A DNA stretch of 64,000 nt, from NCBI RefSeq assembly GCF_003018115.1, contig NZ_CP027457.1. The stretch is one strand, 5' to 3'. The position numbers and the translations under genes were made by a program. A model generated the notes under the pieces. The model had not been told where the DNA came from and searched no databases. It saw only the letters and a list, made by a program, of their open reading frames with translations. The stretch comes from Escherichia coli (lineage in GTDB: Bacteria > Pseudomonadota > Gammaproteobacteria > Enterobacterales > Enterobacteriaceae). Positions 1 through 64,000 of the stretch are shown here, piece after piece. Numbering within the stretch: position 1 is the first letter of the stretch; the number at the start of each line of letters is the position of its first letter.

Positions 1-1313
1 ACTCTTCCAGCCTGTTGTTGAAAATTATCAGCGATATTCTCGATTTCTCGAAGATTGAATCGGAACAGTTGAAGATCGAACCGCGTGAGTTTTCACCGCG
101 TGAAGTGATGAACCACATCACCGCCAACTATTTACCGCTGGTGGTACGCAAGCAGTTAGGCTTGTACTGCTTTATTGAACCGGATGTGCCAGTGGCCTTA
201 AATGGCGACCCGATGCGTTTACAGCAGGTCATCTCCAACCTGTTGAGTAACGCCATAAAATTCACCGATACCGGCTGTATAGTTTTGCATGTCCGCGCTG
301 ATGGCGATTATCTCTCTATCCGTGTTCGCGATACCGGCGTGGGGATTCCGGCGAAAGAAGTGGTGCGCTTGTTTGATCCCTTCTTCCAGGTCGGAACGGG
401 CGTACAGCGAAACTTCCAGGGGACCGGTCTGGGTCTGGCGATTTGTGAAAAACTGATCAGCATGATGGACGGCGATATCTCGGTAGATTCAGAACCGGGA
501 ATGGGCAGTCAGTTTACCGTGCGTATTCCGTTGTATGGCGCTCAGTACCCGCAGAAAAAAGGCGTGGAAGGGTTGAGTGGTAAACGCTGCTGGCTGGCGG
601 TCCGCAATGCGTCGCTCTGTCAGTTCCTGGAATCCAGTTTGCAGCGCAGCGGCATCGTCGTAACAACATACGAAGGGCAGGAACCGACTCCCGAAGATGT
701 GTTAATCACTGATGAGGTAGTGAGTAAAAAATGGCAGGGCAGAGCGGTAGTGACCTTCTGTCGTCGACATATTGGTATTCCGCTGGAGAAAGCGCCAGGG
801 GAGTGGGTACACAGTGTGGCTGCTCCGCATGAGCTACCGGCATTGTTGGCGCGTATTTATTTAATCGAGATGGAGAGCGACGATCCTGCTAACGCTCTGC
901 CGTCGACGGACAAAGCGGTCAGCGATAATGACGATATGATGATTCTGGTCGTGGATGATCATCCGATTAACCGACGTCTGCTGGCAGATCAGTTGGGATC
1001 GTTGGGCTATCAATGTAAAACCGCGAATGATGGCGTCGATGCGCTTAATGTACTTAGCAAGAATCATATTGATATCGTGCTTAGCGACGTCAACATGCCA
1101 AATATGGATGGTTACCGCTTGACGCAACGCATTCGTCAGTTGGGACTGACGTTACCGGTAATCGGAGTAACTGCTAATGCGTTGGCTGAAGAGAAGCAGC
1201 GGTGTCTGGAGTCCGGTATGGACAGCTGCCTGTCGAAGCCGGTAACGCTGGATGTGATAAAACAGACGCTGACGGTATATGCCGAGAGGGTCAGGAAATC
1301 GCGGGAATCGTAG
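1..1313 (+). CDS. rcsC: Hybrid sensor kinase RcsC, C-terminal ~435 aa (5' end outside window)
   Basis: Frame is open from base 3 (SSSLLLKIISDILDFSKIE). HATPase motifs (NLLSNAIKFT, RDTGVGIP, GTGLGLAI) are followed by a receiver domain (ILVVDDHPINRRLL..DVNMPNMDGY..SKP). Convergent with rcsB. Confidence 0.95.
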   Translation, partial: SSSLLLKIISDILDFSKIESEQLKIEPREFSPREVMNHITANYLPLVVRKQLGLYCFIEPDVPVALNGDPMRLQQVISNLLSNAIKFTDTGCIVLHVRADGDYLSIRVRDTGVGIPAKEVVRLFDPFFQVGTGVQRNFQGTGLGLAICEKLISMMDGDISVDSEPGMGSQFTVRIPLYGAQYPQKKGVEGLSGKRCWLAVRNASLCQFLESSLQRSGIVVTTYEGQEPTPEDVLITDEVVSKKWQGRAVVTFCRRHIGIPLEKAPGEWVHSVAAPHELPALLARIYLIEMESDDPANALPSTDKAVSDNDDMMILVVDDHPINRRLLADQLGSLGYQCKTANDGVDALNVLSKNHIDIVLSDVNMPNMDGYRLTQRIRQLGLTLPVIGVTANALAEEKQRCLESGMDSCLSKPVTLDVIKQTLTVYAERVRKSRES

Positions 1314-1494
<181 letters not shown>

Positions 1495-2145
1495 TTAGTC
1501 TTTATCTGCCGGACTTAAGGTCACAGAAGAGAGATAATTCAGCAGGGCGATATCGTTCTCGACACCCAGCTTCATCATCGCAGATTTCTTCTGGCTACTG
1601 ATGGTTTTAATACTGCGGTTCAGCTTTTTAGCGATCTCGGTCACCAGGAAGCCTTCCGCAAACAGGCGCAGAACTTCACTCTCTTTTGGCGAGAGACGCT
1701 TGTCACCGTAACCACCAGCACTGATTTTTTCCAACAGGCGAGAAACGCTTTCCGGGGTAAATTTCTTCCCTTTCTGCAGCGCGGCGAGAGCTTTCGGCAG
1801 ATCGGTCGGTGCACCTTGTTTCAGCACGATCCCTTCGATATCCAGATCCAATACCGCACTAAGAATCGCCGGGTTGTTGTTCATGGTCAGAACAATAATC
1901 GACAGGCTTGGGAAATGGCGCTTGATGTACTTAATTAAGGTAATGCCATCGCCGTACTTATCGCCAGGCATGGAGAGATCGGTAATCAACACATGCGCAT
2001 CCAGTTTCGGCAGGTTGTTGATCAGTGCTGTAGAGTCTTCAAATTCGCCGACAACATTCACCCACTCAATTTGCTCAAGTGATTTGCGAATACCGAACAA
2101 GACTATCGGATGGTCATCGGCAATAATTACGTTCATATTGTTCAT
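1495..2145 (-). CDS. rcsB: Response regulator RcsB (216 aa)
   Basis: ORF 1495..2190. The internal Met giving MNNMNVIIADDHPIVLFGIR matches the remembered RcsB N-terminus. Receiver domain plus LuxR-type HTH (SPKESEVLRLFAEGFLVTEIAKKLNRSIKTISSQK). Confidence 0.95.
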   Translation of the reverse strand: MNNMNVIIADDHPIVLFGIRKSLEQIEWVNVVGEFEDSTALINNLPKLDAHVLITDLSMPGDKYGDGITLIKYIKRHFPSLSIIVLTMNNNPAILSAVLDLDIEGIVLKQGAPTDLPKALAALQKGKKFTPESVSRLLEKISAGGYGDKRLSPKESEVLRLFAEGFLVTEIAKKLNRSIKTISSQKKSAMMKLGVENDIALLNYLSSVTLSPADKD

Positions 2146-2161
2146 GTAATAGGCTACCTTG

Positions 2162-4834
2162 CTACAGCAAGCTCTTGACATAACTGTCAATGTCGCTGAT
2201 GTATTTTTCTATTCCTGGAACATCCTTCTCACGAATCAGATGTTCCAGCGTTTCACATAACTGCTTGCCGGGTACCAGATTTAGCATGGCAAATACGCCT
2301 TTAAGACGATGAGCCGTTTGGGCTAACGCAGCAAAGTCACTGGTTGCTGCTTCAGTATACAGCCTCTTAACATCATCCGGTACTGTGTCTACAAAGAGCG
2401 CATAATAGCCGCTGGCATGGAGTTGCGCATTTTCATCTCCGCCCAGAGGCGATTCTGTCACCTCTTCCTGCGCCAGTTGCACTTCAATTAATTGTAAGAC
2501 CGCTTCCTGCATAGCGTTGCTCATATTGAAGTTGACGCACAATTGACCAGGCCCAATTTCCCGTACGCCAGACTCATCATCGCTTAAAAGCAAGCCAGAG
2601 GCAGTAAGATTAGACGGATTATCCGTTAAAAAGATATCATAATCTTGACTAATTAATCTTTCATCGGGTGTGATACAGGTTGCACCCCAATTTTCTAACT
2701 GGCGAGTGACAATATTCCGAATTTCTGCCGAAGTAACATCCACCATTACGCAGACATCATCCAGTAAACGCTCTTCTTCCTCTTCAACTTCCGGGTCAGC
2801 TGCGAGCATTTTGATATGCACAGAGTAGCGTGTACCAAGCCCATCCCGCGTTTTGATGTTTAAATGACCGCCCAGTTTACGTGCCAGTTGATCGCTCAGC
2901 CAGAATGCCAGCGGGTCCGCCTTGCCATAGCGATCGTTTTGGGTCTGGTTGATAAACGGGAAGTGCAAATTATCCATTTCATGAATGCTTACGCCTTCTC
3001 CGGTGTCCAGAATGCGGAACGTCAGGCGGTCTTCGGAGGACTCATCCTGATCAACCTCAAGGGTGATTTTTCCCAATTGCGTTGAGGTCACGGCATATTG
3101 CATCAGTAGCAGCAAAATACGTCGTAAGGCATCGCGATCGCCACGGCGCATATCGTGTGCTTTCAGATGATTGTTAATCAGCAGTTGCAGACCTTTACGC
3201 TTGATGGCAGGCAACACTGAAGGCACAACTTCATCAATTAAATCCTGCACGGAGAACAGCACCGTCTCACTTTTCCAGCTATCGTCCGCAAGCATGTTCG
3301 CTAACTGTATTTCATCGACCAGCCGCACCAGCACATCTGCCTGATTCGCCAGTTGTTTGCTTTCCGGGGCGTTGAGTTTAGCCGCGCTCTCCGCCAGGGA
3401 CTGTGCAGGTTCTTTCAGCGCATCGCCAATGTTTTTCATAAAGGTCATCCGCCCCTGCTGGTTTTTCTCATACAGACGCTGCGCCTGCTTGAGTTTCTTG
3501 TTTACCAGCACTTCGCGATCCTGATCGCGAATAATGAAAATTTGTGTGCGCGGCGCGACCTGGCTGCGGAACATGCGGATCTCATACAGCTCGTTATTGA
3601 TCGTCGCCTGAATAATCCCCTGATGCTGTTCCGCCATGGTGGTGATGTTTTGCAGATTCAAATGCGGCAGCAAATGATCGGCAATTTTGTTACTTATGAC
3701 AGTGCGGTTCGATTCCTGATCGTGAACCAGCAGGCCGAGCGGCAGCAGTGAGACTATCTCTTCATTGATTGCCCGTAAAATGCGCAATTCGTTATTGACC
3801 GCCGTGTTGGGTAGACTTTCTGTACTGCGACTGGAGAAATGGCGGAATGTGGTATAGCCAAATAACGCCAGCGCCAGCAAACCGATGTTCAGCAGCAGTG
3901 GCAGCAGAATGTTTTGCAACGTATCCAGCAATAAGGTGCCATAAGGAACCTGCCAGACCAGTCGCATATCGGTAGAGTTGAGTGCCGAGGAGATTTCAAT
4001 CTTCGTACTGTTAAAGTGGATACTGACGCTATCCGTCCCTTCTTTCTTATTATCATTGTCTCCCGTTGCCGTCGCGTCTGGCTCAAGGCGGAAACTGTCC
4101 AGCGGCATACCCGGTGGGATCAAATCATTAATCGGCAGATCAAAAGCCACGACCGTTGCCAGATGTCCCGGCTGGTTGAACGTGGTACGCAAGGTAAAGT
4201 AATGACCGTTCTGCCAGGCCAGGCGGCGCATGTTAGAAAAACTTTCGCGTTCATCGAGGGCGTTGGCCTGTTGCAACATCTCTGCACGACGTGAATCAAC
4301 AATGTCACTGACGGTCGATTCTTTAAATCCGGAGGTGAGATCTTTGAGGGGCAGGGTTGAGATCAGTACCAGACTGTTATCCTGACCATTCAGGTAATAC
4401 ATTGACCACGGTACATTTTCTGCGCCCCACAATGTGTCCAGATAGGTGGACATCCGTTGAGTCATCTCAAGCGTTGAGTTGTCGTGAGAGCCAAAGATTA
4501 ACGCTTCCGTTTTGCGGCGCGGTTTTTCCAGATAGTAGACATCCTGTTTCAGGCGCGTCTCTTGTAAACCTTCGCCGGAGGAGGGGGAGGTCGTCGCGGC
4601 AATGTTGTCGTAGATCTGCCAGGTCACGTAACGCCAGGTATCGACGCGCTTTTGGATAGCGTGGGTAATGTCGACAATCTGGTAACTTTTATCTTTCAGC
4701 CAGGCGTTAACGGCGCTTTGTACCATTACACCCATCGTCACCAGTAACACAATGATCAACAGTAAAAAGAAGCGGGTAATGCTCCCCGGTAGGAGTGAAA
4801 AGCGGGTCGTGGCCGTTGTCTCTTTCTGACGCAT
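2162..4834 (-). CDS. rcsD: Phosphotransfer intermediate RcsD (YojN), 890 aa
   Basis: Full-length ORF directly upstream of rcsB. N-terminal TM segments, degenerate kinase-like core and a C-terminal HPt-like region (AHRLKGVFAMLNL). Confidence 0.93.
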   Translation of the reverse strand: MRQKETTATTRFSLLPGSITRFFLLLIIVLLVTMGVMVQSAVNAWLKDKSYQIVDITHAIQKRVDTWRYVTWQIYDNIAATTSPSSGEGLQETRLKQDVYYLEKPRRKTEALIFGSHDNSTLEMTQRMSTYLDTLWGAENVPWSMYYLNGQDNSLVLISTLPLKDLTSGFKESTVSDIVDSRRAEMLQQANALDERESFSNMRRLAWQNGHYFTLRTTFNQPGHLATVVAFDLPINDLIPPGMPLDSFRLEPDATATGDNDNKKEGTDSVSIHFNSTKIEISSALNSTDMRLVWQVPYGTLLLDTLQNILLPLLLNIGLLALALFGYTTFRHFSSRSTESLPNTAVNNELRILRAINEEIVSLLPLGLLVHDQESNRTVISNKIADHLLPHLNLQNITTMAEQHQGIIQATINNELYEIRMFRSQVAPRTQIFIIRDQDREVLVNKKLKQAQRLYEKNQQGRMTFMKNIGDALKEPAQSLAESAAKLNAPESKQLANQADVLVRLVDEIQLANMLADDSWKSETVLFSVQDLIDEVVPSVLPAIKRKGLQLLINNHLKAHDMRRGDRDALRRILLLLMQYAVTSTQLGKITLEVDQDESSEDRLTFRILDTGEGVSIHEMDNLHFPFINQTQNDRYGKADPLAFWLSDQLARKLGGHLNIKTRDGLGTRYSVHIKMLAADPEVEEEEERLLDDVCVMVDVTSAEIRNIVTRQLENWGATCITPDERLISQDYDIFLTDNPSNLTASGLLLSDDESGVREIGPGQLCVNFNMSNAMQEAVLQLIEVQLAQEEVTESPLGGDENAQLHASGYYALFVDTVPDDVKRLYTEAATSDFAALAQTAHRLKGVFAMLNLVPGKQLCETLEHLIREKDVPGIEKYISDIDSYVKSLL

Positions 4835-5145
4835 TCGTGTTTATGACCTGTTAAAACTTCGCGAAGTGATAGGGCAGTATAAAGGGTACAGTGTGAAATT
4901 CCAGACTCTTACCTGATTGATGATTCTCTATTCTCCTGTGATATTTATCATCCTGTATGGGGGGAAATAGATGTACAAGCGCCATTTTGCTGTACAAATA
5001 ACCTACGAAAAGCCCAACGAAATTAATTGCAAATAAACGAAAATTGCTGGAAATTATGCTGATGTTAATTATTTGTGAAATAGTTAACAAGCGTTATAGT
5101 TTTTCTCTGGTAGCACAGAATAATGAAAAGTGTGTAAAGAAGGGT

Positions 5146-5238
5146 AAAAAAAACCGGATGCGAGGCATCCGGTTGAAATAGGGGTAAACAGACATTCAGA
5201 AATGAATGACGGTAATAAATAAAGTTAATGATGATAGC
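5146..5238 (-). ncRNA. micF: MicF antisense sRNA
   Basis: Reverse complement reads GCTATCATCATTAACTTTATTTATTACCGTCATTCATTTCTGAATGTCTGTTTACCCCTATTTCAACCGGATGCCTCGCATCCGGTTTTTTTT, which is the remembered micF sequence. Divergent from ompC. Terminator hairpin plus U-run present. Confidence 0.9.
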
Positions 5239-5393
5239 GGGAGTTATTCTAGTTGCGAGTGAAGGTTTTGTTTTGACATTCAGTGCTGTCAAATACTTAA
5301 GAATAAGTTATTGATTTTAACCTTGAATTATTATTGCTTGATGTTGGGTGCTTATTTCGCCATTCCGTAATAATCTTAAAAAGTTCCCTTGCA

Positions 5394-5457
5394 TTTACAT
5401 TTTGAAACATCTATAGCGATAAATGAAACATCTTAAAAGTTTTAGTATCATATTCGT
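5394..5457 (+). promoter_or_regulatory. OmpR-binding boxes C1-C3 of the ompC promoter
   Basis: TTTACATTTTGAAACATCTA, then ..AATGAAACATCTT.. and ..AGTTTTAGTATCATATTCGT, ~120-180 bp upstream of the ompC ATG. Matches the remembered C1-C3 arrangement. Confidence 0.7.
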
Positions 5458-5572
5458 GTTGGATTATTCTGCATTTTTGGGGAGAATGGACTTGCCGACT
5501 GATTAATGAGGGTTAATCAGTATGCAGTGGCATAAAAAAGCAAATAAAGGCATATAACAGAGGGTTAATAAC

Positions 5573-6685
5573 ATGAAAGTTAAAGTACTGTCCCTCCTGG
5601 TCCCAGCTCTGCTGGTAGCAGGCGCAGCAAACGCTGCTGAAGTTTACAACAAAGACGGCAACAAATTAGATCTGTACGGTAAAGTAGACGGCCTGCACTA
5701 TTTCTCCGACAACGATAAGGTTGATGGCGACAAGACCTACATGCGTCTTGGCTTCAAAGGTGAAACTCAGGTTACTGACCAGCTGACCGGTTACGGCCAG
5801 TGGGAATATCAGATCCAGGGCAACGCTCCGGAAAGCGAAAACAACTCCTGGACCCGTGTGGCATTTGCTGGTCTGAAATTCCAGGACGTTGGTTCTTTCG
5901 ACTACGGTCGTAACTACGGCGTTGTTTACGACGTAACCTCTTGGACCGACGTGCTGCCAGAATTCGGTGGCGACACCTACGGTTCTGACAACTTCATGCA
6001 GCAGCGTGGTAACGGCTTCGCGACCTACCGTAACACCGACTTCTTCGGTCTGGTTGACGGCCTGAACTTTGCTGTTCAGTACCAGGGCAAAAACGGTAGC
6101 GTAAGCGGCGAAGGCATGACCAACAACGGTCGTGATGCTCTTGAGCAGAACGGTGACGGTGTTGGTGGTTCTATCACTTATGACATCGGTGAAGGCTTCA
6201 GCTTCGGTGGTGCGATCTCCAGCTCCAAACGCACCGCAGAGCAGAACAACAGTGCTCGTTTCATCGGTAATGGTGATCGTGCAGAAACCTACACTGGTGG
6301 TCTGAAATACGACGCTAACAACATCTACCTGGCTGCTCAGTACACCCAGACTTATAACGCAACTCTGGCTGGTGATTTAGGCTGGGCGAACAAAGCCCAG
6401 AACTTTGAAGTGGTTGCCCAGTATCAGTTCGACTTCGGTCTGCGTCCTTCTGTTGCTTACCTGCAGTCCAAAGGTAAAAATCTGAATGCCAACATCGCTG
6501 GTCGTACTTACGACGACGAAGATCTGGTGAAATATGTTGATGTTGGTGCTACCTACTACTTCAACAAAAACATGTCCACCTATGTTGATTACAAAATCAA
6601 CCTGCTGGACGACAATAACTTCACCCGCGCTGCTGGCATCAACACTGATGACATCGTAGCTCTGGGTCTGGTTTACCAGTTCTAA
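5573..6685 (+). CDS. ompC: Outer membrane porin OmpC (370 aa; non-K-12 loop allele)
   Basis: [45 protein letters not shown] ... ALGLVYQF, with signal peptide and C-terminal beta-barrel motif. Several surface-loop stretches differ from the K-12 protein as I remember it. Confidence 0.95.
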
Positions 6686-6705
6686 TCTCGATTGATATCG
6701 AACAA

Positions 6706-6727
6706 AGGGCCTGCGGGCCCTTTTTTC
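6706..6727 (+). terminator. Rho-independent terminator of ompC
   Basis: GGGCC-tgc-GGGCCC hairpin followed by TTTTTT. Confidence 0.75.
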
Positions 6728-6796
6728 ATTGTTTTCAGCGTACAAACTCAGTTTTTTGGTGTACTCTTGCGACCGTTCGCATGAGGATAATCACGT

Positions 6797-7852
6797 ATGG
6801 AAATAAGCTTTACCCGCGTGGCACTGCTGGCTGCCGCGCTCTTCTTTGTTGGTTGCGATCAAAAACCACAACCCGCCAAAACCCACGCTACTGAAGTTAC
6901 CGTTCTTGAAGGCAAAACCATGGGTACCTTCTGGCGTGCCAGCATCCCGGGCATTGATGCCAAACGCAGTGCCGAACTTAAAGAAAAGATTCAGACCCAG
7001 CTGGACGCCGACGATCAGCTGCTTTCGACCTATAAAAAAGATTCCGCGCTGATGCGCTTTAACGACTCGCAAAGTTTGTCGCCGTGGCCAGTAAGTGAAG
7101 CGATGGCCGAAATCGTCACTACCTCGCTGCGCATTGGCGCGAAGACCGATGGTGCGATGGATATTACCGTCGGGCCGCTGGTGAATCTGTGGGGCTTTGG
7201 CCCGGAACAACAGCCGGTTCAAATTCCGAGCCAGGAACAGATCGATGCGATGAAAGCCAAAACCGGCTTACAGCACCTGACGGTCATTAATCAGTCGCAT
7301 CAGCAATATCTGCAAAAAGACCTGCCGGATTTATATGTCGATCTCTCTACCGTCGGCGAAGGTTATGCGGCGGATCACCTGGCACGCTTGATGGAGCAGG
7401 AAGGGATTTCCCGCTATCTGGTGTCGGTGGGCGGCGCGCTGAACAGCCGTGGTATGAACGGTGAAGGCCTGCCGTGGCGGGTAGCGATTCAAAAACCAAC
7501 CGATAAAGAAAACGCAGTTCAGGCTGTGGTGGATATCAACGGTCATGGGATTAGCACCTCTGGCAGCTACCGTAACTATTACGAACTGGACGGCAAACGT
7601 CTTTCCCATGTTATCGATCCGCAAACCGGGCGTCCCATCGAACACAATCTGGTATCCGTGACGGTGATTGCTCCGACGGCGCTGGAAGCCGATGCCTGGG
7701 ATACTGGCTTGATGGTACTCGGGCCGGAGAAAGCCAAAGAGGTTGTTCGCCGGGAAGGGCTGGCGGTTTATATGATCACCAAAGAAGGCGATAGCTTTAA
7801 AACCTGGATGTCACCACAGTTTAAAAGCTTCCTTGTCAGCGAAAAAAATTAA
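6797..7852 (+). CDS. apbE: FAD:protein FMN transferase ApbE (lipoprotein)
   Basis: 351-aa ORF with lipobox (LFFVGC). Matches remembered ApbE. Sits between ompC and ada. Confidence 0.9.
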   Translation: MEISFTRVALLAAALFFVGCDQKPQPAKTHATEVTVLEGKTMGTFWRASIPGIDAKRSAELKEKIQTQLDADDQLLSTYKKDSALMRFNDSQSLSPWPVSEAMAEIVTTSLRIGAKTDGAMDITVGPLVNLWGFGPEQQPVQIPSQEQIDAMKAKTGLQHLTVINQSHQQYLQKDLPDLYVDLSTVGEGYAADHLARLMEQEGISRYLVSVGGALNSRGMNGEGLPWRVAIQKPTDKENAVQAVVDINGHGISTSGSYRNYYELDGKRLSHVIDPQTGRPIEHNLVSVTVIAPTALEADAWDTGLMVLGPEKAKEVVRREGLAVYMITKEGDSFKTWMSPQFKSFLVSEKN

Positions 7853-7858
7853 AGCGCA
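7846..7858 (+). promoter_or_regulatory. Ada box of the ada-alkB promoter
   Basis: AAATTAAAGCGCA (AAAnnAAAGCGCA consensus) ~70 bp upstream of the ada ATG. Confidence 0.7.
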
Positions 7859-7925
7859 AGATTGTTGGTTTTTGCGTGATGGTGACCGGGCAGACTAAAG
7901 GCTATCCTTAACCAGGGAGCTGATT

Positions 7926-8990
7926 ATGAAAAACGCCACATGCTTAACTGACGATCAACGCTGGCAATCTGTCTTAGCCCGCGACCCGAATGCCGACGGC
8001 GAATTCGTTTTCGCCGTGCGCACCACAGGCATCTTTTGCCGTCCGTCTTGCCGCGCCAGACATGCCTTGCGGGAAAATGTCTCCTTCTACGCAAATGCCA
8101 GCGAGGCACTCGCCGCCGGATTTCGCCCCTGCAAACGTTGTCAGCCAGACAAAGCCAATGCCCAGCAACATCGGTTGGATAAAATCACCCACGCGTGTCG
8201 ACTGCTGGAACAGGAAACGCCTGTAACGTTGGAAGCCTTAGCCGACCAGGTGGCGATGAGTCCATTTTATCTACATCGGTTGTTTAAAGCGACTACCGGA
8301 ATGACGCCTAAAGCCTGGCAACAGGCCTGGCGCGCTCGCCGTTTGCGCGAATCGCTGGCGAAAGGGGAGAGCGTGACGACGTCTATTCTTAACGCCGGAT
8401 TCCCCGACAGCAGCAGTTACTACCGCAAAGCCGATGAAACGCTGGGCATGACGGCTAAACAATTCCGTCACGGTGGCGAAAATCTGGCGGTGCGTTACGC
8501 GCTGGCTGATTGTGCGCTGGGGCGTTGCCTGGTGGCAGAAAGCGAGCGGGGGATTTGCGCGATATTGCTGGGCGATGATGACGCGACACTAATCAGCGAG
8601 TTGCAGCAGATGTTTCCCGCTGCCGACAACGCGCCTGCCGATCTGACGTTTCAGCAACATGTGCGTGAAGTGATCGCCAGCCTCAATCAACGCGATACGC
8701 CGCTGACGTTACCGCTGGATATTCGCGGCACTGCTTTTCAGCAACAAGTCTGGCAGGCACTGCGCACGATACCTTGCGGTGAAACCGTCAGTTATCAGCA
8801 ACTGGCTAACGCCATCGGCAAACCGAAAGCGGTACGGGCCGTTGCAAGTGCCTGTGCCGCCAACAAGCTGGCTATCGTTATACCCTGTCATCGGGTAGTA
8901 CGCGATGATGGATCGCTTTCAGGTTACCGCTGGGGCGCGTCGCGCAAAGCGCAACTGCTGCGCCGCGAAGCTGAGAATGAGGAGAGGTAA
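7926..8990 (+). CDS. ada: Ada methyltransferase / transcriptional activator
   Basis: 354 aa. N-terminal Cys cluster (FCRPSCRAR..PCKRCQP), AraC-type HTH and C-terminal PCHRV active site. Confidence 0.95.
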   Translation: MKNATCLTDDQRWQSVLARDPNADGEFVFAVRTTGIFCRPSCRARHALRENVSFYANASEALAAGFRPCKRCQPDKANAQQHRLDKITHACRLLEQETPVTLEALADQVAMSPFYLHRLFKATTGMTPKAWQQAWRARRLRESLAKGESVTTSILNAGFPDSSSYYRKADETLGMTAKQFRHGGENLAVRYALADCALGRCLVAESERGICAILLGDDDATLISELQQMFPAADNAPADLTFQQHVREVIASLNQRDTPLTLPLDIRGTAFQQQVWQALRTIPCGETVSYQQLANAIGKPKAVRAVASACAANKLAIVIPCHRVVRDDGSLSGYRWGASRKAQLLRREAENEER

Positions 8991-9640
8991 TGTTGGATCT
9001 GTTTGCCGATGCTGAACCGTGGCAAGAGCCACTGGCGGCTGGTGCGGTAATTTTACGGCGTTTTGCTTTTAATGCTGCGGAGCAACTGATCCGCGATATT
9101 AATGACGTTGCCAGCCAGTCGCCGTTTCGCCAGATGGTCACCCCCGGGGGATATACCATGTCGGTGGCGATGACCAACTGTGGGCATCTGGGCTGGACGA
9201 CTCATCGGCAAGGTTATCTCTATTCGCCCATTGATCCGCAAACAAATAAACCGTGGCCCGCCATGCCTCAGAGTTTTCATAATTTATGTCAACGTGCGGC
9301 TACGGCGGCTGGCTATCCAGATTTCCAGCCAGATGCTTGTCTTATCAACCGCTACGCTCCTGGCGCGAAACTGTCGCTGCATCAGGATAAAGACGAACCG
9401 GATCTGCGCGCGCCAATTGTTTCTGTTTCTCTGGGCTTACCCGCGATTTTTCAATTTGGTGGCCTGAAACGTAATGATCCGCTCAAACGTTTGTTGTTGG
9501 AACATGGCGATGTGGTGGTATGGGGCGGTGAATCGCGGCTGTTTTATCACGGTATTCAACCGTTGAAAGCGGGGTTTCATCCACTCACCACCGACTGCCG
9601 CTACAACCTGACATTCCGTCAGGCAGGTAAAAAAGAATAA
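8990..9640 (+). CDS. alkB: Alpha-ketoglutarate/Fe(II) dioxygenase AlkB
   Basis: 216 aa. Start overlaps the ada stop (TAATG). HQDKDE and RYNLTFRQ motifs. Confidence 0.95.
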   Translation: MLDLFADAEPWQEPLAAGAVILRRFAFNAAEQLIRDINDVASQSPFRQMVTPGGYTMSVAMTNCGHLGWTTHRQGYLYSPIDPQTNKPWPAMPQSFHNLCQRAATAAGYPDFQPDACLINRYAPGAKLSLHQDKDEPDLRAPIVSVSLGLPAIFQFGGLKRNDPLKRLLLEHGDVVVWGGESRLFYHGIQPLKAGFHPLTTDCRYNLTFRQAGKKE

Positions 9641-9715
9641 AAATAAGAATTATTATTGCTGTGCGCGCGAAGATGTTTAAACTGCGGGCTGTAATTCATT
9701 GTCCGGGTTTTCTGC

Positions 9716-11359
9716 ATGGAACTTCTTATACTTGTCTGGCGGCAGTATCGCTGGCCATTTATCAGTGTGATGGCGCTAAGCCTCGCCAGTGCGGCATTAG
9801 GCATTGGCTTAATTGCTTTTATCAATCAGCGCCTTATCGAAACGGCGGATACCAGTCTGCTGGTGTTGCCGGAGTTTCTGGGATTATTGCTGCTGTTGAT
9901 GGCAGTCACTCTCGGATCGCAACTGGCGCTCACCACTTTGGGGCATCACTTCGTTTACCGACTGCGTAGTGAATTTATCAAGCGGATTCTGGATACTCAC
10001 GTCGAGCGCATTGAACAACTCGGTAGCGCCTCGTTGCTGGCGGGATTAACCAGCGATGTGCGCAATATCACCATTGCTTTTGTGCGTCTGCCGGAACTTG
10101 TGCAGGGGATCATTCTCACTATCGGTTCCGCGGCGTATCTGTGGATGCTGTCGGGCAAAATGTTGCTGGTAACGGCTATCTGGATGGCGATCACCATCTG
10201 GGGCGGTTTTTTGCTGGTGGCGCGGGTGTACAAACATATGGCGACCCTGCGTGAAACCGAAGACAAGCTGTACACGGATTTTCAAACTGTACTTGAAGGG
10301 CGCAAAGAGCTGACTCTGAACCGGGAACGCGCCGAGTATGTGTTTAACAACCTCTACATTCCTGATGCGCAAGAGTATCGCCATCATATTATTCGCGCAG
10401 ACACCTTCCATCTTAGTGCCGTGAACTGGTCAAACATCATGATGCTGGGCGCAATCGGCCTGGTGTTCTGGATGGCGAACAGCCTCGGTTGGGCTGATAC
10501 CAACGTTGCCGCGACCTATTCGTTGACGCTTTTATTCCTGCGTACGCCGCTGCTTTCGGCGGTTGGCGCATTGCCGACGCTGCTGACGGCGCAGGTGGCG
10601 TTTAACAAGCTGAACAAATTCGCGCTCGCGCCTTTCAAAGCAGAGTTTCCGCGCCCGCAGGCGTTTCCCAACTGGCAAACGCTGGAGCTGCGTAACGTGA
10701 CGTTTAGCTATCAGGATAACGCGTTTTCCGTTGGGCCGATTAACCTCACCATTAAACGTGGCGAGCTGCTGTTTCTGATTGGTGGCAACGGTAGTGGAAA
10801 ATCGACGCTGGCGATGTTGTTGACGGGCTTGTATCAGCCACAAAGCGGCGAAATCTTGCTGGATGGCAAACCTGTCAGCGGCGAACAACCGGAAGATTAT
10901 CGCAAACTGTTTTCGGCAGTGTTTACCGATGTCTGGCTGTTTGATCAACTGCTGGGGCCGGAGGGTAAACCCGCTAACTCGCAACTGGTTGAGAAGTGGC
11001 TGGCGCAGCTGAAAATGGCTCATAAGCTTGAGTTAAGCAACGGGCGTATTGTTAACCTGAAGTTATCAAAAGGGCAGAAAAAACGCGTGGCGCTGTTGCT
11101 GGCGCTGGCAGAAGAACGCGATATTATCCTGCTGGATGAATGGGCGGCGGATCAGGATCCACACTTCCGTCGTGAGTTTTATCAGGTGTTGCTGCCGCTG
11201 ATGCAGGAGATGGGTAAAACTATTTTCGCCATCAGTCATGATGATCATTACTTTATCCACGCCGACCGCCTGCTGGAAATGCGCAACGGGCAACTTAGCG
11301 AGCTGACGGGCGAAGAGCGCGATGCTGCTTCGCGTGATGCCGTTGCCCGGACGGCATAA
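9716..11359 (+). CDS. yojI: ABC transporter YojI (microcin J25 efflux), fused TMD-NBD
   Basis: 547 aa. Walker [10 protein letters not shown], signature LSKGQKKR and Walker [13 protein letters not shown]. Confidence 0.9.
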
Positions 11360-11564
11360 TATTACGACGCTGACCTGGCGGACTGCTGCCGCCAGGTCAA
11401 TATGCTAAAAATCCCTTCATTTCTAATAACCCTATAATTAATCAACGAAATTATAATGTTTCTAAAATTAGAATATAATTTATAAACATTATTTCAATGT
11501 TGTTACTTAAGTGTTACCGTTGATGCCGCGCAAATCTCACCTGCAATAAAGCGACTAAAAGTAA

Positions 11565-13223
<1,659 letters not shown>

Positions 13224-13598
13224 TGATGTGCCACATCCGGCATGGTATGCCGGATGTGGCGTATGCTGATAAGACGCGCCAGCGTCGCATCAGGCAACCG
13301 GCTCGGGCGTTGGATGTCGGATGCGGCGTAACCGCCTTATCCGACCTACGGGGTGGAGCACTTCACAGCGGTGTAGGCCTGATAAGACGCGTCAGCGTCG
13401 CATCAGGCAACCGGCTCGGACGTTGGATGTCGGATGCGGCGTAACCGCCTTATCCGACCTACGGGGTGGAGCACTTCACAGCGGTGTAGGCCTGATAAGA
13501 CGCGCCAGCGTCGCATCAGGCAACCGGCTCGGGCGTTAGATGTTGGATGCGGCGTAACCGCCTTATCCAACCTATGGGGTGCCGCACTTCACGGCAGT
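13224..13598. repeat. BIME cluster: about three tandem ~113-bp units of REP palindromes
   Basis: Near-identical blocks (GCCGGATGTGGCG.. / GCCTGATAAGACGCG(C/T)CAGCGTCGCATCAGGCAACCGGCTCGG..). ORF-track peptides repeat with a 113-bp offset (13321 vs 13434). Confidence 0.85.
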
Positions 13599-14087
13599 TT
13601 AGCGAACTTCCGCGTTGTTAATTTTCTCTTCTGCCTTCCAGACGCGGTATTTCACATCTACATTGTCTGGCGTATACACCACGATCGGCAGCTTGCTGTT
13701 GTAACGCAGCATTCCAGCATCGCCCAGATACGCGGTGACAAATTTCTTCTCTTTCTTGCCATCCGGGCAGGCCATCATCGTGGAAACCGGCGAGCTAACT
13801 TTATCAAAGACATAATAATCATAGCCCCAGCCTTCCAGCGTTTTGCTTTCCAGCTTCCCGCCGAGACGATGCAAATTGCAATCGACTTCCAGCGTCTGAC
13901 CGATTAACAGTTCTACTTTCAGGGTAGATTCATCTTCTTGCGGGGTTAACTGAATCACCTGACGCTTCATGCCTTTTTCAGCTTGTGGATAAGGCGCGAT
14001 TTTTTCCAGTGGCTGGACGCTCTCTGCCGCCCAGGCGGAAGTGGTGGCAAAAGCGGCAAACAATACTGCAGGTAGAATGGTCTTCAT
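13599..14087 (-). CDS. eco: Ecotin (periplasmic serine protease inhibitor)
   Basis: 162 aa with signal peptide [20 protein letters not shown]. Remembered ecotin sequence. Confidence 0.93.
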
Positions 14088-14345
14088 TTTTTGCTTTCCT
14101 TCTTCATTTATAGGTTTGCACCGATGATGTCGCTGAAGGTTAACATATTCATCAGATTTATTAATTTGCTTTATGAATAACTTAAAGAATATTCAGACAA
14201 TTTTACCTTCTCTTTTAGTGTTAAATTCTGATGAGAGAGCAAACCAGCAGAAATATCTCTGGTGAATTAATCGCTATATAAATATATTTATAACCATTTG
14301 AAATGTGAGCAAAAGCCCGTTTTTGCCACGCTTCCCGCCACTCTT

Positions 14346-14380
14346 TTGATCCTGCTACAGGTTTTACCTCGATCGGGGTA
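14346..14380 (+). promoter_or_regulatory. napF promoter control region: FNR-like half site plus NarP/NarL 7-2-7 site
   Basis: TTGATcctgCTACA (partial FNR consensus) followed by TACCTCG-AT-CGGGGTA (inverted heptamers), ~115-150 bp upstream of napF. Confidence 0.55.
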
Positions 14381-14493
14381 TGCATCTTTGACACATCCTT
14401 TAATATCTTAGCGGCTATAAAAATGGCTTATTAATTATGCGGTTTATTTGGTCGCTCTCAATTTTCAGAGCGCGTTAATGATGGAAGGTCAAT

Positions 14494-14988
14494 GTGAAGA
14501 TTGATGCATCCCGTCGGGGCATACTCACTGGTCGCTGGCGCAAAGCCAGTAACGGTATCCGTCCGCCCTGGTCCGGTGATGAATCTCATTTTCTGACCCA
14601 TTGCACCCGCTGCGACGCCTGTATTAATGCTTGTGAAAACAACATTCTGCAACGCGGCGCGGGCGGCTATCCGAGCGTTAATTTCAAAAATAACGAGTGC
14701 AGCTTCTGTTACGCCTGCGCGCAGGCTTGCCCCGAATCGCTATTTTCTCCGCGCCACACCAGGGCCTGGGATTTGCAGTTCACCATTGGGGACGCGTGCC
14801 TGGCGTATCAGTCAGTTGAATGCCGCCGCTGTCAGGATAGCTGTGAGCCAATGGCAATTATCTTTCGCCCGACGCTCTCCGGGATCTACCAGCCGCAACT
14901 TAATAGCCAACTTTGCAACGGATGTGGAGCATGTGCAGCCAGCTGTCCGGTATCAGCCATAACTGCGGAGTATCTCCATGCACACTAA
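14494..14988 (+). CDS. napF: Ferredoxin-type protein NapF
   Basis: 164 aa, GTG start, multiple CxxCxxCxxxC clusters. Confidence 0.92.
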   Translation: MKIDASRRGILTGRWRKASNGIRPPWSGDESHFLTHCTRCDACINACENNILQRGAGGYPSVNFKNNECSFCYACAQACPESLFSPRHTRAWDLQFTIGDACLAYQSVECRRCQDSCEPMAIIFRPTLSGIYQPQLNSQLCNGCGACAASCPVSAITAEYLHAH

Positions 14989-15241
14989 CTGGCAAGTTTG
15001 CAGCCTGGTCGTGCAGGCCAAAAGCGAACGAATTTCAGACATCAGCACCCAACTGAACGCCTTTCCCGGCTGTGAAGTTGCTGTCAGCGACGCGCCGAGC
15101 GGTCAGTTGATTGTGGTGGTGGAAGCAGAAGACAGCGAAACGCTGATCCAAACCATTGAGTCAGTACGCAACGTAGAGGGCGTGCTGGCGGTGTCGCTGG
15201 TTTATCACCAGCAGGAAGAGCAAGGTGAGGAAACACCATGA
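14978..15241 (+). CDS. napD: NapA chaperone NapD
   Basis: 87 aa, overlapping napF and napA. Confidence 0.9.
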
Positions 15242-17724
15242 AACTCAGTCGTCGTAGCTTTATGAAAGCTAACGCCGTTGCGGCCGCTGCGGCGGCTGCC
15301 GGTCTCAGCGTGCCGGGCGTTGCCCGCGCCGTTGTTGGTCAGCAGGAAGCCATTAAATGGGACAAAGCGCCGTGCCGTTTCTGCGGTACTGGTTGCGGCG
15401 TTCTGGTCGGAACGCAGCAGGGGCGTGTGGTGGCCTGTCAGGGCGACCCGGACGCACCGGTTAACCGTGGCCTGAACTGCATTAAGGGCTATTTCCTGCC
15501 CAAGATCATGTACGGTAAAGACCGTTTGACGCAGCCGCTGCTGCGTATGAAAAACGGTAAATATGACAAAGAAGGCGAATTTACCCCAATCACCTGGGAT
15601 CAAGCCTTTGATGTGATGGAAGAGAAATTCAAAACCGCCCTGAAAGAAAAAGGGCCGGAATCGATCGGTATGTTCGGTTCTGGTCAGTGGACTATCTGGG
15701 AAGGTTATGCCGCGTCCAAGCTGTTTAAAGCGGGCTTCCGTTCGAACAACATCGACCCGAACGCGCGTCACTGTATGGCGTCGGCAGTAGTTGGCTTTAT
15801 GCGTACCTTTGGTATGGATGAGCCGATGGGCTGCTATGACGACATCGAGCAGGCTGACGCGTTTGTGCTGTGGGGCGCAAACATGGCGGAGATGCACCCG
15901 ATCCTCTGGTCACGCATCACTAACCGTCGTCTCTCTAACCAGGACGTCACCGTGGCGGTGCTTTCAACCTACCAGCATCGTAGCTTCGAGCTGGCGGATA
16001 ACGGCATCATCTTTACGCCGCAATCTGACCTGGTGATCCTGAACTACATCGCCAACTATATCATTCAAAACAATGCGATAAATCAGGACTTCTTTAGCAA
16101 ACACGTTAACCTGCGCAAAGGGGCGACGGACATCGGCTACGGTTTACGTCCGACCCATCCGCTGGAAAAAGCAGCGAAGAATCCGGGTTCTGACGCCTCC
16201 GAACCGATGAGCTTTGAAGATTACAAAGCCTTCGTTGCTGAGTATACGCTGGAAAAAACCGCTGAAATGACTGGCGTACCAAAAGATCAGCTGGAACAAC
16301 TGGCGCAGCTGTATGCCGATCCGAACAAGAAAGTCATCTCCTACTGGACGATGGGCTTCAACCAGCATACCCGTGGCGTGTGGGCCAACAACCTGGTCTA
16401 CAACCTGCACCTGCTGACCGGCAAAATTTCCCAGCCGGGTTGCGGTCCGTTCTCCCTGACCGGGCAGCCTTCTGCGTGTGGTACAGCGCGTGAAGTGGGC
16501 ACCTTTGCTCACCGTCTGCCTGCGGACATGGTGGTGACCAACGAGAAACATCGTGATATCTGCGAGAAGAAGTGGAATATCCCGAGCGGTACCATTCCGG
16601 CGAAAATCGGTCTGCACGCGGTGGCACAAGACCGTGCGCTGAAAGACGGCAAGCTGAATGTTTACTGGACCATGTGTACCAACAACATGCAGGCCGGGCC
16701 GAACATTAATGAAGAGCGTATGCCGGGCTGGCGCGATCCGCGCAACTTCATCATCGTCTCCGATCCGTATCCGACAGTCAGTGCGCTGGCCGCCGACTTG
16801 ATCCTGCCGACCGCAATGTGGGTAGAGAAAGAGGGCGCTTACGGTAACGCCGAACGCCGTACTCAGTTCTGGCGTCAGCAGGTACAGGCACCGGGCGAAG
16901 CGAAATCGGATCTCTGGCAGTTAGTCCAGTTCTCCCGCCGCTTCAAAACTGAAGAAGTATGGCCGGAAGAGCTGCTGGCGAAGAAACCGGAACTGCGTGG
17001 CAAAACGCTGTACGAAGTTCTGTATGCCACCCCCGAAGTGAGCAAATTCCCGGTATCCGAACTGGCGGAAGATCAGCTGAACGATGAATCCCGCGAGCTG
17101 GGCTTCTATCTGCAAAAAGGGCTGTTCGAAGAGTACGCATGGTTTGGTCGCGGTCACGGTCACGATCTGGCACCGTTCGATGACTACCACAAAGCACGCG
17201 GTCTGCGCTGGCCGGTGGTGAACGGTAAAGAAACGCAGTGGCGTTACAGCGAAGGTAACGACCCGTACGTGAAAGCGGGCGAAGGCTATAAGTTCTACGG
17301 TAAACCGGATGGCAAAGCGGTGATCTTCGCACTGCCGTTCGAACCTGCGGCGGAAGCACCGGATGAAGAGTACGACCTGTGGCTCTCTACCGGACGCGTC
17401 CTGGAGCACTGGCACACCGGCAGTATGACTCGCCGTGTGCCGGAACTGCACCGCGCCTTCCCGGAAGCGGTCCTGTTTATTCACCCGCTGGATGCGAAAG
17501 CGCGCGATCTGCGCCGTGGCGACAAAGTGAAAGTGGTTTCTCGCCGTGGCGAAGTCATCTCGATTGTTGAAACGCGCGGTCGTAACCGTCCGCCACAGGG
17601 CCTGGTGTACATGCCGTTCTTCGACGCCGCACAGCTGGTTAACAAACTGACGCTGGACGCGACCGATCCGCTCTCGAAAGAGACGGACTTCAAGAAGTGC
17701 GCGGTCAAACTGGAGAAGGTGTAA
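15238..17724 (+). CDS. napA: Periplasmic nitrate reductase catalytic subunit NapA
   Basis: 828 aa. Tat signal ([19 protein letters not shown]) and CRFCGTGC 4Fe-4S motif. Molybdopterin oxidoreductase. Confidence 0.97.
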
Positions 17725-17730
17725 GCCATT

Positions 17731-18426
17731 ATGTCCCGGTCAGCGAAACCTCAAAATGGTCGCCGCCGCTTTCTGCGCGATGTCGTTCGCACAGCAGGCG
17801 GGCTGGCTGCCGTGGGTGTGGCGCTGGGGTTACAACAGCAAACCGCACGCGCATCTGGCGTGCGGTTGCGCCCGCCCGGAGCCATAAACGAGAACGCCTT
17901 TGCCAGTGCCTGTGTGCGTTGTGGTCAGTGTGTTCAGGCTTGCCCTTACGACACCTTAAAACTGGCGACGCTGGCCTCTGGTCTGTCGGCGGGCACGCCA
18001 TATTTTGTCGCACGGGATATTCCTTGCGAAATGTGTGAGGACATTCCGTGCGCCAAAGTGTGCCCGAGCGGTGCGCTGGATCGTGAGATCGAATCGATCG
18101 ACGACGCGCGGATGGGCTTGGCGGTACTGGTAGACCAGGAAAACTGTCTCAACTTTCAGGGGCTGCGCTGCGATGTTTGTTATCGCGAATGCCCGAAAAT
18201 TGATGAGGCCATCACCCTGGAGCTGGAGCGCAACACGCGTACCGGTAAGCACGCCCGCTTTCTGCCGACAGTTCACAGCGACGCCTGTACCGGCTGCGGT
18301 AAGTGCGAAAAAGTGTGCGTGCTGGAACAACCGGCAATCAAGGTGTTACCGTTGTCACTGGCGAAAGGGGAGTTAGGTCACCATTACCGCTTCGGCTGGC
18401 TGGAGGGGAACAATGGCAAATCGTAA
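17731..18426 (+). CDS. napG: Ferredoxin-type protein NapG
   Basis: 231 aa. Tat-like signal (GRRRFLRD) and four Cys clusters. Confidence 0.93.
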
Positions 18427-19276
18427 ACGTGACGCCGGGCGCGAGGCGCTGGAGAAAAAAGGCTGGTGGCGCAGTCACCGTTGGCTGGTGTTACGTCGCC
18501 TTTGTCAGTTCTTCGTGCTGGGGATGTTTTTGAGCGGTCCGTGGTTTGGTGTGTGGATCTTGCACGGCAACTACAGCAGTAGCCTGTTATTCGACACCGT
18601 TCCGCTGACCGATCCGCTGATGACGCTGCAAAGTCTTGCCAGTGGTCATCTGCCTGCCACGGTGGCGTTGACCGGTGCGGTGATTATCACCGTGCTCTAC
18701 GCCCTGGCGGGAAAGCGATTATTTTGCAGCTGGGTCTGCCCGCTGAACCCGATTACCGACTTAGCGAACTGGTTACGCAGGCGCTTTGACCTCAATCAGT
18801 CTGCGACGATCCCTCGCCACATTCGCTACGTGCTGTTGGTGGTCATTCTGGTGGGATCGGCCTTAACTGGCACGCTCATCTGGGAATGGATCAACCCCGT
18901 TTCCCTGATGGGGCGTAGCCTGGTAATGGGCTTCGGCAGCGGCGCGCTGCTTATTCTCGCGCTGTTTTTATTTGATCTACTGGTCGTTGAACACGGCTGG
19001 TGCGGGCACATTTGTCCGGTTGGCGCGCTGTATGGCGTGCTGGGTAGCAAAGGTGTGATTACCGTTGCGGCCAGCGATCGGCAGAAATGTAACCGCTGTA
19101 TGGATTGTTTTCATGTTTGCCCGGAACCGCATGTGCTACGTGCCCCGGTGCTGGATGAACAAAGCCCGGTGCAGGTCACCAGCCGCGATTGCATGACGTG
19201 CGGTCGCTGCGTGGATGTCTGTTCTGAGGATGTATTTACAATAACTACACGATGGAGTTCGGGAGCGAAATCATGA
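18413..19276 (+). CDS. napH: Membrane ferredoxin-type protein NapH
   Basis: 287 aa. TM helices plus C-terminal CxxCxxCxxxC motifs. Confidence 0.93.
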
Positions 19277-19722
19277 AAAGCCATGACCTGAAGAAAGCGC
19301 TGTGTCAATGGACGGCGATGCTGGCCCTGGTGGTAAGCGGCGCGGTTTGGGCGGCTAATGGCGTCGATTTTAGCCAGTCGCCGGAAGTATCCGGGACGCA
19401 GGAAGGGGCCATTCGGATGCCAAAAGAGCAGGATCGGATGCCGCTGAACTATGTGAATCAGCCGCCAATGATCCCGCATAGCGTTGAAGGTTATCAGGTA
19501 ACGACCAATACCAACCGCTGCTTGCAGTGCCACGGTGTCGAAAGCTATCGCACCACTGGCGCGCCGCGTATCAGTCCTACTCACTTTATGGACAGCGACG
19601 GCAAAGTGGGCGCAGAAGTGGCTCCGCGTCGTTATTTCTGTCTGCAATGTCACGTACCGCAGGCCGATACCGCGCCAATCGTGGGGAATACCTTTACCCC
19701 ATCAAAAGGTTACGGGAAATAA
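19273..19722 (+). CDS. napB: Diheme cytochrome c NapB (149 aa)
   Basis: The internal Met [13 protein letters not shown] matches remembered NapB. Two CxxCH motifs (CLQCH twice). ATGA overlap with napH. Confidence 0.92.
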   Translation: MKSHDLKKALCQWTAMLALVVSGAVWAANGVDFSQSPEVSGTQEGAIRMPKEQDRMPLNYVNQPPMIPHSVEGYQVTTNTNRCLQCHGVESYRTTGAPRISPTHFMDSDGKVGAEVAPRRYFCLQCHVPQADTAPIVGNTFTPSKGYGK

Positions 19723-19731
19723 GAGGTTATT

Positions 19732-20334
19732 ATGGGAAATTCTGACCGTAAGCCTGGTCTGATTAAGCGCCTGTGGAAATGGTGGCGTACCCCCAGCCGT
19801 CTGGCGCTGGGGACGCTGCTGTTGATCGGTTTTGTTGGCGGCATCGTCTTCTGGGGTGGTTTTAACACCGGGATGGAAAAAGCCAATACCGAAGAGTTCT
19901 GCATTAGCTGCCACGAAATGCGCAACACGGTGTATCAGGAATACATGGATTCCGTGCACTACAACAACCGTAGCGGCGTCCGTGCGACCTGTCCGGATTG
20001 TCACGTTCCGCACGAGTTTGTGCCGAAGATGATACGCAAGCTCAAAGCAAGTAAAGAGCTGTATGGTAAAATTTTTGGCGTTATTGACACGCCGCAGAAA
20101 TTTGAAGCTCATCGTCTGACGATGGCACAGAATGAGTGGCGGCGCATGAAGGACAATAACTCGCAGGAGTGCCGTAACTGTCACAACTTCGAGTATATGG
20201 ATACAACCGCCCAGAAATCGGTTGCCGCGAAGATGCATGACCAGGCGGTGAAAGATGGGCAAACCTGTATTGATTGCCATAAAGGGATAGCGCACAAGCT
20301 GCCCGATATGCGTGAAGTCGAGCCAGGTTTTTAA
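19732..20334 (+). CDS. napC: Tetraheme cytochrome c NapC
   Basis: 200 aa. Four CxxCH motifs (CISCH, CPDCH, CRNCH, CIDCH). Confidence 0.95.
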   Translation: MGNSDRKPGLIKRLWKWWRTPSRLALGTLLLIGFVGGIVFWGGFNTGMEKANTEEFCISCHEMRNTVYQEYMDSVHYNNRSGVRATCPDCHVPHEFVPKMIRKLKASKELYGKIFGVIDTPQKFEAHRLTMAQNEWRRMKDNNSQECRNCHNFEYMDTTAQKSVAAKMHDQAVKDGQTCIDCHKGIAHKLPDMREVEPGF

Positions 20335-20346
20335 CAGGGTTATTGC

Positions 20347-20970
20347 GTGGGTATGCTTGAAGCCAGAGAGTTACTTTGTGAGCGGGATGAACGAACCTTA
20401 TTTAGTGGCTTGTCATTTACGCTGAACGCAGGAGAGTGGGTACAAATCACCGGTAGCAACGGCGCGGGGAAGACAACGCTTCTCCGTTTGCTGACGGGGT
20501 TGTCTCGCCCTGACGCTGGCGAGGTTCTCTGGCAAGGGCAGCCCTTGCATCAGGTACGCGACAGCTACCATCAAAACCTGTTATGGATAGGCCATCAGCC
20601 GGGGATCAAAACCCGGCTGACGGCGTTAGAAAATCTGCACTTTTATCATCGCGATGGCGATACCGCACAATGTCTGGAAGCCCTGGCGCAGGCCGGGCTT
20701 GCCGGATTCGAAGATATTCCGGTAAATCAACTTTCTGCCGGGCAACAACGCCGCGTTGCTTTAGCGCGTCTGTGGCTGGCCCGTGCCACGTTATGGATCC
20801 TCGACGAGCCTTTTACCGCGATTGACGTCAACGGCGTCGATCGTCTGACCCAGCGTATGGCGCAGCATACGGAGCAGGGGGGGATTGTGATTCTGACTAC
20901 CCACCAGCCGCTCAACGTTGCTGAAAGTAAAATTCGCCGCATTTCACTGACGCAAACGAGGGCCGCATGA
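20347..20970 (+). CDS. ccmA: Heme exporter ATPase CcmA
   Basis: 207 aa. Walker [10 protein letters not shown] and signature LSAGQQRR. Confidence 0.93.
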
Positions 20971-21629
20971 TGTTCTGGCGCATTTTCCGTCTTGAGCTGC
21001 GCGTAGCGTTTCGCCATAGCGCCGAAATCGCCAACCCGCTGTGGTTCTTCCTGATTGTAATTACCCTTTTTCCGCTCAGTATCGGTCCGGAGCCGCAACT
21101 GCTGGCGCGTATTGCACCGGGCATTATCTGGGTTGCAGCGCTGCTTTCATCCTTGCTGGCGCTGGAACGACTGTTCCGTGACGATTTGCAGGACGGCAGT
21201 CTTGAACAATTGATGTTGTTGCCGTTACCCTTGCCCGCCGTTGTGCTGGCGAAGGTGATGGCGCACTGGATGGTAACCGGTCTGCCGTTACTCATCCTTT
21301 CGCCACTGGTAGCAATGCTACTGGGAATGGATGTTTATGGCTGGCAAGTGATGGCGCTGACGCTGCTGCTGGGAACGCCTACGCTTGGCTTTCTCGGTGC
21401 ACCGGGCGTGGCGCTGACTGTGGGACTTAAGCGCGGTGGTGTGCTGCTCAGCATACTGGTGTTACCGCTGACTATCCCATTACTCATCTTTGCCACCGCC
21501 GCGATGGACGCGGCTTCCATGCATTTGCCTGTTGACGGGTATCTGGCAATTTTAGGCGCGTTGCTGGCAGGCACCGCGACATTAAGTCCTTTTGCGACGG
21601 CGGCAGCGTTACGAATCAGCATTCAATAA
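20967..21629 (+). CDS. ccmB: Heme exporter permease CcmB
   Basis: 220 aa polytopic membrane protein; overlaps the ccmA stop. Confidence 0.93.
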
Positions 21630-21670
21630 CGCTGGATTACTGATTTTTGTTCGAGTCTGGTATCGAAACT

Positions 21671-22408
21671 ATGTGGAAAACACTGCATCAACTGGCGATC
21701 CCACCACGGCTGTATCAAATCTGTGGCTGGTTTATACCGTGGCTGGCAATTGCCAGTGTGGTCGTGCTTACCGTCGGCTGGATCTGGGGATTCGGCTTTG
21801 CTCCGGCTGATTATCAGCAGGGAAATAGCTACCGCATTATCTACCTGCATGTGCCTGCGGCGATCTGGTCGATGGGCATTTATGCATCAATGGCAGTGGC
21901 AGCGTTTATTGGCCTTGTCTGGCAGATGAAAATGGCCAACCTGGCGGTGGCGGCGATGGCCCCCATTGGTGCCGTGTTTACCTTTATTGCCCTGGTTACC
22001 GGCTCTGCATGGGGAAAACCGATGTGGGGCACCTGGTGGGTATGGGATGCACGTCTGACTTCTGAACTGGTGCTGCTGTTTCTGTATGTTGGTGTGATTG
22101 CCCTGTGGCACGCCTTCGACGACCGCCGTCTGGCGGGCCGTGCGGCAGGTATCCTGGTGCTGATTGGCGTGGTGAATCTGCCGATTATTCATTACTCCGT
22201 GGAGTGGTGGAACACCCTGCATCAGGGATCAACGCGGATGCAGCAAAGTATCGATCCGGCGATGCGTTCGCCGCTGCGCTGGTCGATTTTTGGCTTCCTG
22301 CTCCTGTCTGCCACGCTGACGCTGATGCGGATGCGTAATTTGATTTTGCTGATGGAAAAACGCCGTCCGTGGGTGAGTGAACTGATACTGAAAAGAGGCC
22401 GTAAATGA
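21671..22408 (+). CDS. ccmC: Heme exporter protein CcmC (245 aa)
   Basis: Internal Met MWKTLHQLAIPPRLYQ. WGxxWxWD tryptophan-rich motif (WGKPMWGTWWVWDARL). Confidence 0.93.
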   Translation: MWKTLHQLAIPPRLYQICGWFIPWLAIASVVVLTVGWIWGFGFAPADYQQGNSYRIIYLHVPAAIWSMGIYASMAVAAFIGLVWQMKMANLAVAAMAPIGAVFTFIALVTGSAWGKPMWGTWWVWDARLTSELVLLFLYVGVIALWHAFDDRRLAGRAAGILVLIGVVNLPIIHYSVEWWNTLHQGSTRMQQSIDPAMRSPLRWSIFGFLLLSATLTLMRMRNLILLMEKRRPWVSELILKRGRK

Positions 22409-22614
22409 CCCCTGCATTTGCTTCCTGGAATGAATTTTTCGCAATGGGCGGTTATGCCTTTTTTGTCTGGCTGGCGGTGGTGATGACCGTTATTCCGCTG
22501 GTGGTTTTGGTCGTGCACTCGGTGATGCAACATCGCGCAATTCTGCGTGGCGTGGCGCAACAGCGGGCGCGTGAGGCGCGTTTACGTGCTGCGCAACAGC
22601 AGGAGGCTGCATGA
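22405..22614 (+). CDS. ccmD: Heme exporter protein CcmD
   Basis: 69 aa single-TM protein coupled to ccmC and ccmE. Confidence 0.9.
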
Positions 22615-23090
22615 ATATTCGCCGTAAAAACCGCTTGTGGATTGCCTGTGCCGTGTTGGCAGGGCTGGTGCTGACTATCGGTCTGGTGCTATATGCGCTG
22701 CGCTCGAATATCGATCTCTTTTATACGCCGGGGGAAATTCTCTACGGCAAGCGTGAAACTCAGCAAATGCCGGAAGTCGGTCAGCGTCTGCGCGTTGGCG
22801 GGATGGTGATGCCGGGTAGTGTGCAGCGCGATCCAAATTCGCTGAAAGTGACCTTCACCATTTACGACGCTGAAGGCTCAGTGGATGTCTCTTACGAAGG
22901 CATTTTGCCGGATCTGTTCCGTGAAGGGCAGGGCGTTGTGGTGCAGGGCGAGCTGGAAAAAGGCAATCATATCCTCGCGAAAGAAGTGCTGGCGAAACAC
23001 GACGAAAACTACACGCCGCCAGAAGTTGAGAAAGCGATGGAAGCTAACCACCGTCGCCCGGCGAGTGTTTATAAGGACCCAGCATCATGA
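22611..23090 (+). CDS. ccmE: Heme chaperone CcmE
   Basis: 159 aa with the [13 protein letters not shown] heme-binding His region. Confidence 0.95.
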
Positions 23091-25030
23091 TGCCGGAAAT
23101 TGGAAACGGGCTGCTGTGCCTGGCGTTAGGGATTGCGCTGCTGCTGTCCGTGTATCCGCTATGGGGCGTGGCGCGCGGAGATGCGCGCATGATGGCGTCT
23201 TCCCGCTTGTTTGCCTGGCTGCTGTTTATGTCTGTGGCTGGCGCATTTCTGGTGCTGGTCAATGCTTTCGTGGTCAACGACTTTACCGTCACCTATGTTG
23301 CCAGCAACTCCAATACCCAGCTTCCGGTGTGGTATCGCGTGGCGGCTACCTGGGGCGCACATGAAGGCTCACTGCTGCTGTGGGTGCTGCTGATGAGCGG
23401 CTGGACCTTTGCGGTGGCGATTTTTAGTCAGCGTATTCCGCTGGATATTGTGGCCCGCGTACTGGCGATAATGGGGATGGTCAGCGTCGGCTTTTTGCTG
23501 TTCATTCTCTTTACCTCTAACCCATTCTCACGCACGCTGCCGAACTTCCCGATTGAAGGGCGCGATCTTAACCCGCTGTTACAGGATCCGGGGCTGATCT
23601 TCCATCCGCCTCTGCTCTATATGGGGTACGTGGGTTTCTCGGTGGCGTTTGCTTTTGCCATTGCTTCTTTGCTGAGCGGGCGTCTGGACAGCACTTATGC
23701 GCGTTTTACTCGCCCGTGGACGCTGGCGGCGTGGATTTTCCTGACGCTCGGCATTGTGCTCGGTTCCGCATGGGCCTATTACGAACTCGGCTGGGGTGGC
23801 TGGTGGTTCTGGGATCCGGTAGAAAACGCCTCGTTTATGCCGTGGCTGGTGGGGACTGCGCTGATGCACTCACTGGCGGTCACTGAACAACGCGCCAGCT
23901 TCAAAGCGTGGACATTACTGCTGGCAATCAGTGCCTTCTCGTTGTGTCTGCTAGGGACTTTCCTGGTGCGTTCCGGCGTGCTGGTATCGGTACACGCGTT
24001 TGCCTCTGATCCGGCACGCGGTATGTTTATCCTCGCCTTTATGGTACTGGTGATTGGTGGTTCGCTGCTGCTGTTTGCCGCGCGTGGACACAAAGTTCGC
24101 TCACGCGTAAACAATGCGCTGTGGTCGCGGGAATCTCTGCTGTTAGCGAACAACGTTTTGCTGGTCGCCGCGATGCTGGTGGTATTACTGGGGACGCTGC
24201 TGCCGCTGGTGCACAAGCAACTGGGACTGGGCAGTATTTCGATTGGCGAACCGTTCTTCAACACCATGTTTACCTGGCTGATGGTGCCGTTTGCGCTGCT
24301 GCTTGGTGTCGGTCCTCTGGTGCGCTGGGGGCGCGATCGCCCACGTAAAATCCGCAATTTATTGATTATCGCCTTCATCTCAACGCTGGTGCTGTCTCTG
24401 CTGTTGCCGTGGCTGTTCGAAAGCAAAGTGGTGGCGATGACGGTGCTCGGCCTGGCAATGGCCTGCTGGATTGCGGTGCTGGCAATTGCGGAAGCTGCGC
24501 TACGTATTTCACGCGGCACGAAAACCACCTTCAGTTATTGGGGGATGGTGGCGGCTCACCTGGGGCTGGCAGTGACAATTGTTGGCATTGCCTTTAGCCA
24601 GAATTATAGCGTTGAGCGTGATGTGCGCATGAAGTCCGGCGATAGCGTCGATATTCATGAATATCGCTTCACCTTCCGTGATGTCAAAGAGGTGACTGGC
24701 CCGAACTGGCGCGGCGGTGTGGCGACTATTGGCGTAACGCGAGAGGGTAAACCGGAAACGGTGCTGTATGCGGAAAAACGTTATTACAACACTGCCGGGT
24801 CGATGATGACCGAAGCGGCAATTGACGGCGGCATCACGCGTGACCTGTACGCCGCGCTCGGTGAAGAGCTGGAAAACGGCGCGTGGGCTGTGCGTCTTTA
24901 CTACAAACCGTTTGTTCGCTGGATTTGGGCGGGCGGGCTGATGATGGCGTTGGGCGGACTGCTGTGTCTGTTTGATCCTCGCTATCGTAAGCGCGTGAGC
25001 CCGCAAAAAACTGCGCCGGAGGCTGTATGA
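23087..25030 (+). CDS. ccmF: Cytochrome c heme lyase subunit CcmF
   Basis: 647 aa polytopic protein with [12 protein letters not shown] motif. Confidence 0.95.
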
Positions 25031-25584
25031 AGCGCAAAGTATTGTTAATTCCGTTGATTATCTTCCTGGCGATTGCCGCGGCGCTGCTGTGGCAGCTGGC
25101 GCGTAATGCCGAAGGGGATGATCCGACCAATCTGGAATCGGCGCTCATTGGCAAGCCTGTGCCGAAGTTTCGTCTCGAATCACTGGACAATCCGGGGCAG
25201 TTTTATCAGGCGGATGTGCTGACTCAGGGCAAACCTGTGCTGCTTAACGTCTGGGCGACCTGGTGTCCGACCTGCCGTGCGGAACATCAATATCTGAATC
25301 AGCTTTCTGCGCAGGGCATCCGCGTGGTCGGCATGAACTATAAAGACGATCGCCAGAAGGCAATCAGCTGGCTGAAAGAGCTGGGCAATCCTTACGCGCT
25401 AAGCCTGTTTGATGGCGACGGCATGTTAGGGCTGGATCTCGGTGTCTATGGCGCGCCAGAAACGTTTCTTATTGACGGCAACGGTATCATTCGCTATCGC
25501 CATGCGGGCGATCTGAATCCTCGCGTCTGGGAAGAAGAGATCAAGCCGCTGTGGGAGAAATACAGTAAGGAGGCCGCACAATGA
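25027..25584 (+). CDS. ccmG: Thiol:disulfide interchange protein CcmG/DsbE
   Basis: 185 aa with WCPTC active site. Confidence 0.95.
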   Translation: MKRKVLLIPLIIFLAIAAALLWQLARNAEGDDPTNLESALIGKPVPKFRLESLDNPGQFYQADVLTQGKPVLLNVWATWCPTCRAEHQYLNQLSAQGIRVVGMNYKDDRQKAISWLKELGNPYALSLFDGDGMLGLDLGVYGAPETFLIDGNGIIRYRHAGDLNPRVWEEEIKPLWEKYSKEAAQ

Positions 25585-26633
25585 GGTTTTTATTGGGCGT
25601 GCTGATGCTGATGATCTCCGGCTCAGCGCTGGCGACCATCGATGTGTTGCAGTTTAAAGATGAAGCACAGGAACAACAGTTCCGTCAGCTCACTGAAGAA
25701 CTGCGTTGCCCGAAATGCCAGAACAACAGCATTGCCGATTCCAACTCGATGATTGCCACCGACCTGCGTCAGAAAGTGTATGAACTGATGCAGGAAGGCA
25801 AAAGTAAGAAAGAGATTGTCTATTATATGGTGGCGCGTTACGGCAACTTCGTCACTTACGATCCGCCGTTAACGCCGCTGACCGTGCTGCTGTGGGTGCT
25901 TCCCGTAGTGGCTATTGGCATTGGCGGTTGGGTCATATACGCCCGCTCGCGGCGTCGGGTACGCGTGGTGCCGGAAGCGTTTCCTGAACAAAGCGTGCCG
26001 GAAGGTAAGCGTGCCGGATATGTTGTTTATCTGCCGGGTATTGTGGTGGCGTTAATTGTGGCTGGCGTCAGCTACTACCAGACTGGCAATTATCAGCAGG
26101 TGAAAATCTGGCAGCAGGCCACGGCACAGGCTCCGGCGTTGCTGGACAGGGCGCTGGATCCGAAAGCCGATCCGCTCAACGAAGAAGAGATGTCGCGCCT
26201 TGCGCTGGGGATGCGTACTCAACTGCAAAAAAATCCGGGAGATATAGAAGGTTGGATTATGTTGGGCCGCGTTGGCATGGCGCTGGGGAACGCCAGTATC
26301 GCCACCGATGCATACGCTACTGCGTATCGCCTCGATCCGAAAAACAGCGATGCCGCACTGGGATACGCTGAAGCGTTGACACGTTCATCTGATCCCAACG
26401 ACAACCGCCTCGGCGGCGAACTGCTGCGCCAGTTGGTGAGAAGCGACCACAGCAATATCCGTGTGTTAAGCATGTATGCGTTTAATGCCTTTGAGCAGCA
26501 GCGATTTGGCGAAGCCGTTGCCGCGTGGGAGATGATGTTGAAACTCTTACCTGCCAACGATACTCGCCGTGCGGTGATTGAACGTAGTATCGCGCAGGCG
26601 ATGCAACATTTGTCGCTGCAGGAGAGTAAATAA
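25581..26633 (+). CDS. ccmH: Cytochrome c maturation protein CcmH (fused CcmH/CcmI type)
   Basis: 350 aa with LRCPKCQN motif and C-terminal TPR-like region. Confidence 0.93.
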   Translation: MRFLLGVLMLMISGSALATIDVLQFKDEAQEQQFRQLTEELRCPKCQNNSIADSNSMIATDLRQKVYELMQEGKSKKEIVYYMVARYGNFVTYDPPLTPLTVLLWVLPVVAIGIGGWVIYARSRRRVRVVPEAFPEQSVPEGKRAGYVVYLPGIVVALIVAGVSYYQTGNYQQVKIWQQATAQAPALLDRALDPKADPLNEEEMSRLALGMRTQLQKNPGDIEGWIMLGRVGMALGNASIATDAYATAYRLDPKNSDAALGYAEALTRSSDPNDNRLGGELLRQLVRSDHSNIRVLSMYAFNAFEQQRFGEAVAAWEMMLKLLPANDTRRAVIERSIAQAMQHLSLQESK

Positions 26634-26689
26634 AAAGTGGCCCGATGGTGATTCCATCAGGCCAGACTGATGACAAAGTGCGCTTAGTT

Positions 26690-26800
26690 TATGCCGGATG
26701 CGGCGTGAACGCCTTATCCGGCCTACACAATCGTGTGAATTCAATAAATTGATCGATCCGCGTAGGCCTGATAAGCGTAGCGCATCAGGCAGTTTTGCGT
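26690..26800. repeat. REP elements between convergent ccmH and narP
   Basis: GCCGGATGCGGCGTGAACGCCTTATCCGGCCTAC and TAGGCCTGATAAGCGTAGCGCATCAGGC units. Confidence 0.8.
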
Positions 26801-26843
26801 TTGTCATAAATCTCAGCCCGATGATAAATCCATCGGGCTATTT

Positions 26844-27491
26844 TTATTGTGCCCCGCGTTGTTGCAGGAACAGAATGGTGGCCGCCACGCGTGAGCGGAC
26901 ATTGAGTTTGCGCAGCAGATTGCGAATATGTACTTTTACTGTCTGCTCGGAAATATTCAACACCGAGGCAATCTGTTTATTTGACAGCCCCTGTGCCAGC
27001 TCGTGCAGAACATCCAGCTCGCGCTCCGTCAGCACGCTGAAGGGATCTTCTTCCGCGCCAAACATTTCACGTTCATGTAAGTACTGATTGACGCGTTCGC
27101 TAAAGACTTTGCTGCCTTTCGCTCCGGCACGAATCGCTTCCAGCAACACTTCCGGGTCGCTGTCTTTCAACAGATAACCGTCTGCGCCTGCGTCTATCAG
27201 CGCAAAGACATCGCTGGAGGCATCTGATACGGTCAGGATAATAATTTGCGCGGTAACGCCATCCCTGCGCAAGGCATTGAGGGTATCCAGGCCACTCATA
27301 CCTTTCATATTGAGATCCAGCAAGATCACGTCGATATCCAGTCTATTAGCCAGATCGATAGCACTCGCGCCGTCGCCCGCTTCGGCGACCACTTCAAAGC
27401 CAGGATCAAGCTCCAGTAACTGACGAACACCGCGTCGCATAAGTGGATGATCATCCACAATCATCACCTGAAAAGGCGTTGCTTCAGGCAT
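26844..27491 (-). CDS. narP: Nitrate/nitrite response regulator NarP (215 aa)
   Basis: Internal Met MPEATPFQVMIVDDHPLMRRG. Receiver domain plus LuxR HTH (LTERELDVLHELAQGLSNKQIA). Confidence 0.93.
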   Translation of the reverse strand: MPEATPFQVMIVDDHPLMRRGVRQLLELDPGFEVVAEAGDGASAIDLANRLDIDVILLDLNMKGMSGLDTLNALRRDGVTAQIIILTVSDASSDVFALIDAGADGYLLKDSDPEVLLEAIRAGAKGSKVFSERVNQYLHEREMFGAEEDPFSVLTERELDVLHELAQGLSNKQIASVLNISEQTVKVHIRNLLRKLNVRSRVAATILFLQQRGAQ

Positions 27492-27810
27492 AGTAGTCTC
27501 CTGAGGTTTTATTAGAATCATTATGTTTGAGCGTAGCGTTGGTATCGCTACCAGGCGCGTGAATGTTACCCCATTTTATGTATGGACATGTAGTGAAAAC
27601 TACAACCTTGCCGTTCGCTTTGGCATCATTTTCATTATAAAGACGGAATTTTGCATCAGCTTCTCATCAAGAAAAACAACTAAAAAATCAATCACAATAC
27701 TTGTGCATTTCTTTAAACAGTTTTTAAAAACTGACTCCGGGTATGGAGCTATGGGTATTTTCTGTACCCAATGCTTTTAACAGCAATTAATTTCATAGGA
27801 TGAAAGCTCA

Positions 27811-30402
27811 ATGCATCAATCTGGTTCTGTTTCTCTTTGTCGTTCCGCAATATCTGTTCTGGTGGCTACAGCGTTATATTCACCCATAGCATTGGCATCA
27901 ACAGTTGAGTATGGTGAGACAGTTGATGGTGTTGTCCTGGAAAAAGATATCCAGCTGGTTTATGGGACCGCCAATAATACGAAAATCAATCCTGGCGGAG
28001 AACAGCATATTAAAGAATTTGGTATAAGTAGTAATACTGAAATTAACGGCGGGTATCAGTACATTGAAATGAATGGCACCGCAGAATACTCCGTATTAAA
28101 TGATGGTTATCAAATTGTTCAAATGGGTGGCGCGGCAAACCAGACTACCCTCAATAATGGTGTGCTACAGGTTTATGGCGCAGCGAATGATCCCACGATT
28201 AAAGGCGGGCGCTTAATTGTTGAAAAAGATGGGATTGCCGTCTTTGCCGCTATCGAAAAGGGAGGATTACTGGAGGTTAAAGACGGGGGATTAGCATTTG
28301 CGGTAGATCAGAAAGCAGGCGGTGCTATTAAAGCAAGCACGCGGGTCATGGAGGTATTCGGAACAAACCGTCTCGGTCAGTTCGAAATCAAGAATGGTAT
28401 TGCTAACAATATGCTGTTGGAAAACGGCGGAAGTTTGCGAGTTGAAGAAAATGACTTCGCTTATAATACTACTGTAGATAGTGGCGGCTTACTGGAGGTT
28501 ATGGATGGCGGGACTGCAACTGGCGTTGATAAAAAAGCAGGCGGAAAATTAATTGTCTCAACGAATGCGCTGGAAGTGAGTGGTACAAACAGTAAAGGCC
28601 AATTTAGTATAAAAGATGGTGTGTCAAAAAATTATGAACTGGATGATGGTTCTGGGCTTATTGTTATGGAGGACACGCAGGCCATTGACACTATCCTCGA
28701 TGAGCATGCCACTATGCAATCGCTGGGAAAGGATACTGGTACGAGAGTGCAGGCAAATGCGGTATATGATCTCGGTCGATCAGATCAGAATGGAAGTATA
28801 ACGTATTCCTCTAAAGCCATCTCTGAAAATATGGTTATCAACAATGGCCGCGCTAATGTCTGGGCTGGCACAATGGTTAACGTTTCAGTCAGAGGGAATG
28901 ATGGCATTCTTGAGGTCATGAAGCCGCAAATAAATTATGCACCCGCTATGTTGGTGGGTAAGGTAGTGGTTTCTGAGGGCGCTTCTTTTAGAACGCATGG
29001 TGCCGTGGATACCAGCAAAGCGGATGTTTCGCTCGAAAATAGCGCATGGACCATCATTGCCGATATCACTACGACGAACCAAAACACCCGCCTTAACTTA
29101 GCCAACCTTGCGATGTCTGGCGCAAATGTGATTATGATGGATGAGCCAGTGACTCGTTCATCTGTGACGGCAAGTGCGGAAAATTTCACTACGTTGACCA
29201 CCAATACCCTGTCGGGAAACGGCAATTTTTATATGCGTACCGATATGGCGAATCATCAGAGCGATCAGCTCAACGTCACCGGTCAGGCAACAGGTGATTT
29301 CAAAATATTCGTGACGGACACCGGTGCCAGCCCGGCAGCAGGAGATAGCCTTACACTGGTAACAACGGGCGGCGGTGATGCTGCATTTACGTTGGGCAAT
29401 GCCGGAGGCGTTGTTGATATCGGTACGTATGAATATACCTTGCTGGATAATGGCAACCATAGCTGGAGTTTGGCAGAGAATCGCGCGCAAATTACCCCTT
29501 CAACCACTGATGTGCTGAATATGGCGGCCGCACAACCGCTGGTATTTGATGCAGAACTGGACACCGTGCGTGAGCGTCTTGGTAGCGTAAAAGGCGTTAG
29601 TTACGATACGGCGATGTGGAGTTCGGCAATTAACACCCGCAACAACGTGACCACTGATGCGGGAGCTGGTTTTGAGCAAACATTGACGGGCCTGACGCTC
29701 GGTATCGATAGCCGTTTCTCCCGTGAAGAAAGCAGTACAATTCGCGGCTTGTTCTTTGGTTACTCTCATTCTGATATTGGTTTTGATCGCGGCGGAAAAG
29801 GTAATATCGATAGCTATACCCTGGGGGCTTATGCCGGTTGGGAGCATCAGAACGGTGCCTATGTTGATGGAGTGCTGAAAGTTGACCGTTTTGCCAACAC
29901 CATCCATGGCAAGATGAGTAATGGGGCAACAGCGTTTGGCGATTACAGTAGTAACGGCGCAGGTGCTCATGTCGAGAGCGGGTTCCGTTGGGTTGACGGA
30001 TTGTGGAGTGTTAGACCCTATCTCGCCTTTACCGGCTTTACCACAGATGGTCAGGACTACACGTTATCAAACGGCATGCGCGCGGATGTGGGAAATACCC
30101 GGATATTACGCGCTGAAGCGGGAACGGCGGTAAGCTATCACATGGACCTGCAAAACGGTACGACGCTGGAACCCTGGCTGAAAGCCGCCGTGCGTCAGGA
30201 ATACGCCGATTCTAACCAGGTGAAAGTTAATGACGATGGCAAATTTAATAATGATGTGGCTGGAACCCGTGGCGTTTATCAGGCTGGGATAAGGTCATCG
30301 TTTACCCCGACGTTAAGCGGTCATTTGTCAGTCAGCTATGGCAATGGCGCAGGGGTAGAATCGCCGTGGAATACCCAGGCTGGTGTGGTCTGGACGTTCT
30401 GA
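27811..30402 (+). CDS. yejO: Autotransporter adhesin-like protein YejO (intact, 863 aa)
   Basis: Signal peptide, repetitive G/N/T-rich passenger, and a C-terminal beta-barrel ending ..AGVVWTF. No IS interruption seen. Confidence 0.85.
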   Translation: MHQSGSVSLCRSAISVLVATALYSPIALASTVEYGETVDGVVLEKDIQLVYGTANNTKINPGGEQHIKEFGISSNTEINGGYQYIEMNGTAEYSVLNDGYQIVQMGGAANQTTLNNGVLQVYGAANDPTIKGGRLIVEKDGIAVFAAIEKGGLLEVKDGGLAFAVDQKAGGAIKASTRVMEVFGTNRLGQFEIKNGIANNMLLENGGSLRVEENDFAYNTTVDSGGLLEVMDGGTATGVDKKAGGKLIVSTNALEVSGTNSKGQFSIKDGVSKNYELDDGSGLIVMEDTQAIDTILDEHATMQSLGKDTGTRVQANAVYDLGRSDQNGSITYSSKAISENMVINNGRANVWAGTMVNVSVRGNDGILEVMKPQINYAPAMLVGKVVVSEGASFRTHGAVDTSKADVSLENSAWTIIADITTTNQNTRLNLANLAMSGANVIMMDEPVTRSSVTASAENFTTLTTNTLSGNGNFYMRTDMANHQSDQLNVTGQATGDFKIFVTDTGASPAAGDSLTLVTTGGGDAAFTLGNAGGVVDIGTYEYTLLDNGNHSWSLAENRAQITPSTTDVLNMAAAQPLVFDAELDTVRERLGSVKGVSYDTAMWSSAINTRNNVTTDAGAGFEQTLTGLTLGIDSRFSREESSTIRGLFFGYSHSDIGFDRGGKGNIDSYTLGAYAGWEHQNGAYVDGVLKVDRFANTIHGKMSNGATAFGDYSSNGAGAHVESGFRWVDGLWSVRPYLAFTGFTTDGQDYTLSNGMRADVGNTRILRAEAGTAVSYHMDLQNGTTLEPWLKAAVRQEYADSNQVKVNDDGKFNNDVAGTRGVYQAGIRSSFTPTLSGHLSVSYGNGAGVESPWNTQAGVVWTF

Positions 30403-30463
30403 TAACAGACAATAAACAGGCCGTGATGTGTCGCGGTCTGTTTATCGAATTAAATGCAGATAT

Positions 30464-30495
30464 AAAAAAACCAACCTTTACGGTTGGTTTTTTTT
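30464..30495. terminator. Bidirectional hairpin terminator (yejO end; probably the original proL terminator displaced by the island)
   Basis: AAAAAAA-CCAACC-tttac-GGTTGG-TTTTTTTT. On the minus strand it directly follows the partial tRNA 3'-end repeat. Confidence 0.7.
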
Positions 30496-30517
30496 GGGAT
30501 TTTTGGTCGCACGAGAG
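30496..30517. repeat. Island-distal att repeat (partial copy of tRNA-Pro 3' end)
   Basis: GGGATTTTTGGTCGCACGAGAG versus GGCGATTTGGTCGGCACGAGAG at 41337-41358. Confidence 0.75.
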
Positions 30518-30578
30518 TAGTTTAATTGAACGTGTAACTTAATGATTTAAAAGAATGAGTCTGATTCAACTTTTAAGC

Positions 30579-30602
30579 CGTATAACCAAACGTATAGCTA
30601 AA
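30579..30602. promoter_or_regulatory. Tandem 12-mers CGTATAACCAAA CGTATAGCTAAA (candidate integrase arm-type sites, distal arm)
   Basis: Same motif and orientation as CGTATAACTAAA CGTATAACTAAA at 41189-41212 next to int. Confidence 0.55.
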
Positions 30603-30772
30603 TTTATTTGCTGAAAAAATGTACAATTTAGAGTCAGATTTTCCCAGATGTTTAATTTATAAAACGAAGCTGGCGGCTGTTCTCTGATATGTGGATCCCC
30701 ATATCTGGAACCCTACCGGAATTTTTTTCCGGTTACCCTTTAATCAGGCTGGTGGGCTTTACCTGTTCGGTA

Positions 30773-30795
30773 GGTATGATCATTATGATCATACC
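30773..30795. repeat. Perfect 23-bp palindrome GGTATGATCAT-T-ATGATCATACC
   Basis: 11-bp arms read directly from the sequence. The nearby hairpin ACCGGAA-ttttt-TTCCGGT lies at 30715-30733. Confidence 0.9.
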
Positions 30796-30848
30796 TTTCG
30801 CCCCAATGGGAGGTAAAAGCGCCAACTGGACGGTTAAACCGTCTTTTT

Positions 30849-30883
30849 GTCACATCGTGTCACTGGTTGTCACTCTCCGTCAC
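30849..30883. repeat. Four GTCAC repeats with exact 10-bp phasing
   Basis: GTCACatcgt GTCACtggtt GTCACtctcc GTCAC, starting at 30849, 30859, 30869 and 30879. Preceded by hairpin GACGGTT-a-AACCGTC plus TTTTT. Confidence 0.9.
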
Positions 30884-30910
30884 GATGTCCGCTCGCCTGG
30901 CTGTAAATCA

Positions 30911-31139
30911 AACTACGAAATTTTCGTAGTTGTGAGTAAGCCCCAAAATATGGGGATTACTCTTACTACCCAAACTACGGGTAGTTTCCGTAGTTTCATA
31001 GTCGAGTTGCAGATCTGCAACTCCCCCACCAGCCAGCGCAATTTTGCGCTTTGCTTTAAGTTCAGCGAGTTACAGCGCCGACTTCCTCAAATTGAGGTTG
31101 CCGGAAATATCAACCAGTTACGAGGCTCAAAATTGAGCC
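30911..31139. repeat. Train of seven short palindromes/hairpins in non-coding DNA
   Basis: 30911-31 AACTACGAAAtTTTCGTAGTT; 30941-55 CCCCAaaataTGGGG; 30972-87 AAACTACggGTAGTTT (plus CGTAGTTT at 30989-96); 31004-23 GAGTTGCAGATCTGCAACTC (perfect 20-mer); 31035-50 AGCGCAAttTTGCGCT; 31085-97 CCTCAAaTTGAGG; 31124-39 GGCTCAAaaTTGAGCC. Confidence 0.9.
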
Positions 31140-31156
31140 GCCTTTAAATCAACACG

Positions 31157-31438
31157 TTACCGCCGTAACCGCTCCGGCTTCTTCCAGTTGTACGTAATTT
31201 TCTCTTTCTCCCTGTACATCTCTACACGGCGATTGTAGGCCAGCATTTCAAGAACGCGGATCCGTATGTCGCGCATATCAACGCCATTAAGTTCTATACC
31301 ATCACGGCGCATCACCTCCACCACTACACGCACATAATTATCTGCGGTCATGCTGTCCGGCTGCGTGGCCTGTTCGTCAACCTGCTGGCTGATTCCGGCG
31401 ACGCGGCGGATTAATCCCAGTATTTCGGCTTCTGTCAT
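31157..31438 (-). CDS. Hypothetical island protein (93 aa)
   Basis: ORF with ATG preceded by a G-rich SD-like stretch. Follows repeat copy 1. No recognisable motif. Confidence 0.5.
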   Translation of the reverse strand: MTEAEILGLIRRVAGISQQVDEQATQPDSMTADNYVRVVVEVMRRDGIELNGVDMRDIRIRVLEMLAYNRRVEMYREKEKITYNWKKPERLRR

Positions 31439-31475
31439 TGTGCCCCCATCGCGCTGGTGAAGAAAACAAGCTCAG

Positions 31476-31690
31476 ATTTTTTGTAAAGAATCTGTCACGC
31501 TAAAAGATGTCGAACAAAAAACAACCTTCTTCATCATCTTTTTTACATCAAAGCAATTAAAAACAATCACTTACGAACATGATGATGATGACGATAAAAT
31601 CAAAAAAATGCGTTTTTTTCCGCGCCGCCCGCCCCGTGTTCAGGCCCACCCCACCAGGAGGACCCGCAAAAAAGGCGGCTGGTGCCGCCT
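31476..31690 (-). repeat. Copy 1 of ~215-bp island repeat (terminator + G-rich cos-like core + A/T tracts)
   Basis: Aligns block by block with 34015-34228. Shared blocks: TTTTTGTAAA, GAACAAAAAACAACC, ATAAAATCAAAAAAATGCG, TTTTTCCGCGCC, CCGCCCCGTG, CAGGCCC..CCCCACCAGGAG and the terminator hairpin. Confidence 0.85.
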
Positions 31691-31695
31691 TGTTG

Positions 31696-33585
31696 TCATA
31701 GTGAATCGGTACCGCCTGATTTGACCATACCGCGATAATCCAGAGCTGCCACACCTGCATCAATACGGACTTTCCAGGCCACGCCGTCAACGATAAAACC
31801 TTCCTGCTGTTCAAGGTAAGGCTCGTCATTGCCATCAAGATAAGCCACCTCGATTGTGTCCGTTCCCTGTGCGGAAAGCATGTACCATTGTTTTTCGCTG
31901 ATATCATCAAGGCGGGGATCGACGATGATATCAAGTAGCTTGTGGTACGGGTTAAAGATCCCGCTGTTTTTATCAGCCCCGAAAGGTGCGGTTGAGTTAA
32001 TCATCTGCAACGCGCGATCTTCCAGTGCTGCCGGAACTAAAAGGAATTTAGGCGCAATATTCAGCACTTCGCCATTTTTGTCCTTCTGTGTGCGCATCAG
32101 GTGACGTGCTGCACTAAGTCCCGGTGTTGTCAGTCCTGCTTCAATCAGGTTGCTGTGTTTTTTGTCAAACAGCGTTATTCCGTCAGAAAGTTTTACGTTG
32201 CCTGTAAGCACCAGATTAACCAGATTTCCCACCGTTCTTGATGCTGCACGGCCCATAGCCATTGGCACCGTTGATAACTGATCAAGGTCATCATTGATTA
32301 TCGCCTGGCGGGTAATGCTGAAAATATTCCCGTAAGTAGCCAGCGCGATGGGTTCACCGCGATCGCTGGTGGTGATGTATTTATATTCTGCCCCTTCCGG
32401 CACTTTGTTTAACGTTGAGAAGCCATTCATACCAACGCGGCGGGCTTCCCGGAAGTTTGAAAGGGAACCTTTTTTCGTCCACTGGCGGAATGTTTCGCCG
32501 CTGTGCTCCCAGCCTGCAAGCACTGATTTTTCAGCGCCACCAGCAAGGATATCGGTAAAATCGCTGCTGCTGTGGGTGAATGCCGCGTTTACTATCTGCG
32601 AGCGTGTGCCGTAGCTGCCCGTGCTTATACCACGATGGGTTAATGATGCCTGTGCCATATCGAAAAGGCTCATCATGGCGTAAGGATTACCGCGTTCGGC
32701 CCGTTCGTGACCAAGACGCGCATTAAGCCCCTGACGCATGGCATCGCCGGTTATATTGCCGTTATCCGTGTACGCGTAGTAAAGATTTGCGGGGGTGGTT
32801 TTGTTTGTTGGCGTTGATTCTTTACCCATAGCGAGTAAAAGGCGTTCGCGTGCATTCTCAACGCTACATTCTGAATCCGCAAGACAACTTATAGCCAGGT
32901 CGTTATATCTTCCGTTGAAGGTGCCAAACAATTCACGGATTCCGTTAAGTCGTTCCTGTTCGCCACTGCCAGTTTTCTGGCTGATCATGCTTTTAATTTT
33001 TTCCGGCATATTTGAAAAATCTCCGATTCGTTTTGATTCAATTCGGGCCATTGCTGTAATCGCGGGTATAACCTCATCTGCGAAGCCGTTAGCCTTACAC
33101 TCATTGCCATCCATCCAGGTTTCCGCCTCCATCATTGAGGTGATCTCCTGTTTGCTCCTGCCCGTTCTTCCGGCATAGGTTTCTGCCATCGTGTCGCCCA
33201 GCTTGTCCATCAGATCAGCAAAGCGGCGAACGTCGCCCGACACTCCGGCAGTAACACCACGGGGGGCATGTATCATCATCATCGCGTTTTCAGGCATAAC
33301 GATGTGATCTCCACACATGGCAATAAACGACGCCATAGAAGCCGCCATGCCTTCAATGTGTACGATTTTTTTTGCCGGATGATTTTTCAGGGCGTTATAG
33401 ATAGCCAGCCCTTCAAAGATGTCGCCACCAGGTGAATGAATGCTCAGATGGATTTCAGACGCATTACCACACGCGTTGATCTCGTCAGTAAGTGCCGATG
33501 CTTTTACACCGTACCCGCCGATCTCGTCATAAATGCGCACATAGACAACATCTGCCATAGCCTTAATGGAAAACCATGTTTTCAT
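31696..33585 (-). CDS. ClpP-family prohead protease fused to phage major capsid protein (629 aa)
   Basis: N-terminus: IHSPGGDIFEGLAIYNAL..GMAASMASFIAMCGD..MMMIHAPRG (ClpP/S14-like Ser and His motifs). The C-terminal ~330 aa resembles HK97-fold/Mu gpT-like capsid proteins (..ALATYGNIFSITRQAIINDDL..WYMLSAQGTDTIEVAYLDG..). Assignment is from memory of the family, not from a search. Confidence 0.75.
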   Translation of the reverse strand: MKTWFSIKAMADVVYVRIYDEIGGYGVKASALTDEINACGNASEIHLSIHSPGGDIFEGLAIYNALKNHPAKKIVHIEGMAASMASFIAMCGDHIVMPENAMMMIHAPRGVTAGVSGDVRRFADLMDKLGDTMAETYAGRTGRSKQEITSMMEAETWMDGNECKANGFADEVIPAITAMARIESKRIGDFSNMPEKIKSMISQKTGSGEQERLNGIRELFGTFNGRYNDLAISCLADSECSVENARERLLLAMGKESTPTNKTTPANLYYAYTDNGNITGDAMRQGLNARLGHERAERGNPYAMMSLFDMAQASLTHRGISTGSYGTRSQIVNAAFTHSSSDFTDILAGGAEKSVLAGWEHSGETFRQWTKKGSLSNFREARRVGMNGFSTLNKVPEGAEYKYITTSDRGEPIALATYGNIFSITRQAIINDDLDQLSTVPMAMGRAASRTVGNLVNLVLTGNVKLSDGITLFDKKHSNLIEAGLTTPGLSAARHLMRTQKDKNGEVLNIAPKFLLVPAALEDRALQMINSTAPFGADKNSGIFNPYHKLLDIIVDPRLDDISEKQWYMLSAQGTDTIEVAYLDGNDEPYLEQQEGFIVDGVAWKVRIDAGVAALDYRGMVKSGGTDSL

Positions 33586-33776
33586 AGCCAGGCTCCTAAC
33601 GTTGCCTGGTACCAGTATTCAACCGCGCTGCGTGTGATTTGTCCTTTCGTGGGCACTGGCATACCCGGGTGATTATCTTTGATGAACTGCTGATAGCGTT
33701 CGATCTTCTCCATAGTTCCGGCGTCTATGTGCACAGTGGCACTTTTATCCGGCTTTCTGGTGTTGTTCTCTGGCAT
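33582..33776 (-). CDS. Small protein (64 aa from second Met), possibly ribbon-helix-helix-like, translationally coupled to the capsid fusion
   Basis: GGAGG lies 7 nt before the ATG at 33776 (MPENNTRK..). The stop overlaps the capsid-fusion start (ATGA). The pattern TVHIDAGTMEKIERY..TKGQITRSAVEYWY suggests a beta-alpha-alpha fold. Confidence 0.55.
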   Translation of the reverse strand: MPENNTRKPDKSATVHIDAGTMEKIERYQQFIKDNHPGMPVPTKGQITRSAVEYWYQATLGAWL

Positions 33777-33970
33777 AAATCCGCCTCCGTTTTGATTAAC
33801 GGGCATCATTATTGATCGATAAAAGTAATAGATAAATCATTTTCTACCTGAAAATCAGATTATGTTTTTTCTGATTATCCTCAGAGAGGCAAAGCCATTG
33901 ACGCATTTTTGCTATTGAAGCAATATTAAGACTCGTCATCCTGGCGATAAAAACTCCTTTGTCGTGTAAA

Positions 33971-34008
33971 AGCGCCTCCGGTAACAGCAATCGGGGGCGC
34001 TTTTTTTT
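33971..34008. terminator. Strong hairpin flanked by A8/T8 in the leader of the capsid operon (bidirectional terminator-like)
   Basis: GCGCCTCCG-11 nt-CGGGGGCGC (9 bp, one G.T) followed by TTTTTTTT on the plus strand. On the minus strand the same stem is followed by TTTTAC. Confidence 0.6.
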
Positions 34009-34014
34009 GCGCCT

Positions 34015-34228
34015 GTTTTTTGTAAATGTTTTCGGGAACGTTCCAGTGATGAACAAAAAACAACCCGATTCGACACTAAAAATTTTTATTCCTCAATATA
34101 TCAATAGCTTATAGTGGTGGTGATGGTGCCATAAAAATCAAAAAATGCGCCTTTTTCCGCGCCCCTCCGCCCCGTGGACAGGCCCCCCCCACCAGGAGTA
34201 CCTACAAAAAAGCCGGATTGCTCCGGCT
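34015..34228 (-). repeat. Copy 2 of ~215-bp island repeat
   Basis: See copy 1. The terminator AGCCGGA-ttgc-TCCGGCT plus a T-run (minus strand) lies immediately after the PerC-like gene. Confidence 0.85.
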
Positions 34229-34234
34229 GTGTGA

Positions 34235-34507
34235 TTAGCTGTCTTGGTAATTACACCATATTTCATCGCTTACACCATCTATACCCATTTCAGCATAAGT
34301 GCGATCTACTGCCTTTCTCAGGTCTCCGAAGTTATCCGGCGGCTCCGGTGGCCTCTGTGCCTTCCTGGAACATTCCAGCCGTCGCATCGTAACCTGATGC
34401 CGTTCCTTGTCTGTCTCCACCAGCTGCATGACTTCACCCCATCGCGCCGCCGCCCTCCGGTAAAATCCTTTCGCCTCGAGTTCCTCCGCTATGCGGTCAT
34501 GTATCAT
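34235..34507 (-). CDS. PerC-family-like transcriptional regulator (90 aa)
   Basis: The N-terminal pattern IAEELEAKGFYRRAAARWGEVM resembles the AE.LE..G..RRAA.RW signature I recall for PerC/Pch proteins. Confidence 0.5.
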   Translation of the reverse strand: MIHDRIAEELEAKGFYRRAAARWGEVMQLVETDKERHQVTMRRLECSRKAQRPPEPPDNFGDLRKAVDRTYAEMGIDGVSDEIWCNYQDS

Positions 34508-34772
34508 CGCCTGACTCTCCGGTTTTTACGTTGATGGTTGTTACCTGTTCCGCTTCGGCAATCTCCCGTTCTGTCAACGTGGCAAAGTTTGCCGCCGCTG
34601 TGGTCATGAATGCGCTTATCAGTTCGGGATGCTCCTTCGCGTATCCTTCCCCCGCGTGGCGGTCTATTACCCTGATTGCCACCTTTAAGGCGTGCTCTGT
34701 CATGTCTAACGCTTTATATTTCGGCTCTGTTCTGTCTCTGCGCATTTTGGTTATCTCCTCACTCATGCTCAC
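34497..34772 (-). CDS. Hypothetical island protein (91 aa, GTG start)
   Basis: ORF overlaps the downstream gene by 11 nt. Part of the tightly packed operon. Confidence 0.5.
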   Translation of the reverse strand: MSMSEEITKMRRDRTEPKYKALDMTEHALKVAIRVIDRHAGEGYAKEHPELISAFMTTAAANFATLTEREIAEAEQVTTINVKTGESGDDT

Positions 34773-34958
34773 TTTTACACCTCACTTTTTAAAGCGTCTC
34801 GCTTCGTCTCACTTGATATTTTTTGATGCTTTATGTGTGTGTTTCATAAGGATTTTTTTACTCCTCACTTTTGAGCATGTATACAGGTGAGAAAGTGAGT
34901 AATCGTGTTAATATTTTGTAAAAACCTCACCATTACTCACTTTTGCTACTCACTTTTT
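34758..34958. repeat. Iteron cluster (CTCACTTTT family) flanking an AT-rich core: candidate island replication origin
   Basis: CTCACT(T) copies at 34758, 34768, 34781, 34808, 34864, 34936 and 34949; CTCACC at 34926; inverted GGTGAG/AAAGTGAG at 34886-34899. The AT-rich stretch is 34815-34862. Lies immediately 3' of the replication ATPase gene. Confidence 0.6.
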
Positions 34959-36366
34959 ACAGTGGTCCTACATCATCACCATCAATGTAAATCACGGCGT
35001 CTTTTTCCAGTTTGGCTAACCATCGCCGCATATTTTTCACGTCATACCCAAGCCGTTTCATGTCATCACGTAACAGCGGGATCGTGCACTTGTCGCCGTT
35101 CTGTGTGCGTGAACGGATGCACCCCCATAGTGCGGTATGGTTTTCCGTCTTGTTGCCTGCCTCCTCGATGCGTTCCAGTTCAACGGGAGGGCGCGGCTTA
35201 TCCACCACCACCAGCGACGTGATTAACTCCCCGTCAGCGTCGGTAAACAGCTCCACCACGCGTAAGTCATATGCGGCTTCTTTGAGTTCCTCCGCGTCCT
35301 TCATTTTGGTGCATGAGATAACCAGCGCTTCGCTTCCTGCGTCCTCCCTGCGTATCCGGTATTCAGCATCCAGTGATGCACGAAATGCACTGGAACCGCG
35401 CGCGCCTTTCGTCTCATCCTTGCCGGAATGGTGAACCACCAGCACCGTGGCCCCTGTGCGTCGTTTCAGTTCGTCACAACCACGGATAAACGCCCCCATA
35501 TCACGGGAATCATTTTCATCATTCCCACCAAAGCAACGCGCCAGCGTATCCAGAATAATCATGCGTACAGGTTTACCCGTTTCCCGCTCCACCTGACGGG
35601 CAGCGATAACCATTTCATCAACATCAAGCGGGACCGCCGGAAAGATGGGACGGTTTACCAGATACAGATTTTTCACCTGCTCACCGTGCACAACCTCCCA
35701 GGCTTTTACACGACGCGGAACGCCGATACCGCCTTCACCAACCACATAGAGAACAGCGCCATGCGCCACCCTGCGGCCTCCCCACTGGCGGCCCGTGGAA
35801 ACGTGACACGCCCACGATCCGGCAAGGAATGATTTATAGGAACCGCTCGCCCCGTATATGCTGCAAAGCGACGATGCCGGAATAATCCCCTTTACCACGT
35901 AATCAAGCTGTGTGTCGTATCCGGTAGATCCAACGCTCATCGGTAGCGTGGTTTTTCGCTGGGGGATTTTTTTCATGACCAGGCTTTCCCCGCGTTCCCA
36001 TGCCTCCCTAAGCCGTGGAAGCTGGTCGCTCCATTCCTCCAGCAATTCGAAATTTTCAGAAAGTAGCCGCGCCTCCTGGACTCCGGCGATCGCCAGTTTC
36101 GTGGCGATGGTTAACAGCTGCGGCTCTTCAATATTTCCGGCGCGTATCACCGTCGCCCTGTATCGCCCATCATCAACAATCTGGAGGTTATCCAGTTTGC
36201 TTAACTGATAACGCCCCAGATAAACGGGAGGGACTGGATCGCCTGCTTTTTTGGCCTGTGCAATGATGTAATGCTCTGCGAATGAGTGAGCATCAATACC
36301 CGCAAAAATAATCGCATCGGTGTATTTATCTTTCGGTAATCGTTTTACGTTCGGTGCCAGTTTCAT
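34957..36366 (-). CDS. Replication ATPase, RepA/AAA_25 (RecA-like helicase) family, 469 aa
   Basis: Walker A GASGSYKS, Walker B RMIILDT and VVHHSGKD motif, typical of RepA-like helicases of plasmids and satellites. N-terminal ~140 aa unassigned. No zinc-finger or Toprim primase motifs seen. Confidence 0.7.
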   Translation of the reverse strand: MKLAPNVKRLPKDKYTDAIIFAGIDAHSFAEHYIIAQAKKAGDPVPPVYLGRYQLSKLDNLQIVDDGRYRATVIRAGNIEEPQLLTIATKLAIAGVQEARLLSENFELLEEWSDQLPRLREAWERGESLVMKKIPQRKTTLPMSVGSTGYDTQLDYVVKGIIPASSLCSIYGASGSYKSFLAGSWACHVSTGRQWGGRRVAHGAVLYVVGEGGIGVPRRVKAWEVVHGEQVKNLYLVNRPIFPAVPLDVDEMVIAARQVERETGKPVRMIILDTLARCFGGNDENDSRDMGAFIRGCDELKRRTGATVLVVHHSGKDETKGARGSSAFRASLDAEYRIRREDAGSEALVISCTKMKDAEELKEAAYDLRVVELFTDADGELITSLVVVDKPRPPVELERIEEAGNKTENHTALWGCIRSRTQNGDKCTIPLLRDDMKRLGYDVKNMRRWLAKLEKDAVIYIDGDDVGPL

Positions 36367-36662
36367 TTTTTACCCCTGAATCCGTTAATCATGGTTTTCA
36401 GCTTCTGGATGTTTGCCCGTGCCCTGGCGTTGCTGGTGGGCACGTTATGCGGCGCGGTCTGTACCAGAGAAAAATCACGCCGGAACTGATAAACAGGCAT
36501 CACGCAATCATATTCGTAACCTTCACGGCGGTAAGTTACGCACCGTCCCGCCACGCCCTTAATCATTACCGTGCCGCCGTACTGGTCGCGGTAAATATCA
36601 CCGCGCGTAAATTTAGGGTGAGTGTTGCCACTGGCAGTTAAGCCAGAATATTTAAGTTTCAT
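36363..36662 (-). CDS. Small protein, DUF4222-like (99 aa)
   Basis: The pattern YRDQYGGTVMIKGVAGRCVTYRREGYEYDCVMP resembles remembered DUF4222 proteins found upstream of satellite replication genes. ATGA overlap with the ATPase gene. Confidence 0.45.
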   Translation of the reverse strand: MKLKYSGLTASGNTHPKFTRGDIYRDQYGGTVMIKGVAGRCVTYRREGYEYDCVMPVYQFRRDFSLVQTAPHNVPTSNARARANIQKLKTMINGFRGKK

Positions 36663-36667
36663 TATTT

Positions 36668-36901
36668 TTATTCTCCGGTGTGCTGTTCGTTATATCTGTC
36701 GTGCAATGTCTCTATTTCCTGCAACTCATTTATTACAGGCTCAAGAAGCGTTATTAATGCCGTGGCAATTCTTGATTTTTGTTTGTCGCGTTCATTGTCG
36801 CCAAGTGTTTCAAGCCATATGCGCAATATTTCCATCATATTTTCACTGTGAGAAAGTGCAAGAAATACGCGATCTGTTGTTTCGTGGTAAATATCACGCA
36901 T
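36668..36901 (-). CDS. Hypothetical small helical protein (77 aa)
   Basis: ORF packed 1 nt after the upstream stop. Confidence 0.5.
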   Translation of the reverse strand: MRDIYHETTDRVFLALSHSENMMEILRIWLETLGDNERDKQKSRIATALITLLEPVINELQEIETLHDRYNEQHTGE

Positions 36902-36902
36902 A

Positions 36903-37124
36903 TTAATTACCGTCCGTTGTTTTTCTTAAAACAGCTTCTGTCACGAAATCGGCATAGTTAGCGGCAATATCAAGAATATTTAGCCCTGTATCTCTGTGCT
37001 CATCAGTGCAAAGAAAGAAAAAAGCCACCCGCATAATTTCAGATATTGACGAAAGCGCATCAGCCGCATCATCAGGAACGCCGGAAAATTCTTGTTTCAG
37101 GGAATAAAAACGATCATCACGCAT
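36903..37124 (-). CDS. Hypothetical small protein (73 aa from MRDDRFY)
   Basis: The ATG at 37124 overlaps the upstream stop (ATGCGTGA) and is preceded by a GGGGGGG SD-like run. Confidence 0.5.
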   Translation of the reverse strand: MRDDRFYSLKQEFSGVPDDAADALSSISEIMRVAFFFLCTDEHRDTGLNILDIAANYADFVTEAVLRKTTDGN

Positions 37125-37356
37125 AACCCCCCCCATTTTCACAATCAGTAATCAGGATGGTTTTAGCCTCATTCAGTGCCATATCAGCACTAAATTGCAT
37201 AACAGCCAGTGAGTGAGGAACGAAAGCCCCGGTATATTCTGTTTCGCTGGTGGCGTGCTTATGTGCCCTGTCCGCGATAACAGAAATATCAATCAGCGCG
37301 TGCATCAGCGTTTTGATGGCTTCGGCGGCTGCGTCCGGTGTGGTTTTATTGTGCAT
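37117..37356 (-). CDS. Hypothetical small protein (79 aa)
   Basis: ORF overlaps the upstream ORF by 11 nt. Confidence 0.5.
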   Translation of the reverse strand: MHNKTTPDAAAEAIKTLMHALIDISVIADRAHKHATSETEYTGAFVPHSLAVMQFSADMALNEAKTILITDCENGGGYA

Positions 37357-37675
37357 AAAGCATCCCCTGAATATTCGTGTTAATCATTCCGGCACGTTTT
37401 GTGATTTCCTGTAATGATTCCCTTGTGGCGACAATTGCTTCATCTGGTAAGTGGTAATTACACACCACGCGACCTTTATCCACATTGACCAGTAGCTGCC
37501 CTGTGAATTTCTCACGAAACTGAATGCGGTTAAGGTCAGTAAGTGACAGATTAATAATGGCGCACCTCCTGACGAATACGGGCGGCAAATACAGCAACAC
37601 AACCGGACGGGCAACGGTTACGCGCTTCGCGTTCCGTCCAGGCGGTGACGTGGATGATTTGAGATTCTCCGGCAC
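37346..37675 (-). CDS. Hypothetical protein, start uncertain (109 aa from GTG 37675; ~71 aa if initiated at ATT 37558 after AGGAGG)
   Basis: Long open frame overlapping the icd-like ORF out of frame. A strong AGGAGG (37570-37565) has no canonical start codon at proper spacing, only ATT. Confidence 0.4.
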   Translation of the reverse strand: MPENLKSSTSPPGRNAKRVTVARPVVLLYLPPVFVRRCAIINLSLTDLNRIQFREKFTGQLLVNVDKGRVVCNYHLPDEAIVATRESLQEITKRAGMINTNIQGMLYAQ

Positions 37676-37748
37676 TCAGGGCCAGAAAACGCCACACAAA
37701 GGCAGTTTGTGTGTGTACAAGGTGTGGTATATGATTTACGGCAACCAT
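37551..37748 (-). CDS. Small protein (65 aa), tentatively Icd-like (host cell division inhibitor family)
   Basis: GAGGAG SD 5 nt before the ATG. First gene of the leftward operon. The pattern FVWRFLALS..IIHVTAWTEREARNR..VFAARIRQEV resembles my recollection of Icd-like proteins of P4-like elements. Unverified. Confidence 0.5.
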   Translation of the reverse strand: MVAVNHIPHLVHTQTAFVWRFLALSAGESQIIHVTAWTEREARNRCPSGCVAVFAARIRQEVRHY

Positions 37749-37812
37749 AACGGCTCCTCGTTTACGTTGTTGGTTAGAAGCCCCGTTACTGCTCCTACAG
37801 TGCGGGGTTTCG
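37742..37812 (+). ncRNA. Candidate small RNA A (cis-antisense to the RBS/start of the icd-like gene)
   Basis: Promoter-like TTGTGT (37707-12) -17 bp- TATGAT (37730-35). Hairpin GCCCCG-17 nt-CGGGG (37780-37807) followed by TTTCGTCGTTTC. A homologous unit lies at 38453-38565. Confidence 0.35.
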
Positions 37813-37837
37813 TCGTTTCAACACCTTGCCTAAATAA

Positions 37838-37891
37838 GGTGTTGAACACCAATTTAAATCGAGGTGTTAAACACGTCAAGTGTTGAACACT
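37838..37891. promoter_or_regulatory. Three palindromic operators (GGTGTTGAACACC family) overlapping divergent promoter-like hexamers
   Basis: 37838-50 GGTGTTgAACACC (perfect); 37863-75 GGTGTTaAACACG; 37879-91 AGTGTTgAACACT (perfect). Minus strand: TTGACG (37879-74) -17- TAAATT (37856-51). Plus strand: TTGAAC (37883-88) -17- CATACT. Confidence 0.6.
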
Positions 37892-37940
37892 TATTTTTTT
37901 TCCTGCATACTGCATTTGTTTTTTATGAGGGGTGCTCAAC

Positions 37941-38120
37941 ATGGCGACAAAAGCAGTAAACGCAAAATCACAAACAGTTGCGGCAAGGGTTCCACATGAA
38001 GTTATGAACAATGTTGAGGCGGTAAAAATGCCCGGCGAAAGTACAGGGCAGTTTGTTACAGCTGCATTAAAGCGGGAAGTTGAATACCGCCAGCGTCGCA
38101 AGGCCAAAGAATCAGAATAA
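37941..38120 (+). CDS. Ribbon-helix-helix DNA-binding protein 1 (59 aa)
   Basis: ATG preceded by GAGGGG. TVAARVPHEVMNNVEAV..STGQFVTAALKREV fits a beta-strand/helix/helix (CopG/Arc/MetJ) layout. Confidence 0.65.
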   Translation: MATKAVNAKSQTVAARVPHEVMNNVEAVKMPGESTGQFVTAALKREVEYRQRRKAKESE

Positions 38121-38177
38121 TCACTATCAGCGCCGTGGTGTGAGGTACTACGGCGCATTGCTTTACAGGGCAGTATC

Positions 38178-38405
38178 ATGACCAACAACACACTATCACC
38201 AATACAAGACACGCAAACGCAAGATGATGAAATCATCCGGCAAAGGCAGTCAGAAGCCTGCGCCAGACTTGAGGAAGAACTAACCAGAACAAAAATACCA
38301 CCACCAGCGCCGCGCTTAGTGCCACCAGAAAAATTTGCCCTTGAAGATTTTGTCGATAAATACCCACGGCGGCTTAAATCCGGCAAAAACCGACCGCCTG
38401 GCTGA
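38178..38405 (+). CDS. Small protein (75 aa), paralog of 38856..39059
   Basis: MTNN.. start. Shares the motif F.L(E/D)(D/E)F(V/L).KY.R with the second copy. Confidence 0.5.
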   Translation: MTNNTLSPIQDTQTQDDEIIRQRQSEACARLEEELTRTKIPPPAPRLVPPEKFALEDFVDKYPRRLKSGKNRPPG

Positions 38406-38487
38406 GTGCACAAAACCGAACTATGAAACGGATTATTCCGTTTCCGGGGCGTTTGTGTGTGTATAAAGAGTAAGCTATGCTCTTTTA

Positions 38488-38565
38488 TAGCCATAATCGT
38501 TACCTCAATTAATGGTTTGGTTAGACGCCCCGTATGTGAGCCACCACTGCGGGGCGTTGTTTTTT
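38488..38565 (+). ncRNA. Candidate small RNA B (homolog of RNA A with a strong intrinsic terminator)
   Basis: TTGTGT (38453-58) -17 bp- TATGCT (38476-81). TTGGTTAGA, then stem ACGCCCCG (38525-32) / CGGGGCGT (38550-57), then TTGTTTTTTG. Confidence 0.4.
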
Positions 38566-38583
38566 GTATAACGGTAAGTACAA

Positions 38584-38624
38584 TGGTAATTACCATGTAA
38601 CTATAGTAATTAAGGGTAATTACC
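38584..38624. promoter_or_regulatory. Palindromic operators GGTAATTACC (x2, plus a degenerate middle copy) at the RHH-2 start
   Basis: TGGTAATTACCA at 38584-95, AGTAATTAAG at 38605-14, GGTAATTACC at 38615-24, abutting the ATG at 38625. Confidence 0.55.
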
Positions 38625-38798
38625 ATGTCAACACCATTGGAAAAGCGATCGCCTCCATACCAAATGCGGCTACCAGAAGAATTCAGAGCACAACTTGAAG
38701 AGGCAGCGAAAGCAGACGGTGACACTTCTTTAGCCACCTGGATCAAGCGAGTACTCCGAAAAGAATTACAGCAACGCGGTATTGAACCCAAAGGATAA
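38625..38798 (+). CDS. Ribbon-helix-helix (Arc-like) DNA-binding protein 2 (57 aa; below the ORF-track cutoff)
   Basis: Manual translation gives MSTPLEKRSPPYQMRLPEEFRAQLEEAAKADGDTSLATWIKRVLRKELQQRGIEPKG. The MRLPEE..L..AA...G.S....I pattern is typical of Arc/MetJ-type repressors. AAGGG SD lies 8 nt upstream. Confidence 0.6.
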   Translation: MSTPLEKRSPPYQMRLPEEFRAQLEEAAKADGDTSLATWIKRVLRKELQQRGIEPKG

Positions 38799-38855
38799 AA
38801 AACATCAGCGCCGTGGCGTGAGGAACTCCGGCGCATTGCTTTACAGGTACACACA

Positions 38856-39059
38856 ATGACCAACAAAGAATCAACCAATACACCATCGCAAAAAACGAAC
38901 AGAGAGCACGAAAATATGGCGTTCGAGCATGAATCAGAAAGATTCGCACCATGCGCTTTTGTCCTTGATGAGTTTCTAAAAAAATATTCACGTTCTGAAC
39001 GGATGAAAATGGCAGCACAATACGGCCCCAACAAGCAAGATAATTGCCCACCAGCCTGA
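38856..39059 (+). CDS. Small protein (67 aa), paralog of 38178..38405
   Basis: MTNK.. start with FVLDEFLKKYSRSERMK motif. Preceded by the conserved 44-nt hairpin block. Confidence 0.5.
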   Translation: MTNKESTNTPSQKTNREHENMAFEHESERFAPCAFVLDEFLKKYSRSERMKMAAQYGPNKQDNCPPA

Positions 39060-39127
39060 TCGCGGTTATCATGCCCGGGCTTATGATTGTTGACACATAC
39101 GGCGCAGCGGGTTAATTGTTCAGAAAG

Positions 39128-39156
39128 GTGGCTCCATTTCGGGGCCGCTTTTTTTA
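39128..39156 (+). terminator. Rho-independent terminator ending the rightward RHH operon
   Basis: GGCTCC-atttc-GGGGCC stem, then GC and TTTTTTT. Confidence 0.6.
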
Positions 39157-39180
39157 TGTTCATCATTTGCCCTATATATG

Positions 39181-39387
39181 TTAAGCGGTCGTTCCGCGCG
39201 CTTCTTGTTCGCGTTCTTTCATCCATGCGATTACGTCTTCCTCATACCATCCGCGACGGCGCAAACCGACACGAAAACCCTGCGGGAATTCTCCGGCGTT
39301 GATCATGCTTTGCAGCGTGCTGTCTGCCTTAATGTGGATAAGTTTTTTTACTTCCTGGCGAAAGATGACTTTTTTGATTGCTTCCAT
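39181..39387 (-). CDS. AlpA-family phage regulatory protein / excisionase-like (68 aa)
   Basis: The pattern ..LIHIKADSTLQSMINAGEFPQGFRVGLRRRGWYEEDVIAWM.. matches the MerR-like wHTH AlpA/Xis family signature (R.v.W...dV..W). Confidence 0.8.
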   Translation of the reverse strand: MEAIKKVIFRQEVKKLIHIKADSTLQSMINAGEFPQGFRVGLRRRGWYEEDVIAWMKEREQEARGTTA

Positions 39388-39406
39388 CGTGATTTACCTC
39401 ATTAAT

Positions 39407-39488
39407 CCGGTGTATTCCGGTGAGAAATACGGTAAATCATCGGATGCAGGGAAAAACAGTACTCACCGTTTTTAAACGGTATACACCG
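39407..39488. promoter_or_regulatory. Nested inverted repeat across the alpA promoter region
   Basis: CCGGTGTAT (39407-15) and CCGGTGAG (39417-24) pair with CTCACCG (39462-68) and ATACACCG (39481-88). Confidence 0.55.
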
Positions 39489-39520
39489 TTTTTTATATTG
39501 ATGATTTGAAAGGGATTTAT

Positions 39521-39546
39521 AAAAAAAGCGGCATTTCTGCCGCTTT
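39521..39546 (-). terminator. Rho-independent terminator after orf83
   Basis: Minus strand: GCGGCA-gaaa-TGCCGC followed by TTTTTTT. Confidence 0.7.
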
Positions 39547-39554
39547 CAGGATTG

Positions 39555-39806
39555 TTACCGCCATTTTTTTGGCCTGCCTCCGGTCTTCATGGATGCCGGA
39601 CGTACAACCTTATCAATACTTACAGCCAGATTTCTGGAAGCCCCACGGGATACCAGGAAATCTACTACCTGTTTTTTTGATGGGGCCGTCGTTCTGTCCT
39701 CCGGATCGTAGGTTGACCAAAATTCATGCTGAACCATCAGGGCCAGTTGCAGCCCGTCGCAATTGCATCTGAAATTTGTTTGCATCTTAACAGTTTCATT
39801 TTTCAA
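39555..39806 (-). CDS. Hypothetical protein (83 aa) downstream of int, basic C-terminus (GGRPKKWR)
   Basis: ORF between int and its terminator. No confident family assignment. Confidence 0.45.
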   Translation of the reverse strand: MKNETVKMQTNFRCNCDGLQLALMVQHEFWSTYDPEDRTTAPSKKQVVDFLVSRGASRNLAVSIDKVVRPASMKTGGRPKKWR

Positions 39807-39883
39807 GGCCTCGTCGTTAAATGTGATGCAATTATACGACGGTTTTAAATGGTTTTCGTAGTTTTTACTGGTTTTCTGTACAG

Positions 39884-41125
39884 CTAAACGGCTCGGATAC
39901 CCCTTTTACCACTGGCGAGGGTTACGCCCGTCGCCGCAGCCTCGACAAATTCGCCCCACCAGCGCATAAGCACGATGCGTTTTTCTATGTAGTTGCTCCG
40001 GTTGTATGCCCGTCTGACTTCGTTGGTGTCGACGTGGGCAAGTGCGGCCTCTATTACGTCCGGCTCAAAGCCTTCTTCGTTCGCTGCTGTGCTGAATATG
40101 GCGCGTAATCCATGAGACACCAGCACGCCAGCGAATCCCATGCGTCGTAATGCTGCGTTAGCGGTCTGGCTGTTCATCGGCTGCTGTGGGTCTTTCAGAC
40201 TCGGGAAAACATAATCGCGGTGGTGGCTGATTGGTTTCATAGCCTCCAGCACTGCCATAGCCTGGTCACAAAGCGGGATAACGTGGTCGCGGCGCATCTT
40301 CATGCGTCCGGCGGGTATGGTCCAGCGTTGCGCTTCCATGTCGATTTCTTCCCAGCGTGCCGACGATGCTTCAACGGGACGGGTTACGGTCAGTAACTGC
40401 CATTCAATCAGTAATCTGGTCTGCCGTTCTGTTGCCGATACTGATAAAGCCTGCATAAGCTCCGGCAGCTGTTCGGGGCGGATTGTTGGCATATGTTTTT
40501 TTACAGGGGAGGGGAACGCCTTACGCACATTCATAGCCGGATTGGCATCAATCATCCCACTATTGGCGGCGTAATCCATTACCTCATTTATACGCTGTAA
40601 AACTCGCTTGAGCGTTTCCAGGTTGCCACGTTCCTTGATGGGGGTAAGCACCTCAACGAACCTGCGAGCGGTCAGGGTGTCTATTGGCGTGTTGCCGATG
40701 AACGGGAATACATATTTTTCCAGCGATCGCCAGATGTCTTTAATCGTATTGGGGGCCAGATTCTGGCTGATTTTCACCTGGTACCATGCTGTTGCCACAT
40801 TTTCGAACGTGTTCCCTTGTCTTCGGGCCTCTGTCTCTCTTTTTTGCCTCTCGTGGTCCTGCGGGTCAGTTCCGGCACGAATTAACGCCCTGTACTCGCT
40901 ACGGCGTTTTCTGGCATCAGCCAGGGAAACATCATCAAGCGATCCAAAACTCAGCAATATTCTTTTTTTGTCCGATGGTCGGTAGTAGGAAAATCTCCAG
41001 AGTTTTGATCCGGACGGTTTGATCAGGAGAAAAAGCCCTCCGCCGTCCTGTAGGGTGTATTCCTTTTCTGCTGGTCTGGCTGCTTTGATCTGTACTGTGG
41101 TTAATGGGGGTGTTTTTCTCGCCAT
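39884..41125 (-). CDS. Tyrosine integrase, P4-type (413 aa)
   Basis: N-terminal DUF4102-like arm-binding region (LTTVQIKAARPAEKEYTLQDGGGLFLLIKPSGSKLWRF). C-terminal catalytic motifs (HGLRAIFST..AHVDTNEVRRAYNRSNY). Adjacent to the tRNA. Confidence 0.92.
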   Translation of the reverse strand: MARKTPPLTTVQIKAARPAEKEYTLQDGGGLFLLIKPSGSKLWRFSYYRPSDKKRILLSFGSLDDVSLADARKRRSEYRALIRAGTDPQDHERQKRETEARRQGNTFENVATAWYQVKISQNLAPNTIKDIWRSLEKYVFPFIGNTPIDTLTARRFVEVLTPIKERGNLETLKRVLQRINEVMDYAANSGMIDANPAMNVRKAFPSPVKKHMPTIRPEQLPELMQALSVSATERQTRLLIEWQLLTVTRPVEASSARWEEIDMEAQRWTIPAGRMKMRRDHVIPLCDQAMAVLEAMKPISHHRDYVFPSLKDPQQPMNSQTANAALRRMGFAGVLVSHGLRAIFSTAANEEGFEPDVIEAALAHVDTNEVRRAYNRSNYIEKRIVLMRWWGEFVEAAATGVTLASGKRGIRAV

Positions 41126-41156
41126 ATGCTTATGATTCCAAACGAAAAAACAGGGT

Positions 41157-41212
41157 TTTAGTTATACGGCTTTAGTTATACGTCAGCCCGTATAACTAAA
41201 CGTATAACTAAA
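41157..41212. promoter_or_regulatory. Four 12-mers (2 direct TTTAGTTATACG + 2 inverted CGTATAACTAAA) upstream of int
   Basis: Copies at 41157-68, 41171-82, 41189-200 and 41201-12. Same motif as 30579-30602 at the other island end. Confidence 0.6.
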
Positions 41213-41215
41213 AAA

Positions 41216-41336
41216 TCCGGCTGATAGCTTATAAATCCGGTGATGTTCGGTGACTAAAAACCATAAAAAAACCCGCCAATCAAGTAATTGGCGGGCTATC
41301 CCTGTCTTATTCGATGATTTCCGGTGGTATCCGGTG
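41216..41336. promoter_or_regulatory. Cluster of TCCGGTG-type motifs between int and the att core
   Basis: TCCGGCTG at 41216, TCCGGTG at 41236, TTCGGTG at 41246, TCCGGTG at 41320 and 41330. The same heptamer occurs twice in the alpA promoter (39406-39424). Confidence 0.5.
41264..41295 (-). terminator. Rho-independent terminator downstream of proL (supplied by island DNA)
   Basis: Minus strand: CCCGCCAAT-loop-ATTGGCGGG followed by TTTTTTT. Confidence 0.7.
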
Positions 41337-41358
41337 GGCGATTTGGTCGGCACGAGAG
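41337..41358. repeat. tRNA-proximal att repeat
   Basis: GGCGATTTGGTCGGCACGAGAG. Pairs with 30496-30517. Confidence 0.75.
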
Positions 41359-41420
41359 GATTTGAACCTCCGACCCCCGACACCCCATGACGGTGCGCTA
41401 CCAGGCTGCGCTACGTGCCG
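41344..41420 (-). tRNA. proL: tRNA-Pro (anticodon GGG)
   Basis: Reverse complement is CGGCACGTAGCGCAGCCTGGTAGCGCACCGTCATGGGGTGTCGGGGGTCGGAGGTTCAAATCCTCTCGTGCCGACCA (77 nt, encoded CCA, T-loop GGTTCAAATCC, U-GGG-G anticodon loop). Confidence 0.93.
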
Positions 41421-41494
41421 ACTCGTGGCTGTTAATACTACCGTTTTCCACACCGATTGCAAGTAAGATATTTCGCTAACTGATTTATAATTAA

Positions 41495-43255
41495 TCAGTT
41501 AGCGATAAAACGCTTCTCGTCTGTCAGCACTTGCAATAACAAACTTAACTGTGGTTTTTCATCTTTCACTCTTTCACCACGTAAGTTGTAAGTGCGGTAT
41601 TTACCGTTATTGTTCAGCACCAGCGTCTTTTTCGGGGTGGTAATTGCCAGCGTATCGTTATCCGCTGCGGTAACCCAGTAATGACGGCGTTGAGGGTTGA
41701 ACAAATCCTGACCTTGCGAATATTCGCTGGCAGGTGTGCTGACATGTAGCAGGCGTTGCATCAGCGTCGTCATCAGATCGGTATGATCAGTCAGCGCATT
41801 AATACGCTGCGCCGGCGTGCCTGGCCAGTGAATCACTAATGGCACCTGCAGATGACCGTGGGACCAGTCAAAGGTTTCTTCCTCTTCGCTCAGTGGAATA
41901 CCCCGACCGGCAGTGATAATCACTACCGTATTGTCCAGTTTGCCAGAATCACGCAGTGCATTGAGCACGCGGTTGATCTGGTCATCGACATTGCCTGCCG
42001 CCCGGCTATATTTCCGTGCAAAAGCCTGCTGATTGCTGTCGTCAATGTTAGTACCATTGAAAGAGACCCACGAGAACCAGCGGTTATCTTCTTGTGCGTA
42101 GCGGCCCAGCCAGTTGATCCACTGCGTGGCGGTCTGCTCGTCGGATTGGGTGCGTACGCTCGGCATCGAGAAATCTGACAACAATGCCTGGCGATACAGC
42201 GGGCTGGTAAAGCCATCTGATGAGAATAACCCCAGCTGATAGCCTTGCTGATTAAGCGCAGTAATTAATGCCGCAGGCGTACGGGTCGACAGAATGCCGT
42301 CCATATAGCTCGGCGAGATGCCATAGAACAGGCCAAAGATGCCGTTGTCTGTAGTGTTGCCGGAGCTCATATGGCGCGTGAACGAAATATTTTGCTCAGC
42401 AAAACCTGCCAGCGCAGGCATCTGCTTCTCGAAGCGTGAGTAGTTCAGGCCATCGACAGTAATCAACAGCACATTCTGCCCGGTGCCCATATCGCGATAG
42501 CGCAGTTCGCTTAACGGATACTGAACGGAAACGGCGTCTGGATTACCTTGCTCAATAAGACGGCGTTGATACTCCTGCGCATCAAGCAGGCCATGCTTCT
42601 CAAGAAAACGTCGCGCCGTCATCGGGTACGAAAGCGGCAGGTTAGCGCGCTGCATGGTGATCGGGCGATAGAAGTTGGCATCGGCCCAGATATACACCAC
42701 ATGCGAGGCGATAAAGGCGATAAATAAGAATGCGGCCAGCGGGCGCGCGAAGCGTCGACGACGCGTCAGGCTGCGCAGCTTTTGCCAGCTCCACGTCGCA
42801 AACACCAGTTCAAGCAATAAAATAACCGGAACGCTGATGAACATCAGCTGCCAGTCGCGCGCCATCTCATTTTCGTCTGGGTTGATAACCAGTTGCCAGA
42901 CGATGGGATTAAGATGGAGATGGAAACGAGTAAAGACTTCGCTATCGATCAGTAATAGCGTCATTCCCGCCGTTGCCAGAATGACGGACAAAAACCTCAT
43001 CAGCCTCTGGGAGCCGACGATAAAGGTCAGCGGGAAGAGGATCAGCAAGTAGGCGGCGAACACCAGGAAGCTGAAATGGCCGATGATGCTTACGTAGGAA
43101 TAAATGCGACCAGCAAGCGTGGTCGGCCAGTCGGCGATAAACAGGTAACGGCTGCCAATGACGAGCGAAAGCAGAATATTGAACAGTGCAAACCAGTGCC
43201 CCCAACTGACCATCTGGGAGACTTTTTCACGGTAGCGCTGACGATGAGTTACCAT
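41495..43255 (-). CDS. yejM: Inner membrane protein YejM (PbgA/LapC), sulfatase-like periplasmic domain
   Basis: 586 aa with five N-terminal TM helices plus a C-terminal domain. Remembered sequence and context. Confidence 0.93.
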   Translation of the reverse strand: MVTHRQRYREKVSQMVSWGHWFALFNILLSLVIGSRYLFIADWPTTLAGRIYSYVSIIGHFSFLVFAAYLLILFPLTFIVGSQRLMRFLSVILATAGMTLLLIDSEVFTRFHLHLNPIVWQLVINPDENEMARDWQLMFISVPVILLLELVFATWSWQKLRSLTRRRRFARPLAAFLFIAFIASHVVYIWADANFYRPITMQRANLPLSYPMTARRFLEKHGLLDAQEYQRRLIEQGNPDAVSVQYPLSELRYRDMGTGQNVLLITVDGLNYSRFEKQMPALAGFAEQNISFTRHMSSGNTTDNGIFGLFYGISPSYMDGILSTRTPAALITALNQQGYQLGLFSSDGFTSPLYRQALLSDFSMPSVRTQSDEQTATQWINWLGRYAQEDNRWFSWVSFNGTNIDDSNQQAFARKYSRAAGNVDDQINRVLNALRDSGKLDNTVVIITAGRGIPLSEEEETFDWSHGHLQVPLVIHWPGTPAQRINALTDHTDLMTTLMQRLLHVSTPASEYSQGQDLFNPQRRHYWVTAADNDTLAITTPKKTLVLNNNGKYRTYNLRGERVKDEKPQLSLLLQVLTDEKRFIAN

Positions 43256-43274
43256 AACCTGTTATCTGTTTCCC

Positions 43275-43502
43275 TTAGTGCGCTTTGTCTTCGTTGATAG
43301 AGGACTGTAAGGCGCGGGCAAAAGAGTTGGCAATTGCCTGGCGTTGGGCCGGGGCAATGCTGGTGTTGATAAGGTTAGTGACCATGTTGCCTAACACCAT
43401 CAGGGAAAGGTCGGTCGGAGCCTTATGTTTTTCCAGTACGTTGAGCAGCTCTGCGAGCAATTGTTCAACCTGTTCATCACTGTAGCGGGAAATTTGTGGC
43501 AT
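43275..43502 (-). CDS. yejL: UPF0352 protein YejL
   Basis: 75 aa, [39 protein letters not shown].. Confidence 0.9.
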
Positions 43503-43683
43503 AAATCGAAATCAGTTAGTTGATGAAAGGGCAACATATTACCGTAGCAACGGTTTTTTTTCTGCTTTTTTATGCGTTAAATCATTCTCGTTACGCTGCC
43601 TTCTGTAAAATGACCGCCATCTTTTATTGCGTCGCTTAACCGGCGGTGGTTGAATACCGCCCGGTCTTAAAGGAGAGTTTATC

Positions 43684-44691
43684 ATGAGTCTGGATATCAA
43701 CCAGATTGCTCTGCACCAGCTTATCAAGCGTGATGAGCAGAACCTTGAGCTGGTGTTGCGCGATTCATTGCTGGAACCGACAGAAACCGTCGTTGAGATG
43801 GTGGCAGAACTGCATCGGGTCTATAGCGCCAAAAATAAAGCTTACGGCTTGTTTAGCGAAGAGAGTGAACTGGCGCAGACGCTGCGCTTACAGCGTCAGG
43901 GCGAAGAGGACTTTCTGGCATTTAGCCGCGCGGCAACCGGTCGCCTGCGTGACGAATTAGCGAAATATCCTTTTGCTGACGGTGGATTCGTGCTGTTTTG
44001 CCACTACCGTTATCTGGCGGTGGAGTATCTGCTGGTGGCAGTCCTGAGCAACCTGAGCAGTATGCGCGTTAACGAAAATCTCGACATCAACCCAACCCAT
44101 TATCTTGATATCAATCATGCGGATATTGTTGCGCGTATCGATTTAACCGAATGGGAAACCAATCCAGAGTCCACCCGCTATCTCACTTTCCTGAAAGGGC
44201 GAGTAGGGCGCAAAGTGGCGGATTTCTTTATGGATTTCCTCGGGGCCAGCGAAGGGTTAAACGCGAAAGCGCAAAACCGTGGGCTGTTGCAAGCGGTTGA
44301 TGATTTCACTGCCGAAGCACAACTGGATAAAGCAGAGCGACAGAACGTGCGCCAGCAGGTTTATAGCTACTGTAATGAGCAGCTGCAGGCAGGCGAAGAG
44401 ATCGAACTGGAATCGCTGTCGAAAGAGCTGGCAGGCGTCAGCGAAGTGAGCTTCACGGAGTTTGCGGCTGAAAAAGGCTACGAACTGGAAGAGAGCTTCC
44501 CGGCAGACCGTAGCACACTGCGTCAGTTGACGAAGTTTGCCGGTAGCGGCGGTGGCTTGACTATTAATTTTGATGCGATGCTGTTGGGCGAACGGATTTT
44601 CTGGGATCCGGCGACCGATACCCTGACTATTAAAGGCACGCCGCCGAATTTGCGCGATCAATTGCAGCGCCGGACGTCCGGCGGCAATTAA
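43684..44691 (+). CDS. yejK: Nucleoid-associated protein YejK (NdpA)
   Basis: 335 aa, [30 protein letters not shown].. Confidence 0.93.
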
Positions 44692-44702
44692 TCGGTTTTG
44701 TG

Positions 44703-44745
44703 TTCTGAATGCCAGATGCGGCGTGAACGCCTTATCTGGCCTGCA
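44703..44745. repeat. REP element
   Basis: GCCAGATGCGGCGTGAACGCCTTATCTGGCCTGC. Confidence 0.75.
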
Positions 44746-44785
44746 AAAAATAGCAATACCGTAATCAGGCATAATCTGCAGATAC

Positions 44786-44813
44786 AAAAAACCCCGCCGG
44801 AGCGGGGTTTTTT
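44786..44813. terminator. Bidirectional terminator between yejK and rplY
   Basis: AAAAAA-CCCCGC-cgga-GCGGGG-TTTTTT. Confidence 0.75.
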
Positions 44814-44829
44814 ACAACTTATTCAGCAA

Positions 44830-45222
<393 letters not shown>

Positions 45223-45238
45223 TCAATCAAAACTACCA

Positions 45239-46999
45239 TTAACCGCGTAATTCGTGCGCCCGACGAAAACGACCTTCGTAATCGAACACTTTTTCACGCA
45301 CTTGCCAGTACTGACCTTTCATGCGGGCAACGACAAAATCCGGGTGTCGCAATAAGGCTTGCTGGGCGAGGATATCGGCGGCGGTGATCCAGCGCAGAGG
45401 GATGCCCGGTGTGCGCGTATGCGGGCGGATAAAAAGCTGCTCGAAGGCAGTTCGCTGGGCGGGCGTTTGCAGACGGAAACGCTCACTCACATCCGCACCG
45501 TCTTCATCGTAATAGGTGATTTTCAACCATTCGCCTTTCTCGTCGTGCCCATGCTGCAAAGACATGCCGCTACAGCGTAATACCAGCGCATCTTTCAGTC
45601 GTAGCGCCGCTTTTAACATATCATCCGGATCAACCAGTACCGTGTCACATTCGCGGCAGCGGCGGGCGGCAATATCGTTTTCCGCGTTACATTGCGGGCA
45701 ATTTTTAAAACGGAAACGGAAATCACACTGTTCGCGATGACCGTCGTCATCTTCAAACCATCCCTGACAACGACGACCAAAGTGTTCAATCAATGTCCCG
45801 TCAGCGGTCGTTTTCCCCCAAAAGGTGTTGGCAAAACCGCAGGCAGGGCAGAAAACTTGTACCGGGACGTTGTCACTTTTGCCTTTCGGTGTACCAACTT
45901 CCGGCGCGTAGAGATCGTGAGGATTACCCGCATAATCAAGAATTAAACAATCAGTCTTGCCCGGAGCGAGACGCAGACCGCGCCCGACAATTTGTTGGTA
46001 AAGACTCACTGATTCGGTAGGGCGCAGAATGGCGATAAGATCGACGTGCGGGGCGTCAAATCCGGTGGTCAGTACTGCGACGTTGACCAGATAGCGAAAA
46101 CGCTGGGCTTTAAAATCTTCAATTAACACATCGCGCTCAGCGCCGGGGGTGTCGCCAGTAATCAGTGCAGCATCTTCGGCGGGTAGTAATCCCACAATCT
46201 CTTTTGCGTGTTCAACGGTGGCGGCGAAAATCATCACCCCTTTGCGCGTTGCAGCAAACTCCATAATCTGGCTGATGATGTGCGGGGTAATACGTTGTTG
46301 TTTTTTTAGCTCGCGGTTGAGATCGGCTTCGCTGAATAGCCCGTTACTCTGTGCCTGCAAGCGGCTGAAATCGTATTGCACTACTGGCATATCCAGTCGT
46401 TCTGGCGGCGTCAGATAGCCGTGTTTAATCATATAACGCAGCGGCAGTTCATAAATGCAGTCACGGAAAAGGGCTTTCTCATCGCCGCGTACCATGCCGT
46501 GATAATGGAACTGGTAGATCCAGCCTTTGCCCAGTCGAAAAGGCGTGGCAGTCAGCCCCAGCAGGCGTAAGTGGGGATTCACTTTTGTCAGGTGAGTGAG
46601 GATTTGCTGATACTGGCTCTCTTCATCGTCACCAATACGGTGGCATTCATCGACAATCAACAGCGAAAATTCACCCTGAAAGGCATCAAGATTACGGGCG
46701 ACCGACTGCACGCTGCCAAATACCACTTTACCATGGCTCTCTTTGCGCTTTAGCCCGGCGGCAAAAATATCGGCTTCCAGCCCCAGCGCCTGATACTTTG
46801 CATGGTTTTGCGCCACCAGTTCTTTAACGTGTGCCAGCACCAGCACGCGACCACGAGCCAGCCGCGCAAGTTCCGCTATCACCAGGCTTTTACCTGCACC
46901 GGTGGGCAGCACGATAACGGCAGGGGTTTTATGATGACGAAAATGGTTGAGCGTGGCATCCACGGCTTCTTGCTGATATGGGCGGAGTGTAAAAATCAT
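45239..46999 (-). CDS. radD: ATP-dependent helicase RadD (YejH)
   Basis: 586 aa SF2 helicase (PTGAGKS, DECH) with a C-terminal zinc-finger region (CPACG..CPQC). Confidence 0.93.
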
Positions 47000-47147
47000 G
47001 ATCTCGCGTAGGTAGATTATTCTGCTAATAGTATGCCACGGTTCTTTTTCCCTTGAGGGAAGTTATTAGACCGCTATACTGGGCAGACAACAGTTCAGAT
47101 TTTCGGGTCAATGCCCGACCTCCGTTTTTACAGGCAAAATCACACAC

Positions 47148-47843
47148 ATGCGACTTGATAAATTTATCGCACAGCAACTCGGCGTTAGCCGTGCTATTGC
47201 CGGGCGTGAAATCCGCGGCAATCGTGTCACCGTCGATGGCGAAATCGTCCGTAATGCAGCGTTCAAACTGCTTCCTGAACATGATGTCGCTTATGATGGC
47301 AACCCGCTGGCGCAGCAACACGGTCCACGTTACTTCATGCTCAATAAGCCTCAGGGCTATGTTTGCTCCACGGACGACCCTGATCACCCAACGGTGCTCT
47401 ATTTTCTGGATGAACCAGTGGCGTGGAAACTGCACGCCGCAGGGCGGCTGGATATCGATACCACCGGTCTGGTACTAATGACAGATGATGGTCAGTGGTC
47501 GCACCGCATTACTTCTCCGCGCCATCATTGCGAGAAGACCTATCTGGTGACGCTGGAATCGCCCGTAGCTGACGATACGGCAGAGCAATTTGCTAAAGGC
47601 GTGCAGCTGCATAACGAAAAAGATCTCACTAAGCCGGCGGTGCTGGAAGTGATTACCCCAACGCAGGTTCGTCTGACCATCAGCGAAGGGCGTTATCATC
47701 AGGTGAAACGCATGTTCGCCGCTGTGGGTAACCATGTGGTTGAGCTGCATCGTGAACGTATTGGCGGCATTACGCTGGATGCTGATTTAGCCCCCGGTGA
47801 ATATCGTCCGTTAACTGAAGAAGAAATTGCCAGCGTCGTCTAA
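47148..47843 (+). CDS. rsuA: 16S rRNA pseudouridine516 synthase RsuA
   Basis: 231 aa. S4 domain plus [16 protein letters not shown] catalytic motif. Confidence 0.95.
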
Positions 47844-47870
47844 TTTTTCAATGACTTTCAGGAGCCCGTT

Positions 47871-49061
47871 GTGACCACCCGACAGCATTCGTCGTTTGCT
47901 ATTGTTTTTATCCTTGGCCTGCTGGCCATGTTGATGCCGCTGTCGATTGATATGTATCTGCCCGCGCTACCGGTAATTTCAGCGCAGTTTGGCGTACCGG
48001 CGGGCAGTACGCAGATGACCCTCAGTACTTATATTCTGGGCTTTGCGTTGGGGCAGTTAATCTACGGGCCGATGGCAGACAGCTTCGGGCGTAAGCCGGT
48101 GGTTCTTGGCGGTACGCTGGTGTTTGCCGCCGCCGCGGTGGCGTGTGCGTTGGCACAAACCATCGATCAGCTGATTGTGATGCGTTTCTTCCACGGGCTG
48201 GCGGCGGCTGCGGCCAGCGTGGTTATCAACGCTTTGATGCGTGATATCTACCCGAAAGAAGAGTTCTCGCGGATGATGTCGTTTGTCATGCTGGTGACAA
48301 CCATTGCACCGCTGATGGCACCGATAGTTGGCGGCTGGGTGCTGGTGTGGCTGAGCTGGCATTACATCTTCTGGATCCTCGCCGTGGCGGCGATTCTGGC
48401 TTCGGCAATGATCTTCTTTCTGATCAAAGAAACCTTACCACCGGAGCGTCGCCAGCCTTTTCACATTCGTACCACTATTGGTAACTTTGCGGCGCTGTTC
48501 CGTCATAAGCGTGTCCTGAGTTATATGCTGGCCAGTGGTTTCAGCTTTGCCGGGATGTTCTCGTTCTTAAGCGCCGGACCGTTTGTCTACATTGAAATTA
48601 ACCACGTCGCGCCGGAAAACTTTGGTTATTACTTTGCACTAAACATTGTCTTCCTGTTCGTGATGACCATCTTTAATAGCCGCTTCGTTCGCCGCATTGG
48701 CGCGTTAAATATGTTCCGCTCGGGGTTGTGGATACAATTTATTATGGCAGCGTGGATGGTCATCAGTGCGCTGCTGGGGCTGGGATTCTGGTCGCTGGTG
48801 GTTGGCGTTGCGGCGTTTGTGGGCTGCGTGTCGATGGTGTCATCCAATGCGATGGCGGTCATTCTTGATGAGTTTCCCCATATGGCGGGAACGGCATCTT
48901 CGCTGGCAGGAACCTTCCGTTTTGGCATAGGGGCAATTGTTGGCGCATTGCTTTCTCTTGCGACCTTTAACTCTGCATGGCCGATGATTTGGTCAATTGC
49001 ATTCTGCGCAACCAGCTCCATTCTCTTCTGTCTGTACGCCAGTCGGCCGAAAAAACGGTGA
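47871..49061 (+). CDS. bcr: MFS efflux transporter Bcr (bicyclomycin/multidrug)
   Basis: 396 aa, 12-TM MFS with [11 protein letters not shown] motif. GTG start. Confidence 0.93.
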
Positions 49062-49393
49062 TCTATTGCACAACGAGGAAGCTAAAAGGCTTCCTTTGTT
49101 GATGCATGTCAACCACAAATCTATCATTCCCCCGATATATGTTTATTTTATGTAAAATCAATTTATGTAAAAAGTCACATCATTGTAGTTAAAAAGGTTG
49201 AGTTAGATCGCAGAAACGGGTACATATAGCCCCGCAAACGTGACCACGCCCGCAGATATTACTTAAATCAGAGCCATAGAGGCCACGCAGGCGAGGCATC
49301 AATCTTTACGATCTGTATAAAGACGGATTGTTGATGATGTGTTAAAATTGATGTAAACAAATTGTGAAGTAAATGTGCTTCCGGGGAAAATAA

Positions 49394-49738
49394 GTGACTT
49401 CATTACAACTCTCAATCGTCCATCGACTGCCGCAGAACTATCGCTGGTCTGCTGGTTTCGCAGGTTCGAAGGTTGAACCGATTCCGCAAAATGGACCGTG
49501 CGGTGACAACAGCCTGGTGGCGCTTAAATTGCTTAGCCCGGATGGTGATAATGCATGGTCGGTGATGTATAAACTAAGCCAGGCGTTAAGCGACATCGAA
49601 GTTCCATGTTCGGTGCTGGAGTGTGAAGGTGAGCCGTGCCTGTTTGTAAATCGCCAGGACGAGTTTGCTGCAACATGCCGATTGAAAAATTTTGGTGTGG
49701 CAATTGCCGAACCCTTTTCAAACTACAATCCTTTTTAA
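49394..49738 (+). CDS. yejG: Uncharacterized protein YejG
   Basis: 114 aa, [24 protein letters not shown].. Sits between bcr and yejF. Confidence 0.85.
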
Positions 49739-49741
49739 GCG

Positions 49742-51331
49742 TCAGCTCAACGCCAGTAGCTGACGCGTATACTCCTGCTGCGGTATGGCAAACACGCGCG
49801 CGCACGGTCCTTGTTCCACTACTTCCCCTTGTCGCAGTACGATAACCTGATGACATAACGCGCGGACAACGTGCAAATCATGGCTGATAAACAAATAGGC
49901 CAGTTGATGCTTTTGTTGCAATGATTTCAATAGCGTCAATATTTGCGCCTGTACCGTTTTGTCGAGTGATGATGTCGGTTCATCAAGTATGATCAGCGAG
50001 GGCTTAAGAATTAATGCCCTGGCAATCGCAATACGTTGTCGCTGACCACCAGAGAACTCCGCCGGATAACGGTGGCGTGTTTCAGGATCTAATCCCACTT
50101 CATGCATCACGGCTATCACTTGTTGTTCGCGTTGTGCGGCAGATAGCGTCGGCTGGTGAACCCGTAAGCCTTCCTCAATAATCTGCAAAACGTTGAGTCG
50201 TGGGTTGAGCGAGGAGTTTGGATCCTGAAATACCACCTGAATGCGATGACGAATAGGTAACAGCTGGCGGCGATTTAAATTTTGCAGTGGCTGACCGTCA
50301 AAGATGATGCTGCCCTGAGAATTAATCAGTCGCAGCAGCGCCAGTCCCGTCGTGCTTTTCCCGGAACCGGACTCGCCCACTAAACCCAGTGTTTCACCCG
50401 CCCGTAACGTAAAACTGATGTTTTTCACCACCACATTATGATCCACAATGCGCTTCAAAATCCCTTTGCGAATGGGGAAGGCAACCTGAAGCTGTTCAAC
50501 ATCCAGCAACGTTGAGGCAGGTTCTGGCAATGGTACCGGGTCGCCTGACGGTTCACTGTTGAGTAGCTTTTGTGTGTAAGGATGAGTGGGTGAGGCAAAT
50601 AGCGTAGCGGCGTTATTTTGCTCGACACAGCGACCGTTTTGCATTACCGCCACGCGATGGGCCAGTTTTCTGACAATGCTGAGGTTATGAGTAATAAACA
50701 GCATACCCATATTCAGCTCGCCTTGCAGTTCGCGCAACAGCTGTAAAATCTGCGCCTGGACAGAGACGTCCAGTGCGGTGGTCGGTTCATCGGCAATTAA
50801 TAATTCCGGTCGCGTTAACAGCGCCATCGCAATCATCACCCGCTGGCGTTCGCCGCCGGAGAGCTGATGTGGATAATCTGTCAGCCGTTTTGCCGCCTGG
50901 CGGATACCAACGCGATCAAGGCAGTTAAGAATTTCGCCACGAGCCGCTTCCCGACGCATCCCGCGGTGGAGTGAAAGCACTTCATAAAGCTGTTTTTCCA
51001 GGGTATGCAATGGATTTAACGACACCATCGGCTCCTGAAAAATCATGGCGATCTTATTACCACGTACGCCGCGCAACGTTTGATCGCTGGCATGAAGCAG
51101 CGATTCGCCATGAAAACGAATATCGCCGGAGAGATATTCAACCGGCGGGGAAGGGAGCAGGCGTAAAATTGACAGCGCGGTAACGCTTTTGCCTGAACCT
51201 GACTCACCCACCAGCGCCAGCGTTTCGCCAGCCTCAATCTGTAGTGAAACATCATTTACTACTGTACGTACGGTTTGCTGATGGCGAAAACCCACCGACA
51301 AATTTTCAATCGCTAACAGAGTTTGCGTCAT
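49742..51331 (-). CDS. yejF: Peptide/microcin C ABC importer, double ATPase YejF (529 aa)
   Basis: Internal Met [15 protein letters not shown]. Two Walker A motifs (GESGSGKS twice) and two LSGG signatures. Confidence 0.93.
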
Positions 51332-51332
51332 G

Positions 51333-52358
51333 CTACACCGCCTTATTAGGATCAAATGCGTCGCGGACGGCTTCACCAATAAAGATCAGCAAAGACAATA
51401 ATATCGCCACCGACAAGAAGGCGGTGATCCCAAGCCACGGAGCCTGAAGGTTATTTTTCCCTTGTAACAGCAGTTCACCGAGTGACGGTGAACCGAGCGG
51501 CAGACCGAAGCCGAGGAAATCGAGTGAGGTCAGGGTGGTAATCGAACTACATAAAATAAACGGTAAAAAGGTGAGGGTCGCGACCATGGCATTTGGCAAC
51601 ATATGACGCAGGATGATACTGCGATCGCTGACGCCAAGCGCCTGCGCCGCACGAATGTAGTCGAAATTACGGGTACGTAAAAACTCCGCCCGCACCACGC
51701 CGACCAGACTCATCCAGCCAAACAAGACAGTAATTGCCAGCAGCCACCAGAAGTTAGGCTGTACGACGCTGGAAAGTAAAATAATCAAAAACAGCGTCGG
51801 CATCCCCGACCATACTTCAATAAAGCGTTGCCCCCAGAGATCGACTTTACCGCCGTAATAGCCTTGTAGCGCCCCCGCCAGCACGCCCATCACGCTGGAA
51901 CAGAGAGTCAGCATCAGGCCAAACAGAACCGAGATCCGCGTGCCATAGAGAATGCGTGCCAGCACATCGCCGCCGTTGGCATCCGTTCCCAGCCAGTTTT
52001 GCCGGGAGGGTGGAGAAGGGAAGGGCTTATCGGTAGCAAAGTTGATACTGGTAGCACCAAAGCGAATCGGTGCCCACAGTACCCAGCCATTATTTTCCAG
52101 CCGTTGTTTCAGCCACGGGTCCTGATAATCAGCCTGACTTGCCAGCGGGCCGCCAAAATCGCTTTCGCTGTAGTTTTTCAACAACGGGAAATACCAACTG
52201 CCGTCATAACGCACCAGCAACGGTTTATCGTTGGCGATAAGTTCAGAACACAAACTCAAACCAAACAAAACGAGGAAAATCCATAACGACCAGTAGCCGC
52301 GACGGTTATGGCGAAAACGCGCCCAACGGGCCTGATTGACGGGGCTGAGTCGCGACAT
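51333..52358 (-). CDS. yejE: ABC importer permease YejE
   Basis: 341 aa permease of the BPD-transporter family. Confidence 0.92.
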   Translation of the reverse strand: MSRLSPVNQARWARFRHNRRGYWSLWIFLVLFGLSLCSELIANDKPLLVRYDGSWYFPLLKNYSESDFGGPLASQADYQDPWLKQRLENNGWVLWAPIRFGATSINFATDKPFPSPPSRQNWLGTDANGGDVLARILYGTRISVLFGLMLTLCSSVMGVLAGALQGYYGGKVDLWGQRFIEVWSGMPTLFLIILLSSVVQPNFWWLLAITVLFGWMSLVGVVRAEFLRTRNFDYIRAAQALGVSDRSIILRHMLPNAMVATLTFLPFILCSSITTLTSLDFLGFGLPLGSPSLGELLLQGKNNLQAPWLGITAFLSVAILLSLLIFIGEAVRDAFDPNKAV

Positions 52359-53452
52359 TAACGTCCCTCAAAATCTATACGCGGATCGACCAGCGTATAG
52401 CTGATATCACTGACAATATTCAGCAGCAGGCCAATCAGGGTGAAAATATACAAGGTACCAAACATTACAGGATAATCGCGCGAGACGGTCGCTTCGTAGC
52501 CCAGTAAGCCAAGACCATTGAGTGAAAACATCACCTCAATCAGCAGCGATCCGGTAAAAAACATGCTGATAAACGTCGCCGGAAAACCGGCAATCACCAG
52601 CAGCATGGCGTTGCGGAACACATGTTTCCAGAGAATATTTTTTTCACTTACCCCTTTCGCACGCGCGGTCACCACGTATTGCTTGCGCACTTCATCAAGG
52701 AATGAGTTTTTTGTCAGCATAGTCAGCGCCGCAAAGCCACCAATCACCGTCGCCAGCACCGGCAGCGTGATATGCCACAGATAATCGGTGATTTTCTGAT
52801 ACCACGGCAGCGAATCAAAGTTAGCGGAAACCAGGCCGCGTAGAGGGAACAGGTCGAAATAGCTGCCGCCTGCGAAGAAGACAATCAGCAGGATGGCAAA
52901 CAAAAAGGCCGGAATGGCGTAGCCGATGATGATAAATGCGCTACTCCAGACGTCAAAGCGGCTCCCATTATAAACAGCTTTGCGAATGCCTAACGGAATC
53001 GACACCAGATAGATAATCAGCGTGCTCCATAATCCGAGGGTGATGGAAACCGGCAGACTGTCTTTAATCAGCGTCAGCACCGAGGCGCTGCGAAACAGGC
53101 TATCGCCAAAATCAAAGCGGATGTAGTCCCAGAGCATTTTGAAGTAACGTTCGTGGATCGGCTTATCGAAACCGTAGCGATGAGTGATCTCGGCGATCAC
53201 TTCTGGATCTAATCCGCGTCCGCCACGGTAATTACTGTCGCTGATATTACCGACGCCCGTTTGCGCATGGCTGGCGCGAACGCCTTCACCGCCTGCGCCG
53301 GGTAATACTCCGGCATTACCAAACTCAATGGCGGCGATGGCCTGGTCGACCGGACCGCCAGGCGCAATTTGCACGATGAAAAAGTTGATAGTGATAATCG
53401 CCCATAACGTTGGGATCACCAGCAACAGACGGCGAATCAGATAAGCGCCCAT
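52358..53452 (-). CDS. yejB: ABC importer permease YejB
   Basis: 364 aa permease. Start and stop abut the neighbouring genes. Confidence 0.92.
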
Positions 53453-55273
53453 CTACTCTCCCTGATGTCTGGCTGACGGCAGTTTGGCCGCTTTATTAAC
53501 GTCATACCACCAGGTATCGATACCCAGGCTGTAAACAGGGCGTACAGCGGGTTGGGAGAATTTATCCCACCAGGCGAGACGGTCTTCCGCCATGTACCAC
53601 ATTGGCAGCATGTAATAATTCCACGTTAATACGCGATCCAGTGCTCGCCCCAACGGCAGTAATTTTTCTTTATTTCCCTGCGCGGCAATAATTTGGTTGA
53701 TCAGCGAGTCGATAACCGGGCTTTGCACGCCGGGGGCATTATAAGTGGAATTGATATATTCCGATGACCAGGAAATCTGTAAATCGGAACTGGGCCACGG
53801 CATCGCCCGCCATAGGCGCGGCATCATGTCATAGTCGCGACTGCGCATGCGGTTGGTGATTTGCGAGTTATCCACCTTGCGAATGTCCATGTTGATACCC
53901 AGCCGTTGCAGGCTGTGCTGGAACGGCAATACCCACTGACTATTGCTGCTTGCGGGAAGCAATAATTCAAAGCTGAGTGGCTGACCCGTTGTGGCATTAA
54001 CGCGTTTCTGACCCTTCAGCACCCAGCCCGCTTCGTTGAGAAGTTTGTCGGCTTTTAACAGGTTGTCACGATCGTAGCCATCGCCTTTAGATACCGGCGG
54101 CTGGTAGATTTGTGTGAAGACTTCTGACGGTAGATCTTTTTTCATTGGTGCCAGAAGCACCAGCTCCGCGGCGTCGGGGTAATTTCTGGCCGCGTATTCG
54201 GTAGTCTGAAAATAACTGTTCGTGCGACTCCAGGCATTGTAAAACAACGCCTTGTTCATCCATTCAAAGTCAAAGGCGAGGGTGATTGCTTCCCGGACCC
54301 GGCGATCGCTGAATACCGGACGTTGGATATTAAACGCCAGCCAGCGCGTATCCTGGGCTGATTCGTTCTTTTGCTCATCTTTGATGATGTATTTTTTATC
54401 GAAATTTTTACCGGTATAACGCGTGGCCCAGTTTTTAGCGTCGTTTTCCATACGCAAATCAAAAGCACCTGCTTTAAACGCTTCAAAGGCGACATTATCA
54501 TCGAGGTAATAATCGTAGCGAATGGTGTCGAAATTCCAGCGTCCACGGTTTACCGGTAAGTTTGCTGCCCAGTAATCTTTCACGCGGGAATAGACAATAT
54601 TTTGCCCCATTTTCCAGGACGTAATTCGGTACGGACCACTGGCAAGCGGAGGCGTGGCGAGCGGATCGCTAAGTTTGTGATCCTTCCAGTACTTTTCTGG
54701 AAATACCGGCAGCGAAAACAGACTCAACATATCTTCTTTGCCGGGTTTAGCTAACTCAATGCGCACGGTTAACGGCGCAATGGCTTTGACGGTGGTGCCT
54801 TTGTAGACCAGACGAAATTGCGGCACGCCTTCAGTCATAAATTTTTGAAAAGTAAACTCTACATCGCGGGCAGTAATGGGCGAACCATCATGAAAACGGG
54901 CGCGCGGATTAATAGCGACCTCCACCCAGGAATAATCGTCAGCATAGCGTGCGCTTTCAGCAATCAGCGGGTAATAACTGCCTGGTTCGTCATCGGAAGT
55001 CGTAAATAGCGTGTCGTACAGCTGCTCGGTGCGTGCGCCCGGGTTGCCGCGCAGTGCATAGCGGTTGAAATTATCGAAGGTACCGAGGGCTGACAACGTT
55101 ATCTGCCCACCTTTTGGCGCGGCGGGGTTCACATAATCAAAATGGTTGAAATTAAACGCGTACCGGGGTTCGCCCAGCACGGCAAAGGCATAGCTTTCCT
55201 TGATAGCCTGCGCCTGCGCACCAAAGGTGAACAGAGCGATAAACAGCAGCAGTATGCGCACAATCATCTGCAA
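53453..55273 (-). CDS. yejA: Periplasmic substrate-binding protein YejA
   Basis: 606-aa ORF. The annotated start may be the third codon ([19 protein letters not shown], start 55267). SBP family 5. Confidence 0.92.
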
Positions 55274-55348
55274 CGGATTTCCTTTTACTCATCATTAGCC
55301 GCAATCCGGCATGCTTTCACTATGAATAATAAGGGACGTAAGCACACC

Positions 55349-56905
55349 TTACCACTGCGGCGTATACGGTTTCTTCAGCCAGCGGACAAAATCGTCCAGC
55401 GGTAACGGGCGACTAATCCAGTAGCCTTGCATGAAATTAACGCCGCGTTCGCTTAGCCATCGCGCTTGTTCCGGCGTTTCGACCCCTTCAGCAACTGTCA
55501 GCATATTGAGACGTTTCGCCAGCGTCAGCACCGCGTCAAGTACGGGTGAAGTGATCGTTTCCGTACCGATGGCGTTGATAAATCCACGGTCAATTTTCAG
55601 ATAATCGAGCGTAAAACGCTCAAGATAGATAAGCGCGCTGTGCCCGGTGCCGAAGTCATCAATAGCAATTTCTACGCCGACCGAGTGCAGCCAGGCGAAG
55701 AGTTGTGTGGCTTCTTGCTCTTTCAGCATATCGCGCTCGGTAATTTCCAGCACAATCTGGAAATGGTGTGCGGGCAGGGAAGTGAGCAGTTTCTGGATAT
55801 CTGCTTTAAAGCTTTCGCTGTGCAGATGGTCCGGCGCAATGTTAATGCCAAATTTGACGCCTACCGGCAGTACTTTTTCTAATTCTGCGGCATCGCGGGC
55901 AATCAACTCAAACAGGTGCTGAGTCAGCGGCACAATCATCTTTTGCGATTCGGCAAAGTTAATGAAGGCATCCGGGGGAACTTCTCCCGCTACAGGATGC
56001 CGCCAGCGTAGCAGTACTTCCAGGCCCGTTACTCGCAAAGCTTGTGTATCCACCACCGGTTGATACGCCACGTAAAATTGTTCGCGCTTGATGGCGGTCA
56101 TGATTTCTCTGCCGGGGCGCATACGTACGCTCATCAGGTAATAGCAGAGCAGGCCAACGACAGTTCCACTCATGCCGCCCAGTAAAAATGCGTACCACAC
56201 ATCGTTCCATGTCCAGTCATCCGCATAAAGCCGAACGGTCAGAGGAATGCCCGCAATTTTAGTTTCACGGACCGGCATGTCGGTTAATTCATTAACGTTC
56301 ATCAAACGTGAAGAAAAGGTAGATAGCGCAGTATTGCCAATAATGAGGGCGACGCCATCGTAATCTTCCTGCCGTGAACTATAAAAGAGAGAAGGCGTCA
56401 GGTTGAGATTCAGAGCGGCAAACACACCGCTATTTTTCAGCAAAGGGTTGCGATACCAGATGACGATTGCGGGTTTGTTCGGCACCATCGGCGTGCCGGG
56501 TAAGATCGCCATATCGACGTTTTTATTAATGTCGAGCGCCGGAATCAATTCATTGAGTGGAATGTCCATCTCACCAGTCGCAGATGAACAGAATGTTTTT
56601 TTATCTTTCACCAGCACAAACGTACGGACATTCATGCTAAACGCCGCGCGAGCGGTCAGTTCGGGGTTAGCCTGCTGGCAGGTATCTAAGGTCAGCGGCT
56701 GAAGCCGGTCAGTAGTGGATTTCAGGTCGGCAAAATAGGTATCGAGATACTTTTGTACGTCGATAATCAGTTTGTCGTATTTGACTTCGTGCTTATGCCA
56801 GGCCACTAAAAATTGAAGGCAACTCACCAGTATCGCAATCATCACGCCTGCAACAATGCAGGTAAGCAGGAGCTTACGTCCAGAATTGGGAGCGCGTATG
56901 AACAT
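55349..56905 (-). CDS. pdeN: c-di-GMP phosphodiesterase PdeN (Rtn), CSS-EAL type
   Basis: 518 aa. N-terminal TM plus periplasmic domain and C-terminal EAL domain (EVLLRW.., EITERD, DDFGTGHS). Confidence 0.9.
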   Translation of the reverse strand: MFIRAPNSGRKLLLTCIVAGVMIAILVSCLQFLVAWHKHEVKYDKLIIDVQKYLDTYFADLKSTTDRLQPLTLDTCQQANPELTARAAFSMNVRTFVLVKDKKTFCSSATGEMDIPLNELIPALDINKNVDMAILPGTPMVPNKPAIVIWYRNPLLKNSGVFAALNLNLTPSLFYSSRQEDYDGVALIIGNTALSTFSSRLMNVNELTDMPVRETKIAGIPLTVRLYADDWTWNDVWYAFLLGGMSGTVVGLLCYYLMSVRMRPGREIMTAIKREQFYVAYQPVVDTQALRVTGLEVLLRWRHPVAGEVPPDAFINFAESQKMIVPLTQHLFELIARDAAELEKVLPVGVKFGINIAPDHLHSESFKADIQKLLTSLPAHHFQIVLEITERDMLKEQEATQLFAWLHSVGVEIAIDDFGTGHSALIYLERFTLDYLKIDRGFINAIGTETITSPVLDAVLTLAKRLNMLTVAEGVETPEQARWLSERGVNFMQGYWISRPLPLDDFVRWLKKPYTPQW

Positions 56906-57085
56906 GATTCCGTTAATTTCCTGAAATTACGACAACATTTAAAAGATAACAATGACCGGACTATAGCCTGGATCAAGACGCGGAAACATCATTTTCTCTG
57001 ATGAATGAAAACAAAAAAGCACTGCCTAAGCAGTGCTTTCAGTTAACTCGTCAGGATAGCCAAGGGATTGCATCCAAACGGTTTA

Positions 57086-57652
57086 TTAGCTGCGGCTGAG
57101 AACCCGGCGTGCTTCGTTGTAACGCTTCTTCCAGTACGGTTCATTCATGCTGGAAATAATAACACCACTGCTGGTGGAAGCATGGACAAACTGATTGTTG
57201 CCGATATAAATACCGACATGGCGTCCCGTCGAACCGGCACGGAACAGAACTAAATCACCCGTACGCAAATTACTGCGAGAAACAGATTTACCCATTTCCT
57301 GCTGTTCGTAAGTCGAACGCGGAAGTTCTAAGCCAAATTGCTCACGGAATGTACGCTGTACGAAACCAGAACAATCGATACCTTTTTTAGTGCTGCCGCC
57401 CAGACGATAACGTACGCCTTTCCAGTCAGCATACTGATCCATAATTCGCGATTTTACGTCGACATTACGAACCAGGTTTTCAAATTCATCCTGAGAAGCT
57501 TGCAGTGATGATGTTTCACTACCCACTGCACGTGTCTCAGGATGCATATTCTTTGCGGTGTTATTTGCACTACATGCAGAAAGCAGAACCGCTACTGCAA
57601 TCGCGGGGATCCCGCGCAAGATATATCTCAAAATCGGTTGAGATTTGACCAT
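57086..57652 (-). CDS. mepS: Murein DD-endopeptidase MepS (Spr), NlpC/P60 lipoprotein
   Basis: 188 aa. Lipobox LLSAC. NlpC/P60 motifs (DCSGFV, HVGIY). Confidence 0.95.
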
Positions 57653-58063
57653 GTTGTTTGTTTTCCCTTGAAGTCCTTAACGACAAATATCGTTATAAAA
57701 AAATGCCAAGCGACACGAGACTAATTACCTGGGCATGTTGAAACAATTCCTTAAGGCCAAATCTGTGGACTAACGCACAAAATTATATGCTGTGAGGATA
57801 ATCTACCGCCGAGGCAAAACGAGTTCGAGATTACCCGATTGGTGCGGTCTTGGCGAGCGGTTTTACATGATTTTTTATAAGAAAAAGTGATACAGAAAGT
57901 TAATAAGCGGGATTGGTCAATTAAAGTACGATTGAGTGAAACGCATGCAATCCATTCATTTACTTAGAGAATGATTTTTGCTTTCGATGGATGAAAGCAC
58001 GGTGCGCATCATCAGGATTATCCTCACTATAAAAATAAACCTGATGATGTTAATTACTGTGAG

Positions 58064-58777
58064 TTATTTGTTTTGGAAATGTTTGTTTTTTCCCGGTAGT
58101 GATTTGTCAAAAAAGGTGATTAATCGATCACTTAATGGCGTCAGCAACACCCAGGGCAAACCGATCAATATCACGGTCATCGAACCGACAATGATGTCAG
58201 TAAACCAGTGTGCGCCAATCATTACTCTGGGAAACGCAAAAACCACAAAAATAATAAGGGCGATAAGACCTGCAACTTTGCCGAAATAACGCCACATGAA
58301 TGCCGAAAAAATAAGCAGCATCATGCCGTGATCGCCGGGAAAGCTATCTCGTGAGGCATCTTTCGTGGGGACAGAGAGCAGTTCGCTGACGCGGTTAATA
58401 TCGGCAAAAGTCAATGTTGGGCTGGCCCGTTTTACAGGAATTAATGCCTGACCCAGCTGGTTTAATACCACTGCAGTTAATAGCATGACCAGACCAATAA
58501 TCACGATACGTCGTCTGCCTGGGGCGTTTTCTTTCAGCCAGAAACTCAGCATCAACATTCCCATCGCCAGCAGTGAACAACCGTCGAAAGCGCGATTGTT
58601 GGTCAATGCAACCAGCCATAAAAAGGCCTTACTTTCGACCAGTTTCTGATTAAAGAAATAAAAAATATCCGCATCAATCGGCAACCAGAACCCATGATTA
58701 ACGGGAATATACCAGGAAAGAAACAGCGCGAGGCCGACAATATTCAACAACACTATTTGCGGCAAATTTTTAATCAT
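58064..58777 (-). CDS. lpxT: Lipid A 1-diphosphate synthase LpxT (YeiU), PAP2 family (237 aa)
   Basis: Internal Met MIKNLPQIVLLNIVGLALFLSW. PAP2 motifs (SFPGDHG, HWFTD). Confidence 0.9.
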   Translation of the reverse strand: MIKNLPQIVLLNIVGLALFLSWYIPVNHGFWLPIDADIFYFFNQKLVESKAFLWLVALTNNRAFDGCSLLAMGMLMLSFWLKENAPGRRRIVIIGLVMLLTAVVLNQLGQALIPVKRASPTLTFADINRVSELLSVPTKDASRDSFPGDHGMMLLIFSAFMWRYFGKVAGLIALIIFVVFAFPRVMIGAHWFTDIIVGSMTVILIGLPWVLLTPLSDRLITFFDKSLPGKNKHFQNK

Positions 58778-58815
58778 ATTTTCTCTAATTATCTTACTGA
58801 AAAACGCAGGCAACC

Positions 58816-59802
58816 TTACGCGGTAGTCGCTAAACGAAGCTTCAACAGCGCGCTCTGCAAGGCATTCCAGTCAGCTTCGCTGCTGGAAATCAGCTCAATA
58901 CGGCTGTCCGGTGGCGCAACGTTTTGCGTTTCAATGTGCAGGTCATCGCCCTGACGGTTGATTCGCACCAGCCCTTCGGGAATACGCAGCACGCCTTTGA
59001 CGCGTTCCACCGGTGCAAGTCGCGCCCATTCCAGAATGCCAATGGTGTCGAATACCGTATCAGCGTCGAATATCCAGCCGCAGGCCTGATGTCCTTGTCC
59101 ACTGTTCAGACTGCGACGCCAGCGTTGATGCTCTGGCAGGCTTAACGCTGCTAACCCTTTTTTCACGACATGCTGATGAGAATGCGCGGCGCTGGCGGGC
59201 AACTCGGCTAAATTGCGACGCGGCAAATCCAGAAGATGACCGTCAACTTTCCCATGCTCACTGTGAATTAATTGCCGATCGCCACCATTTTGCTGCCACC
59301 AGCGCTGTAGCGCTTGCTCGCTTTCAGGTGTCGCACGGTCGGATTTATTGGCGACAATGATGTCTGCGGCAGCCAGCTGGTCACGGAAGTTTTCATTGCT
59401 GGCGCTTTTTTCGTCCAGCAGCAGGCGTGGATCGAGAATGCACAACGTGGCGCGTAGATCTATCCACGGTTCATAGACTGGTGCGGTTAAGAGATCGAGG
59501 ATCTGTTTCGGATGGCCCAGCCCGGTCGGCTCTATCAACAAGCGGTCTGGTTTTCCCTGACGCAGTAAGGTATTCAACCCTACCTGCATGGGTAAACCAT
59601 TAACGCAGCACATGCAGCCGCCGGGGATCTCTTTCAGCAGTGCGCCGCTATCGGCGAGCAAAGCACCATCAATTCCGACTTCCCCAAATTCATTAACCAG
59701 TACCGCCCATTTTTCGTTGGGATCTTTATGGGCTAACAGATGAAGAATCGACGTAGTTTTCCCGCTGCCGAGAAAACCGGTGATGAGGTTGGTCCTGGTC
59801 AC
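58816..59802 (-). CDS. yeiR: Zinc-binding GTPase YeiR (COG0523 family)
   Basis: 328 aa. GFLGSGKTT P-loop and GCMCC metal motif. Confidence 0.92.
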   Translation of the reverse strand: MTRTNLITGFLGSGKTTSILHLLAHKDPNEKWAVLVNEFGEVGIDGALLADSGALLKEIPGGCMCCVNGLPMQVGLNTLLRQGKPDRLLIEPTGLGHPKQILDLLTAPVYEPWIDLRATLCILDPRLLLDEKSASNENFRDQLAAADIIVANKSDRATPESEQALQRWWQQNGGDRQLIHSEHGKVDGHLLDLPRRNLAELPASAAHSHQHVVKKGLAALSLPEHQRWRRSLNSGQGHQACGWIFDADTVFDTIGILEWARLAPVERVKGVLRIPEGLVRINRQGDDLHIETQNVAPPDSRIELISSSEADWNALQSALLKLRLATTA

Positions 59803-59919
59803 AACGGCTCCGCAATACTCTGGTAAGTTAACTGAGCGTTAATCCTGGCTAAAAACGGCAGAAAAGAGAAGGGGAGAGCGGACGAAGGCGAGCTTCATCC
59901 GCTTTAACCGCAGAAATCG

Positions 59920-61386
59920 TTAAATTTTGAGGGTGTTTAATAGCGCCTGATGCGCGCCGAATTGTGCGATTTGTTGCCAGGCTTGTTCGATGGCCTGCAC
60001 AAAATGCGGGTTATCTGGCAGATCATCACCGAAAACTTCACGCAGGGAAAGCAGGGCGGTGACGCGTTGTTCACTGCTGCTGCCCGCAACAAGTTCGCGA
60101 ATTTTATCGCTAAGCGGATCGCGAACATCAATGGCATTTCCGGCATCATCAACGCCGCTGACGTAACGCATCCAGCCTGCAACGCCTAATGCCAGCAACG
60201 ACCAGTCCGTTTCGCGCCCCAGATGTATGCGAATACCTGCCAGCATGCGTTGCGGTAATTTCTGGCTGCCATCCATCGCGATTTGCCAGGTCTTATGTTT
60301 CAGCGCCGGATTAGCAAAACGTGCAATTAACTTATCCGCATATTGTGTTAAATCGACATCTTTAATCCGCAGTGTCGGCGCTTGCTCATCCAGCATTAAT
60401 GTTCTGGCGGCATGGCGAAATGCGCGATCCTGCATGCAATCACTGATATGGGCGAATCCTGAGAGGTAACCCAGATAAGCGAGAAAAGAGTGGCTGCCAT
60501 TAAGCATCCGCAGTTTCATCTCTTCCCATGGCAGGACATCATTCACCATTTGTACACCTGCGACTTCCCAGGCAGGACGCCCAGCGACGAAGTTATCTTC
60601 CACCACCCACTGGATAAACGGTTCGCAGCTAATCGCGCAGGGATCATTTACCCCCAGATGCTGGCTGATTTCTGCCAGTGATTCGGCGGTTGCAGCCGGA
60701 ACAATGCGGTCGACCATGGTTCCCGGAAAACTGACGTGTTCTTTTATCCACCCGGCGAGTTCTGGCGAACGTTTTTCTGCCATTCCCAGCACCGCGTTTT
60801 TCACCACATGGCCATTGTCGGGAATATTGTCGCAGGAGAGCACGGTAAACGGTGTAAGGCCGCGCTCACGGCGGCGTTTCAGTGCTTCGACGAGAATACC
60901 TGGCGCGGAGTGAGGTTCTTCAGGGGTTTGTAGATCGTGAATAATCCGCGGATTGCTGGTGTCGAGTGCACCGGTGGCCGGGTCAATACAATAGCCTTTT
61001 TCGGTAATCGTCAGGGAAACAATTGCCACCTGTGGCTCGCAAAATTTCTCAATAATTGCCGCTAAGGAATCCAGTTTTGCATTCAGGCATTCGTGAACGG
61101 CACCGACGATTATCGCCTGATTGCCGTCCGCCCCTTTCTCCAGCACGGTATATAAATGGTTCTGTGCGCGGAGCTGGCTCATCAGTTGATCACCGCTGAA
61201 CAAGCTGATTTCACAGATCCCCCAGTCGCCGCCCTGGGCATTCAGCACACGATCGGTCAGTAACGCCTGATGTGCGCGGTGAAAGGCTCCAAAGCCAAAA
61301 TGAACGATACGTGATTGCAACTGCTGGCGATCGTAGCGTGGAGCGTGTACATGATGCGGGAGCGTAACGGAGGCGATTGTATTCAT
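59920..61386 (-). CDS. yeiQ: Mannitol-dehydrogenase-family oxidoreductase YeiQ (488 aa)
   Basis: Internal Met MNTIASVTLPHHVHAPRYDR. HFGFGAFHRAH motif. Confidence 0.9.
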   Translation of the reverse strand: MNTIASVTLPHHVHAPRYDRQQLQSRIVHFGFGAFHRAHQALLTDRVLNAQGGDWGICEISLFSGDQLMSQLRAQNHLYTVLEKGADGNQAIIVGAVHECLNAKLDSLAAIIEKFCEPQVAIVSLTITEKGYCIDPATGALDTSNPRIIHDLQTPEEPHSAPGILVEALKRRRERGLTPFTVLSCDNIPDNGHVVKNAVLGMAEKRSPELAGWIKEHVSFPGTMVDRIVPAATAESLAEISQHLGVNDPCAISCEPFIQWVVEDNFVAGRPAWEVAGVQMVNDVLPWEEMKLRMLNGSHSFLAYLGYLSGFAHISDCMQDRAFRHAARTLMLDEQAPTLRIKDVDLTQYADKLIARFANPALKHKTWQIAMDGSQKLPQRMLAGIRIHLGRETDWSLLALGVAGWMRYVSGVDDAGNAIDVRDPLSDKIRELVAGSSSEQRVTALLSLREVFGDDLPDNPHFVQAIEQAWQQIAQFGAHQALLNTLKI

Positions 61387-61608
61387 AGGAGTCACGTCTT
61401 AGTAACGATTAATTAACAATGACAGTGTAAAGTTATATGACAGCAATTGAAATTGGTCTGGATTGTTAATGCGATGAAGTGTGAGGGCGATCAATCAACG
61501 AGTGAAAATTGCGGGCATAAGGTGTTCAGGAAGCGCAAAATAGAAGATTGGTATAATAAATTAAAAAAGGGACAGCCTGAGCTATCCCTTTTCTGCATGC
61601 GGCTGAAG

Positions 61609-62181
61609 TTAGTCAGCACGCCCCATATAACGGCGTTCTTCGATATGGATACGAATTTTTTCGCCCGGGCTTAAGTATTCTGGTACCTGAATCACCAGAC
61701 CAGTGCTCAATGTCGCCGGTTTGTTACGGGCGCTGGCAGATGCCCCTTTGATGCCTGGTGCGGTTTCAACGATTTCCAGATCAACGGTCTGCGGCAGCTC
61801 AAGCGCCAGCAGTTGACCGTCCCAGGTCAGCACCTGCATGTCCGGCATGCCGCCTTCTGGCATAAACAGCAACTCTTCTTCAATCTGATCTTTGGTGAAG
61901 GTATACGGGGTATAGTCTTCTTTATCCATAAAGACATATTCGTTGCCATCGACATAGGAGAAGTCAACGTAACGGCGGGTCAGCGTCACGGTGTCAACGA
62001 TATCATCTCCTTTGAAACGCTCTTCTACTTTCAGCCCGGTACGGACATCAGAAAAACGCATTTTGTACAGCGTAGCGGCACCGCGGGCAGTGGGCGACTG
62101 AATATCAATGTCCTTAACCAGCAGCAGTTTGCCGTTGTAATTCAGTACCATACCTTTTTTAATTTCGTTCGCTCTTGGCAT
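61609..62181 (-). CDS. yeiP: Elongation factor P-like protein YeiP (EfpL), 190 aa
   Basis: Internal Met [30 protein letters not shown].. The 85-codon upstream extension of the ORF is spurious. Confidence 0.93.
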
Positions 62182-62335
62182 CGAAAAATTCCTGTAGTCG
62201 AAAATGTCAAAAATATCGCGACAAAGTACTCGCGACGGGCCTTTCGGGCAAGTGGTATTCGCACTTTTGCTGGTGCAAAAAAGGTGGTACTGTGCGCGCT
62301 CATCAATCCGGTGGTTAACCTTAAGAGAACAACGT

Positions 62336-62590
62336 ATGGAATGCCGTCCGGGTTGCGGGGCGTGTTGCACTGCCCCTTCAATTTCCAGCCCTATTCCCGG
62401 TATGCCAGATGGCAAGCCCGCCAATACGCCCTGCATTCAGCTTGATGAACAGCAACGCTGTAAAATTTTCACCTCGCCACTGCGGCCGAAAGTCTGTGCA
62501 GGCTTACAAGCCAGCGCTGAAATGTGCGGTAACTCGCGTCAGCAGGCAATGACCTGGCTTATCGATCTGGAAATGCTGACCGCGCCTTAA
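62336..62590 (+). CDS. yeiW: UPF0153 Cys-cluster protein YeiW (84 aa)
   Basis: Internal Met [33 protein letters not shown].. Overlaps the setB 3' end by 4 nt. Confidence 0.85.
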
Positions 62591-63768
62591 ACATCTTTAA
62601 TCCGCAGTAAGCAAAACAGAGTGGCGATAATCATCACCATCGCAAACCAGAACACAGCGTGATAATTCCAGATCTCGGCGACGATGCCCGCTACAGATCC
62701 TGCGATGATCCAGCCCACGCGCGACGTGTTGGTATAGAGCGTGGTGGCTGAACCTGCCTGACCGGGCATCAAATCCTGAAAATAGAGCATCCCGATGCCG
62801 CCCAGAATGCCAATAAAAATAGCATTTAGCAGCTGCAAGCCCAACAGAATGGCAGGTGAATGCGCCATCAGCATTCCTGCGTAAAAACAGACGCCACCCA
62901 CGGCAGCAACGCGCATTAAGAAACGCTTACCCAGACGTTTGGCGAAATATCCGGCAATCAACATCGTCGGGATTTCCAGCCCGGCGGCGGTCCCCATCAT
63001 CACACCGGCCAGTTTCTCGGGAAGATGCAGTTCGTTGATAATAAATAGCGGCATGTTGATGATGTACAGGCTGTTCGAGCCCCACATCAATGTACAAATG
63101 ACAAACAGCAGCAGCGTATCGCGACGGTTACGGCGCGGCGCTTCGATCGTGCCGGTCGCCAGCGGAAGCTCTTTTTGCATCGACGGTAAAAACAGCCACA
63201 CCATCACACCGCAAACAATAAACGCTACCGCTGCGCTCAGATACATTACCGTAAAGCTGAAACCCATCGCTAAGGCATAAGCCAGCGGTGGGCCAATGAC
63301 CCATGCCAGTGAAACCTGAGCGCGTAAAAAAGAGCTGAACATCACCGCCTCACGTCCGGTTTTGTCGGCATGTTCACGGGCAAGGGCAAACATTTGCGGG
63401 TTAGCGGTCGAGCCAAAGCTGCTAAGAAAGACGCCAATGAATAGCAAAACAAAGTAGTTACGATTCCAGGCAAAAAGGGTGCAGGCCAGCACGCCTAACA
63501 GGCAGCAAAAGACAATCAGCGATTTGCGATCGCCGCGCTTATCAGAGCGCCCGGCGAGAAACTGACTCACCAGAATTCCAATGACAGCGCTGCCGGTAAA
63601 GAAGAATCCCACCATCGCCGGACGGGCATGTACTTCATCGGTAAGAAAAATACTGAGTGTCGGGGTTTGCAGAGCGCCCGCAATACCGGTGAGAAAGGCA
63701 ACGATTAAAAACGCCGTCGAGGTCAGGTCAAACGATTTCGCGCTGGAGACTGCGGGGGAGTTATGCAT
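62587..63768 (-). CDS. setB: Sugar efflux MFS transporter SetB
   Basis: 393 aa, [46 protein letters not shown].. Confidence 0.92.
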
Positions 63769-64000
63769 GCTGGTCGATCACTGGAAGAGGAAGACGCGGA
63801 GTTTACGCTGCTTGTCAGAAAATAAACAGACAGCGAAATCAAAAGCGCCACGAATAATCAAAATGCTATTTCACTGTTGCTGATTGGCTGCTGACGCTGC
63901 TGAAATGAAATTGCTGATAACGGATTTTCCCATCAGCAATTAGGAAAAATGACAAAAAATTGTGCAGCACATCAAACTTTTGCTCATAACTTTACGGCTT

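Follow-up and report, generated by a model that had tools for sequence, protein, structure and literature searches.

Insertion of the island at proL and its gene content

The window analysed here, a 64-kb stretch of Escherichia coli DNA (64,000 nucleotides), carries an island of 10,841 bp between yejO and proL. Its size was established by alignment with the empty yejO-proL junction of K-12 MG1655, as the window aligns to that chromosome until 30517 and the alignment resumes at approximately 41341. The island and its borders contain the following features (coordinates, strand, description).

30464-30494, unstranded: native proL (and yejO) terminator hairpin (terminator scan), moved off the tRNA by the insertion
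30498-30517, unstranded: attL core, a degenerate copy of the proL 3' end with one G missing
30531-30602, plus: putative left-arm integrase-binding (arm-type) 12-mers, two to three imperfect CGTATAACTAAA copies
30686-31120, unstranded: conserved non-coding island end region with palindromes and GTCAC repeats
31157-31438, minus: orf93 (phrog_1561), conserved terminal gene of EcCICFT073-type PICIs
31556-31672, minus: cos-like site A, helper type, ~118 nt upstream of orf93
31696-33585, minus: fusion of a ClpP-like prohead protease, a scaffold/linker and an HK97-fold major capsid protein (MCP), 629 aa
33582-33809 (orf64 form 33582-33776), minus: orf64/75, small ORF (phrog_4934) whose stop overlaps the fusion start
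34118-34228, minus: cos-like site B, in direct repeat with site A; the terminator that follows perC (34211-34228) overlaps it
34235-34507, minus: PerC-family regulator (PF06069, 1e-43)
34497-34772, minus: orf91 (phrog_1231), conserved PICI gene
34768-34957, unstranded: candidate replication origin directly 3' of repA, with six CTCACTTT iterons surrounding an AT-rich centre
34957-36366, minus: RepA-family (AAA_25) replicative helicase (PF13481, 1e-43)
36363-37748, minus: six small, translationally coupled early genes (Icd-like, a phrog_340 gene, orf79a, orf79b, orf77, DUF4222)
37551-37748, minus: Icd-like ORF, 65 aa, first gene of the leftward run
37932-39059, plus: two divergent cassettes, a tandem duplication with a period of ~746 nt
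37932-38405, plus: cassette 1, YlcI/YnfO-type ORF and small ORF
38625-39059, plus: cassette 2, Arc-like RHH and small ORF
39181-39387, minus: AlpA-family regulator/excisionase (weak Pfam AlpA/HTH_17 matches; phrog_66)
39555-39806, minus: orf83
39884-41125, minus: P4/CP4-57-type tyrosine integrase (Arm-DNA-bind_3, Phage_int_M and Phage_integrase)
41157-41212, unstranded: right-arm arm-type 12-mers, four perfect copies of CGTATAACTAAA, two per orientation
41270-41297, minus: island-borne replacement proL terminator (terminator scan)
41339-41358, minus: attR core, overlapping the 3' end of tRNA-Pro(GGG) (feature 41339-41420)
41344-41420, minus: tRNA-Pro(GGG), proL, its 3' end overlapped by the attR core

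The end repeat noticed in a preliminary description of this DNA was recovered as GGGATTTTTGGTC-GCACGAGAG at 30496-30517 and GGCGATTTGGTCGGCACGAGAG at 41337-41358, and the tRNA call at 41344-41420 agrees with its reading of the right copy as the 3' end of tRNA-Pro. The core common to both ends, TTTGGTCG(G)CACGAGAG, is the proL 3' end, and the flanking repeat of that end is 17-18 bp long; in K-12 MG1655 the att repeat is present at the yejO-proL junction as the proL 3' end. The hairpin at 30464-30494 adjoins proL directly in K-12, as expected of the displaced tRNA-style terminator that had been proposed. The tandem 12-mers said to occur near both ends were likewise found (CGTATAACTAAA at 41157-41212 and at 30531-30602), and seven of the nine CGTATAACTAAA matches with at most two mismatches in the whole 64 kb fall in the two island arms. 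The same 12-mer strings were published as 'att core' by Fillol-Salom et al. 2018 (PMC6092414) in their Table S1, where PICIs at the proL site, given as 'yejM-luxR', are listed as well. Pieces of the end region at 30686-31120 are 75-95% identical in ~1,540 of 5,426 E. coli genomes, and in all three loci checked these pieces were located at PICI ends; a search of the phage collection gave no match to this region.

The gene inventory of the preliminary description was reproduced with Pfam, PHROGs and NCBIfam profiles, including the P4-type integrase just inside the tRNA end (39884-41125). An icd-like gene is indeed present, but it corresponds to the 65-aa ORF at 37551-37748 and not to the 109-aa ORF of the program-made list. 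The leftward run comprises nine genes, from the Icd-like ORF through DUF4222 and the RepA helicase to PerC, and a homolog of the plus-strand YlcI-type/RHH cassette is found in every catalogued E. coli PICI examined. The N-terminal ~125 aa of the RepA helicase are 45% identical to the EcCICFT073 primase, and PICI origins have been described at the position of the candidate origin, 3' of the replicase gene (PMC6092414). Searches with family profiles (Pfam, PHROGs) gave no match for orf83. For orf93 no homolog was found in the phage collection, its dN/dS was 0.11-0.20, and its AF2 model predicts three helices (pLDDT 66), for which the fold search gave no match. In agreement with the absence of terminase, portal, connector, tail and lysis functions stated earlier, no scanned ORF gave an HMM match to any of them, and nothing credible came back when the whole window was searched by tblastn with the terS, terL, portal and tail proteins of helpers or with the TerS, Rpp and DUF1441 proteins of PICIs. 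No helper prophage lies inside the 64-kb window.

The capsid fusion and the cos-like sites

The fusion matched profile NF045540 with 888 bits, as well as Pfam CLP_protease and Phage_capsid_4, and it keeps the catalytic Ser and His protease motifs. Its closest phage homologs are the fusions of Stx-type and mEp460 phages, to which it is 51-55% identical. The dN/dS of the fusion was ~0.09 at a dS of 0.56, and values across the fusion, orf64 and orf93 ranged from 0.07 to 0.2. In a neighbourhood scan in which each species was represented by a single genome, every fusion with 57% identity or more to that of the island had an orf64 homolog upstream, and none had a portal or terL gene immediately upstream; those at most 52% identical were almost all in phage head modules with the portal upstream, and terL, terS and tail genes were nearby in most. 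These comparisons mark the fusion carried by satellites as an old lineage of their own, kept under purifying selection. Such selection, together with the intact protease, implies that the fusion does something specific.

With all satellite-type fusions checked, which came from six genera, an orf64 homolog lay upstream, and orf64 had no homolog in the phage collection. Its AF2 model (pLDDT 83.5) predicts a strand-helix-helix topology, with the best TM-scores given by RHH domains, below significance. The orf64 product is predicted to be a satellite-specific partner of the fusion, possibly of the ribbon-helix-helix type.

The orf64 and fusion cassette is flanked by the directly repeated sites A and B, which we labelled 'cos' on the basis of their position and resemblance to lambda cosN. 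Site A is 96.8% identical over 94 nt, and 91.5% over 117 nt, to a sequence of the Stx2a phage Stx2_95 located 120 nt upstream of terS, and its spacing to orf93 equals the phage cos-to-terS spacing. In VT1-Sakai, CP-1639 and mEp460, too, the sequence immediately upstream of terS matches site A, and the best matches to the fusion protein came from these same phages, Stx2_95 included. In sequence, both the fusion gene and the cos sites correspond to the module for heads and packaging in Stx-type lambdoid phages. Site A remains near the helper sequence for ~60 nt past the cosN-like core, which suggests that an adaptor protein may be unnecessary. What appears as new here is the placement of two directly repeated cos-like sites around orf64 and the fusion, one of them 97% like the Stx-phage sequence preceding terS.

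Relationship to catalogued satellites

With EcCICFT073, the prototype Gram-negative PICI (PMC6092414; PMC6739421), the island shares its size (~11 kb) and gene order: int, alpA, the divergent YlcI-type cassette, the Icd-like gene, small ORFs, DUF4222, the replicase, a 3' iteron origin, orf91, PerC, a small ORF overlapping the capsid gene, and orf93. Protein identities are 88% for orf77, 91% for DUF4222, 75% for orf79b, 82% for orf91, 78% for PerC and 84% for orf93, and both elements have two cos sites in the late region. EcCICFT073 differs in its integrase and att site (ycfD-phoQ), in having a primase where the island has the RepA helicase, and in its lambda-type capsid module (E-like MCP, D-like decoration protein and orf137) and RppA with a lambda-type cosN, whereas the island has the ClpP::MCP fusion and a Stx/mEp460-type cos, without Rpp.

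The integration end of the island is shared with EcCI11128, EcCIATCC25922 and EcCIED1a.1, which have the same site and arm-type 12-mers. The integrase and orf83 are 99% identical, AlpA and DUF4222 100% and the RepA helicase 78% in EcCI11128; int, orf83 and alpA are 90-95% identical in EcCIATCC25922. Their late cassettes are different, comprising TerS (Terminase_2) and a 307-aa MCP, with orf93 absent, in EcCI11128, and a lambda-type MCP, Dec and a Nu1-like TerS in EcCIATCC25922. The same integrase at the same proL site occurs with three interchangeable late cassettes.

The late cassette itself, a small RHH-like ORF, the ClpP::MCP fusion and orf93 between two cos-like sites, is found in EcCI224 (CP018948.1) and in the cspD-clpS island of E. 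coli 042, which have other integrases and other att sites. In the 042 island, where TerS is also absent, orf75 and the fusion are 99% identical and RepA 98%. In EcCI224, by contrast, the fusion is 62-63% identical, the cos is of the mEp460 subtype, an extra DUF1441 (TerS-like) gene lies between the fusion and orf93, and a primase replaces RepA. Helper-embedded satellites (Tommasini, Mageeney and Williams 2022, bioRxiv 10.1101/2022.07.18.500453) share the four-zone layout (integration, Bro, replication, late), and one of them, in strain SCU-171, carries the same fusion cassette within the terL of a prophage that has a helper-type fusion. The island differs from them in occupying a tRNA gene and not a helper late gene, and in its P4-type rather than HES-clade integrase.

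Likeness to other satellites is more partial. The cfPICIs have their own capsid protein and prohead protease and the same types of int, alpA and replication modules, but add TerS, TerL, portal, head-tail adaptor, connector and HNH genes, all absent from the island. Lone HK97-fold capsid homologs occur in SaPIbov5 (Ccm), a cos-packaged satellite in which the homolog is linked to small capsids, and in PmCI172, where it is associated with small heads; neither homolog is joined to a protease, and the elements, which depend on other helpers, show no sequence relationship to the island. What P4 has in common with the island is a P4-family integrase at the 3' end of a tRNA, along with an AlpA/Vis-like regulator, an Icd-like gene and reliance on a helper cos, but the island lacks sid, psu, delta and the alpha primase, and its cos is not of the P2 type.

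The PICI model of SatelliteFinder has five core components, 'capsid morphogenesis' being one of them (PMC10085698). Of these the island holds four, TerS/Rpp alone being missing. The preliminary description, whose definition of PICIs omitted capsid morphogenesis, held that the island fits none of the described families cleanly; instead, it follows EcCICFT073 collinearly and is, overall, a mosaic of PICIs already catalogued, and its homology to EcCICFT073, EcCI11128 and EcCI224 largely places it within a characterised family. The view of a tRNA-Pro-integrated satellite with a capsid and protease gene, and without terminase, portal or tail genes, was correct, but its novelty did not hold. Since the backbone is that of the catalogued EcCICFT073-type family and the fusion and cos are of Stx type, we consider it very likely (probability about 0.85), from sequence comparison, that the island belongs to the EcCICFT073-type PICIs, a known helper-dependent satellite family of Enterobacteriaceae, and not a new kind of satellite.

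A possible life cycle and the role of the fusion

The empty-site comparison shows that a P4-family integrase has inserted the island into the proL 3' end, and that the island restores the tRNA end and brings a new terminator. By homology to EcCICFT073, a helper phage would switch on AlpA, which would lead to excision and to expression of the leftward operon, and the RepA-type helicase would replicate the circle, with the iterons directly 3' of repA as its origin. The island AlpA is 44% identical to that of EcCICFT073 over 36% of its length, and given this weak similarity the regulatory model is an extrapolation. The helper would be a lambdoid phage with a head and packaging module of the Gifsy-2/mEp460/Stx-phage type, whose TerS-TerL probably cuts and packages island concatemers without an island TerS or Rpp; the presence of two helper-type cos copies, one of them 97% identical and with the phage spacing, suggests that the helper terminase probably suffices. 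The absence of TerS/Rpp and of a helper prophage within the window, the weak AlpA similarity and the non-significant RHH match of orf64 count against the explanation that we favor.

Regarding the fusion, we tentatively propose, at somewhat short of even odds, that together with the RHH-like orf64 it assembles on the helper portal into satellite-encoded procapsids, which would mature by self-cleavage and be joined to helper tails; these procapsids may be smaller than helper heads. In EcCICFT073, helper plaque formation did not return after the capsid gene or the decoration gene was deleted, and the DNA that had been packaged was of phage size (PMC6092414); according to Tommasini et al. (bioRxiv 10.1101/2022.07.18.500453), knockout of a PICI capsid gene is tolerated. 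By analogy, these results argue against an essential role in capsid building. They would fit a PICI whose fusion acts outside particle-making, either as an interference factor poisoning helper head assembly or as a spare copy, with about four tandem island copies packaged in normal helper heads, a doubtful but serious alternative. In support of this idea, the EcCICFT073 capsid and decoration genes are dispensable for interference, four island units (4 x 10,841 bp = 43.4 kb) amount to 94-97% of the genomes of mEp460 (44.5 kb) and Stx2_95 (46.3 kb), and a backup role for captured capsid genes was proposed by Tommasini et al. A spare copy, however, would resemble a recent capture, whereas the fusion is just 51-55% identical to the phage copies, falls in a deep clade made up of satellites only, accompanied by a partner ORF of its own, and is under strong purifying selection with its protease intact. 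The fusion may still act in interference.

It is improbable that the island is a decaying prophage or satellite remnant, immobile through loss of a TerS-like gene. EcCI224 and the ileX island do have the DUF1441 TerS-like gene between the fusion and orf93, which the island lacks, and in these relatives, as in the island, a cos-like site comes after the fusion. However, no damage is seen in either att core, the arm sites, the two cos-like sites, the origin or any ORF; among 5,426 complete genomes, 142-150 have the cassette without DUF1441 at 95% identity or more, and the copies examined occupy several different sites; the dN/dS of its genes is low (0.07-0.2); and site A stays helper-like beyond the cosN-like core, so that an adaptor may not be needed.

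The distinct satellite strategy put forward in the preliminary description, that of an undescribed class, neither PICI, cfPICI nor P4-like, which encodes just a capsid shell with its protease and takes portal, terminase and tails from elsewhere, is very improbable. In its favor, TerS, Rpp, TerL, portal and connector are all absent, the satellite fusions form an old lineage separate from that of the phages, and the searchable library of papers gave no description of the function of the cassette. Against it, each module of the backbone is 75-100% identical to its counterpart in catalogued PICIs, the att site and integrase are those of EcCI11128 and EcCIATCC25922, EcCI224, a listed PICI, already has the fusion, the PICI model counts a capsid gene among its core components, the literature names capsid genes as the most common late gene in Gram-negative PICIs, and PICIs bearing CLP_protease have already been noted.

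Gene content and placement among the PICIs

The island has a unidirectional main operon within its 10,841 bp, and the gene list of the preliminary description was borne out by searches against Pfam, PHROGs and NCBIfam. The features that matter for its classification are the following:

Main features of the island
39884-41125: integrase, at one island end, with a specific att site
39181-39387: AlpA-type regulator adjoining int (weak Pfam AlpA match, E 0.003; phrog_66, 1e-7)
37551-37748: Icd-like gene, 65 aa, ~90% identical to Icd-like proteins annotated by PGAP
34768-34957: six iterons, immediately 3' of the replicase gene (AAA_25 RepA helicase)
33582-33809: 75-aa ORF, of which orf64 is a shorter start
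31696-33585, minus strand: capsid gene of the late region, a ClpP::MCP fusion named by PGAP 'ClpP-like prohead protease/major capsid protein fusion protein'
31157-31438, minus strand: orf93, the terminal gene

No ORF matched terminase, portal, connector, tail or lysis families in HMM scans. Likewise, tblastn of the whole window with helper terS, terL, portal, W-like and tail proteins, or with the PICI proteins RppA, Nu1-like TerS, Terminase_2 TerS and DUF1441, gave nothing credible. Rfam, run on the island with E up to 1, returned the tRNA alone and no C4/IsrK-type immunity RNA, an element reported for some PICIs and helper-embedded satellites (HESs), and PADLOC gave zero defence-system matches among ten island ORFs. 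A 496-aa ORF on the minus strand (37736-39226), antisense to both RHH cassettes, was set aside as probably an artefact, because its composition is odd, with many Cys, Ser and Arg residues, and Pfam gives no match for it. At the same position, relatives carry fragments of BRO-N or Icd-like genes, the 'Bro zone' of Tommasini et al. (Tommasini, Mageeney and Williams 2022, bioRxiv 10.1101/2022.07.18.500453). The YlcI/RHH plus small-ORF cassette (37700-39060) is a tandem duplication with a period of ~746 nt; each copy includes a hairpin that separates the ORF pair and, on the other strand, a promoter-like site (38631-38603; 37879-37851).

In SatelliteFinder, the PICI core comprises an integrase, an AlpA/MerR/Stl regulator, a primase-replicase, a capsid morphogenesis component, noted as frequent in Proteobacteria, and a small terminase; other structural or lysis genes are barred, and an element with four of the five components still counts as Type B (PMC10085698). 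The small terminase is an optional member of the core, terS being present in 'some, but not all' Gram-negative PICIs. The island holds four of the five, the sole one missing being TerS/Rpp. It also fits the size of Gram-negative PICIs (about 8-12 kb, with no other structural or lysis genes) and their layout: integrase at the end, AlpA next to int, replicase with a candidate origin 3' of it, and capsid gene placed late. Judging from the likeness of its cos-like site A (~31556-31672) to the phage Stx2_95, it carries a predicted helper cos as well. The preliminary description had given the PICI definition without its capsid component, and in this it erred; it was right that markers of capsid-forming PICIs (cfPICIs) and P4-like satellites are lacking. 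TerL, portal and head-tail adaptor/connector were absent by HMM scans and by tblastn with helper terL, portal and W-like proteins, and sid, psu, delta, ash/epsilon or the alpha primase-helicase were found in no ORF with Pfam or PHROGs. The replicase of the island is the AAA_25 RepA. HESs are integrated inside a helper late gene; the island instead lies in proL, between yejO and yejM, flanked by chromosomal genes only, and outside the island the window shows nothing but normal chromosomal DNA.

A module-by-module comparison placed the island beside EcCICFT073 (NC_004431.1, 1377749-1389210), the experimentally studied prototype of the Gram-negative PICIs. Both share the order int, alpA, divergent YlcI-type cassette, Icd-like gene, several small ORFs, DUF4222, replicase, orf91 homolog, PerC and a small ORF overlapping the capsid gene; EcCICFT073 ends with further late genes and, last, the orf93 homolog. 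Identity to the EcCICFT073 proteins is 88% for orf77, 91% for DUF4222, 75% for orf79b, 82% for orf91, 78% for PerC and 84% for orf93. The first ~125 residues of RepA (35990-36366) share 45% identity with the start of the EcCICFT073 primase (10242-10620 of its locus, L008), and thus one N-terminal domain, which directly follows DUF4222 in both islands, is mounted on two different replicase engines.

In a megablast search of 5,426 complete E. coli genomes, at least 80% of the island was recovered in 11, together with many mosaic relatives. EcCI11128, also at proL, has int (99%), orf83 (99%), alpA (100%), DUF4222 (100%) and RepA (78%) in common with it; an island of E. coli 042 at cspD-clpS shares RepA (98%), orf75 (99%) and the fusion (99%); and EcCI224, listed in Table S1 of Fillol-Salom et al. 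2018 at frmR-thiM, encodes a 637-aa ClpP::MCP fusion 62-63% identical to that of the island, followed downstream by DUF1441 and then an orf93 homolog. Every module of the island therefore occurs in a catalogued PICI. The integrase at proL was found with three interchangeable late cassettes: a lambda-type MCP with Dec and TerS/Rpp, a Terminase_2 TerS with a 307-aa MCP, and orf64 with the fusion. These comparisons of genes and their order show the island to be a member of the EcCICFT073-type PICI family, a type catalogued since 2018, and by this measure its classification is ordinary. The proposal that it fits no described family cannot be maintained, nor can that of a novel satellite, for which the same gene set in a characterised family had been named beforehand as the refuting outcome. 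The late cassette, for its part, is catalogued but functionally unstudied.

The proL insertion site

ARAGORN detected one tRNA in the 64-kb window, a minus-strand tRNA-Pro(GGG) at 41344-41420. Alignment of both junctions with the empty yejO-proL region of E. coli K-12 MG1655 showed that the window is chromosome up to 30517 and again from ~41341, which gives the insertion length of 10,841 bp. The repeat copies are GGGATTTTTGGTC-GCACGAGAG at 30496-30517 and GGCGATTTGGTCGGCACGAGAG at 41337-41358, and the core common to both junctions and the empty site, TTTGGTCG(G)CACGAGAG, is the 3' end of proL. The K-12 site is intact and empty, and copies of the cassette occupy several att sites, both of them indirect signs of a presumed helper-induced mobility. 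As judged from its junctions, these alignments show an insertion that was site-specific and restored the tRNA end; the att-repeat insertion at tRNA-Pro had been described accurately, its core being present in the empty K-12 site. The K-12 counterpart of the hairpin at 30464-30494 comes directly after proL; this hairpin is therefore the native proL terminator, now displaced, and the island carries a replacement at 41270-41297 on the minus strand.

The 12-mer CGTATAACTAAA occurs in four perfect copies at 41157-41212 and in two or three imperfect ones at 30531-30602, and the copies at the island ends account for seven of the nine matches in 64 kb. They are best read as putative arm-type integrase sites. 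Six PICIs are listed at 'yejM-luxR' or 'yejM-aidA', which is the proL site (Table S1, Fillol-Salom et al. 2018, PMC6092414), and the 'att core' published there for the yejM-luxR PICIs consists of these tandem 12-mers, which the preliminary description had pointed out. By alignment with the empty site, the true crossover core of the proL PICIs is the 17-18 bp of the tRNA 3' end and not the published 12-mers, a small correction that goes beyond the literature searched.

Next to the site, yejO (27811-30402) is an intact 863-aa autotransporter ORF in the window. In K-12, where IS5 interrupts it, and in several related strains, with an internal stop at loci L001, L003 and L004, it is a pseudogene.

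The cos-like bracket and the candidate helpers

A 111-nt direct repeat (31580-31690 and 34118-34228) flanks the cassette formed by orf64 and the fusion. Its first copy reaches 96.8% identity with Stx2_95 across 94 nt (91.5% when 117 nt are aligned), and the Stx2_95 counterpart is a non-coding stretch located after the lysis genes, 120 nt upstream of terS. This is the position of cos in lambdoid phages. The stretch also matches VT1-Sakai, CP-1639 and mEp460. Its conserved core is CACGGGGCGG.G.GGCGCGGAAAAA, a sequence similar to lambda cosN, and the island repeat ends ~118 nt before orf93, the phage cos-to-terS spacing. These likenesses show that the island carries helper-type, putative cos sites. 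Lambda cosN itself (GGGCGGCGACCT) had no match in the island beyond chance; EcCICFT073, in contrast, has two exact copies of it, flanking rppA. The mEp460 subtype of the element is present in an ileX island and in EcCI224, where two copies likewise bracket the fusion cassette. Such a double bracket of the Stx/mEp460 type is not in the literature searched. The cos-like repeats may be junctions at which late cassettes are swapped. The island site continues to follow the helper sequence far past its cosN-like core, and packaging of the island may therefore not need an adaptor of the Rpp type.

Elements of the Stx/mEp460 type also lie upstream of the lambda-type capsid cassette in EcCIIHE3034 and EcCIATCC25922; together with the bracket of EcCI224, these are the elements at L012 (7519-7653), L010 (8305-8493) and L014 (7585-7684 and 10132-10246). 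PICIs may therefore combine cos sites of different helper types.

The cos-proximal position of orf93 raised the idea of a cut-down TerS or Rpp, which found no support: hhalign against helper TerS and RppA showed no relation. Its AF2 model has three helices with a pLDDT of only 66, Foldseek against the PDB gave nothing at E <2, and tblastn found no match in the phage collection.

The best matches of the fusion in the phage collection are full-length protease/scaffold/capsid fusions with 51-55% identity, in the long-tailed Stx-converting phages Stx2_95, VT1-Sakai and CP-1639, in mEp460 and in the cdtI phage. Together with the cos-like sites, this capsid homology points to Stx-type lambdoid phages as the probable helpers. 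Furthermore, in E. coli SCU-171 a satellite with the same orf64-fusion cassette is inserted in a prophage terL (L018, NZ_CP054363.1 314878-334981), the helper-embedded configuration of Tommasini et al. The host prophage is lambdoid, with a helper-type fusion, portal and tail genes, and the two fusions lie 3.6 kb apart, a direct genomic linkage of the cassette to its presumed helper type in one genome. The SCU-171 satellite is disrupted by an IS66 element.

Possible roles of the fusion protein

Between the window and SCU-171 copies, the fusion has a dN/dS of 0.09 at a dS of 0.56; the values are 0.09 for orf64 and 0.11-0.20 for orf93. The ClpP motifs around Ser (GxAASMAS) and His (MMIHxP) are retained, and both satellite fusion lineages lack a Pro/Ala-rich linker of ~30-35 residues present in the phage proteins. 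The position of the missing linker (32900-33000, residues ~205-215) lies between the protease and scaffold regions. Among relatives scanned in one genome per species, six fusions were at least 57% identical to the window protein (two in Kluyvera, the others in Yersinia artesiana, Buttiauxella, Moellerella and Rahnella victoriana); an orf64 homolog lies directly upstream in all six, portal or terL immediately upstream in none, and a primase or RepA alongside in four. Fusions of 52% identity or less have portal directly upstream in almost all cases, with terL, terS and tail genes close by as well in the majority. On this comparative evidence, the fusion is an old lineage under selection that is specific to satellites and has a small partner gene of its own. 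This clade of fusion and orf64 is also beyond the literature searched, in which a PICI bearing a Clp protease or a fused capsid gene is mentioned only in passing, by Tommasini et al.

At 95% identity or more, the cassette was present in 142-150 of the 5,426 complete E. coli genomes (~2.7%), many of them STEC, and orf64 has ~100 homolog clusters across Enterobacterales. No homolog of orf64/75 was detected by tblastn in the phage collection. The AF2 model of orf64 (pLDDT 83.5) begins with an extended segment at the N-terminus and continues with two helices; it has its best TM-scores to the RHH domains of PrpA/ParD, although the Foldseek matches were not significant. Searches against PDB sequence profiles found nothing, and hhalign gave a probability of only 6% for a relation to EcCICFT073 orf68.

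By analogy with the family, AlpA would drive induction and excision, RepA would replicate the island from the candidate iteron origin at 34768-34957, and the helper would supply TerS/TerL for packaging as well as its portal and tails. For the fusion itself, we favour the assembly of satellite-encoded, possibly smaller, procapsids, to which we assign a probability of roughly 45%, because the protein is old, selected and protease-competent and travels with a dedicated partner. A different outcome, possible if somewhat doubtful, is that the fusion is not required and four island copies fill a normal helper head; four units amount to 43.4 kb, that is, 94-97% of the helper genome sizes. The own-procapsid reading can be extended to a scheme in which the fusion and the RHH-like orf64 assemble, on the helper portal, a procapsid for the satellite alone that is probably smaller, and packaging would start at helper-identical cos sites without Rpp or TerS; in this complete form we consider it rather unlikely.

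Were such a procapsid built on the helper portal, the island would stand functionally midway from classical PICIs, which take over complete helper heads, to cfPICIs, which take the tails alone. The target of own-procapsid formation would be Stx-converting and related lambdoid phages, and the output of Stx phage in STEC could drop. Should islands of this kind form heads of their own or disturb Stx-phage assembly, the spread of toxin phages would be affected and the gap between PICIs and cfPICIs would be filled. More modestly, the comparison exposes a common, unstudied late-cassette variant.

The left-end non-coding DNA (30518-31156) was also considered as a cos site and ruled out, being matchless in the phage collection; within it, the region 30686-31120 had no match in Rfam or that collection. 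Pieces of this region are 75-95% identical in ~1,540 of the 5,426 E. coli genomes and, in the three loci checked (L005, L006 and L008), are found at PICI ends, on the downstream side of orf93 homologs. Within the region there are a perfect palindrome of 20 nt, GAGTTGCAGATCTGCAACTC, and a series of GTCAC repeats.

What the first reader, a model, noticed from the sequence alone, without database searches (positions are those of the whole stretch)
30849..30883. Four GTCAC repeats with perfect 10-bp helical phasing near the int-distal end
Seen: GTCACatcgtGTCACtggttGTCACtctccGTCAC. The repeats are preceded by a hairpin + T5 (GACGGTTaAACCGTCTTTTT, 30829-30848) and a perfect 23-bp palindrome (30773-30795). 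One-face-of-the-helix arrays are typical of cooperative protein binding (small terminase at cosB/pac, replication initiators, RDFs). Inference: a protein-binding array belonging to the packaging, recombination or replication machinery of the island.
Basis: seen in the sequence. Interest (0 to 1): 0.5.

Follow-up and report, generated by a model that had tools for sequence, protein, structure and literature searches.

The report
Phased TGTCAC repeat cassette in satellite
A real, conserved but optional 50-bp cassette of four to five TGTCAC repeats spaced exactly one DNA turn apart sits in the non-coding tail of an E. coli phage satellite (PICI); it matches the replication-origin repeats of the lambdoid phages this satellite probably parasitises, so it may bind the helper phage's replication initiator.

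Summary
In detail: GTCAC x4 at exact 10-bp spacing (30849-30883), preceded by a hairpin+T5 and a perfect 23-bp palindrome, none expected by chance. The window holds a ~10.8-kb PICI-type satellite (30504-41358) between yejO and tRNA-Pro. The array is a discrete ~50-bp cassette (ACCGTCTTTTT + 4-5 repeats). It occurs in 230 of 5,426 E. coli genomes, always between the last island gene (orf93) and the int-distal att site. It is found in islands with different integration sites, replication modules, cos types and capsid genes. Cores never vary, spacers do, and repeat number changes by whole 10-bp units. It is not cosB: two Tritos/mEp460-type cos sites lie about 750 bp and 3.3 kb away. It is not the integrase arm site (CGTATAAC) and not the island origin (AGTGAG iterons at 34746-34962). 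It is absent from most sister islands, including EcCICFT073 and EcCIEDL933. Phased GTCAC arrays are common in viral contigs, often as iteron clusters inside phage replication-initiator genes. Phage Tritos shares the island's cos and capsid type and carries such clusters. Best guess, unproven (0.33): the cassette binds the helper phage's initiator, as a decoy or an auxiliary origin.

The parts
30849..30883 (+). The array: four GTCAC cores (30849, 30859, 30869, 30879) at exact 10-bp phasing. Three of the four are preceded by T, giving TGTCAC.
   Evidence: Cores are invariant in 8 aligned sequence variants of the 4-core block from related islands. Sister islands carry five repeats, or have lost exactly one 10-bp unit of that five-repeat form.
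30838..30848 (+). Conserved left flank of the cassette, ACCGTCTTTTT. The T run is 4-6 long in relatives.
   Evidence: It is present in every array-bearing island, while the sequence further left differs between island types.
30829..30848 (+). Hairpin GACGGTTAAACCGTC plus T5, a weak terminator-like element on the + strand that overlaps the cassette's left flank.
   Evidence: -10.1 kcal/mol. The hairpin is not conserved in L005/L043/L068-type islands, where the equivalent stretch folds at -2.2 kcal/mol. Only the ACCGTC-T run is part of the conserved cassette.
30773..30795 (.). Perfect 23-bp palindrome with two GATC sites. It is context, in a separate mosaic block from the array.
   Evidence: The block 30760-30826 matches hundreds of genomes independently of the array block 30827-30891.
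30688..30755 (+). Conserved context block shared by array-bearing and array-less islands: palindrome TATGTGGATCCCCATA (30688-30703), CCGGAATTTTTTTCCGG (30716-30732) and Chi GCTGGTGG (30748-30755).
30579..30598 (+). Int-distal integrase arm-type sites, CGTATAAC and CGTATAGC (context; shows what the arm sites really are).
   Evidence: The repeat is shared with 41161-41208 next to int (family D14, 70, 88).
30504..30517 (+). Int-distal att core, TGGTCGCACGAGAG, a copy of the tRNA-Pro 3' end at 41344-41358.
31035..31159 (+). Three tandem 'short palindrome + IHF-like site' modules between the array and the orf93 stop codon. Two of the three sites match the IHF consensus exactly. In other islands this spacer is 9 to 300 bp long.
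31157..31438 (-). orf93, the last island gene, whose 3' end faces the array. It is a three-helix protein of unknown function (PHROG 1561).
   Evidence: It is present in 1,566 of 5,426 E. coli genomes.
31600..31670 (-). cos site 1, with Tritos/mEp460-type cosQ and cosN. It points toward orf93 and the array.

Best explanation
SHOWN: The array is the core of a discrete, mobile, optional ~50-bp cassette, ACCGTCTTTTT followed by four or five (T)GTCAC units one helical turn apart. It sits in the non-coding tail of E. coli/Shigella PICI satellites, between the last gene (orf93) and the int-distal att site. INFERRED, with reasonable support: it works as a one-face, cooperative protein-binding array, that is, an iteron cluster. 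INFERRED, weaker: its partner is not an island-specific protein but the replication initiator of lambdoid helper prophages (the 'replisome organiser' / PHROG 3729 type). The origin iterons of those initiators are TGTCAC units at 10-11-bp phasing. Binding of the helper initiator to many copies of the replicating satellite would either titrate it away from the helper origin (interference by an origin decoy) or let the satellite start replication with helper proteins (an auxiliary origin). Nothing here shows binding, and nothing separates decoy from auxiliary origin.
For: Reality and selection:
- One site in the window, none in 100 shuffles.
- Core positions variable in 0 of 20 cases against 5 of 15 spacer positions (p = 0.009).
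- Four- and five-unit versions, and an exact 10-bp unit loss, all keep the phase.

Discrete cassette:
- The array block (30827-30891) matches other genomes at 90-93% identity independently of its flanks.
- It is present in 230 genomes at 258 places.
- It occurs in islands at four integration sites (yejO/proL, clpS, phoQ, tqsA) with different capsid, TerS/Rpp and replication genes.
- It lies 9 to 300 bp from the orf93 stop codon.

Independence from island modules:
- Island origins use AGTGAG, AGTGGG or GGTAGA iterons, while the array stays constant.
- Integrase arm sites are CGTATAAC.
- No island ORF family co-occurs absolutely with the array, and the two RHH genes show no association.

Link to helper initiators:
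- Of 120 viral contigs carrying GTCAC x4 at 10-bp phasing, at least 48 have the array inside an ORF of 150 aa or more with the conserved initiator N-terminus I used as a marker. Some arrays are followed by purine/AT-rich DNA, as in lambda ori.
- Phage Tritos has two such clusters inside its replication-initiation gene (PHROG 3729, E = 1e-257).
- Tritos also has the island's cosQ/cosN type, and a protease-capsid fusion 51% identical to the island's. It is therefore a plausible helper type.
- The N-terminal part of this initiator gene is in prophages of 2,077 of 5,426 E. coli genomes.

Precedent:
- Ectopic lambda origin copies, or iterons without the AT-rich part, block replication of lambda (PMC4488673 and PMC3349717).
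Against: - No binding data exist.
- The match to phage iterons is limited to the 6-mer TGTCAC and the phasing. Phage units mostly read TGTCACG, whereas two island units read TGTCACT.
- The cassette is not found in any sequenced phage by BLAST.
- The AT-rich DNA next to the array is short, lies on the opposite side relative to repeat orientation compared with Tritos, and is only partly conserved.
- The island already has its own replicon.
- Most sister islands, including the two best-studied ones, lack the cassette, so it is not needed for the satellite life cycle.
- Co-occurrence of array-bearing islands with GTCAC-type prophages in the same genomes could not be tested.
- 5-bp motifs are easily shared by unrelated DNA-binding proteins. 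From my own knowledge, the lambda Int arm-site consensus and the matS half-site also contain GTCAC.
Confidence: 0.33

Rival explanations
1. The array binds an unidentified island or host protein that acts on transcription at the end of the island operon. It could be a roadblock or terminator aid stopping read-through from orf93 across attP into int in the excised circle. It could also be an upstream element of a leftward promoter that drives int from the circular form.
For: The array starts 9-19 bp after the orf93 stop codon in the compact islands. All island genes run in one direction, so in the circle the array lies between the last gene and attP-int. A weak sigma-70-like promoter (30817-30788, minus strand) lies just downstream of the array in the window, and a hairpin+T5 adjoins it.
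Against: The promoter-like site and the hairpin are not conserved in other array-bearing islands. The cassette is absent from 87% of orf93-bearing places. No candidate protein co-varies with it.
Confidence: 0.18
2. It is a non-functional tandem repeat, or a relic of some past recombination, carried along in a highly mosaic, palindrome-rich, non-coding tail.
For: The tail between orf93 and att is a patchwork of small modules that come and go. The cassette is optional. The islands are closely related (orf93 72-100% identical), so conservation is partly shared ancestry. Unit-number changes are what slippage between repeats produces anyway. The orf93-plus-tail region of EcCICFT073 can be deleted without loss of transfer (primers in the PMC6739421 supplement; sequence).
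Against: Cores are invariant while spacers vary. The cassette boundaries stay sharp across different flanks and four integration sites. Exact helical phasing of a 5-mer four to five times is not what slippage of a random sequence creates in the first place.
Confidence: 0.15
3. It is a binding array for a recombination directionality factor (Xis, AlpA or Cox type) that shapes the attR or attP complex.
For: From my own knowledge, three to five direct repeats at 10-11-bp phasing in the int-distal arm are typical of such factors (lambda Xis, L5 Xis, P2 Cox, 186 Apl). The array is in the int-distal part of the island.
Against: It lies about 330 bp from the core and 250 bp outside the arm-type sites, rather than between core and arm. 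It is kept in islands that use different att sites and arm motifs. An island at the same att site with the same arm motif lacks it (L129). No GTCAC repeats occur near int.
Confidence: 0.1
4. It is a packaging signal: an extended cosB, or a pac-like recognition array for a helper or island small terminase.
For: From my own knowledge, phased hexamer clusters are known at pac sites (for example P1 pac). The array lies on the side of cos site 1 that is packaged first, 750 bp from cosN. Some sister islands encode TerS or Rpp next to orf93.
Against: It is separated from cosN by cosB-like DNA and a whole gene. No similar repeats occur in the cosB of Tritos or mEp460, nor in the experimentally defined cos1 and cos2 of EcCICFT073. 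Array presence is unrelated to cos type or to TerS/Rpp carriage.
Confidence: 0.07
5. It is a second cluster of sites for the island's own Rep protein, like P4 crr or the control iterons of plasmids.
For: The array is associated with the RepA-helicase type of replication module (16 of 20 array-bearing against 5 of 23 array-less loci, p = 2e-4, samples not independent). The window's origin iteron AGTGAG shares 5 of 6 bases with the array unit AGTGAC read on the gene strand.
Against: Origin iterons differ among array-bearing islands (AGTGAG, AGTGGG, AGTGGGC, and GGTAGA in primase-type islands), while the array is constant. None of the window's origin iterons ends in C.
Confidence: 0.05

Closest known systems
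Origin iteron clusters of lambdoid phage replication initiators (lambda O type organisation; here the 'replisome organiser'/PHROG 3729 initiators, e.g. Escherichia phage Tritos TRITO_36)
   Same: Both have four to five direct repeats on one face of the helix. Both share the core TGTCAC and 10(-11)-bp phasing. The phage itself also has a second cluster without an adjacent AT-rich stretch.
   Different: The island array is intergenic, in a satellite, not inside an initiator gene. The base after the core differs in two units. It has no clear unwinding element, and what there is lies in the opposite orientation. No flanking homology to any phage was found.
PICI/SaPI replication origin (two iteron sets flanking an AT-rich region, immediately 3' of pri/rep; Fillol-Salom 2018, PMC6092414)
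   Same: Both are iteron-like direct repeats in a PICI.
   Different: This island has that canonical origin at 34746-34962, with AGTGAG iterons. The GTCAC array is 4 kb away, has one set only, and does not co-vary with Rep.
lambda-type cosB (R sites for TerS) and the Rpp-dependent cosB of EcCICFT073 cos1 (PMC6739421)
   Same: Both are protein-binding repeats of a cos-packaged element, on the packaging-start side of cosN.
   Different: The array is not adjacent to cosN, has a different sequence, and contains no IHF site. EcCICFT073 lacks the array altogether.
Recombination directionality factor arrays and integrase arm-type sites (lambda P'1-P'3 with consensus C/AAGTCACTAT; L5 Xis X1-X4; P2 Cox boxes) - recalled from my own knowledge
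   Same: Both are tandem direct repeats at about 10 bp in an att arm. The lambda arm consensus even contains GTCAC.
   Different: The island integrase's arm sites are CGTATAAC. The array is outside the arm region and independent of integrase type.
Engineered origin decoys against lambda (PMC4488673) and iteron-dependent inhibition of rep-lambda phages (PMC3349717)
   Same: They are a mechanistic precedent: extra copies of initiator-binding iterons block phage replication without needing the AT-rich part.
   Different: Those are laboratory constructs carrying the phage's own origin. A natural satellite-borne decoy has not been described, as far as my searches of the held papers show.

Membership tests
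lambda-type cosB / TerS R-site array | Lies directly next to cosN (within about 50-150 bp), between cosN and the first packaged gene | tested here: not met
   The cosN-like sites are at 31629-31637 and 34167-34175 (minus strand). The array is about 750 bp from the nearer one, beyond orf93.
lambda-type cosB / TerS R-site array | Repeats resemble the cosB repeats of the helper, or of a characterised PICI cos site | tested here: not met
   No GTCAC repeats occur in the cosB of mEp460 or Tritos, nor in EcCICFT073 cos1 and cos2.
Tyrosine-integrase arm-type sites | The same motif is present on both arms of attP and tracks the integrase type | tested here: not met
   Both arms carry CGTATAAC/CGTATAGC (30579-30598 and 41161-41208). 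There is no GTCAC array near int. The array occurs with other att sites and arm motifs, for example GGTGTAGT(T/C)AAT at phoQ.
RDF (Xis/Cox/AlpA) binding array | Tandem direct repeats at helical phasing | tested here: met
RDF (Xis/Cox/AlpA) binding array | Located within the att arm between the core and the outer arm-type sites, and present wherever the cognate integrase system is present | tested here: not met
   It lies 250 bp outside the arm sites. It is absent from L129, which has the same att site and arm motif.
PICI/SaPI origin of replication | Two iteron sets flanking an AT-rich region, immediately 3' of the rep gene, with iterons specific to that Rep | tested here: not met
   That structure exists at 34746-34962 with AGTGAG iterons. 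The array is a single set 4 kb away and stays constant across Rep and iteron types.
Phage initiator iteron cluster (lambda ori type) | At least four direct repeats at about one helical turn | tested here: met
Phage initiator iteron cluster (lambda ori type) | Repeat core identical to the iterons of an identified initiator family present in plausible helper phages | tested here: met
   TGTCAC units at 10-11 bp occur inside the Tritos replication-initiation gene and in many prophage homologues. Identity is limited to the 6-mer.
Phage initiator iteron cluster (lambda ori type) | Adjacent AT-rich unwinding element, and location within the initiator gene | tested here: inconclusive
   It is not inside a gene. 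Only a short T run and a roughly 60-65% AT stretch lie on the left, partly conserved and on the opposite side relative to the Tritos arrangement. Tritos's own first cluster also lacks an AT-rich flank.
Phage initiator iteron cluster (lambda ori type) | Bound by the initiator protein | not testable with these tools
   Needs EMSA, footprinting or ChIP.
Auxiliary iterons of the element's own replicon (P4 crr, plasmid control iterons) | Same repeat as in the element's own origin | tested here: not met
   AGTGAG, AGTGGG or GGTAGA in the origins against constant GTCAC in the array.
Intrinsic terminator (hairpin + T run) | Stable GC-rich stem directly followed by a U run, conserved among homologues | tested here: inconclusive
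   In the window it is a 7-bp stem at -10.1 kcal/mol plus T5 on the + strand. The stem is missing in L005-type islands (-2.2 kcal/mol). The island operon runs on the other strand.

The most novel reading that the evidence does not exclude
A phage satellite carries a copy of its helper's replication-origin iterons without the rest of the origin. As the satellite amplifies, these sites soak up the helper's initiator protein. That would be a DNA-only interference device, a natural origin decoy. Alternatively the sites let the satellite be replicated by helper proteins. The cassette moves as a module between PICIs and so tunes which helper replication types a satellite can exploit or inhibit.
Probability: 0.25. 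Interest if true: 0.75.

Novelty: new variant of a known kind. Interest (0 to 1): 0.45.

Why it matters
PICIs of E. coli are intensively studied for how they hijack helper packaging (cos sites, Rpp, own capsids). The non-coding tail after the last gene has not been analysed in the papers I could search. If the cassette binds the helper's replication initiator, it would add a new layer of satellite-helper conflict that acts at replication and is encoded purely in DNA. It would also give a simple, portable tool, a 50-bp decoy, against a replication module present in prophages of 38% of sequenced E. coli genomes. If it binds something else, it is still a clean, small, conserved handle for finding an unknown DNA-binding partner. 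If it is inert, it is only a curiosity of a mosaic region.

Tried and rejected
- BLAST of the 641-bp tail and of the 76-bp cassette against 50,697 phage records found no meaningful match.
- An Rfam scan of 30300-31800 found nothing near the array.
- A search for the lambda cosN sequence GGGCGGCGACCT in the window gave chance-level hits only. The real cos sites turned out to be of the Tritos/mEp460 type.
- orf93 as an Rpp or TerS-like DNA binder: no PDB or Pfam hit, a three-helix model of modest confidence, and a narrow family. RppA is a different 144-aa protein.
- An association screen over 43 islands on both strands found no absolute partner gene. The RHH genes are unlinked (9/20 against 10/23, and 3/20 against 2/23). 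The only signal is the RepA-type replication module, which is contradicted by iteron non-covariation.
- Cross-species conservation: orf93 homologues were found only in E. coli and Shigella among species-representative genomes. The first scan found nothing, and the second found one Shigella locus, which carries the array.
- Host-factor motifs recalled from memory (PhoB, OmpR-family boxes, CreB, DnaA, CRP, matS, SlmA, Fur, sigma-54) were compared by eye. None fits both the core and the 10-bp direct-repeat spacing, so none was pursued.
- A Chi pair bracketing the array looked like the signature of a break site. However, the att-side Chi belongs to a block present in all islands, with or without the array, and fits protection of the cos end.
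- Papers on PICI cos sites, Rpp, cf-PICIs and EcCIMP1 do not mention this repeat.

Full report
THE OBSERVATION

The sequence GTCACatcgtGTCACtggttGTCACtctccGTCAC is at 30849-30883 exactly as described. Three of the four units read TGTCAC. A search for the phased pattern with up to two mismatches finds only this site in the window and none in 100 dinucleotide-preserving shuffles. The hairpin GACGGTTAAACCGTC (30829-30843) followed by T5, and the perfect 23-bp palindrome at 30773-30795, are also real.

WHERE IT SITS

The window is E. coli chromosome: nap-ccm-narP-yejO, then an island, then tRNA-Pro, then yejM. The island runs from the att core copy at 30504-30517 to the copy inside tRNA-Pro at 41344-41358. 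All its main genes are on the minus strand:
- a P4-type integrase (39884-41125)
- AlpA (39181-39387)
- DUF4222
- a RepA-like helicase (34957-36366)
- PerC
- a ClpP-protease/major-capsid fusion (31696-33585)
- a 93-aa last gene, orf93 (31157-31438)

This is the layout of Gram-negative PICI satellites (PMC6092414). The array is in the 640-bp non-coding tail between orf93 and the int-distal att site, about 330 bp from the core.

WHAT THE OTHER FUNCTIONAL SITES OF THE ISLAND ARE

- Packaging. The island has two cos sites on the minus strand, at about 31600-31670 and 34140-34205. Their cosQ and cosN match phages mEp460 and Tritos. The Tritos record starts at the cohesive end GGGCGGGAGCG and ends at ...GGGTCCTCCCGGTGGGGGCCCCTGCCACG. 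The nearer cosN is about 750 bp from the array, with cosB-like DNA and orf93 in between. Neither the helper-type cosB regions nor the experimentally defined cos1 and cos2 of EcCICFT073 contain GTCAC repeats.
- Recombination. The integrase arm-type sites are CGTATAAC/CGTATAGC, two at 30579-30598 and four at 41161-41208. The array lies 250 bp beyond them.
- Replication. The island's origin has the published PICI form, iterons flanking AT-rich DNA immediately 3' of rep. It lies at 34746-34962 and uses AGTGAG iterons.

CONSERVATION

The array is part of a discrete cassette.
- A 201-bp query splits into two independent blocks. Positions 30827-30891 (hairpin plus array) match other genomes at 90-93% on their own.
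- A 56-bp query finds the cassette in 230 of 5,426 complete E. coli genomes, at 258 places, all chromosomal.
- It occurs in islands integrated at yejO/proL, clpS, phoQ and tqsA. These carry protease-capsid fusions or capsid plus decoration genes, with or without TerS or an Rpp-like gene. Their replication module is either the RepA-helicase or the primase type. It is also in the Shigella flexneri representative genome.
- The shared unit is ACCGTCT(4-6) followed by the repeats. DNA to the left and right differs between island types.
- Across eight aligned sequence variants, none of the 20 core positions varies while 5 of 15 spacer positions do (p = 0.009).
- Some islands have a fifth unit, and one lineage has lost exactly one 10-bp unit of that five-repeat form. 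The phase is always kept.
- The distance to the orf93 stop codon is 9, 19, 66, 91, 117, about 275 or 300 bp. The difference is made up of small 'palindrome plus IHF-like site' modules.

The cassette is also optional.
- orf93 is in 1,566 genomes at 2,010 places, so only about one place in eight has the array.
- EcCICFT073, the cf-PICI EcCIEDL933 and three other islands lack it.
- One of these, L129, is at the same att site and has the same arm motif as the window's island.
- In EcCICFT073 the whole orf93-plus-tail region was replaced by a marker in the derivative used for transfer experiments (primer sequences in the PMC6739421 supplement, mapped). This shows the tail is dispensable there, but says nothing about the array, which that island lacks.

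WHO COULD BIND IT

I looked for an island gene that travels with the array in 43 islands, 20 with and 23 without it. There is no absolute partner.
- The two ribbon-helix-helix genes are unlinked.
- The only signal is the RepA-helicase replication module (16 of 20 against 5 of 23). The samples are not independent.
- The origin iterons of array-bearing islands differ (AGTGAG, AGTGGG, AGTGGGC, GGTAGA) while the array does not. The island's own Rep is therefore an unlikely partner.
- orf93 gives no hit to solved structures or Pfam. It models as three helices and is confined to E. coli and Shigella.

The strongest lead comes from outside the island.
- Six of these are the PICI cassette.
- At least 48 lie inside long ORFs that carry the conserved N-terminus I used as a marker for phage replication initiators. 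That regular expression was derived from two examples, so the count is approximate.
- Several of these arrays are followed by purine/AT-rich DNA, the arrangement of lambda ori inside gene O.
- In Escherichia phage Tritos the replication-initiation gene (PHROG 3729, E = 1e-257) holds two clusters. One has four units. The other has five units followed by GATAAAGATACAGATAAAG.
- Tritos has the island's cos type. Its protease-capsid fusion is among the closest phage relatives of the island's, at 51% identity. It is thus the kind of phage this satellite is adapted to.
- The N-terminal part of that initiator gene, which includes its first iteron cluster, is present in prophages of 2,077 of 5,426 E. 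coli genomes.

MOST LIKELY MECHANISM

Shown: a conserved, phase-preserving, modular repeat cassette that is independent of the island's integrase, Rep, cos and capsid modules.

Inferred: it is a cooperative protein-binding array. Its partner is something constant outside the variable island modules.

Best candidate: the GTCAC-iteron type initiator of lambdoid helper prophages. Binding would either titrate the initiator or seed helper-dependent replication. Ectopic lambda origin or iterons are known to block lambda replication (PMC4488673, PMC3349717).

I put this at about one in three, for these reasons:
- The match is only a 6-mer plus phasing.
- Two island units differ from the phage consensus at the next base.
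- There is no clear unwinding element.
- No phage carries the cassette.
- No binding or co-occurrence test was possible.

RIVALS

- A transcription-related site at the end of the operon or facing attP-int in the circle. The local promoter-like and terminator-like features are not conserved.
- An inert repeat in a mosaic region.
- An RDF array. The position is wrong and it is missing from an island with the same att system.
- A packaging site. It is too far from cosN and unrelated to cos, TerS or Rpp type.
- Auxiliary iterons for the island Rep. There is no co-variation.

COMPARISON WITH WHAT IS KNOWN, AND NOVELTY

In form it is closest to phage origin iteron clusters. It fails the defining tests for cosB, integrase arm sites, RDF sites, the PICI origin and P4-crr-like sites. 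It meets the repeat-structure and core-motif tests for initiator iterons, while the unwinding element and binding remain open. The papers I could search on PICI cos sites, Rpp, cf-PICIs and EcCIMP1 do not describe this repeat. I rate it a new variant of a known kind, an iteron-type binding array in an undescribed place. Interest is moderate, and would be high only if the helper-initiator link is confirmed.

Noticed in passing
window 30504-41344 (sites at 30748, 31026, 32365, 32537, 34417, 35208, 35436, 36432, 37246, 38301, 39048, 39956): Chi (GCTGGTGG) is strongly enriched in the island. There are 12 sites in 10.8 kb, against 14 in the other 53 kb of the window. Among 168 same-composition 8-mers Chi is the single most frequent (mean 0.46, maximum 12). 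In 56 related PICI loci the average is about 1 Chi per kb. This could protect the linear or rolling-circle satellite DNA from RecBCD.
   Followed up: partly
window 30688-30755: A block is conserved in all islands examined, with or without the array: palindrome TATG(G/T)GGATCCCCATA, hairpin CCGGA(A)T7CCGG and a Chi site. The Chi is oriented to be active for RecBCD entering from the cos/orf93 end of packaged DNA.
   Followed up: partly
window ~31600-31670 and ~34140-34205 (minus strand): Two cos sites with Tritos/mEp460-type cosQ-cosN lie 2.5 kb apart in the same orientation (72% identical over 111 nt). This mirrors the two cos sites of EcCICFT073. The first has a 2-bp shorter cohesive-end region than the phages.
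   Followed up: partly
window 31035-31159; L128 (EcCIEDL933) 1000-1500; L129-L131: The tail after orf93 is built from a variable number of tandem ~47-bp modules. Each is a different short palindrome followed by an IHF-like site, many matching the consensus WATCAANNNNTTR, and the last one overlaps the orf93 stop codon. The window has three modules (two with exact consensus sites) and EcCIEDL933 about seven. Function unknown.
   Followed up: no
window 37700-39230: An imperfect tandem duplication of roughly 680-750 bp lies in the regulatory region (repeat families D2, D5, D6). It yields a probably spurious 496-aa minus-strand ORF and holds two ribbon-helix-helix genes on the + strand (37932-38120, 38625-38798). 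The sister island in strain OkiPb01682 is about 0.9 kb shorter here.
   Followed up: no
window 34746-34962; related loci: The RepA-helicase type PICI origins show at least three iteron specificities (AAAGTGAG, AAAGTGGGG, AAAGTGGGC) in otherwise collinear origins. One island (L184) has an expanded run of iterons.
   Followed up: no
window 31696-33585 (minus strand): The island carries a single head gene, a ClpP-protease/major-capsid fusion about 51% identical to that of mEp460, Tritos and Stx-phage heads. It has no portal or terminase genes. It is therefore neither a classical PICI without capsid genes nor a full cf-PICI.
   Followed up: partly
window 30852-30859 and 30880-30887: In this island only, spacer 1 (ACATCGTG) is the inverted complement of the sequence right after the fourth unit (CACGATGT). 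The array could therefore form a stem here (-12.4 kcal/mol, z = -1.9). This is not conserved in other variants.
   Followed up: yes

What the first reader, a model, noticed from the sequence alone, without database searches (positions are those of the whole stretch)
30911..31139. Train of seven palindromes in 230 bp of non-coding DNA downstream of orf93
Seen: see the feature list for all seven. They include a perfect 20-bp palindrome GAGTTGCAGATCTGCAACTC and two related CTCAA(A)ATTGAG palindromes 39 bp apart. AAACTACG/CGTAGTTT occurs five times here, and again at 39857-39864 upstream of orf83. None of the palindromes is followed by a T-run, so they are not simple terminators. The 152-aa plus-strand ORF covering them has no SD and an implausible composition. 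Inference: multiple operator-type sites or a highly structured RNA. The shared AAACTACG motif links this end of the island to the int-proximal region.
Basis: seen in the sequence. Interest (0 to 1): 0.5.

Follow-up and report, generated by a model that had tools for sequence, protein, structure and literature searches.

The report
Palindrome and IHF-site array in satellite tail
The seven palindromes are real and far beyond chance: they sit in the non-coding tail of a phage satellite (PICI-type island), and several of them copy one short regulatory segment, a hairpin plus an IHF (DNA-bending host protein) site, found inside phage rha, kilA and ant regulator genes.

Summary
There are 7 perfect-arm palindromes in 229 bp, against 0.36 expected (maximum 3 in 1000 shuffles), and this is the densest such stretch in the window.

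It lies in a ~640-bp non-coding tail (30520-31156) of a ~10.8-kb PICI-type satellite at tRNA-Pro, just downstream of orf93.

It is not the cos site. cos lies upstream of orf93 (31440-31695) and matches a helper prophage's cos region.

Related satellites all carry such tails. The modules vary in order and copy number, and the 95-bp core (30934-31028) is better conserved than orf93.

The orf93-proximal part is a tandem array of ~45-50-bp units, each a short palindrome plus a perfect IHF consensus. The units match, at 20-41 nt and 83-100% identity and always antisense to orf93, one segment about 150-200 nt into phage rha genes. There the palindrome shows compensatory changes and the IHF-site codons never vary. 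Two other palindromes occur inside kilA and ant genes.

Most tail palindromes are perfect through their centre and show no strand bias, which favours DNA-level sites over RNA.

Best reading (confidence ~0.4): an IHF-binding dyad array co-opted from the rha cassette. Its function is untested.

The AAACTACG link to the int end is chance.

The parts
30911..30931 (.). Palindrome 1, AACTACGAAAtTTTCGTAGTT (10+1+10). The same palindrome lies inside an ant gene (encoding NYENFVV) and upstream of rha and roi in other phages.
   Evidence: Phage matches.
30934..30962 (.). Palindrome 2, an imperfect hairpin (12-nt arms, 1 mismatch, 5-nt loop). It marks the start of the conserved core block 30934-31028.
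   Evidence: I8. Conservation. Pair counts.
30965..30996 (.). Palindrome 3, two overlapping dyads built on AAACTACGG / CCGTAGTTT.
   Evidence: One pair is broken in 4 of 9 variants.
31004..31023 (.). Palindrome 4, the perfect 20-mer GAGTTGCAGATCTGCAACTC with GATC at its centre. A 9+4+9 version encodes SELQICNS in a KilA-N gene of Stx2 phages.
   Evidence: Invariant in 9 variants.
31026..31033 (-). Chi site GCTGGTGG on the orf93-sense strand, two bases from palindrome 5. The same juxtaposition recurs in many related tails.
31035..31050 (+). Palindrome 5, AGCGCAATTTTGCGCT. This is unit 1 of the array and is identical to the palindrome encoding ERNFAL inside rha of Stx2 phage P13374.
31062..31074 (+). 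Degenerate IHF-type box of unit 1, TTCAGCGAGTTAC.
   Evidence: Direct reading. Alignment with rha.
31085..31097 (+). Palindrome 6, CCTCAAaTTGAGG (unit 2).
31108..31120 (+). Perfect IHF consensus TATCAACCAGTTA (WATCAANNNNTTR), unit 2.
31124..31139 (+). Palindrome 7, GGCTCAAaaTTGAGCC (unit 3). Its reverse complement equals the RLNFEP-type rha palindrome GGCTCAATTTTGAGCC.
31147..31159 (+). Perfect IHF consensus AATCAACACGTTA (unit 3). It overlaps the orf93 stop codon, and this arrangement is conserved as gcggTAAC in related islands.
31157..31438 (-). orf93, a satellite-specific 93-aa protein (phrog_1561) that always precedes the tail. Function unknown.
30520..31156 (.). The whole non-coding tail of the satellite, which holds the train and further dyads. 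It is a mosaic of modules shared with related satellites.

Best explanation
The train is the orf93-proximal part of a conserved, non-coding, modular tail of a PICI-type phage satellite. I read it as a DNA-level nucleoprotein element.

Anatomy:
- Tandem ~45-50-bp units, each holding an IHF-binding box (WATCAANNNNTTR on the window + strand) and a short dyad.
- These are followed by a block of larger dyads, 30911-31023.
- The units descend from, and still exchange sequence with, one cis-regulatory cassette that sits about 150-200 nt inside phage rha genes. That cassette is a palindrome over the x(N/H)Fxx codons plus an IHF site over the KINxL codons.
- Other dyads correspond to palindromes inside kilA-N and ant genes.

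Proposed mechanism (inferred, not shown): IHF binds and bends each box. The neighbouring dyads are bound by a dimeric partner, possibly helper Rha-, KilA- or Ant-type proteins, or extrude as hairpins. The array then forms an orientation-fixed architectural block or barrier at the end of the satellite's late operon, next to cos. It would re-use the device through which IHF keeps rha silent.

Shown: the anatomy, the conservation, the homology to the rha cassette, and the sequence-level constraint on that cassette in rha.
Inferred: IHF binding, any dyad-binding partner, and the barrier or architectural role.
For: 1. The enrichment is real.
2. The setting is a satellite tail. The island boundaries come from a degenerate tRNA-Pro 3' copy at 30504-17 and from the same tail found at other loci. 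All matches in 933 E. coli genomes examined lie downstream of orf93 homologues.
3. The core 30934-31028 is 92-96% identical where orf93 is only 85-89% identical.
4. There are two perfect IHF consensus sites in the window tail. Across 38 distinct tails there are 36 on the strand antisense to orf93 and 6 on the other strand, against about 0.36 expected per strand. 34 of 45 units have a stem of at least 5 bp after the box, against 5 of 45 when shuffled.
5. DNA-level signature: 56% of 136 distinct hairpins have loops of 2 nt or less, and G.T versus A.C mismatches are 42 versus 44.
6. Homology to rha: 283 of 294 tail-versus-rha BLAST hits centre in one 50-nt bin, 150-200 nt into rha, and 285 are antisense to orf93. 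The best are 29/31, 25/26, 21/21 and 35/41. A control segment of the tail gives only noise.
7. In true rha genes the palindrome shows compensatory variants: AGCGCAATTTTGCGCT, AGCGTAATTTTACGCT, GGCTCAATTTTGAGCC and GGCCCATTTTTGGGCC. The IHF-site codons are invariant (Ile ATC 28/28, Leu TTA 28/28) while neighbouring codons vary synonymously.
8. The literature states that IHF regulates rha (PMC4936722, citing Mozola & Friedman 1985 and Henthorn & Friedman 1995).
Against: - No binding, transcription or genetic data exist for this region.
- The dyads are very diverse, at least 12 families, so no single partner protein can bind them all.
- HP3 and HP4 never vary, so they give no covariation evidence either way. 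HP2 has positions that never pair.
- Conservation could reflect recent spread by recombination rather than selection.
- The uniform orientation of the units may simply be inherited from tandem duplication.
- A helper-embedded satellite's tail has no match to its own helper's ant gene.
- Part of the 'conserved box, variable N4' picture is circular, because the units were collected with a pattern that fixes those positions. The unbiased evidence is the consensus count.
Confidence: 0.4

Rival explanations
1. Non-functional recombination debris. The tail would be a graveyard of short patches copied from helper rha, kilA and ant genes by template switching or illegitimate recombination at hairpin-forming sites. 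Tandem slippage amplifies the patches, and quasi-palindrome 'correction' keeps the palindromes perfect, or perfects them, without any selection.
For: - Module order, copy number and presence vary freely between islands, and module junctions fall at palindromes.
- Tail versions are more perfect than the versions inside genes: kilA has 9+4+9 where the tail has 10+0+10.
- There is no strand asymmetry, and perfect centres are what a mutational mechanism would give.
- Chi sites are about 10 times enriched in the tails, consistent with a recombination-prone region.
Against: - The core is more conserved than the adjacent coding gene.
- Perfect IHF consensus sites are about 100 times enriched on one strand. 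The tail spacers (such as CCAG, GCAA, CGGG) differ from those of the rha alleles (TGAC, TGAG), yet the consensus positions are kept.
- A non-coding tail of 450-1000 bp is retained in every subfamily, even where the cos and capsid modules have been swapped.
Confidence: 0.25
2. Antisense or structured RNA. The orf93 transcript would run on into the tail, since no terminator is predicted before the host terminator at 30464-30494. Its 3' UTR would then carry hairpins antisense to the conserved segment of several rha, kilA and ant alleles. It would either silence helper regulators in trans, as P22 sar or P1 c4 RNA do for antirepressors, or merely stabilise the mRNA against 3' exonucleases, as REP elements do.
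For: - All units are antisense to orf93.
- There are contiguous matches of 18-31 nt to rha alleles.
- Both strands fold very strongly.
- No terminator is predicted on the - strand within the tail.
- Antisense control of antirepressor genes is an established theme (my own knowledge of P22 sar and P1 c4).
Against: - There is no G.U versus A.C strand asymmetry.
- More than half of the hairpins are palindromic through the centre, which RNA hairpins do not require.
- Loops of 0-4 nt are poor for kissing interactions.
- The IHF consensus, a DNA feature, is conserved.
- There is no Rfam match.
- There is no match to the helper's own ant gene in the one satellite-helper pair examined.
Confidence: 0.2
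3. One reading: operators for the island's own regulators (RHH, AlpA or orf83 proteins), linked to the int-proximal region through AAACTACG.
For: The dyads have operator-like size and symmetry.
Against: - The AAACTACG copy at 39857 is at chance level and is not palindromic.
- The dyads are too diverse, and they are swapped between islands independently of the regulatory genes.
- The same dyads occur in phages that lack these island proteins.
Confidence: 0.07
4. A packaging site, meaning a cos or pac site or an extension of cosB that terminase binds.
For: - The position is next to cos and orf93.
- IHF sites beside protein-binding repeats recall lambda cosB (PMC9026076).
Against: - The cos-like region lies on the other side of orf93 and aligns with the helper's cos region through to the terS start.
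- There is no lambda-type cosN in the tail.
- The tail persists in subfamilies that have a completely different cos region.
- There is no match to any phage cos.
Confidence: 0.04
5. A protein-coding gene or pseudogene, that is, a decayed rha-like gene on the + strand (the 152-aa ORF 30689-31147).
For: - The + strand frame stays open across the core in several islands.
- tblastn of Rha residues 16-76 against the window tail gives E=3e-5 in a small database.
Against: - Neither Pfam nor PHROG gives a hit.
- Against the whole phage collection the best score is E=0.9.
- The units appear in all three frames and are broken by stop codons.
- Changes in the core are mostly non-synonymous.
- Only the ~40-nt cassette is shared with rha.
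Confidence: 0.04

Closest known systems
Internal IHF-regulated region of phage rha genes (phi80 rha, P22 orf201, Stx-phage Rha)
   Same: The ~40-nt cassette is the same: a palindrome, then ~10-20 nt, then an IHF consensus, in the same order and orientation on the rha-sense strand. Identity to particular alleles is 83-100%.
   Different: In the tail the cassette is non-coding, repeated 2-6 times in tandem, detached from the rest of rha, and antisense to the satellite operon. How the cassette works in rha is itself not established here; the literature only says that IHF regulates rha (PMC4936722).
BIME-1 / RIP / RIB elements of E. coli, which are REP palindromes flanking an IHF site (from my own knowledge)
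   Same: Both are extragenic mosaics of short palindromic units combined with IHF sites, variable in number and order, and located at the 3' ends of operons.
   Different: There is no REP consensus. The elements are confined to the tails of one satellite family rather than dispersed over the chromosome, and they are related to phage regulator genes.
Lambda cosB (R sites plus the IHF site I1) and PICI cos/Rpp modules
   Same: The region is adjacent to cos and combines IHF sites with repeated protein-site-like elements. orf93 occupies the position that terS or rpp takes after cos (PMC9026076, PMC6739421).
   Different: The array lies beyond orf93, not between cosN and the gene. It persists when cos is exchanged. 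orf93 shows no sequence or fold similarity to Rpp or TerS.
Antisense RNAs that control antirepressor genes, P22 sar and P1/P7 c4 (from my own knowledge)
   Same: The sequence is antisense to antirepressor-type genes (rha, ant, kilA) and is rich in hairpins.
   Different: No promoter, terminator or discrete RNA is evident, there is no Rfam C4 match, and the symmetry and mismatch pattern favour DNA.

Membership tests
Lambda-type cos site | A cosN-like sequence shared with the helper phage, lying upstream of terS | tested here: not met
   There is no GGGCGGCGACCT-like site in the tail. The helper-like cos region lies at 31440-31695, on the other side of orf93.
Intrinsic terminator | A G+C-rich hairpin followed by a U-tract on the transcribed strand | tested here: not met
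   No site is found on the - strand. On the + strand only 31035-31050 (weak) lies inside the train; 30828-30844 lies outside it.
Any Rfam RNA family | A covariance-model match | tested here: not met
   No hit in 30500-31200 at E<=1.
Structured RNA (generic) | Compensatory changes in the stems and tolerance of G.U pairs on one strand only | tested here: inconclusive
   HP3 and HP4 are invariant. HP1 is replaced by another dyad on the same axis. HP2 has unpaired positions. Family-wide, G.T versus A.C mismatches are 42 versus 44.
REP / BIME (RIP/RIB) | The REP consensus and a dispersed chromosomal distribution | tested here: not met
   Every match examined lies downstream of an orf93 homologue in a satellite. 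The absence of the REP consensus is judged by eye.
REP / BIME (RIP/RIB) | An IHF site combined with palindromic units in a variable mosaic | tested here: met
rha internal hairpin + IHF cassette | A palindrome followed within ~10-20 nt by WATCAANNNNTTR, with nucleotide similarity to rha alleles at that position | tested here: met
rha internal hairpin + IHF cassette | The cassette lies within an intact Rha-coding frame | tested here: not met
   There is no Pfam or PHROG match, and the units are out of frame with one another and interrupted by stops.
IHF-binding site | Actual binding and bending by IHF | not testable with these tools
   Only the consensus and its enrichment are shown.
Iteron-type replication origin | Direct repeats bound by the element's own initiator, next to an AT-rich segment | tested here: inconclusive
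   GTCAC occurs 4 times at a pitch of 10-11 bp at 30849-30890, next to the train. The dyads themselves are too heterogeneous. Other candidate non-coding regions exist.

The most novel reading that the evidence does not exclude
The tail would be an 'allele library'. The satellite keeps short copies of the same regulatory segment taken from many different helper-phage rha, kilA and ant alleles. It uses them in trans against helpers, either as antisense RNA read out from the orf93 transcript or as decoy or sensor binding sites for the helpers' Rha-type proteins. The mosaic turnover of units would then track the helper phages that the satellite meets.
Probability: 0.18. Interest if true: 0.85.

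Novelty: new variant of a known kind. Interest (0 to 1): 0.6.

Why it matters
The non-coding ends of Gram-negative PICIs have so far been discussed only as cos sites. This tail shows a second conserved cis element. It is present in about 900 of 5,426 complete E. coli genomes and is unannotated in all those examined.

The element is built from IHF sites and dyads that are shared with one specific spot inside helper-phage regulator genes.

If it is functional, it points to an unrecognised layer of satellite-helper-host (IHF) interplay. It would also give a concrete handle on the old, unresolved question of how IHF controls rha.

If it is debris, it is a clear natural example of palindrome-driven patch transfer between phages and their satellites.

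In either case, the codon-level constraint found inside rha (IHF site plus hairpin) can be tested directly.

Tried and rejected
- cos site: rejected. The helper-like cos is upstream of orf93.
- Rfam families: none.
- orf93 as an Rpp- or TerS-like DNA binder: no PDB sequence hit. The AF2 model (pLDDT 66) is a three-helix protein with no fold match. There is no homologue in sequenced phages.
- Coding potential of the + strand ORF: no family hits. Protein-level similarity to Rha is not significant at database scale.
- Cross-species search with orf93 in species-representative genomes found nothing.
- The exact 20-mer occurs in 5 unrelated MAG contigs, at the centre of long artificial-looking palindromes. 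These are irrelevant.
- The kilA homologue set was 98-100% identical, so it was useless for covariation.
- A literature search for the palindrome sequences and for PICI palindromes found nothing.
- Henthorn & Friedman 1995 could not be read.
- Attachment-site arms: the IHF boxes are 520-650 bp from the att core, too far away (inference).
- Lambda ori-iteron resemblance (TCCCTCAAAACGAGGGA-like dyads, recalled from memory): not pursued, because the dyads differ too much within a single array.

Full report
**1. Observation**

Counting inverted repeats with perfect arms of at least 6 nt and loops of at most 7 nt, 30911-31139 holds 7, covering 118 of 229 bases. The mean over 1000 dinucleotide-preserving shuffles is 0.36, with a maximum of 3. 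No other 229-bp stretch of the 64-kb window scores as high. As single strands, both strands fold about 8 standard deviations better than shuffles.

- The motif AAACTACG is exact only three times in the region. The window total of 5 against 1.65 expected is reached by 3 of 100 shuffles.
- The copy at 39857 sits in an unrelated direct repeat. The proposed link to the int end is therefore not supported.
- The train continues to the left of the stated coordinates: 30715-30733, 30772-30796 (12+1+12) and 30829-30843.

**2. Context**

The window carries a ~10.8-kb island between yejO and tRNA-Pro. All its genes are on the - strand:
- integrase
- small regulators
- DUF4222 protein
- RepA-type helicase
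- PerC
- ClpP-protease/major-capsid fusion
- orf93

This is the make-up of a Gram-negative PICI-type phage satellite (PMC10111431, PMC6092414).

- Its left end is marked by a degenerate copy of the tRNA 3' end at 30504-30517.
- The identical tail also occurs next to a fimbrial gene in another strain.
- So 30520-31156 is a 640-bp non-coding tail downstream of orf93. RefSeq annotates nothing there in any genome examined.

**3. It is not cos**

PICI cos sites are reported at this end of the island (PMC10111431, PMC6739421), so I tested that first.

- In E. coli O157 FDAARGOS_293 a related satellite is embedded in the terminase gene A of a lambdoid prophage. This is the helper-embedded arrangement described in PMC10111431.
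- That prophage's region between its lysis genes and terS aligns over ~200 nt with window 31440-31695, between the capsid gene and orf93. The aligned part includes a G-rich cosN-like GGGCGGGCGGCGCGG.
- The tail shows no similarity to that region, and there is no lambda cosN in it.
- orf93 therefore sits where terS or rpp would sit. It has no detectable similarity to either and no homologue in sequenced phages.

**4. Homologous islands**

- Parts of the tail match 933 of 5,426 complete E. coli genomes. The best-conserved piece is 30934-31048, at 90-95% identity.
- Every context examined is the stretch downstream of an orf93 homologue in a satellite, at several chromosomal sites and in satellites with different capsid and terS modules.
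- Eighty IMG/VR loci with orf93 homologues gave 38 distinct tails.
- The tails are mosaics. Blocks corresponding to 31030-31112, 30934-31028, 30906-30938, 30830-30886 and 30686-30826 vary in presence, order and copy number.
- Where a window palindrome is missing, another one usually stands in its place. At least 12 dyad families occur.
- The core 30934-31028 is 92-96% identical in loci where orf93 is 85-89% identical at the nucleotide level. The tail also persists where the cos region is completely different.

**5. Anatomy**

The orf93-proximal part is a tandem array of ~45-50-bp units.

- Read on the window + strand, each unit is a short dyad, then ~10 nt, then a box matching the IHF consensus WATCAANNNNTTR.
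- The window has three units. The dyads are at 31035-50, 31085-97 and 31124-39. The boxes are at 31062-74 (degenerate), 31108-20 and 31147-59 (both perfect).
- The last box overlaps the orf93 stop codon, as it does in related islands.
- Across the 38 tails there are 36 perfect consensus matches on that strand and 6 on the other. About 0.36 per strand is expected (the expectation is my own calculation).
- 34 of 45 units have a stem of at least 5 bp after the box, against 5 of 45 when shuffled.
- Dyad stems differ between units while pairing is kept (GCGCAA/TTGCGC, CCTCAA/TTGAGG, CAGCC/GGCTG, CCCCCA/TGGGGG).
- Chi sites are frequent: 50 in 23.9 kb of distinct tails. One often lies 2-7 nt from a dyad.

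**6. DNA or RNA?**

- Of 136 distinct hairpins in the tails, 56% have loops of 0-2 nt. They are palindromic through the centre, which an RNA hairpin does not need.
- Stem mismatches that would be G.U on one strand or on the other number 42 and 44.
- On nine variants of the core, HP3 and HP4 never vary and HP2 has positions that never pair. The only changes on both sides come from the replacement of HP1 by a different dyad on the same axis.
- This favours DNA-level symmetry, or a palindrome-generating mutational process, over selection on an RNA of one strand.

**7. Where the dyads come from**

At a permissive threshold, the train matches phage records that are nearly all Rha, KilA-N, Ant or Roi regulator loci of enterobacterial phages. 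A neighbouring tail segment used as a control gives only noise in unrelated phages.

| Window palindrome | Counterpart in phages |
|---|---|
| AGCGCAATTTTGCGCT | Identical sequence encoding ERNFAL inside rha of Stx2 phage P13374 |
| 20-mer GAGTTGCAGATCTGCAACTC | 9+4+9 version encoding SELQICNS in a KilA-N gene |
| AACTACGAAAaTTTCGTAGTT | Encodes NYENFVV in an Ant gene of Klebsiella phage pKp383; also lies upstream of rha (Hafnia phage Meifeng) and of roi (Salmonella Vi II-E1) |

With 80 rha loci from IMG/VR:
- 283 of 294 tail-versus-rha BLAST hits centre in a single 50-nt bin, 150-200 nt into the gene.
- 285 of them are antisense to orf93.
- Different units match different rha alleles (29/31, 25/26, 21/21, 35/41, 18/18).

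Only this ~40-nt cassette is shared. The + strand ORF has no family match, and its protein-level similarity to Rha is not significant at database scale.

**8. The cassette is constrained inside rha**

- In genuine rha genes the palindrome over the x(N/H)Fxx codons appears in compensatory versions: AGCGCAATTTTGCGCT, AGCGTAATTTTACGCT, GGCTCAATTTTGAGCC, GGCCCATTTTTGGGCC and AGCGCATTTTTGCGCT.
- In 28 distinct sequences, the codons that form the IHF consensus never vary: Ile ATC 28/28, Leu TTA 28/28, and the loop Phe TTT 28/28.
- Adjacent Gly, Asp, Lys and Glu codons, and another Ile, vary synonymously.
- The literature states that IHF regulates rha, and that Rha blocks phage growth in IHF-deficient hosts (PMC4936722, citing work I could not read).

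**9. Interpretation**

Shown:
- a conserved, non-coding array of dyads and IHF consensus sites in the satellite tail
- its homology to a constrained cassette inside rha, and to dyads inside kilA and ant

Inferred, and my best reading at about 0.4: it acts at the DNA level. IHF bends each box and the dyads are bound by a partner or extrude. Together they form an orientation-fixed architectural or barrier element at the cos-proximal end of the operon, re-using the device by which IHF silences rha.

Rivals:
- recombination debris kept perfect by template switching (0.25)
- antisense RNA or a 3'-UTR RNA function (0.2)
- operators for the island's own regulators (0.07)
- a packaging site (0.04)
- a coding gene or pseudogene (0.04)

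The most novel reading not excluded is an allele library of helper-regulator segments used in trans (about 0.18).

**10. Novelty**

No paper in the searchable library contains these sequences or describes such tails. The general kind, extragenic mosaics of palindromic units with IHF sites, is known from E. coli BIME-1/RIP elements (my own knowledge). This family is distinct in sequence, confined to phage satellites and tied to rha. I therefore rate it a new variant of a known kind, with moderate to high interest.

Noticed in passing
window 31440-31695 (- strand): The intergenic region between the capsid-fusion gene and orf93 is ~85-90% identical to the lysis-to-terS region of an O157 lambdoid prophage and holds a cosN-like GGGCGGGCGGCGCGG. 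It is probably the satellite's cos site. orf93 occupies the terS/rpp position.
   Followed up: partly
window 30517-41344, the whole island; Chi at 30748(+), 31026(-), 32537(-) and others: The island holds 12 Chi sites in 10.8 kb, about 5 times the E. coli average (8 on the gene-sense strand). A Chi in the orientation that RecBCD would recognise lies within ~0.9 kb of each predicted cos end. In related tails, the Chi on the orf93-sense strand always lies nearer orf93 than the Chi on the other strand (9 of 9 loci that have both; about 5 are independent).
   Followed up: partly
window 30849-30890: GTCAC is repeated four times at a 10-11-bp pitch (tGTCACatcgtGTCACtggttGTCACtctccGTCAC). It is preceded at 30828-30848 by a hairpin plus T-run that looks like a + strand terminator. 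This block is also a mobile module; in several related islands it lies directly after orf93. It may be an iteron or arm-type protein site.
   Followed up: no
window 30772-30796 and 30684-30707: There are further large dyads outside the finding: AGGTATGATCATtATGATCATACCT (two GATC sites) and an imperfect CTGATATGTGGATCCCCATATCTG. Both belong to dyad families seen in related tails, and many of those families have GATC at the centre.
   Followed up: partly
window 30504-30535: A degenerate copy of the tRNA-Pro 3' end (TGGTCG-CACGAGAG...) marks the island's far attachment site. It is a damaged tRNA fragment of the kind reported for PICIs.
   Followed up: partly
window 37736-39226 (- strand): A 496-aa ORF inside the island has no Pfam or PHROG match. 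It is absent from the otherwise near-identical island in strain OkiPb01682 (L001), so it may be a cargo or defence gene.
   Followed up: no
L093-L172 (rha loci), about nt 735-800 of each locus: Bona fide rha genes carry a hairpin with compensatory variants and a perfect IHF consensus whose codons (ATC, AAT, TTA) never vary while neighbouring codons do. This is a cis element embedded in the coding sequence.
   Followed up: yes
L002 and L004 (E. coli O157 FDAARGOS_293): A related satellite is inserted in the terminase large-subunit gene of a lambdoid prophage, which is the helper-embedded PICI configuration. Its tail abuts the C-terminal fragment of the terminase gene.
   Followed up: partly
L088 about 1688-1722 (Salmonella phage Vi II-E1): A complete tail-type unit (GTTATTGATTTCCTCGGAAACCCCAAAAATGGG) and the AACTACGAAAtTTTCGTAGTT dyad lie in the non-coding stretch upstream of roi, beside annotated repeats of the roi 5' end.
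   Followed up: no
window 33809-34235, including the IHF consensus at 34099-34111: A 426-bp non-coding gap inside the island holds an IHF consensus and inverted repeats. It is a candidate replication origin or late promoter region.
   Followed up: no
L253-L257 (MAG contigs from unrelated phyla): The 20-mer GAGTTGCAGATCTGCAACTC sits at the exact centre of much longer perfect palindromes in five unrelated MAG contigs. This looks like an assembly or adapter artefact, not biology.
   Followed up: partly

Follow-up and report, generated by a model that had tools for sequence, protein, structure and literature searches.

The island that carries the repeat described here lies at tRNA-Pro(GGG) and occupies ∼10.86 kb (30505..41363, minus strand) of the window, by which we mean the whole 64-kb stretch of Escherichia coli DNA that was analyzed. 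Its extent was assigned from tRNA, repeat, Pfam and tblastn evidence, with the tRNA-Pro gene at 41344-41420 and an imperfect repeat of the tRNA 3' end, TGGTCG(G)CACGAGAG, at ∼30505-30520. The genes are unidirectional and read on the minus strand: int (39884-41125), an alpA-like gene (39181-39387; a weak Pfam match, placed by PHROGs as an excisionase/regulator), a DUF4222 gene (36363-36662), the gene for a RepA helicase (34957-36366), which is adjoined by iteron-like repeats at 34746-34962, and a PerC-family gene (34235..34507; Pfam PerC, 1.2e-43), with an Icd-like gene between the alpA-like and DUF4222 genes and orf91 between repA and perC. Further along the same strand come orf75 (33582..33809; phrog_4934, 5.7e-51, unknown function), which overlaps the start of the following gene by 4 nt, then a gene for a 629-residue fusion of a ClpP-like prohead protease with an HK97-type major capsid protein (31696..33585; Phage_capsid_4 at 1.2e-54 and CLP_protease at 3.2e-33 in Pfam, named likewise by PGAP), and orf93 (31157..31438; phrog_1561, unknown function). 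The fusion is the sole virion-type gene of the island, and no terS, terL, portal or tail gene was found in it among the ORF list, Pfam and PHROGs matches.

This element belongs to the EcCICFT073 family of phage-inducible chromosomal islands (PICIs). It is syntenic with EcCICFT073, whose proteins matched the island by tblastn at 91% (DUF4222), 83% (PerC) and 84% (the 93-residue product of orf93, the last gene), and it falls within the 10-20 kb size range and has the int, AlpA-like gene, RepA, unidirectional gene order and specific integration site, here tRNA-Pro, of a Gram-negative PICI. A 97%-identical element with PGAP annotation also exists.

Within the island, the protease/capsid fusion gene is flanked by two copies of a non-coding module in direct orientation, 2538 bp apart. 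The sequence-only reading had described this as a repeat of some 215 bp whose blocks recur in the same order amid unrelated coding DNA, and this description holds. A MAFFT alignment of 31476-31690 with 34015-34228 on the minus strand recovers every block it listed, in the same order, and comparison of PerC, orf75, the capsid fusion and orf93 confirms that the flanking coding sequences are unrelated. Global identity is 158/223 columns (71%), and the local alignment score of 109 lies far above that of 300 dinucleotide-preserving shuffles (18.7 ± 2.3, maximum 28). The 64-kb window has exactly two occurrences of a 32-nt core, CTCCTGGTGGGGNGGGCCTGNNCACGGGGCGG, where none would be expected by chance.

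Both copies were also said to open with a hairpin and T-run. RNA folding indicates that both are genuine intrinsic terminators, each terminating the gene upstream of it, but the two hairpins are not homologous to each other. The terminator of the capsid gene (31667..31689, minus strand; hairpin GGCGGCACCAGCCGCC, −15.1 kcal/mol, z = −2.1) precedes copy 1, and that of perC (34205..34228, minus strand; hairpin AGCCGGAGCAATCCGGCT) precedes copy 2, with 29 nt that include the latter hairpin being 100% identical to the sequence following perC in EcCICFT073. The T-run abuts the first block of the module in both cases, and it is at this T-run and the adjoining heptamer that homology of the copies with phages begins.

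The phage sequences in question are packaging sites. Copy 1 (31476..31673, minus strand), located between the capsid-fusion gene and orf93, gives E = 5.9e-17 with an nhmmer cos profile and resembles the Rz-terS intergenic region of VT1-Sakai and Stx2a phages, with 86-87% identity across ∼195 bp. Copy 2 (34015..34211, minus strand), located between perC and orf75/capsid, gives E = 2.2e-14 with the profile; its counterpart is the cos region of 1720a-02 and CP-1639, which it matches at 90.5% over 167 bp. In VT1-Sakai, 1720a-02 and CP-1639 the homologous module lies between Rz and a DUF1441 gene, which is followed by a terL gene like lambda A. Both copies align with the lambda cos junction. Each has a cosQ, with either the lambda heptamer or a naturally occurring variant, and 24 bp downstream of it comes ACG/GGGCGG (the slash marks the predicted nick), the left half of cosN, which aligns with the lambda junction between bp 48502 and 1 and with cos1 and cos2 of EcCICFT073. 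This is followed by a putative cosB region of ∼130 bp, in which R-like repeats are arranged forward, inverted and forward around an IHF consensus at an equivalent place in the two copies, a layout that agrees with the R3-I1-R2-R1 order described for lambda-like phages (PMC9026076).

In copy 1, the cosQ GGGTCCT (31659..31665, minus strand) has the sequence of lambda bp 48473-48479, and its distance to the predicted nick is 24 bp, compared with 23 bp in lambda. The cosN core ACG/GGGCGGGCGGCGCGG (31620..31637, minus strand) is identical to the cosN of 1720a-02 and CP-1639. The candidate cosB elements (31506..31593, minus strand) comprise an R3-like CGTCATCATCATCATG (31578-31593, minus strand), an IHF-like TAAGTGATTGTTT (31561-31573) with one mismatch to WATCAANNNNTTR on the other strand, an inverted R2-like GATGATGAAG (31529-31538, minus strand), and GGTTGTTTTTTGTTC with an R1-like CGACATC (31506-31526, minus strand).

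Copy 2 shows the same arrangement with more variation at its left end. Its cosQ, AGGTACT (34197..34203, minus strand), matches lambda at 5/7 positions and is again 24 bp from the predicted nick. We considered whether this heptamer is a decayed, termination-defective cosQ and rejected the idea, because cos sites of Rahnella, Morganella, Moellerella and Pasteurella loci also have AGGTACT, which is thus a natural allele. The cosN core ACG/GGGCGGAGGGGCGCGG (34157..34175, minus strand) has a center unlike that of copy 1, and all 13 IMG/VR loci that carry this exact variant are PICI loci. The predicted cosB elements (34043..34130, minus strand) are an R3-like GGCACCATCACCACCAC (34114-34130, minus strand), a perfect IHF consensus TATCAATAGCTTA on the other strand (34099-34111), an inverted R2-like AGTGTCGAAT (34068-34077, minus strand), and GGTTGTTTTTTGTTC with an R1-like CATCACTGG (34043-34065, minus strand).

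Compared with lambda itself, the copies share the cosQ heptamer, the cosQ-nick spacing, the left half of cosN and the R3-IHF-R2(inverted)-R1 layout (PMC9026076), whereas their cosN departs from that of lambda in its center and right half, which are 1-2 bp shorter, their R sequences are of the CATCATC or CATCACC type rather than CGTTTCC, and the matching phages encode at the terS position a DUF1441 protein instead of Nu1. The cos sites of lambda and of the matching phages also lie just upstream of the small terminase gene, whereas those of the island are not followed by terS. Several further observations concern the ends of the DNA. A check of dyad symmetry at cosN did not discriminate even for lambda; the records of mEp043, mEp213 and mEp460 end just before terS, not at cosN, and so give no evidence of termini; mEp460_4F5 is the only phage record that starts 4 nt before the predicted nick; and the IMG/VR contigs, mostly provirus predictions, are uninformative on termini, none of them ending at the cos site. 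The sequence-only reading had offered a duplicated packaging site as the second of its two interpretations, and the presence of cosQ, cosN and R-like repeats with IHF sites, at 87-90% identity to a phage Rz-terS intergenic region, bears this out: we put the probability that the ∼200-bp module is a lambda-type (lambdoid) packaging site, cosQ-cosN-cosB, present twice in this PICI, at roughly 0.85. Cleavage and packaging at either copy are accordingly a prediction of the comparison with phage cos sites.

The two copies are less alike in cosB (65%) than across cosQ and cosN (83%), and the phages that they resemble are divided likewise. The cosB of copy 1 (type I) is that of VT1-Sakai/Stx2a-type phages and the cosB of copy 2 (type II) that of 1720a-02/CP-1639-type phages. 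These two phage groups have cosN, TerL and the C-terminal domain of the DUF1441 protein in common; what sets them apart is cosB together with the N-terminal DUF1441 domain. Identity between the DUF1441 proteins of the two groups is 52% over residues 1-66 and 96% over residues 67-158, and the N-terminal domain reads MDGELKNMKLNINQ... in the type-I helpers (VT1-Sakai/Sp15-like) and MDRELKNLHLNISQ... in the type-II helpers (1720a-02/CP-1639-like). The DUF1441 protein is a putative small terminase, assigned as such because its gene lies upstream of terL and overlaps it, and the N-terminal domain of the protein is predicted to bind DNA by analogy with lambda Nu1. The terS gene is located no more than 650 nt downstream of cos in 41 IMG/VR phage loci, and throughout these loci the cosB type agrees with the type of the DUF1441 N-terminal domain (14 of type I, 27 of type II, none discordant), with TerL being 99-100% identical across both groups. 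Among related PICIs, the sites that precede orf93 are of type I (16/16) and those that precede orf75/capsid are of type II (21/21). The loci were retrieved from IMG/VR by exact 30- to 33-mers of cosN and include many close relatives, so that none of these counts represents independent events. The matching of each copy to the cosB of one phage type, this co-variation of cosB with the DUF1441 N-terminal domain, and the pairing of type with position in the PICIs are what the present analysis adds.

The pattern suggests that the two cosB types behave as specificity alleles, although they may not be strictly exclusive ones. The predicted recognition helices of the two N-terminal domains are nearly identical (HRQTVAARM and HRQTVAARV), the differences lie mostly in the wing and beyond, and the wings of lambda and phage 21 are reported to be interchangeable (PMC9026076). 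Other combinations of sites also occur, the PICI of clone D i14 having a type-I cos site together with one of the lambda/Nu1 type.

By analogy with lambda and EcCICFT073, a helper lambdoid phage would induce the island, which would then replicate as concatemers; the small terminase subunit of the helper would bind cosB and position the large subunit to nick cosN, and packaging of the DNA would end with a second cut at a cos site further downstream, aided by cosQ. Given these differences between the two phage groups in cosB and the DUF1441 N-terminal domain, two sites would let the island be packaged by either type of helper, and we infer that this is the most likely reason for their presence. 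A fuller version of this proposal, to which we would give somewhat less than even odds, is that an island lacking both TerS and Rpp holds one cosB for each of the two cosB/TerS N-domain alleles found among Stx-type lambdoid prophages whose terminase is otherwise identical, so that either helper could package it. The cosN centers of the copies differ, and a molecule running from one site to the other would therefore have non-complementary ends; only molecules cut from a site to the same site, of unit length or multimeric, would recircularize by annealing. Counting against our explanation as a whole are these non-complementary ends of mixed molecules and the fact that the cosQ and cosN of copy 2 are unlike those of every E. 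coli phage retrieved.

A possible but less probable explanation is that the duplication has no function of its own, one cos being a neutral or slightly costly by-product of the frequent exchange of modules among PICIs and helper phages and a single site being used. In EcCICFT073, cos2 is dispensable and its loss increases transfer by lambda and phi80 (PMC6092414, PMC6739421), so that an extra site can, with a particular helper, make no difference or carry a cost. In other genera, related PICIs have one cos site only, immediately following the capsid gene. E. coli PICIs are mosaic in the number (one, two or three) and placement of their cos sites, and relatives differ in the cosQ and cosN of the copy at position 2, as they would under frequent conversion or relaxed constraint. 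Against this, both copies keep the full cosQ-cosN-IHF-R architecture at 87-90% identity to extant phage cos, the variant cosQ of copy 2 is a recurrent natural allele, and the pairing of type II before and type I after the capsid gene is constant (21/21 and 16/16), though among closely related elements.

The first interpretation in the sequence-only reading was a cassette placed ahead of each late-type transcription unit, in which a terminator is coupled to an activator-dependent promoter. The activator would be, for example, PerC or one from the helper, and orf75-capsid and orf93 would be transcribed from these late promoters. A real terminator does precede each copy, so that the genes downstream need a promoter or read-through, a −35-like TTTACA is kept at the 3' end of both copies, and a PerC-family regulator is encoded just upstream. 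However, on the minus, coding strand, neither a sigma-70-like promoter (at least 8/12) nor a TGT-N12-ACA site, the activator site at about −55 in late promoters of the P2/P4 Ogr/Delta type, was found at 31440-31700, at 33810-34240 or within 200 nt upstream of orf75. What the copies conserve are the blocks of lambda cosQ, cosN and cosB, and the cos regions that lie ahead of terS in phages likewise contain TTTACA. The genes that the module precedes moreover differ from one element to another and are unrelated: terS in phages, and orf93, orf75 or another capsid module in PICIs. In EcCICFT073 the orf93 homologue is preceded by an inverted cos site, and perC is followed by the same hairpin without the module. 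We therefore regard a promoter cassette as improbable. Still less credible is a structured RNA or a leader peptide exerting attenuation-type control, with the CATCAT/CACCAC run read as His, Ser or Pro codons: a 10-codon mini-ORF with a TTG start and a shared, aligned TAA can be read in both copies, but in copy 1 the His frame lacks a start codon, the run coincides with the R3 position of phage cosB and has an inverted partner, GATGATG, across the IHF site, which led us to reject the leader peptide, and a scan of 26000-44000 (E ≤ 1) placed no Rfam family on either copy.

The closest precedent for a pair of packaging sites is EcCICFT073 itself, whose cos1 and cos2 were shown to be functional by deletion and cosmid transfer (Fillol-Salom 2018, ISME J, PMC6092414; 2019, Mol Cell, PMC6739421). 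Terminase cleavage to cohesive ends and sufficiency for plasmid transduction are established for the EcCICFT073 sites and for lambda and phi80 (PMC6092414). We located both sites in the CFT073 sequence, and one of them is preceded by a hairpin and T-run of the same kind as here. The two islands thus each have two lambda-type cos sites in the late/accessory end, a cos site directly after a hairpin and T-run, and no terS, implying dependence on the terminase of the helper. They differ in that the EcCICFT073 sites are inverted and flank rppA, whereas those of the present island are direct and flank the capsid gene. The cosN of EcCICFT073 is that of lambda (GGGCGGCGACCT) and its cosB is unlike any phage cosB, whereas both cosB regions of this island are near-copies of phage cosB, of two types. 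EcCICFT073 cos1 also needs RppA bound to the phage TerS, whereas this island is without Rpp: no homologue of Rpp or TerS was found in it using PDB, tblastn, Pfam and PHROGs, RppA gave no tblastn match in the 64-kb window, and orf93, orf75 and a 152-residue ORF had no RppC match in PDB, a search in which the CFT073 144-residue protein (RppA), used as a positive control, matched RppC at 5e-31. With rpp absent and both cosB regions phage-like, the locus is not a cos-rpp module, in which a winged-HTH Rpp of 135-154 residues is encoded immediately after a cos site with a cosB that does not resemble those of phages.

A second precedent is the HE-PICI 11capE, which shares 258 bp at 90% identity with its helper prophage 50icd at the position of lambda cos (PMC10111431), the same cos mimicry as that seen here. 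That report describes a single shared cos region and makes no mention of two cosB types (PMC10111431), and the present island is integrated at tRNA-Pro rather than within a helper prophage. Many close relatives of the island in IMG/VR adjoin a prophage terL fragment, which is consistent with the A:Terminase_1 integration class (PMC10111431). SaPIbov5 and SaPIbov4 are likewise satellites that lack terS and carry a helper cos sequence, and SaPIbov4 has been reported, as cited in PMC6092414, to have two putative cos sites; they are set apart by being unrelated in sequence and by living in Gram-positive hosts, where their helpers are HNH-dependent cos phages.

Two cos sites per island were thus already known from EcCICFT073; here each copy matches a different helper group. 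By hijacking lambdoid phages, Shiga-toxin phages among them, PICIs that carry cos sites transfer virulence and accessory genes from one enterobacterium to another. Why an island should have two sites is a question that the original authors left open (PMC6739421), and for this island lineage our comparison suggests an answer, namely one site per helper packaging specificity. The general picture of satellite packaging is unchanged by this, but some islands of the EcCICFT073 family would use plain mimicry of the helper cosB in place of redirection by Rpp, and the co-variation of cosB with the DUF1441 N-terminal domain provides a clean natural example that could be used to study packaging specificity in a poorly annotated family.

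Aligned on the minus strand, the stretches 31476-31690 (copy 1) and 34015-34228 (copy 2) fall into a single register, with 158 of 223 columns (71%) identical in a global alignment and a local alignment score of 109, compared with 18.7 ± 2.3 (maximum 28) in 300 dinucleotide-preserving shuffles. The 64-kb window contains a 32-nt core twice and no more, against a chance expectation of none. Identity between the copies is uneven, at 83% over the first 60 nt and 65% over the remaining 140 nt. All of the blocks listed in the sequence-only reading are present and in the same order in both copies, and the genes flanking one copy are unrelated to those flanking the other, as it had also claimed; its observation of a repeated non-coding module is confirmed.

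Two explanations had been offered for this module, an activator-dependent promoter cassette and a duplicated packaging site, and the BLASTN comparison with phages that had been suggested returned lambdoid cos regions. Copy 1 without its hairpin matches VT1-Sakai and a number of Stx2a phages at 86-87% identity over ~195 bp and, more weakly, mEp043, mEp213, mEp460 and Fels-1; for copy 2 the match, which spans the whole cos region, is to phages 1720a-02 and CP-1639 (90.5% identity over 167 bp). In each of the three phages with annotation (VT1-Sakai, 1720a-02 and CP-1639) the match lies between Rz and a gene for a 158-aa protein, itself directly 5' of the lambda-A-like large terminase gene, which is the place that cos occupies in lambda. 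When both copies were aligned with lambda across its joined genome ends, the cosQ heptamer GGGTCCT (lambda 48473-48479) was found exactly in copy 1 and the cosN left half-site ACG|GGGCGG in both, with a cosQ-to-nick spacing of 24 bp in the copies compared with 23 bp in lambda. Downstream of cosN there follow a repeat run (CGTCATCATCATC in copy 1, CACCATCACCACC in copy 2), an IHF consensus at the same position in both copies (with one mismatch in copy 1 and none in copy 2), an inverted repeat copy and a third, directly oriented repeat. This R3-I1-R2-R1 order is the cosB layout of lambda-like phages (PMC9026076), and given this layout R3 is the most likely identity of the run previously described as CATCAT/CACCAC. 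Searching the window with a profile of eight cos cores yields two hits and no others (E = 6e-17 and 2e-14). With these cosQ, cosN and cosB features, and with homologues at the phage cos position, the packaging-site alternative is upheld, and on sequence grounds the module is a lambdoid cos site, present twice in a phage-inducible chromosomal island (PICI) of the EcCICFT073 family.

This island of ~10.86 kb is bounded by tRNA-Pro(GGG) (41344-41420) and a partial repeat of the tRNA 3'-end (~30505-30520), and its gene set runs on the minus strand throughout: a tyrosine integrase (39884-41125), an AlpA-like HTH gene (weak match), a 496-aa ORF (37736-39226), an Icd-like gene with several small ORFs, DUF4222, a RepA-type helicase (34957-36366), orf91, a PerC-family gene (34235-34507), copy 2, orf75, a 629-aa ClpP-protease/major-capsid fusion gene (31696-33585), copy 1 and orf93 (31157-31438). 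Gene order and several proteins are shared with EcCICFT073, the model Gram-negative PICI (DUF4222 91% identical, the 77-aa protein 88%, PerC 83% and the last, 93-aa protein 84%), and another E. coli genome holds a 97% identical element with the same RefSeq gene names. The 496-aa ORF, which has no Pfam or PHROG match and is absent from EcCICFT073, could be accessory or anti-phage cargo. Between repA and orf91, iteron-like direct and inverted repeats at 34746-34962 (CTCACTTTT units; families D2, D5 and I10) occupy the place reported for PICI replication origins, immediately 3' of the replication gene (PMC6092414). At its far left end the island holds a 152-aa ORF in the opposite orientation (30689-31147, plus), which has no Pfam, PHROG or PDB match and may not be a gene, since it is unannotated in the 97% identical element. 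Abutting this end is an AIDA/pertactin-type autotransporter gene (27811-30494, plus; 863 aa) with a strong terminator, over which a sub-threshold OrzO-P-like Rfam match (E = 0.74) is probably spurious.

The sequence-only reading had included a terminator hairpin and T-run in the module. Both hairpins do fold as good intrinsic terminators, but they are not homologous to each other, and each lies directly 3' of a stop codon, that of the capsid gene at copy 1 and that of perC at copy 2. A stretch of 29 nt including the perC hairpin is 100% identical to the post-perC sequence of EcCICFT073, where no cos follows, which indicates that the hairpins belong to the upstream genes and lie outside the repeated unit. 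At cos1 of EcCICFT073 a hairpin and T-run likewise directly abut cosQ. The island hairpins stand in place of a near-perfect palindrome, AATGATAA(C/T)CATTATCA, found just upstream of cosQ in lambda (48445-48465) and in lambdoid phages (phage loci L002 at ~3480-3500, L010, L011 and L003); it resembles a Fur-box consensus.

Nothing points to the module driving the downstream genes in addition to acting as cos. The activator-dependent promoter proposed earlier is not borne out, as neither a sigma-70-like promoter nor a TGT-N12-ACA site was found on the coding strand of either copy, or in the 200 nt before orf75; moreover, the TTTACA at the module end is also conserved in phage cos regions, and the genes after the module are unrelated among different elements. 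Immediately downstream of copy 2, on the plus strand, a sigma-70-like promoter (TTGACG-18-AATATT, 33898-33927) is followed ~70 nt on by a strong hairpin and T8 terminator (fold z = -4.1); this segment (33898-34014), which gives a weak, sub-threshold Rfam match to ctRNA_p42d (E = 0.2), could encode a ~75-nt antisense RNA opposite the orf75/capsid operon leader.

Features of this kind are already known, since EcCICFT073 has two cos sites, each able to mobilise a plasmid, with transfer lowered by deletion of cos1, raised by deletion of cos2 and abolished by the double deletion (Fillol-Salom et al., PMC6092414), and since a PICI embedded in its helper prophage has a cos region in common with it (258 bp, 90% identical; PMC10111431). 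We located both sites in the CFT073 sequence, cos1 upstream of rppA and cos2, which is inverted, between rppA and the homologue of orf93. In contrast, both sites of the present island are direct and flank the capsid gene, the counterpart of which in EcCICFT073 has no detectable phenotype. Neither an Rpp nor a TerS homologue was found in the island, and whereas the cosB at cos1 of EcCICFT073 is not a phage one and is recognised by island RppA in complex with phage TerS (PMC6739421), each of the two cosB sequences here nearly duplicates a phage cosB, and the two are of different types.

Genes for the protease/capsid fusion occur widely across Gammaproteobacteria. PICI-like relatives in Kluyvera, Yersinia, Buttiauxella, Moellerella and Rahnella have one cos directly after the fusion gene, at the copy 1 position, and other fusion-gene loci have a cos ~4.5 kb upstream, like a complete phage head module. 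Other E. coli PICIs (L089, 6032-6747; L090, 6022-9225) have differing packaging modules, one with just one cos site and, after it, a DUF1441 (TerS-like) gene of its own, and one with three cos-like sites of two families (a type I cos ahead of another kind of capsid module, a lambda-type cos ahead of a Nu1-family gene and a partial cos that is inverted); E. coli islands thus seem to have put together several cos sites of different types on more than one occasion. Seven IMG/VR loci (L091, L094, L095, L101, L105, L153 and L155) are close relatives of the island, with a capsid fusion gene 98-99% identical, and adjoin a prophage terL fragment; they appear to be embedded in a helper prophage, like the HE-PICIs of PMC10111431, and the adjacent terS visible in L095 is type I.

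In cosB, copy 1 shares 82% identity with VT1-Sakai (type I) and 57% with 1720a-02 (type II); for copy 2 a global alignment of the cosB part gives 75% identity to 1720a-02 and 62% to VT1-Sakai. After cos, these phages encode a protein of the DUF1441 family, by its gene position a putative small terminase; between the two phage groups residues 1-66 are 52% identical and residues 67-158 are 96% identical. We surveyed IMG/VR with exact cosN 30- to 33-mers of both copies and typed the cos sites and downstream genes of the 65 loci retrieved. Among these exact-match retrievals, many of them close relatives, cosB type agreed with DUF1441 N-domain type in 41 of 41 phage loci (type I in 14, type II in 27, with no discordant locus); the two types have in common the C-domain (93-100% identical) and TerL (99-100% identical). 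In related PICIs, sites before orf93 are type I (16/16) and those before orf75/capsid type II (21/21), and 14 loci have both orf75 and orf93. The agreement of cosB with the N-domain is the pattern expected of two packaging-specificity alleles, for each of which the island would carry one recognition site, although the predicted recognition helices of the two DUF1441 alleles are almost identical, the differences lying mostly in the wing and beyond.

By analogy with lambda and EcCICFT073, the helper TerS would bind cosB, IHF would bend the DNA and TerL would nick cosN, with translocation towards orf93 from copy 1 and towards the capsid gene from copy 2 and a cosQ-assisted cut at a later cos site. 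The cosN centres differ between the copies (GGGCGGGCGGCG versus GGGCGGAGGGGCG), and complementary ends would be expected only where both ends of a molecule come from the same copy. Given inter-site distances of 2.5 and 8.3 kb on the 10.86-kb unit, filling a lambdoid head of full size would take several such units. What is new here, a modest angle, is the presence of two helper-matched cosB types without Rpp.
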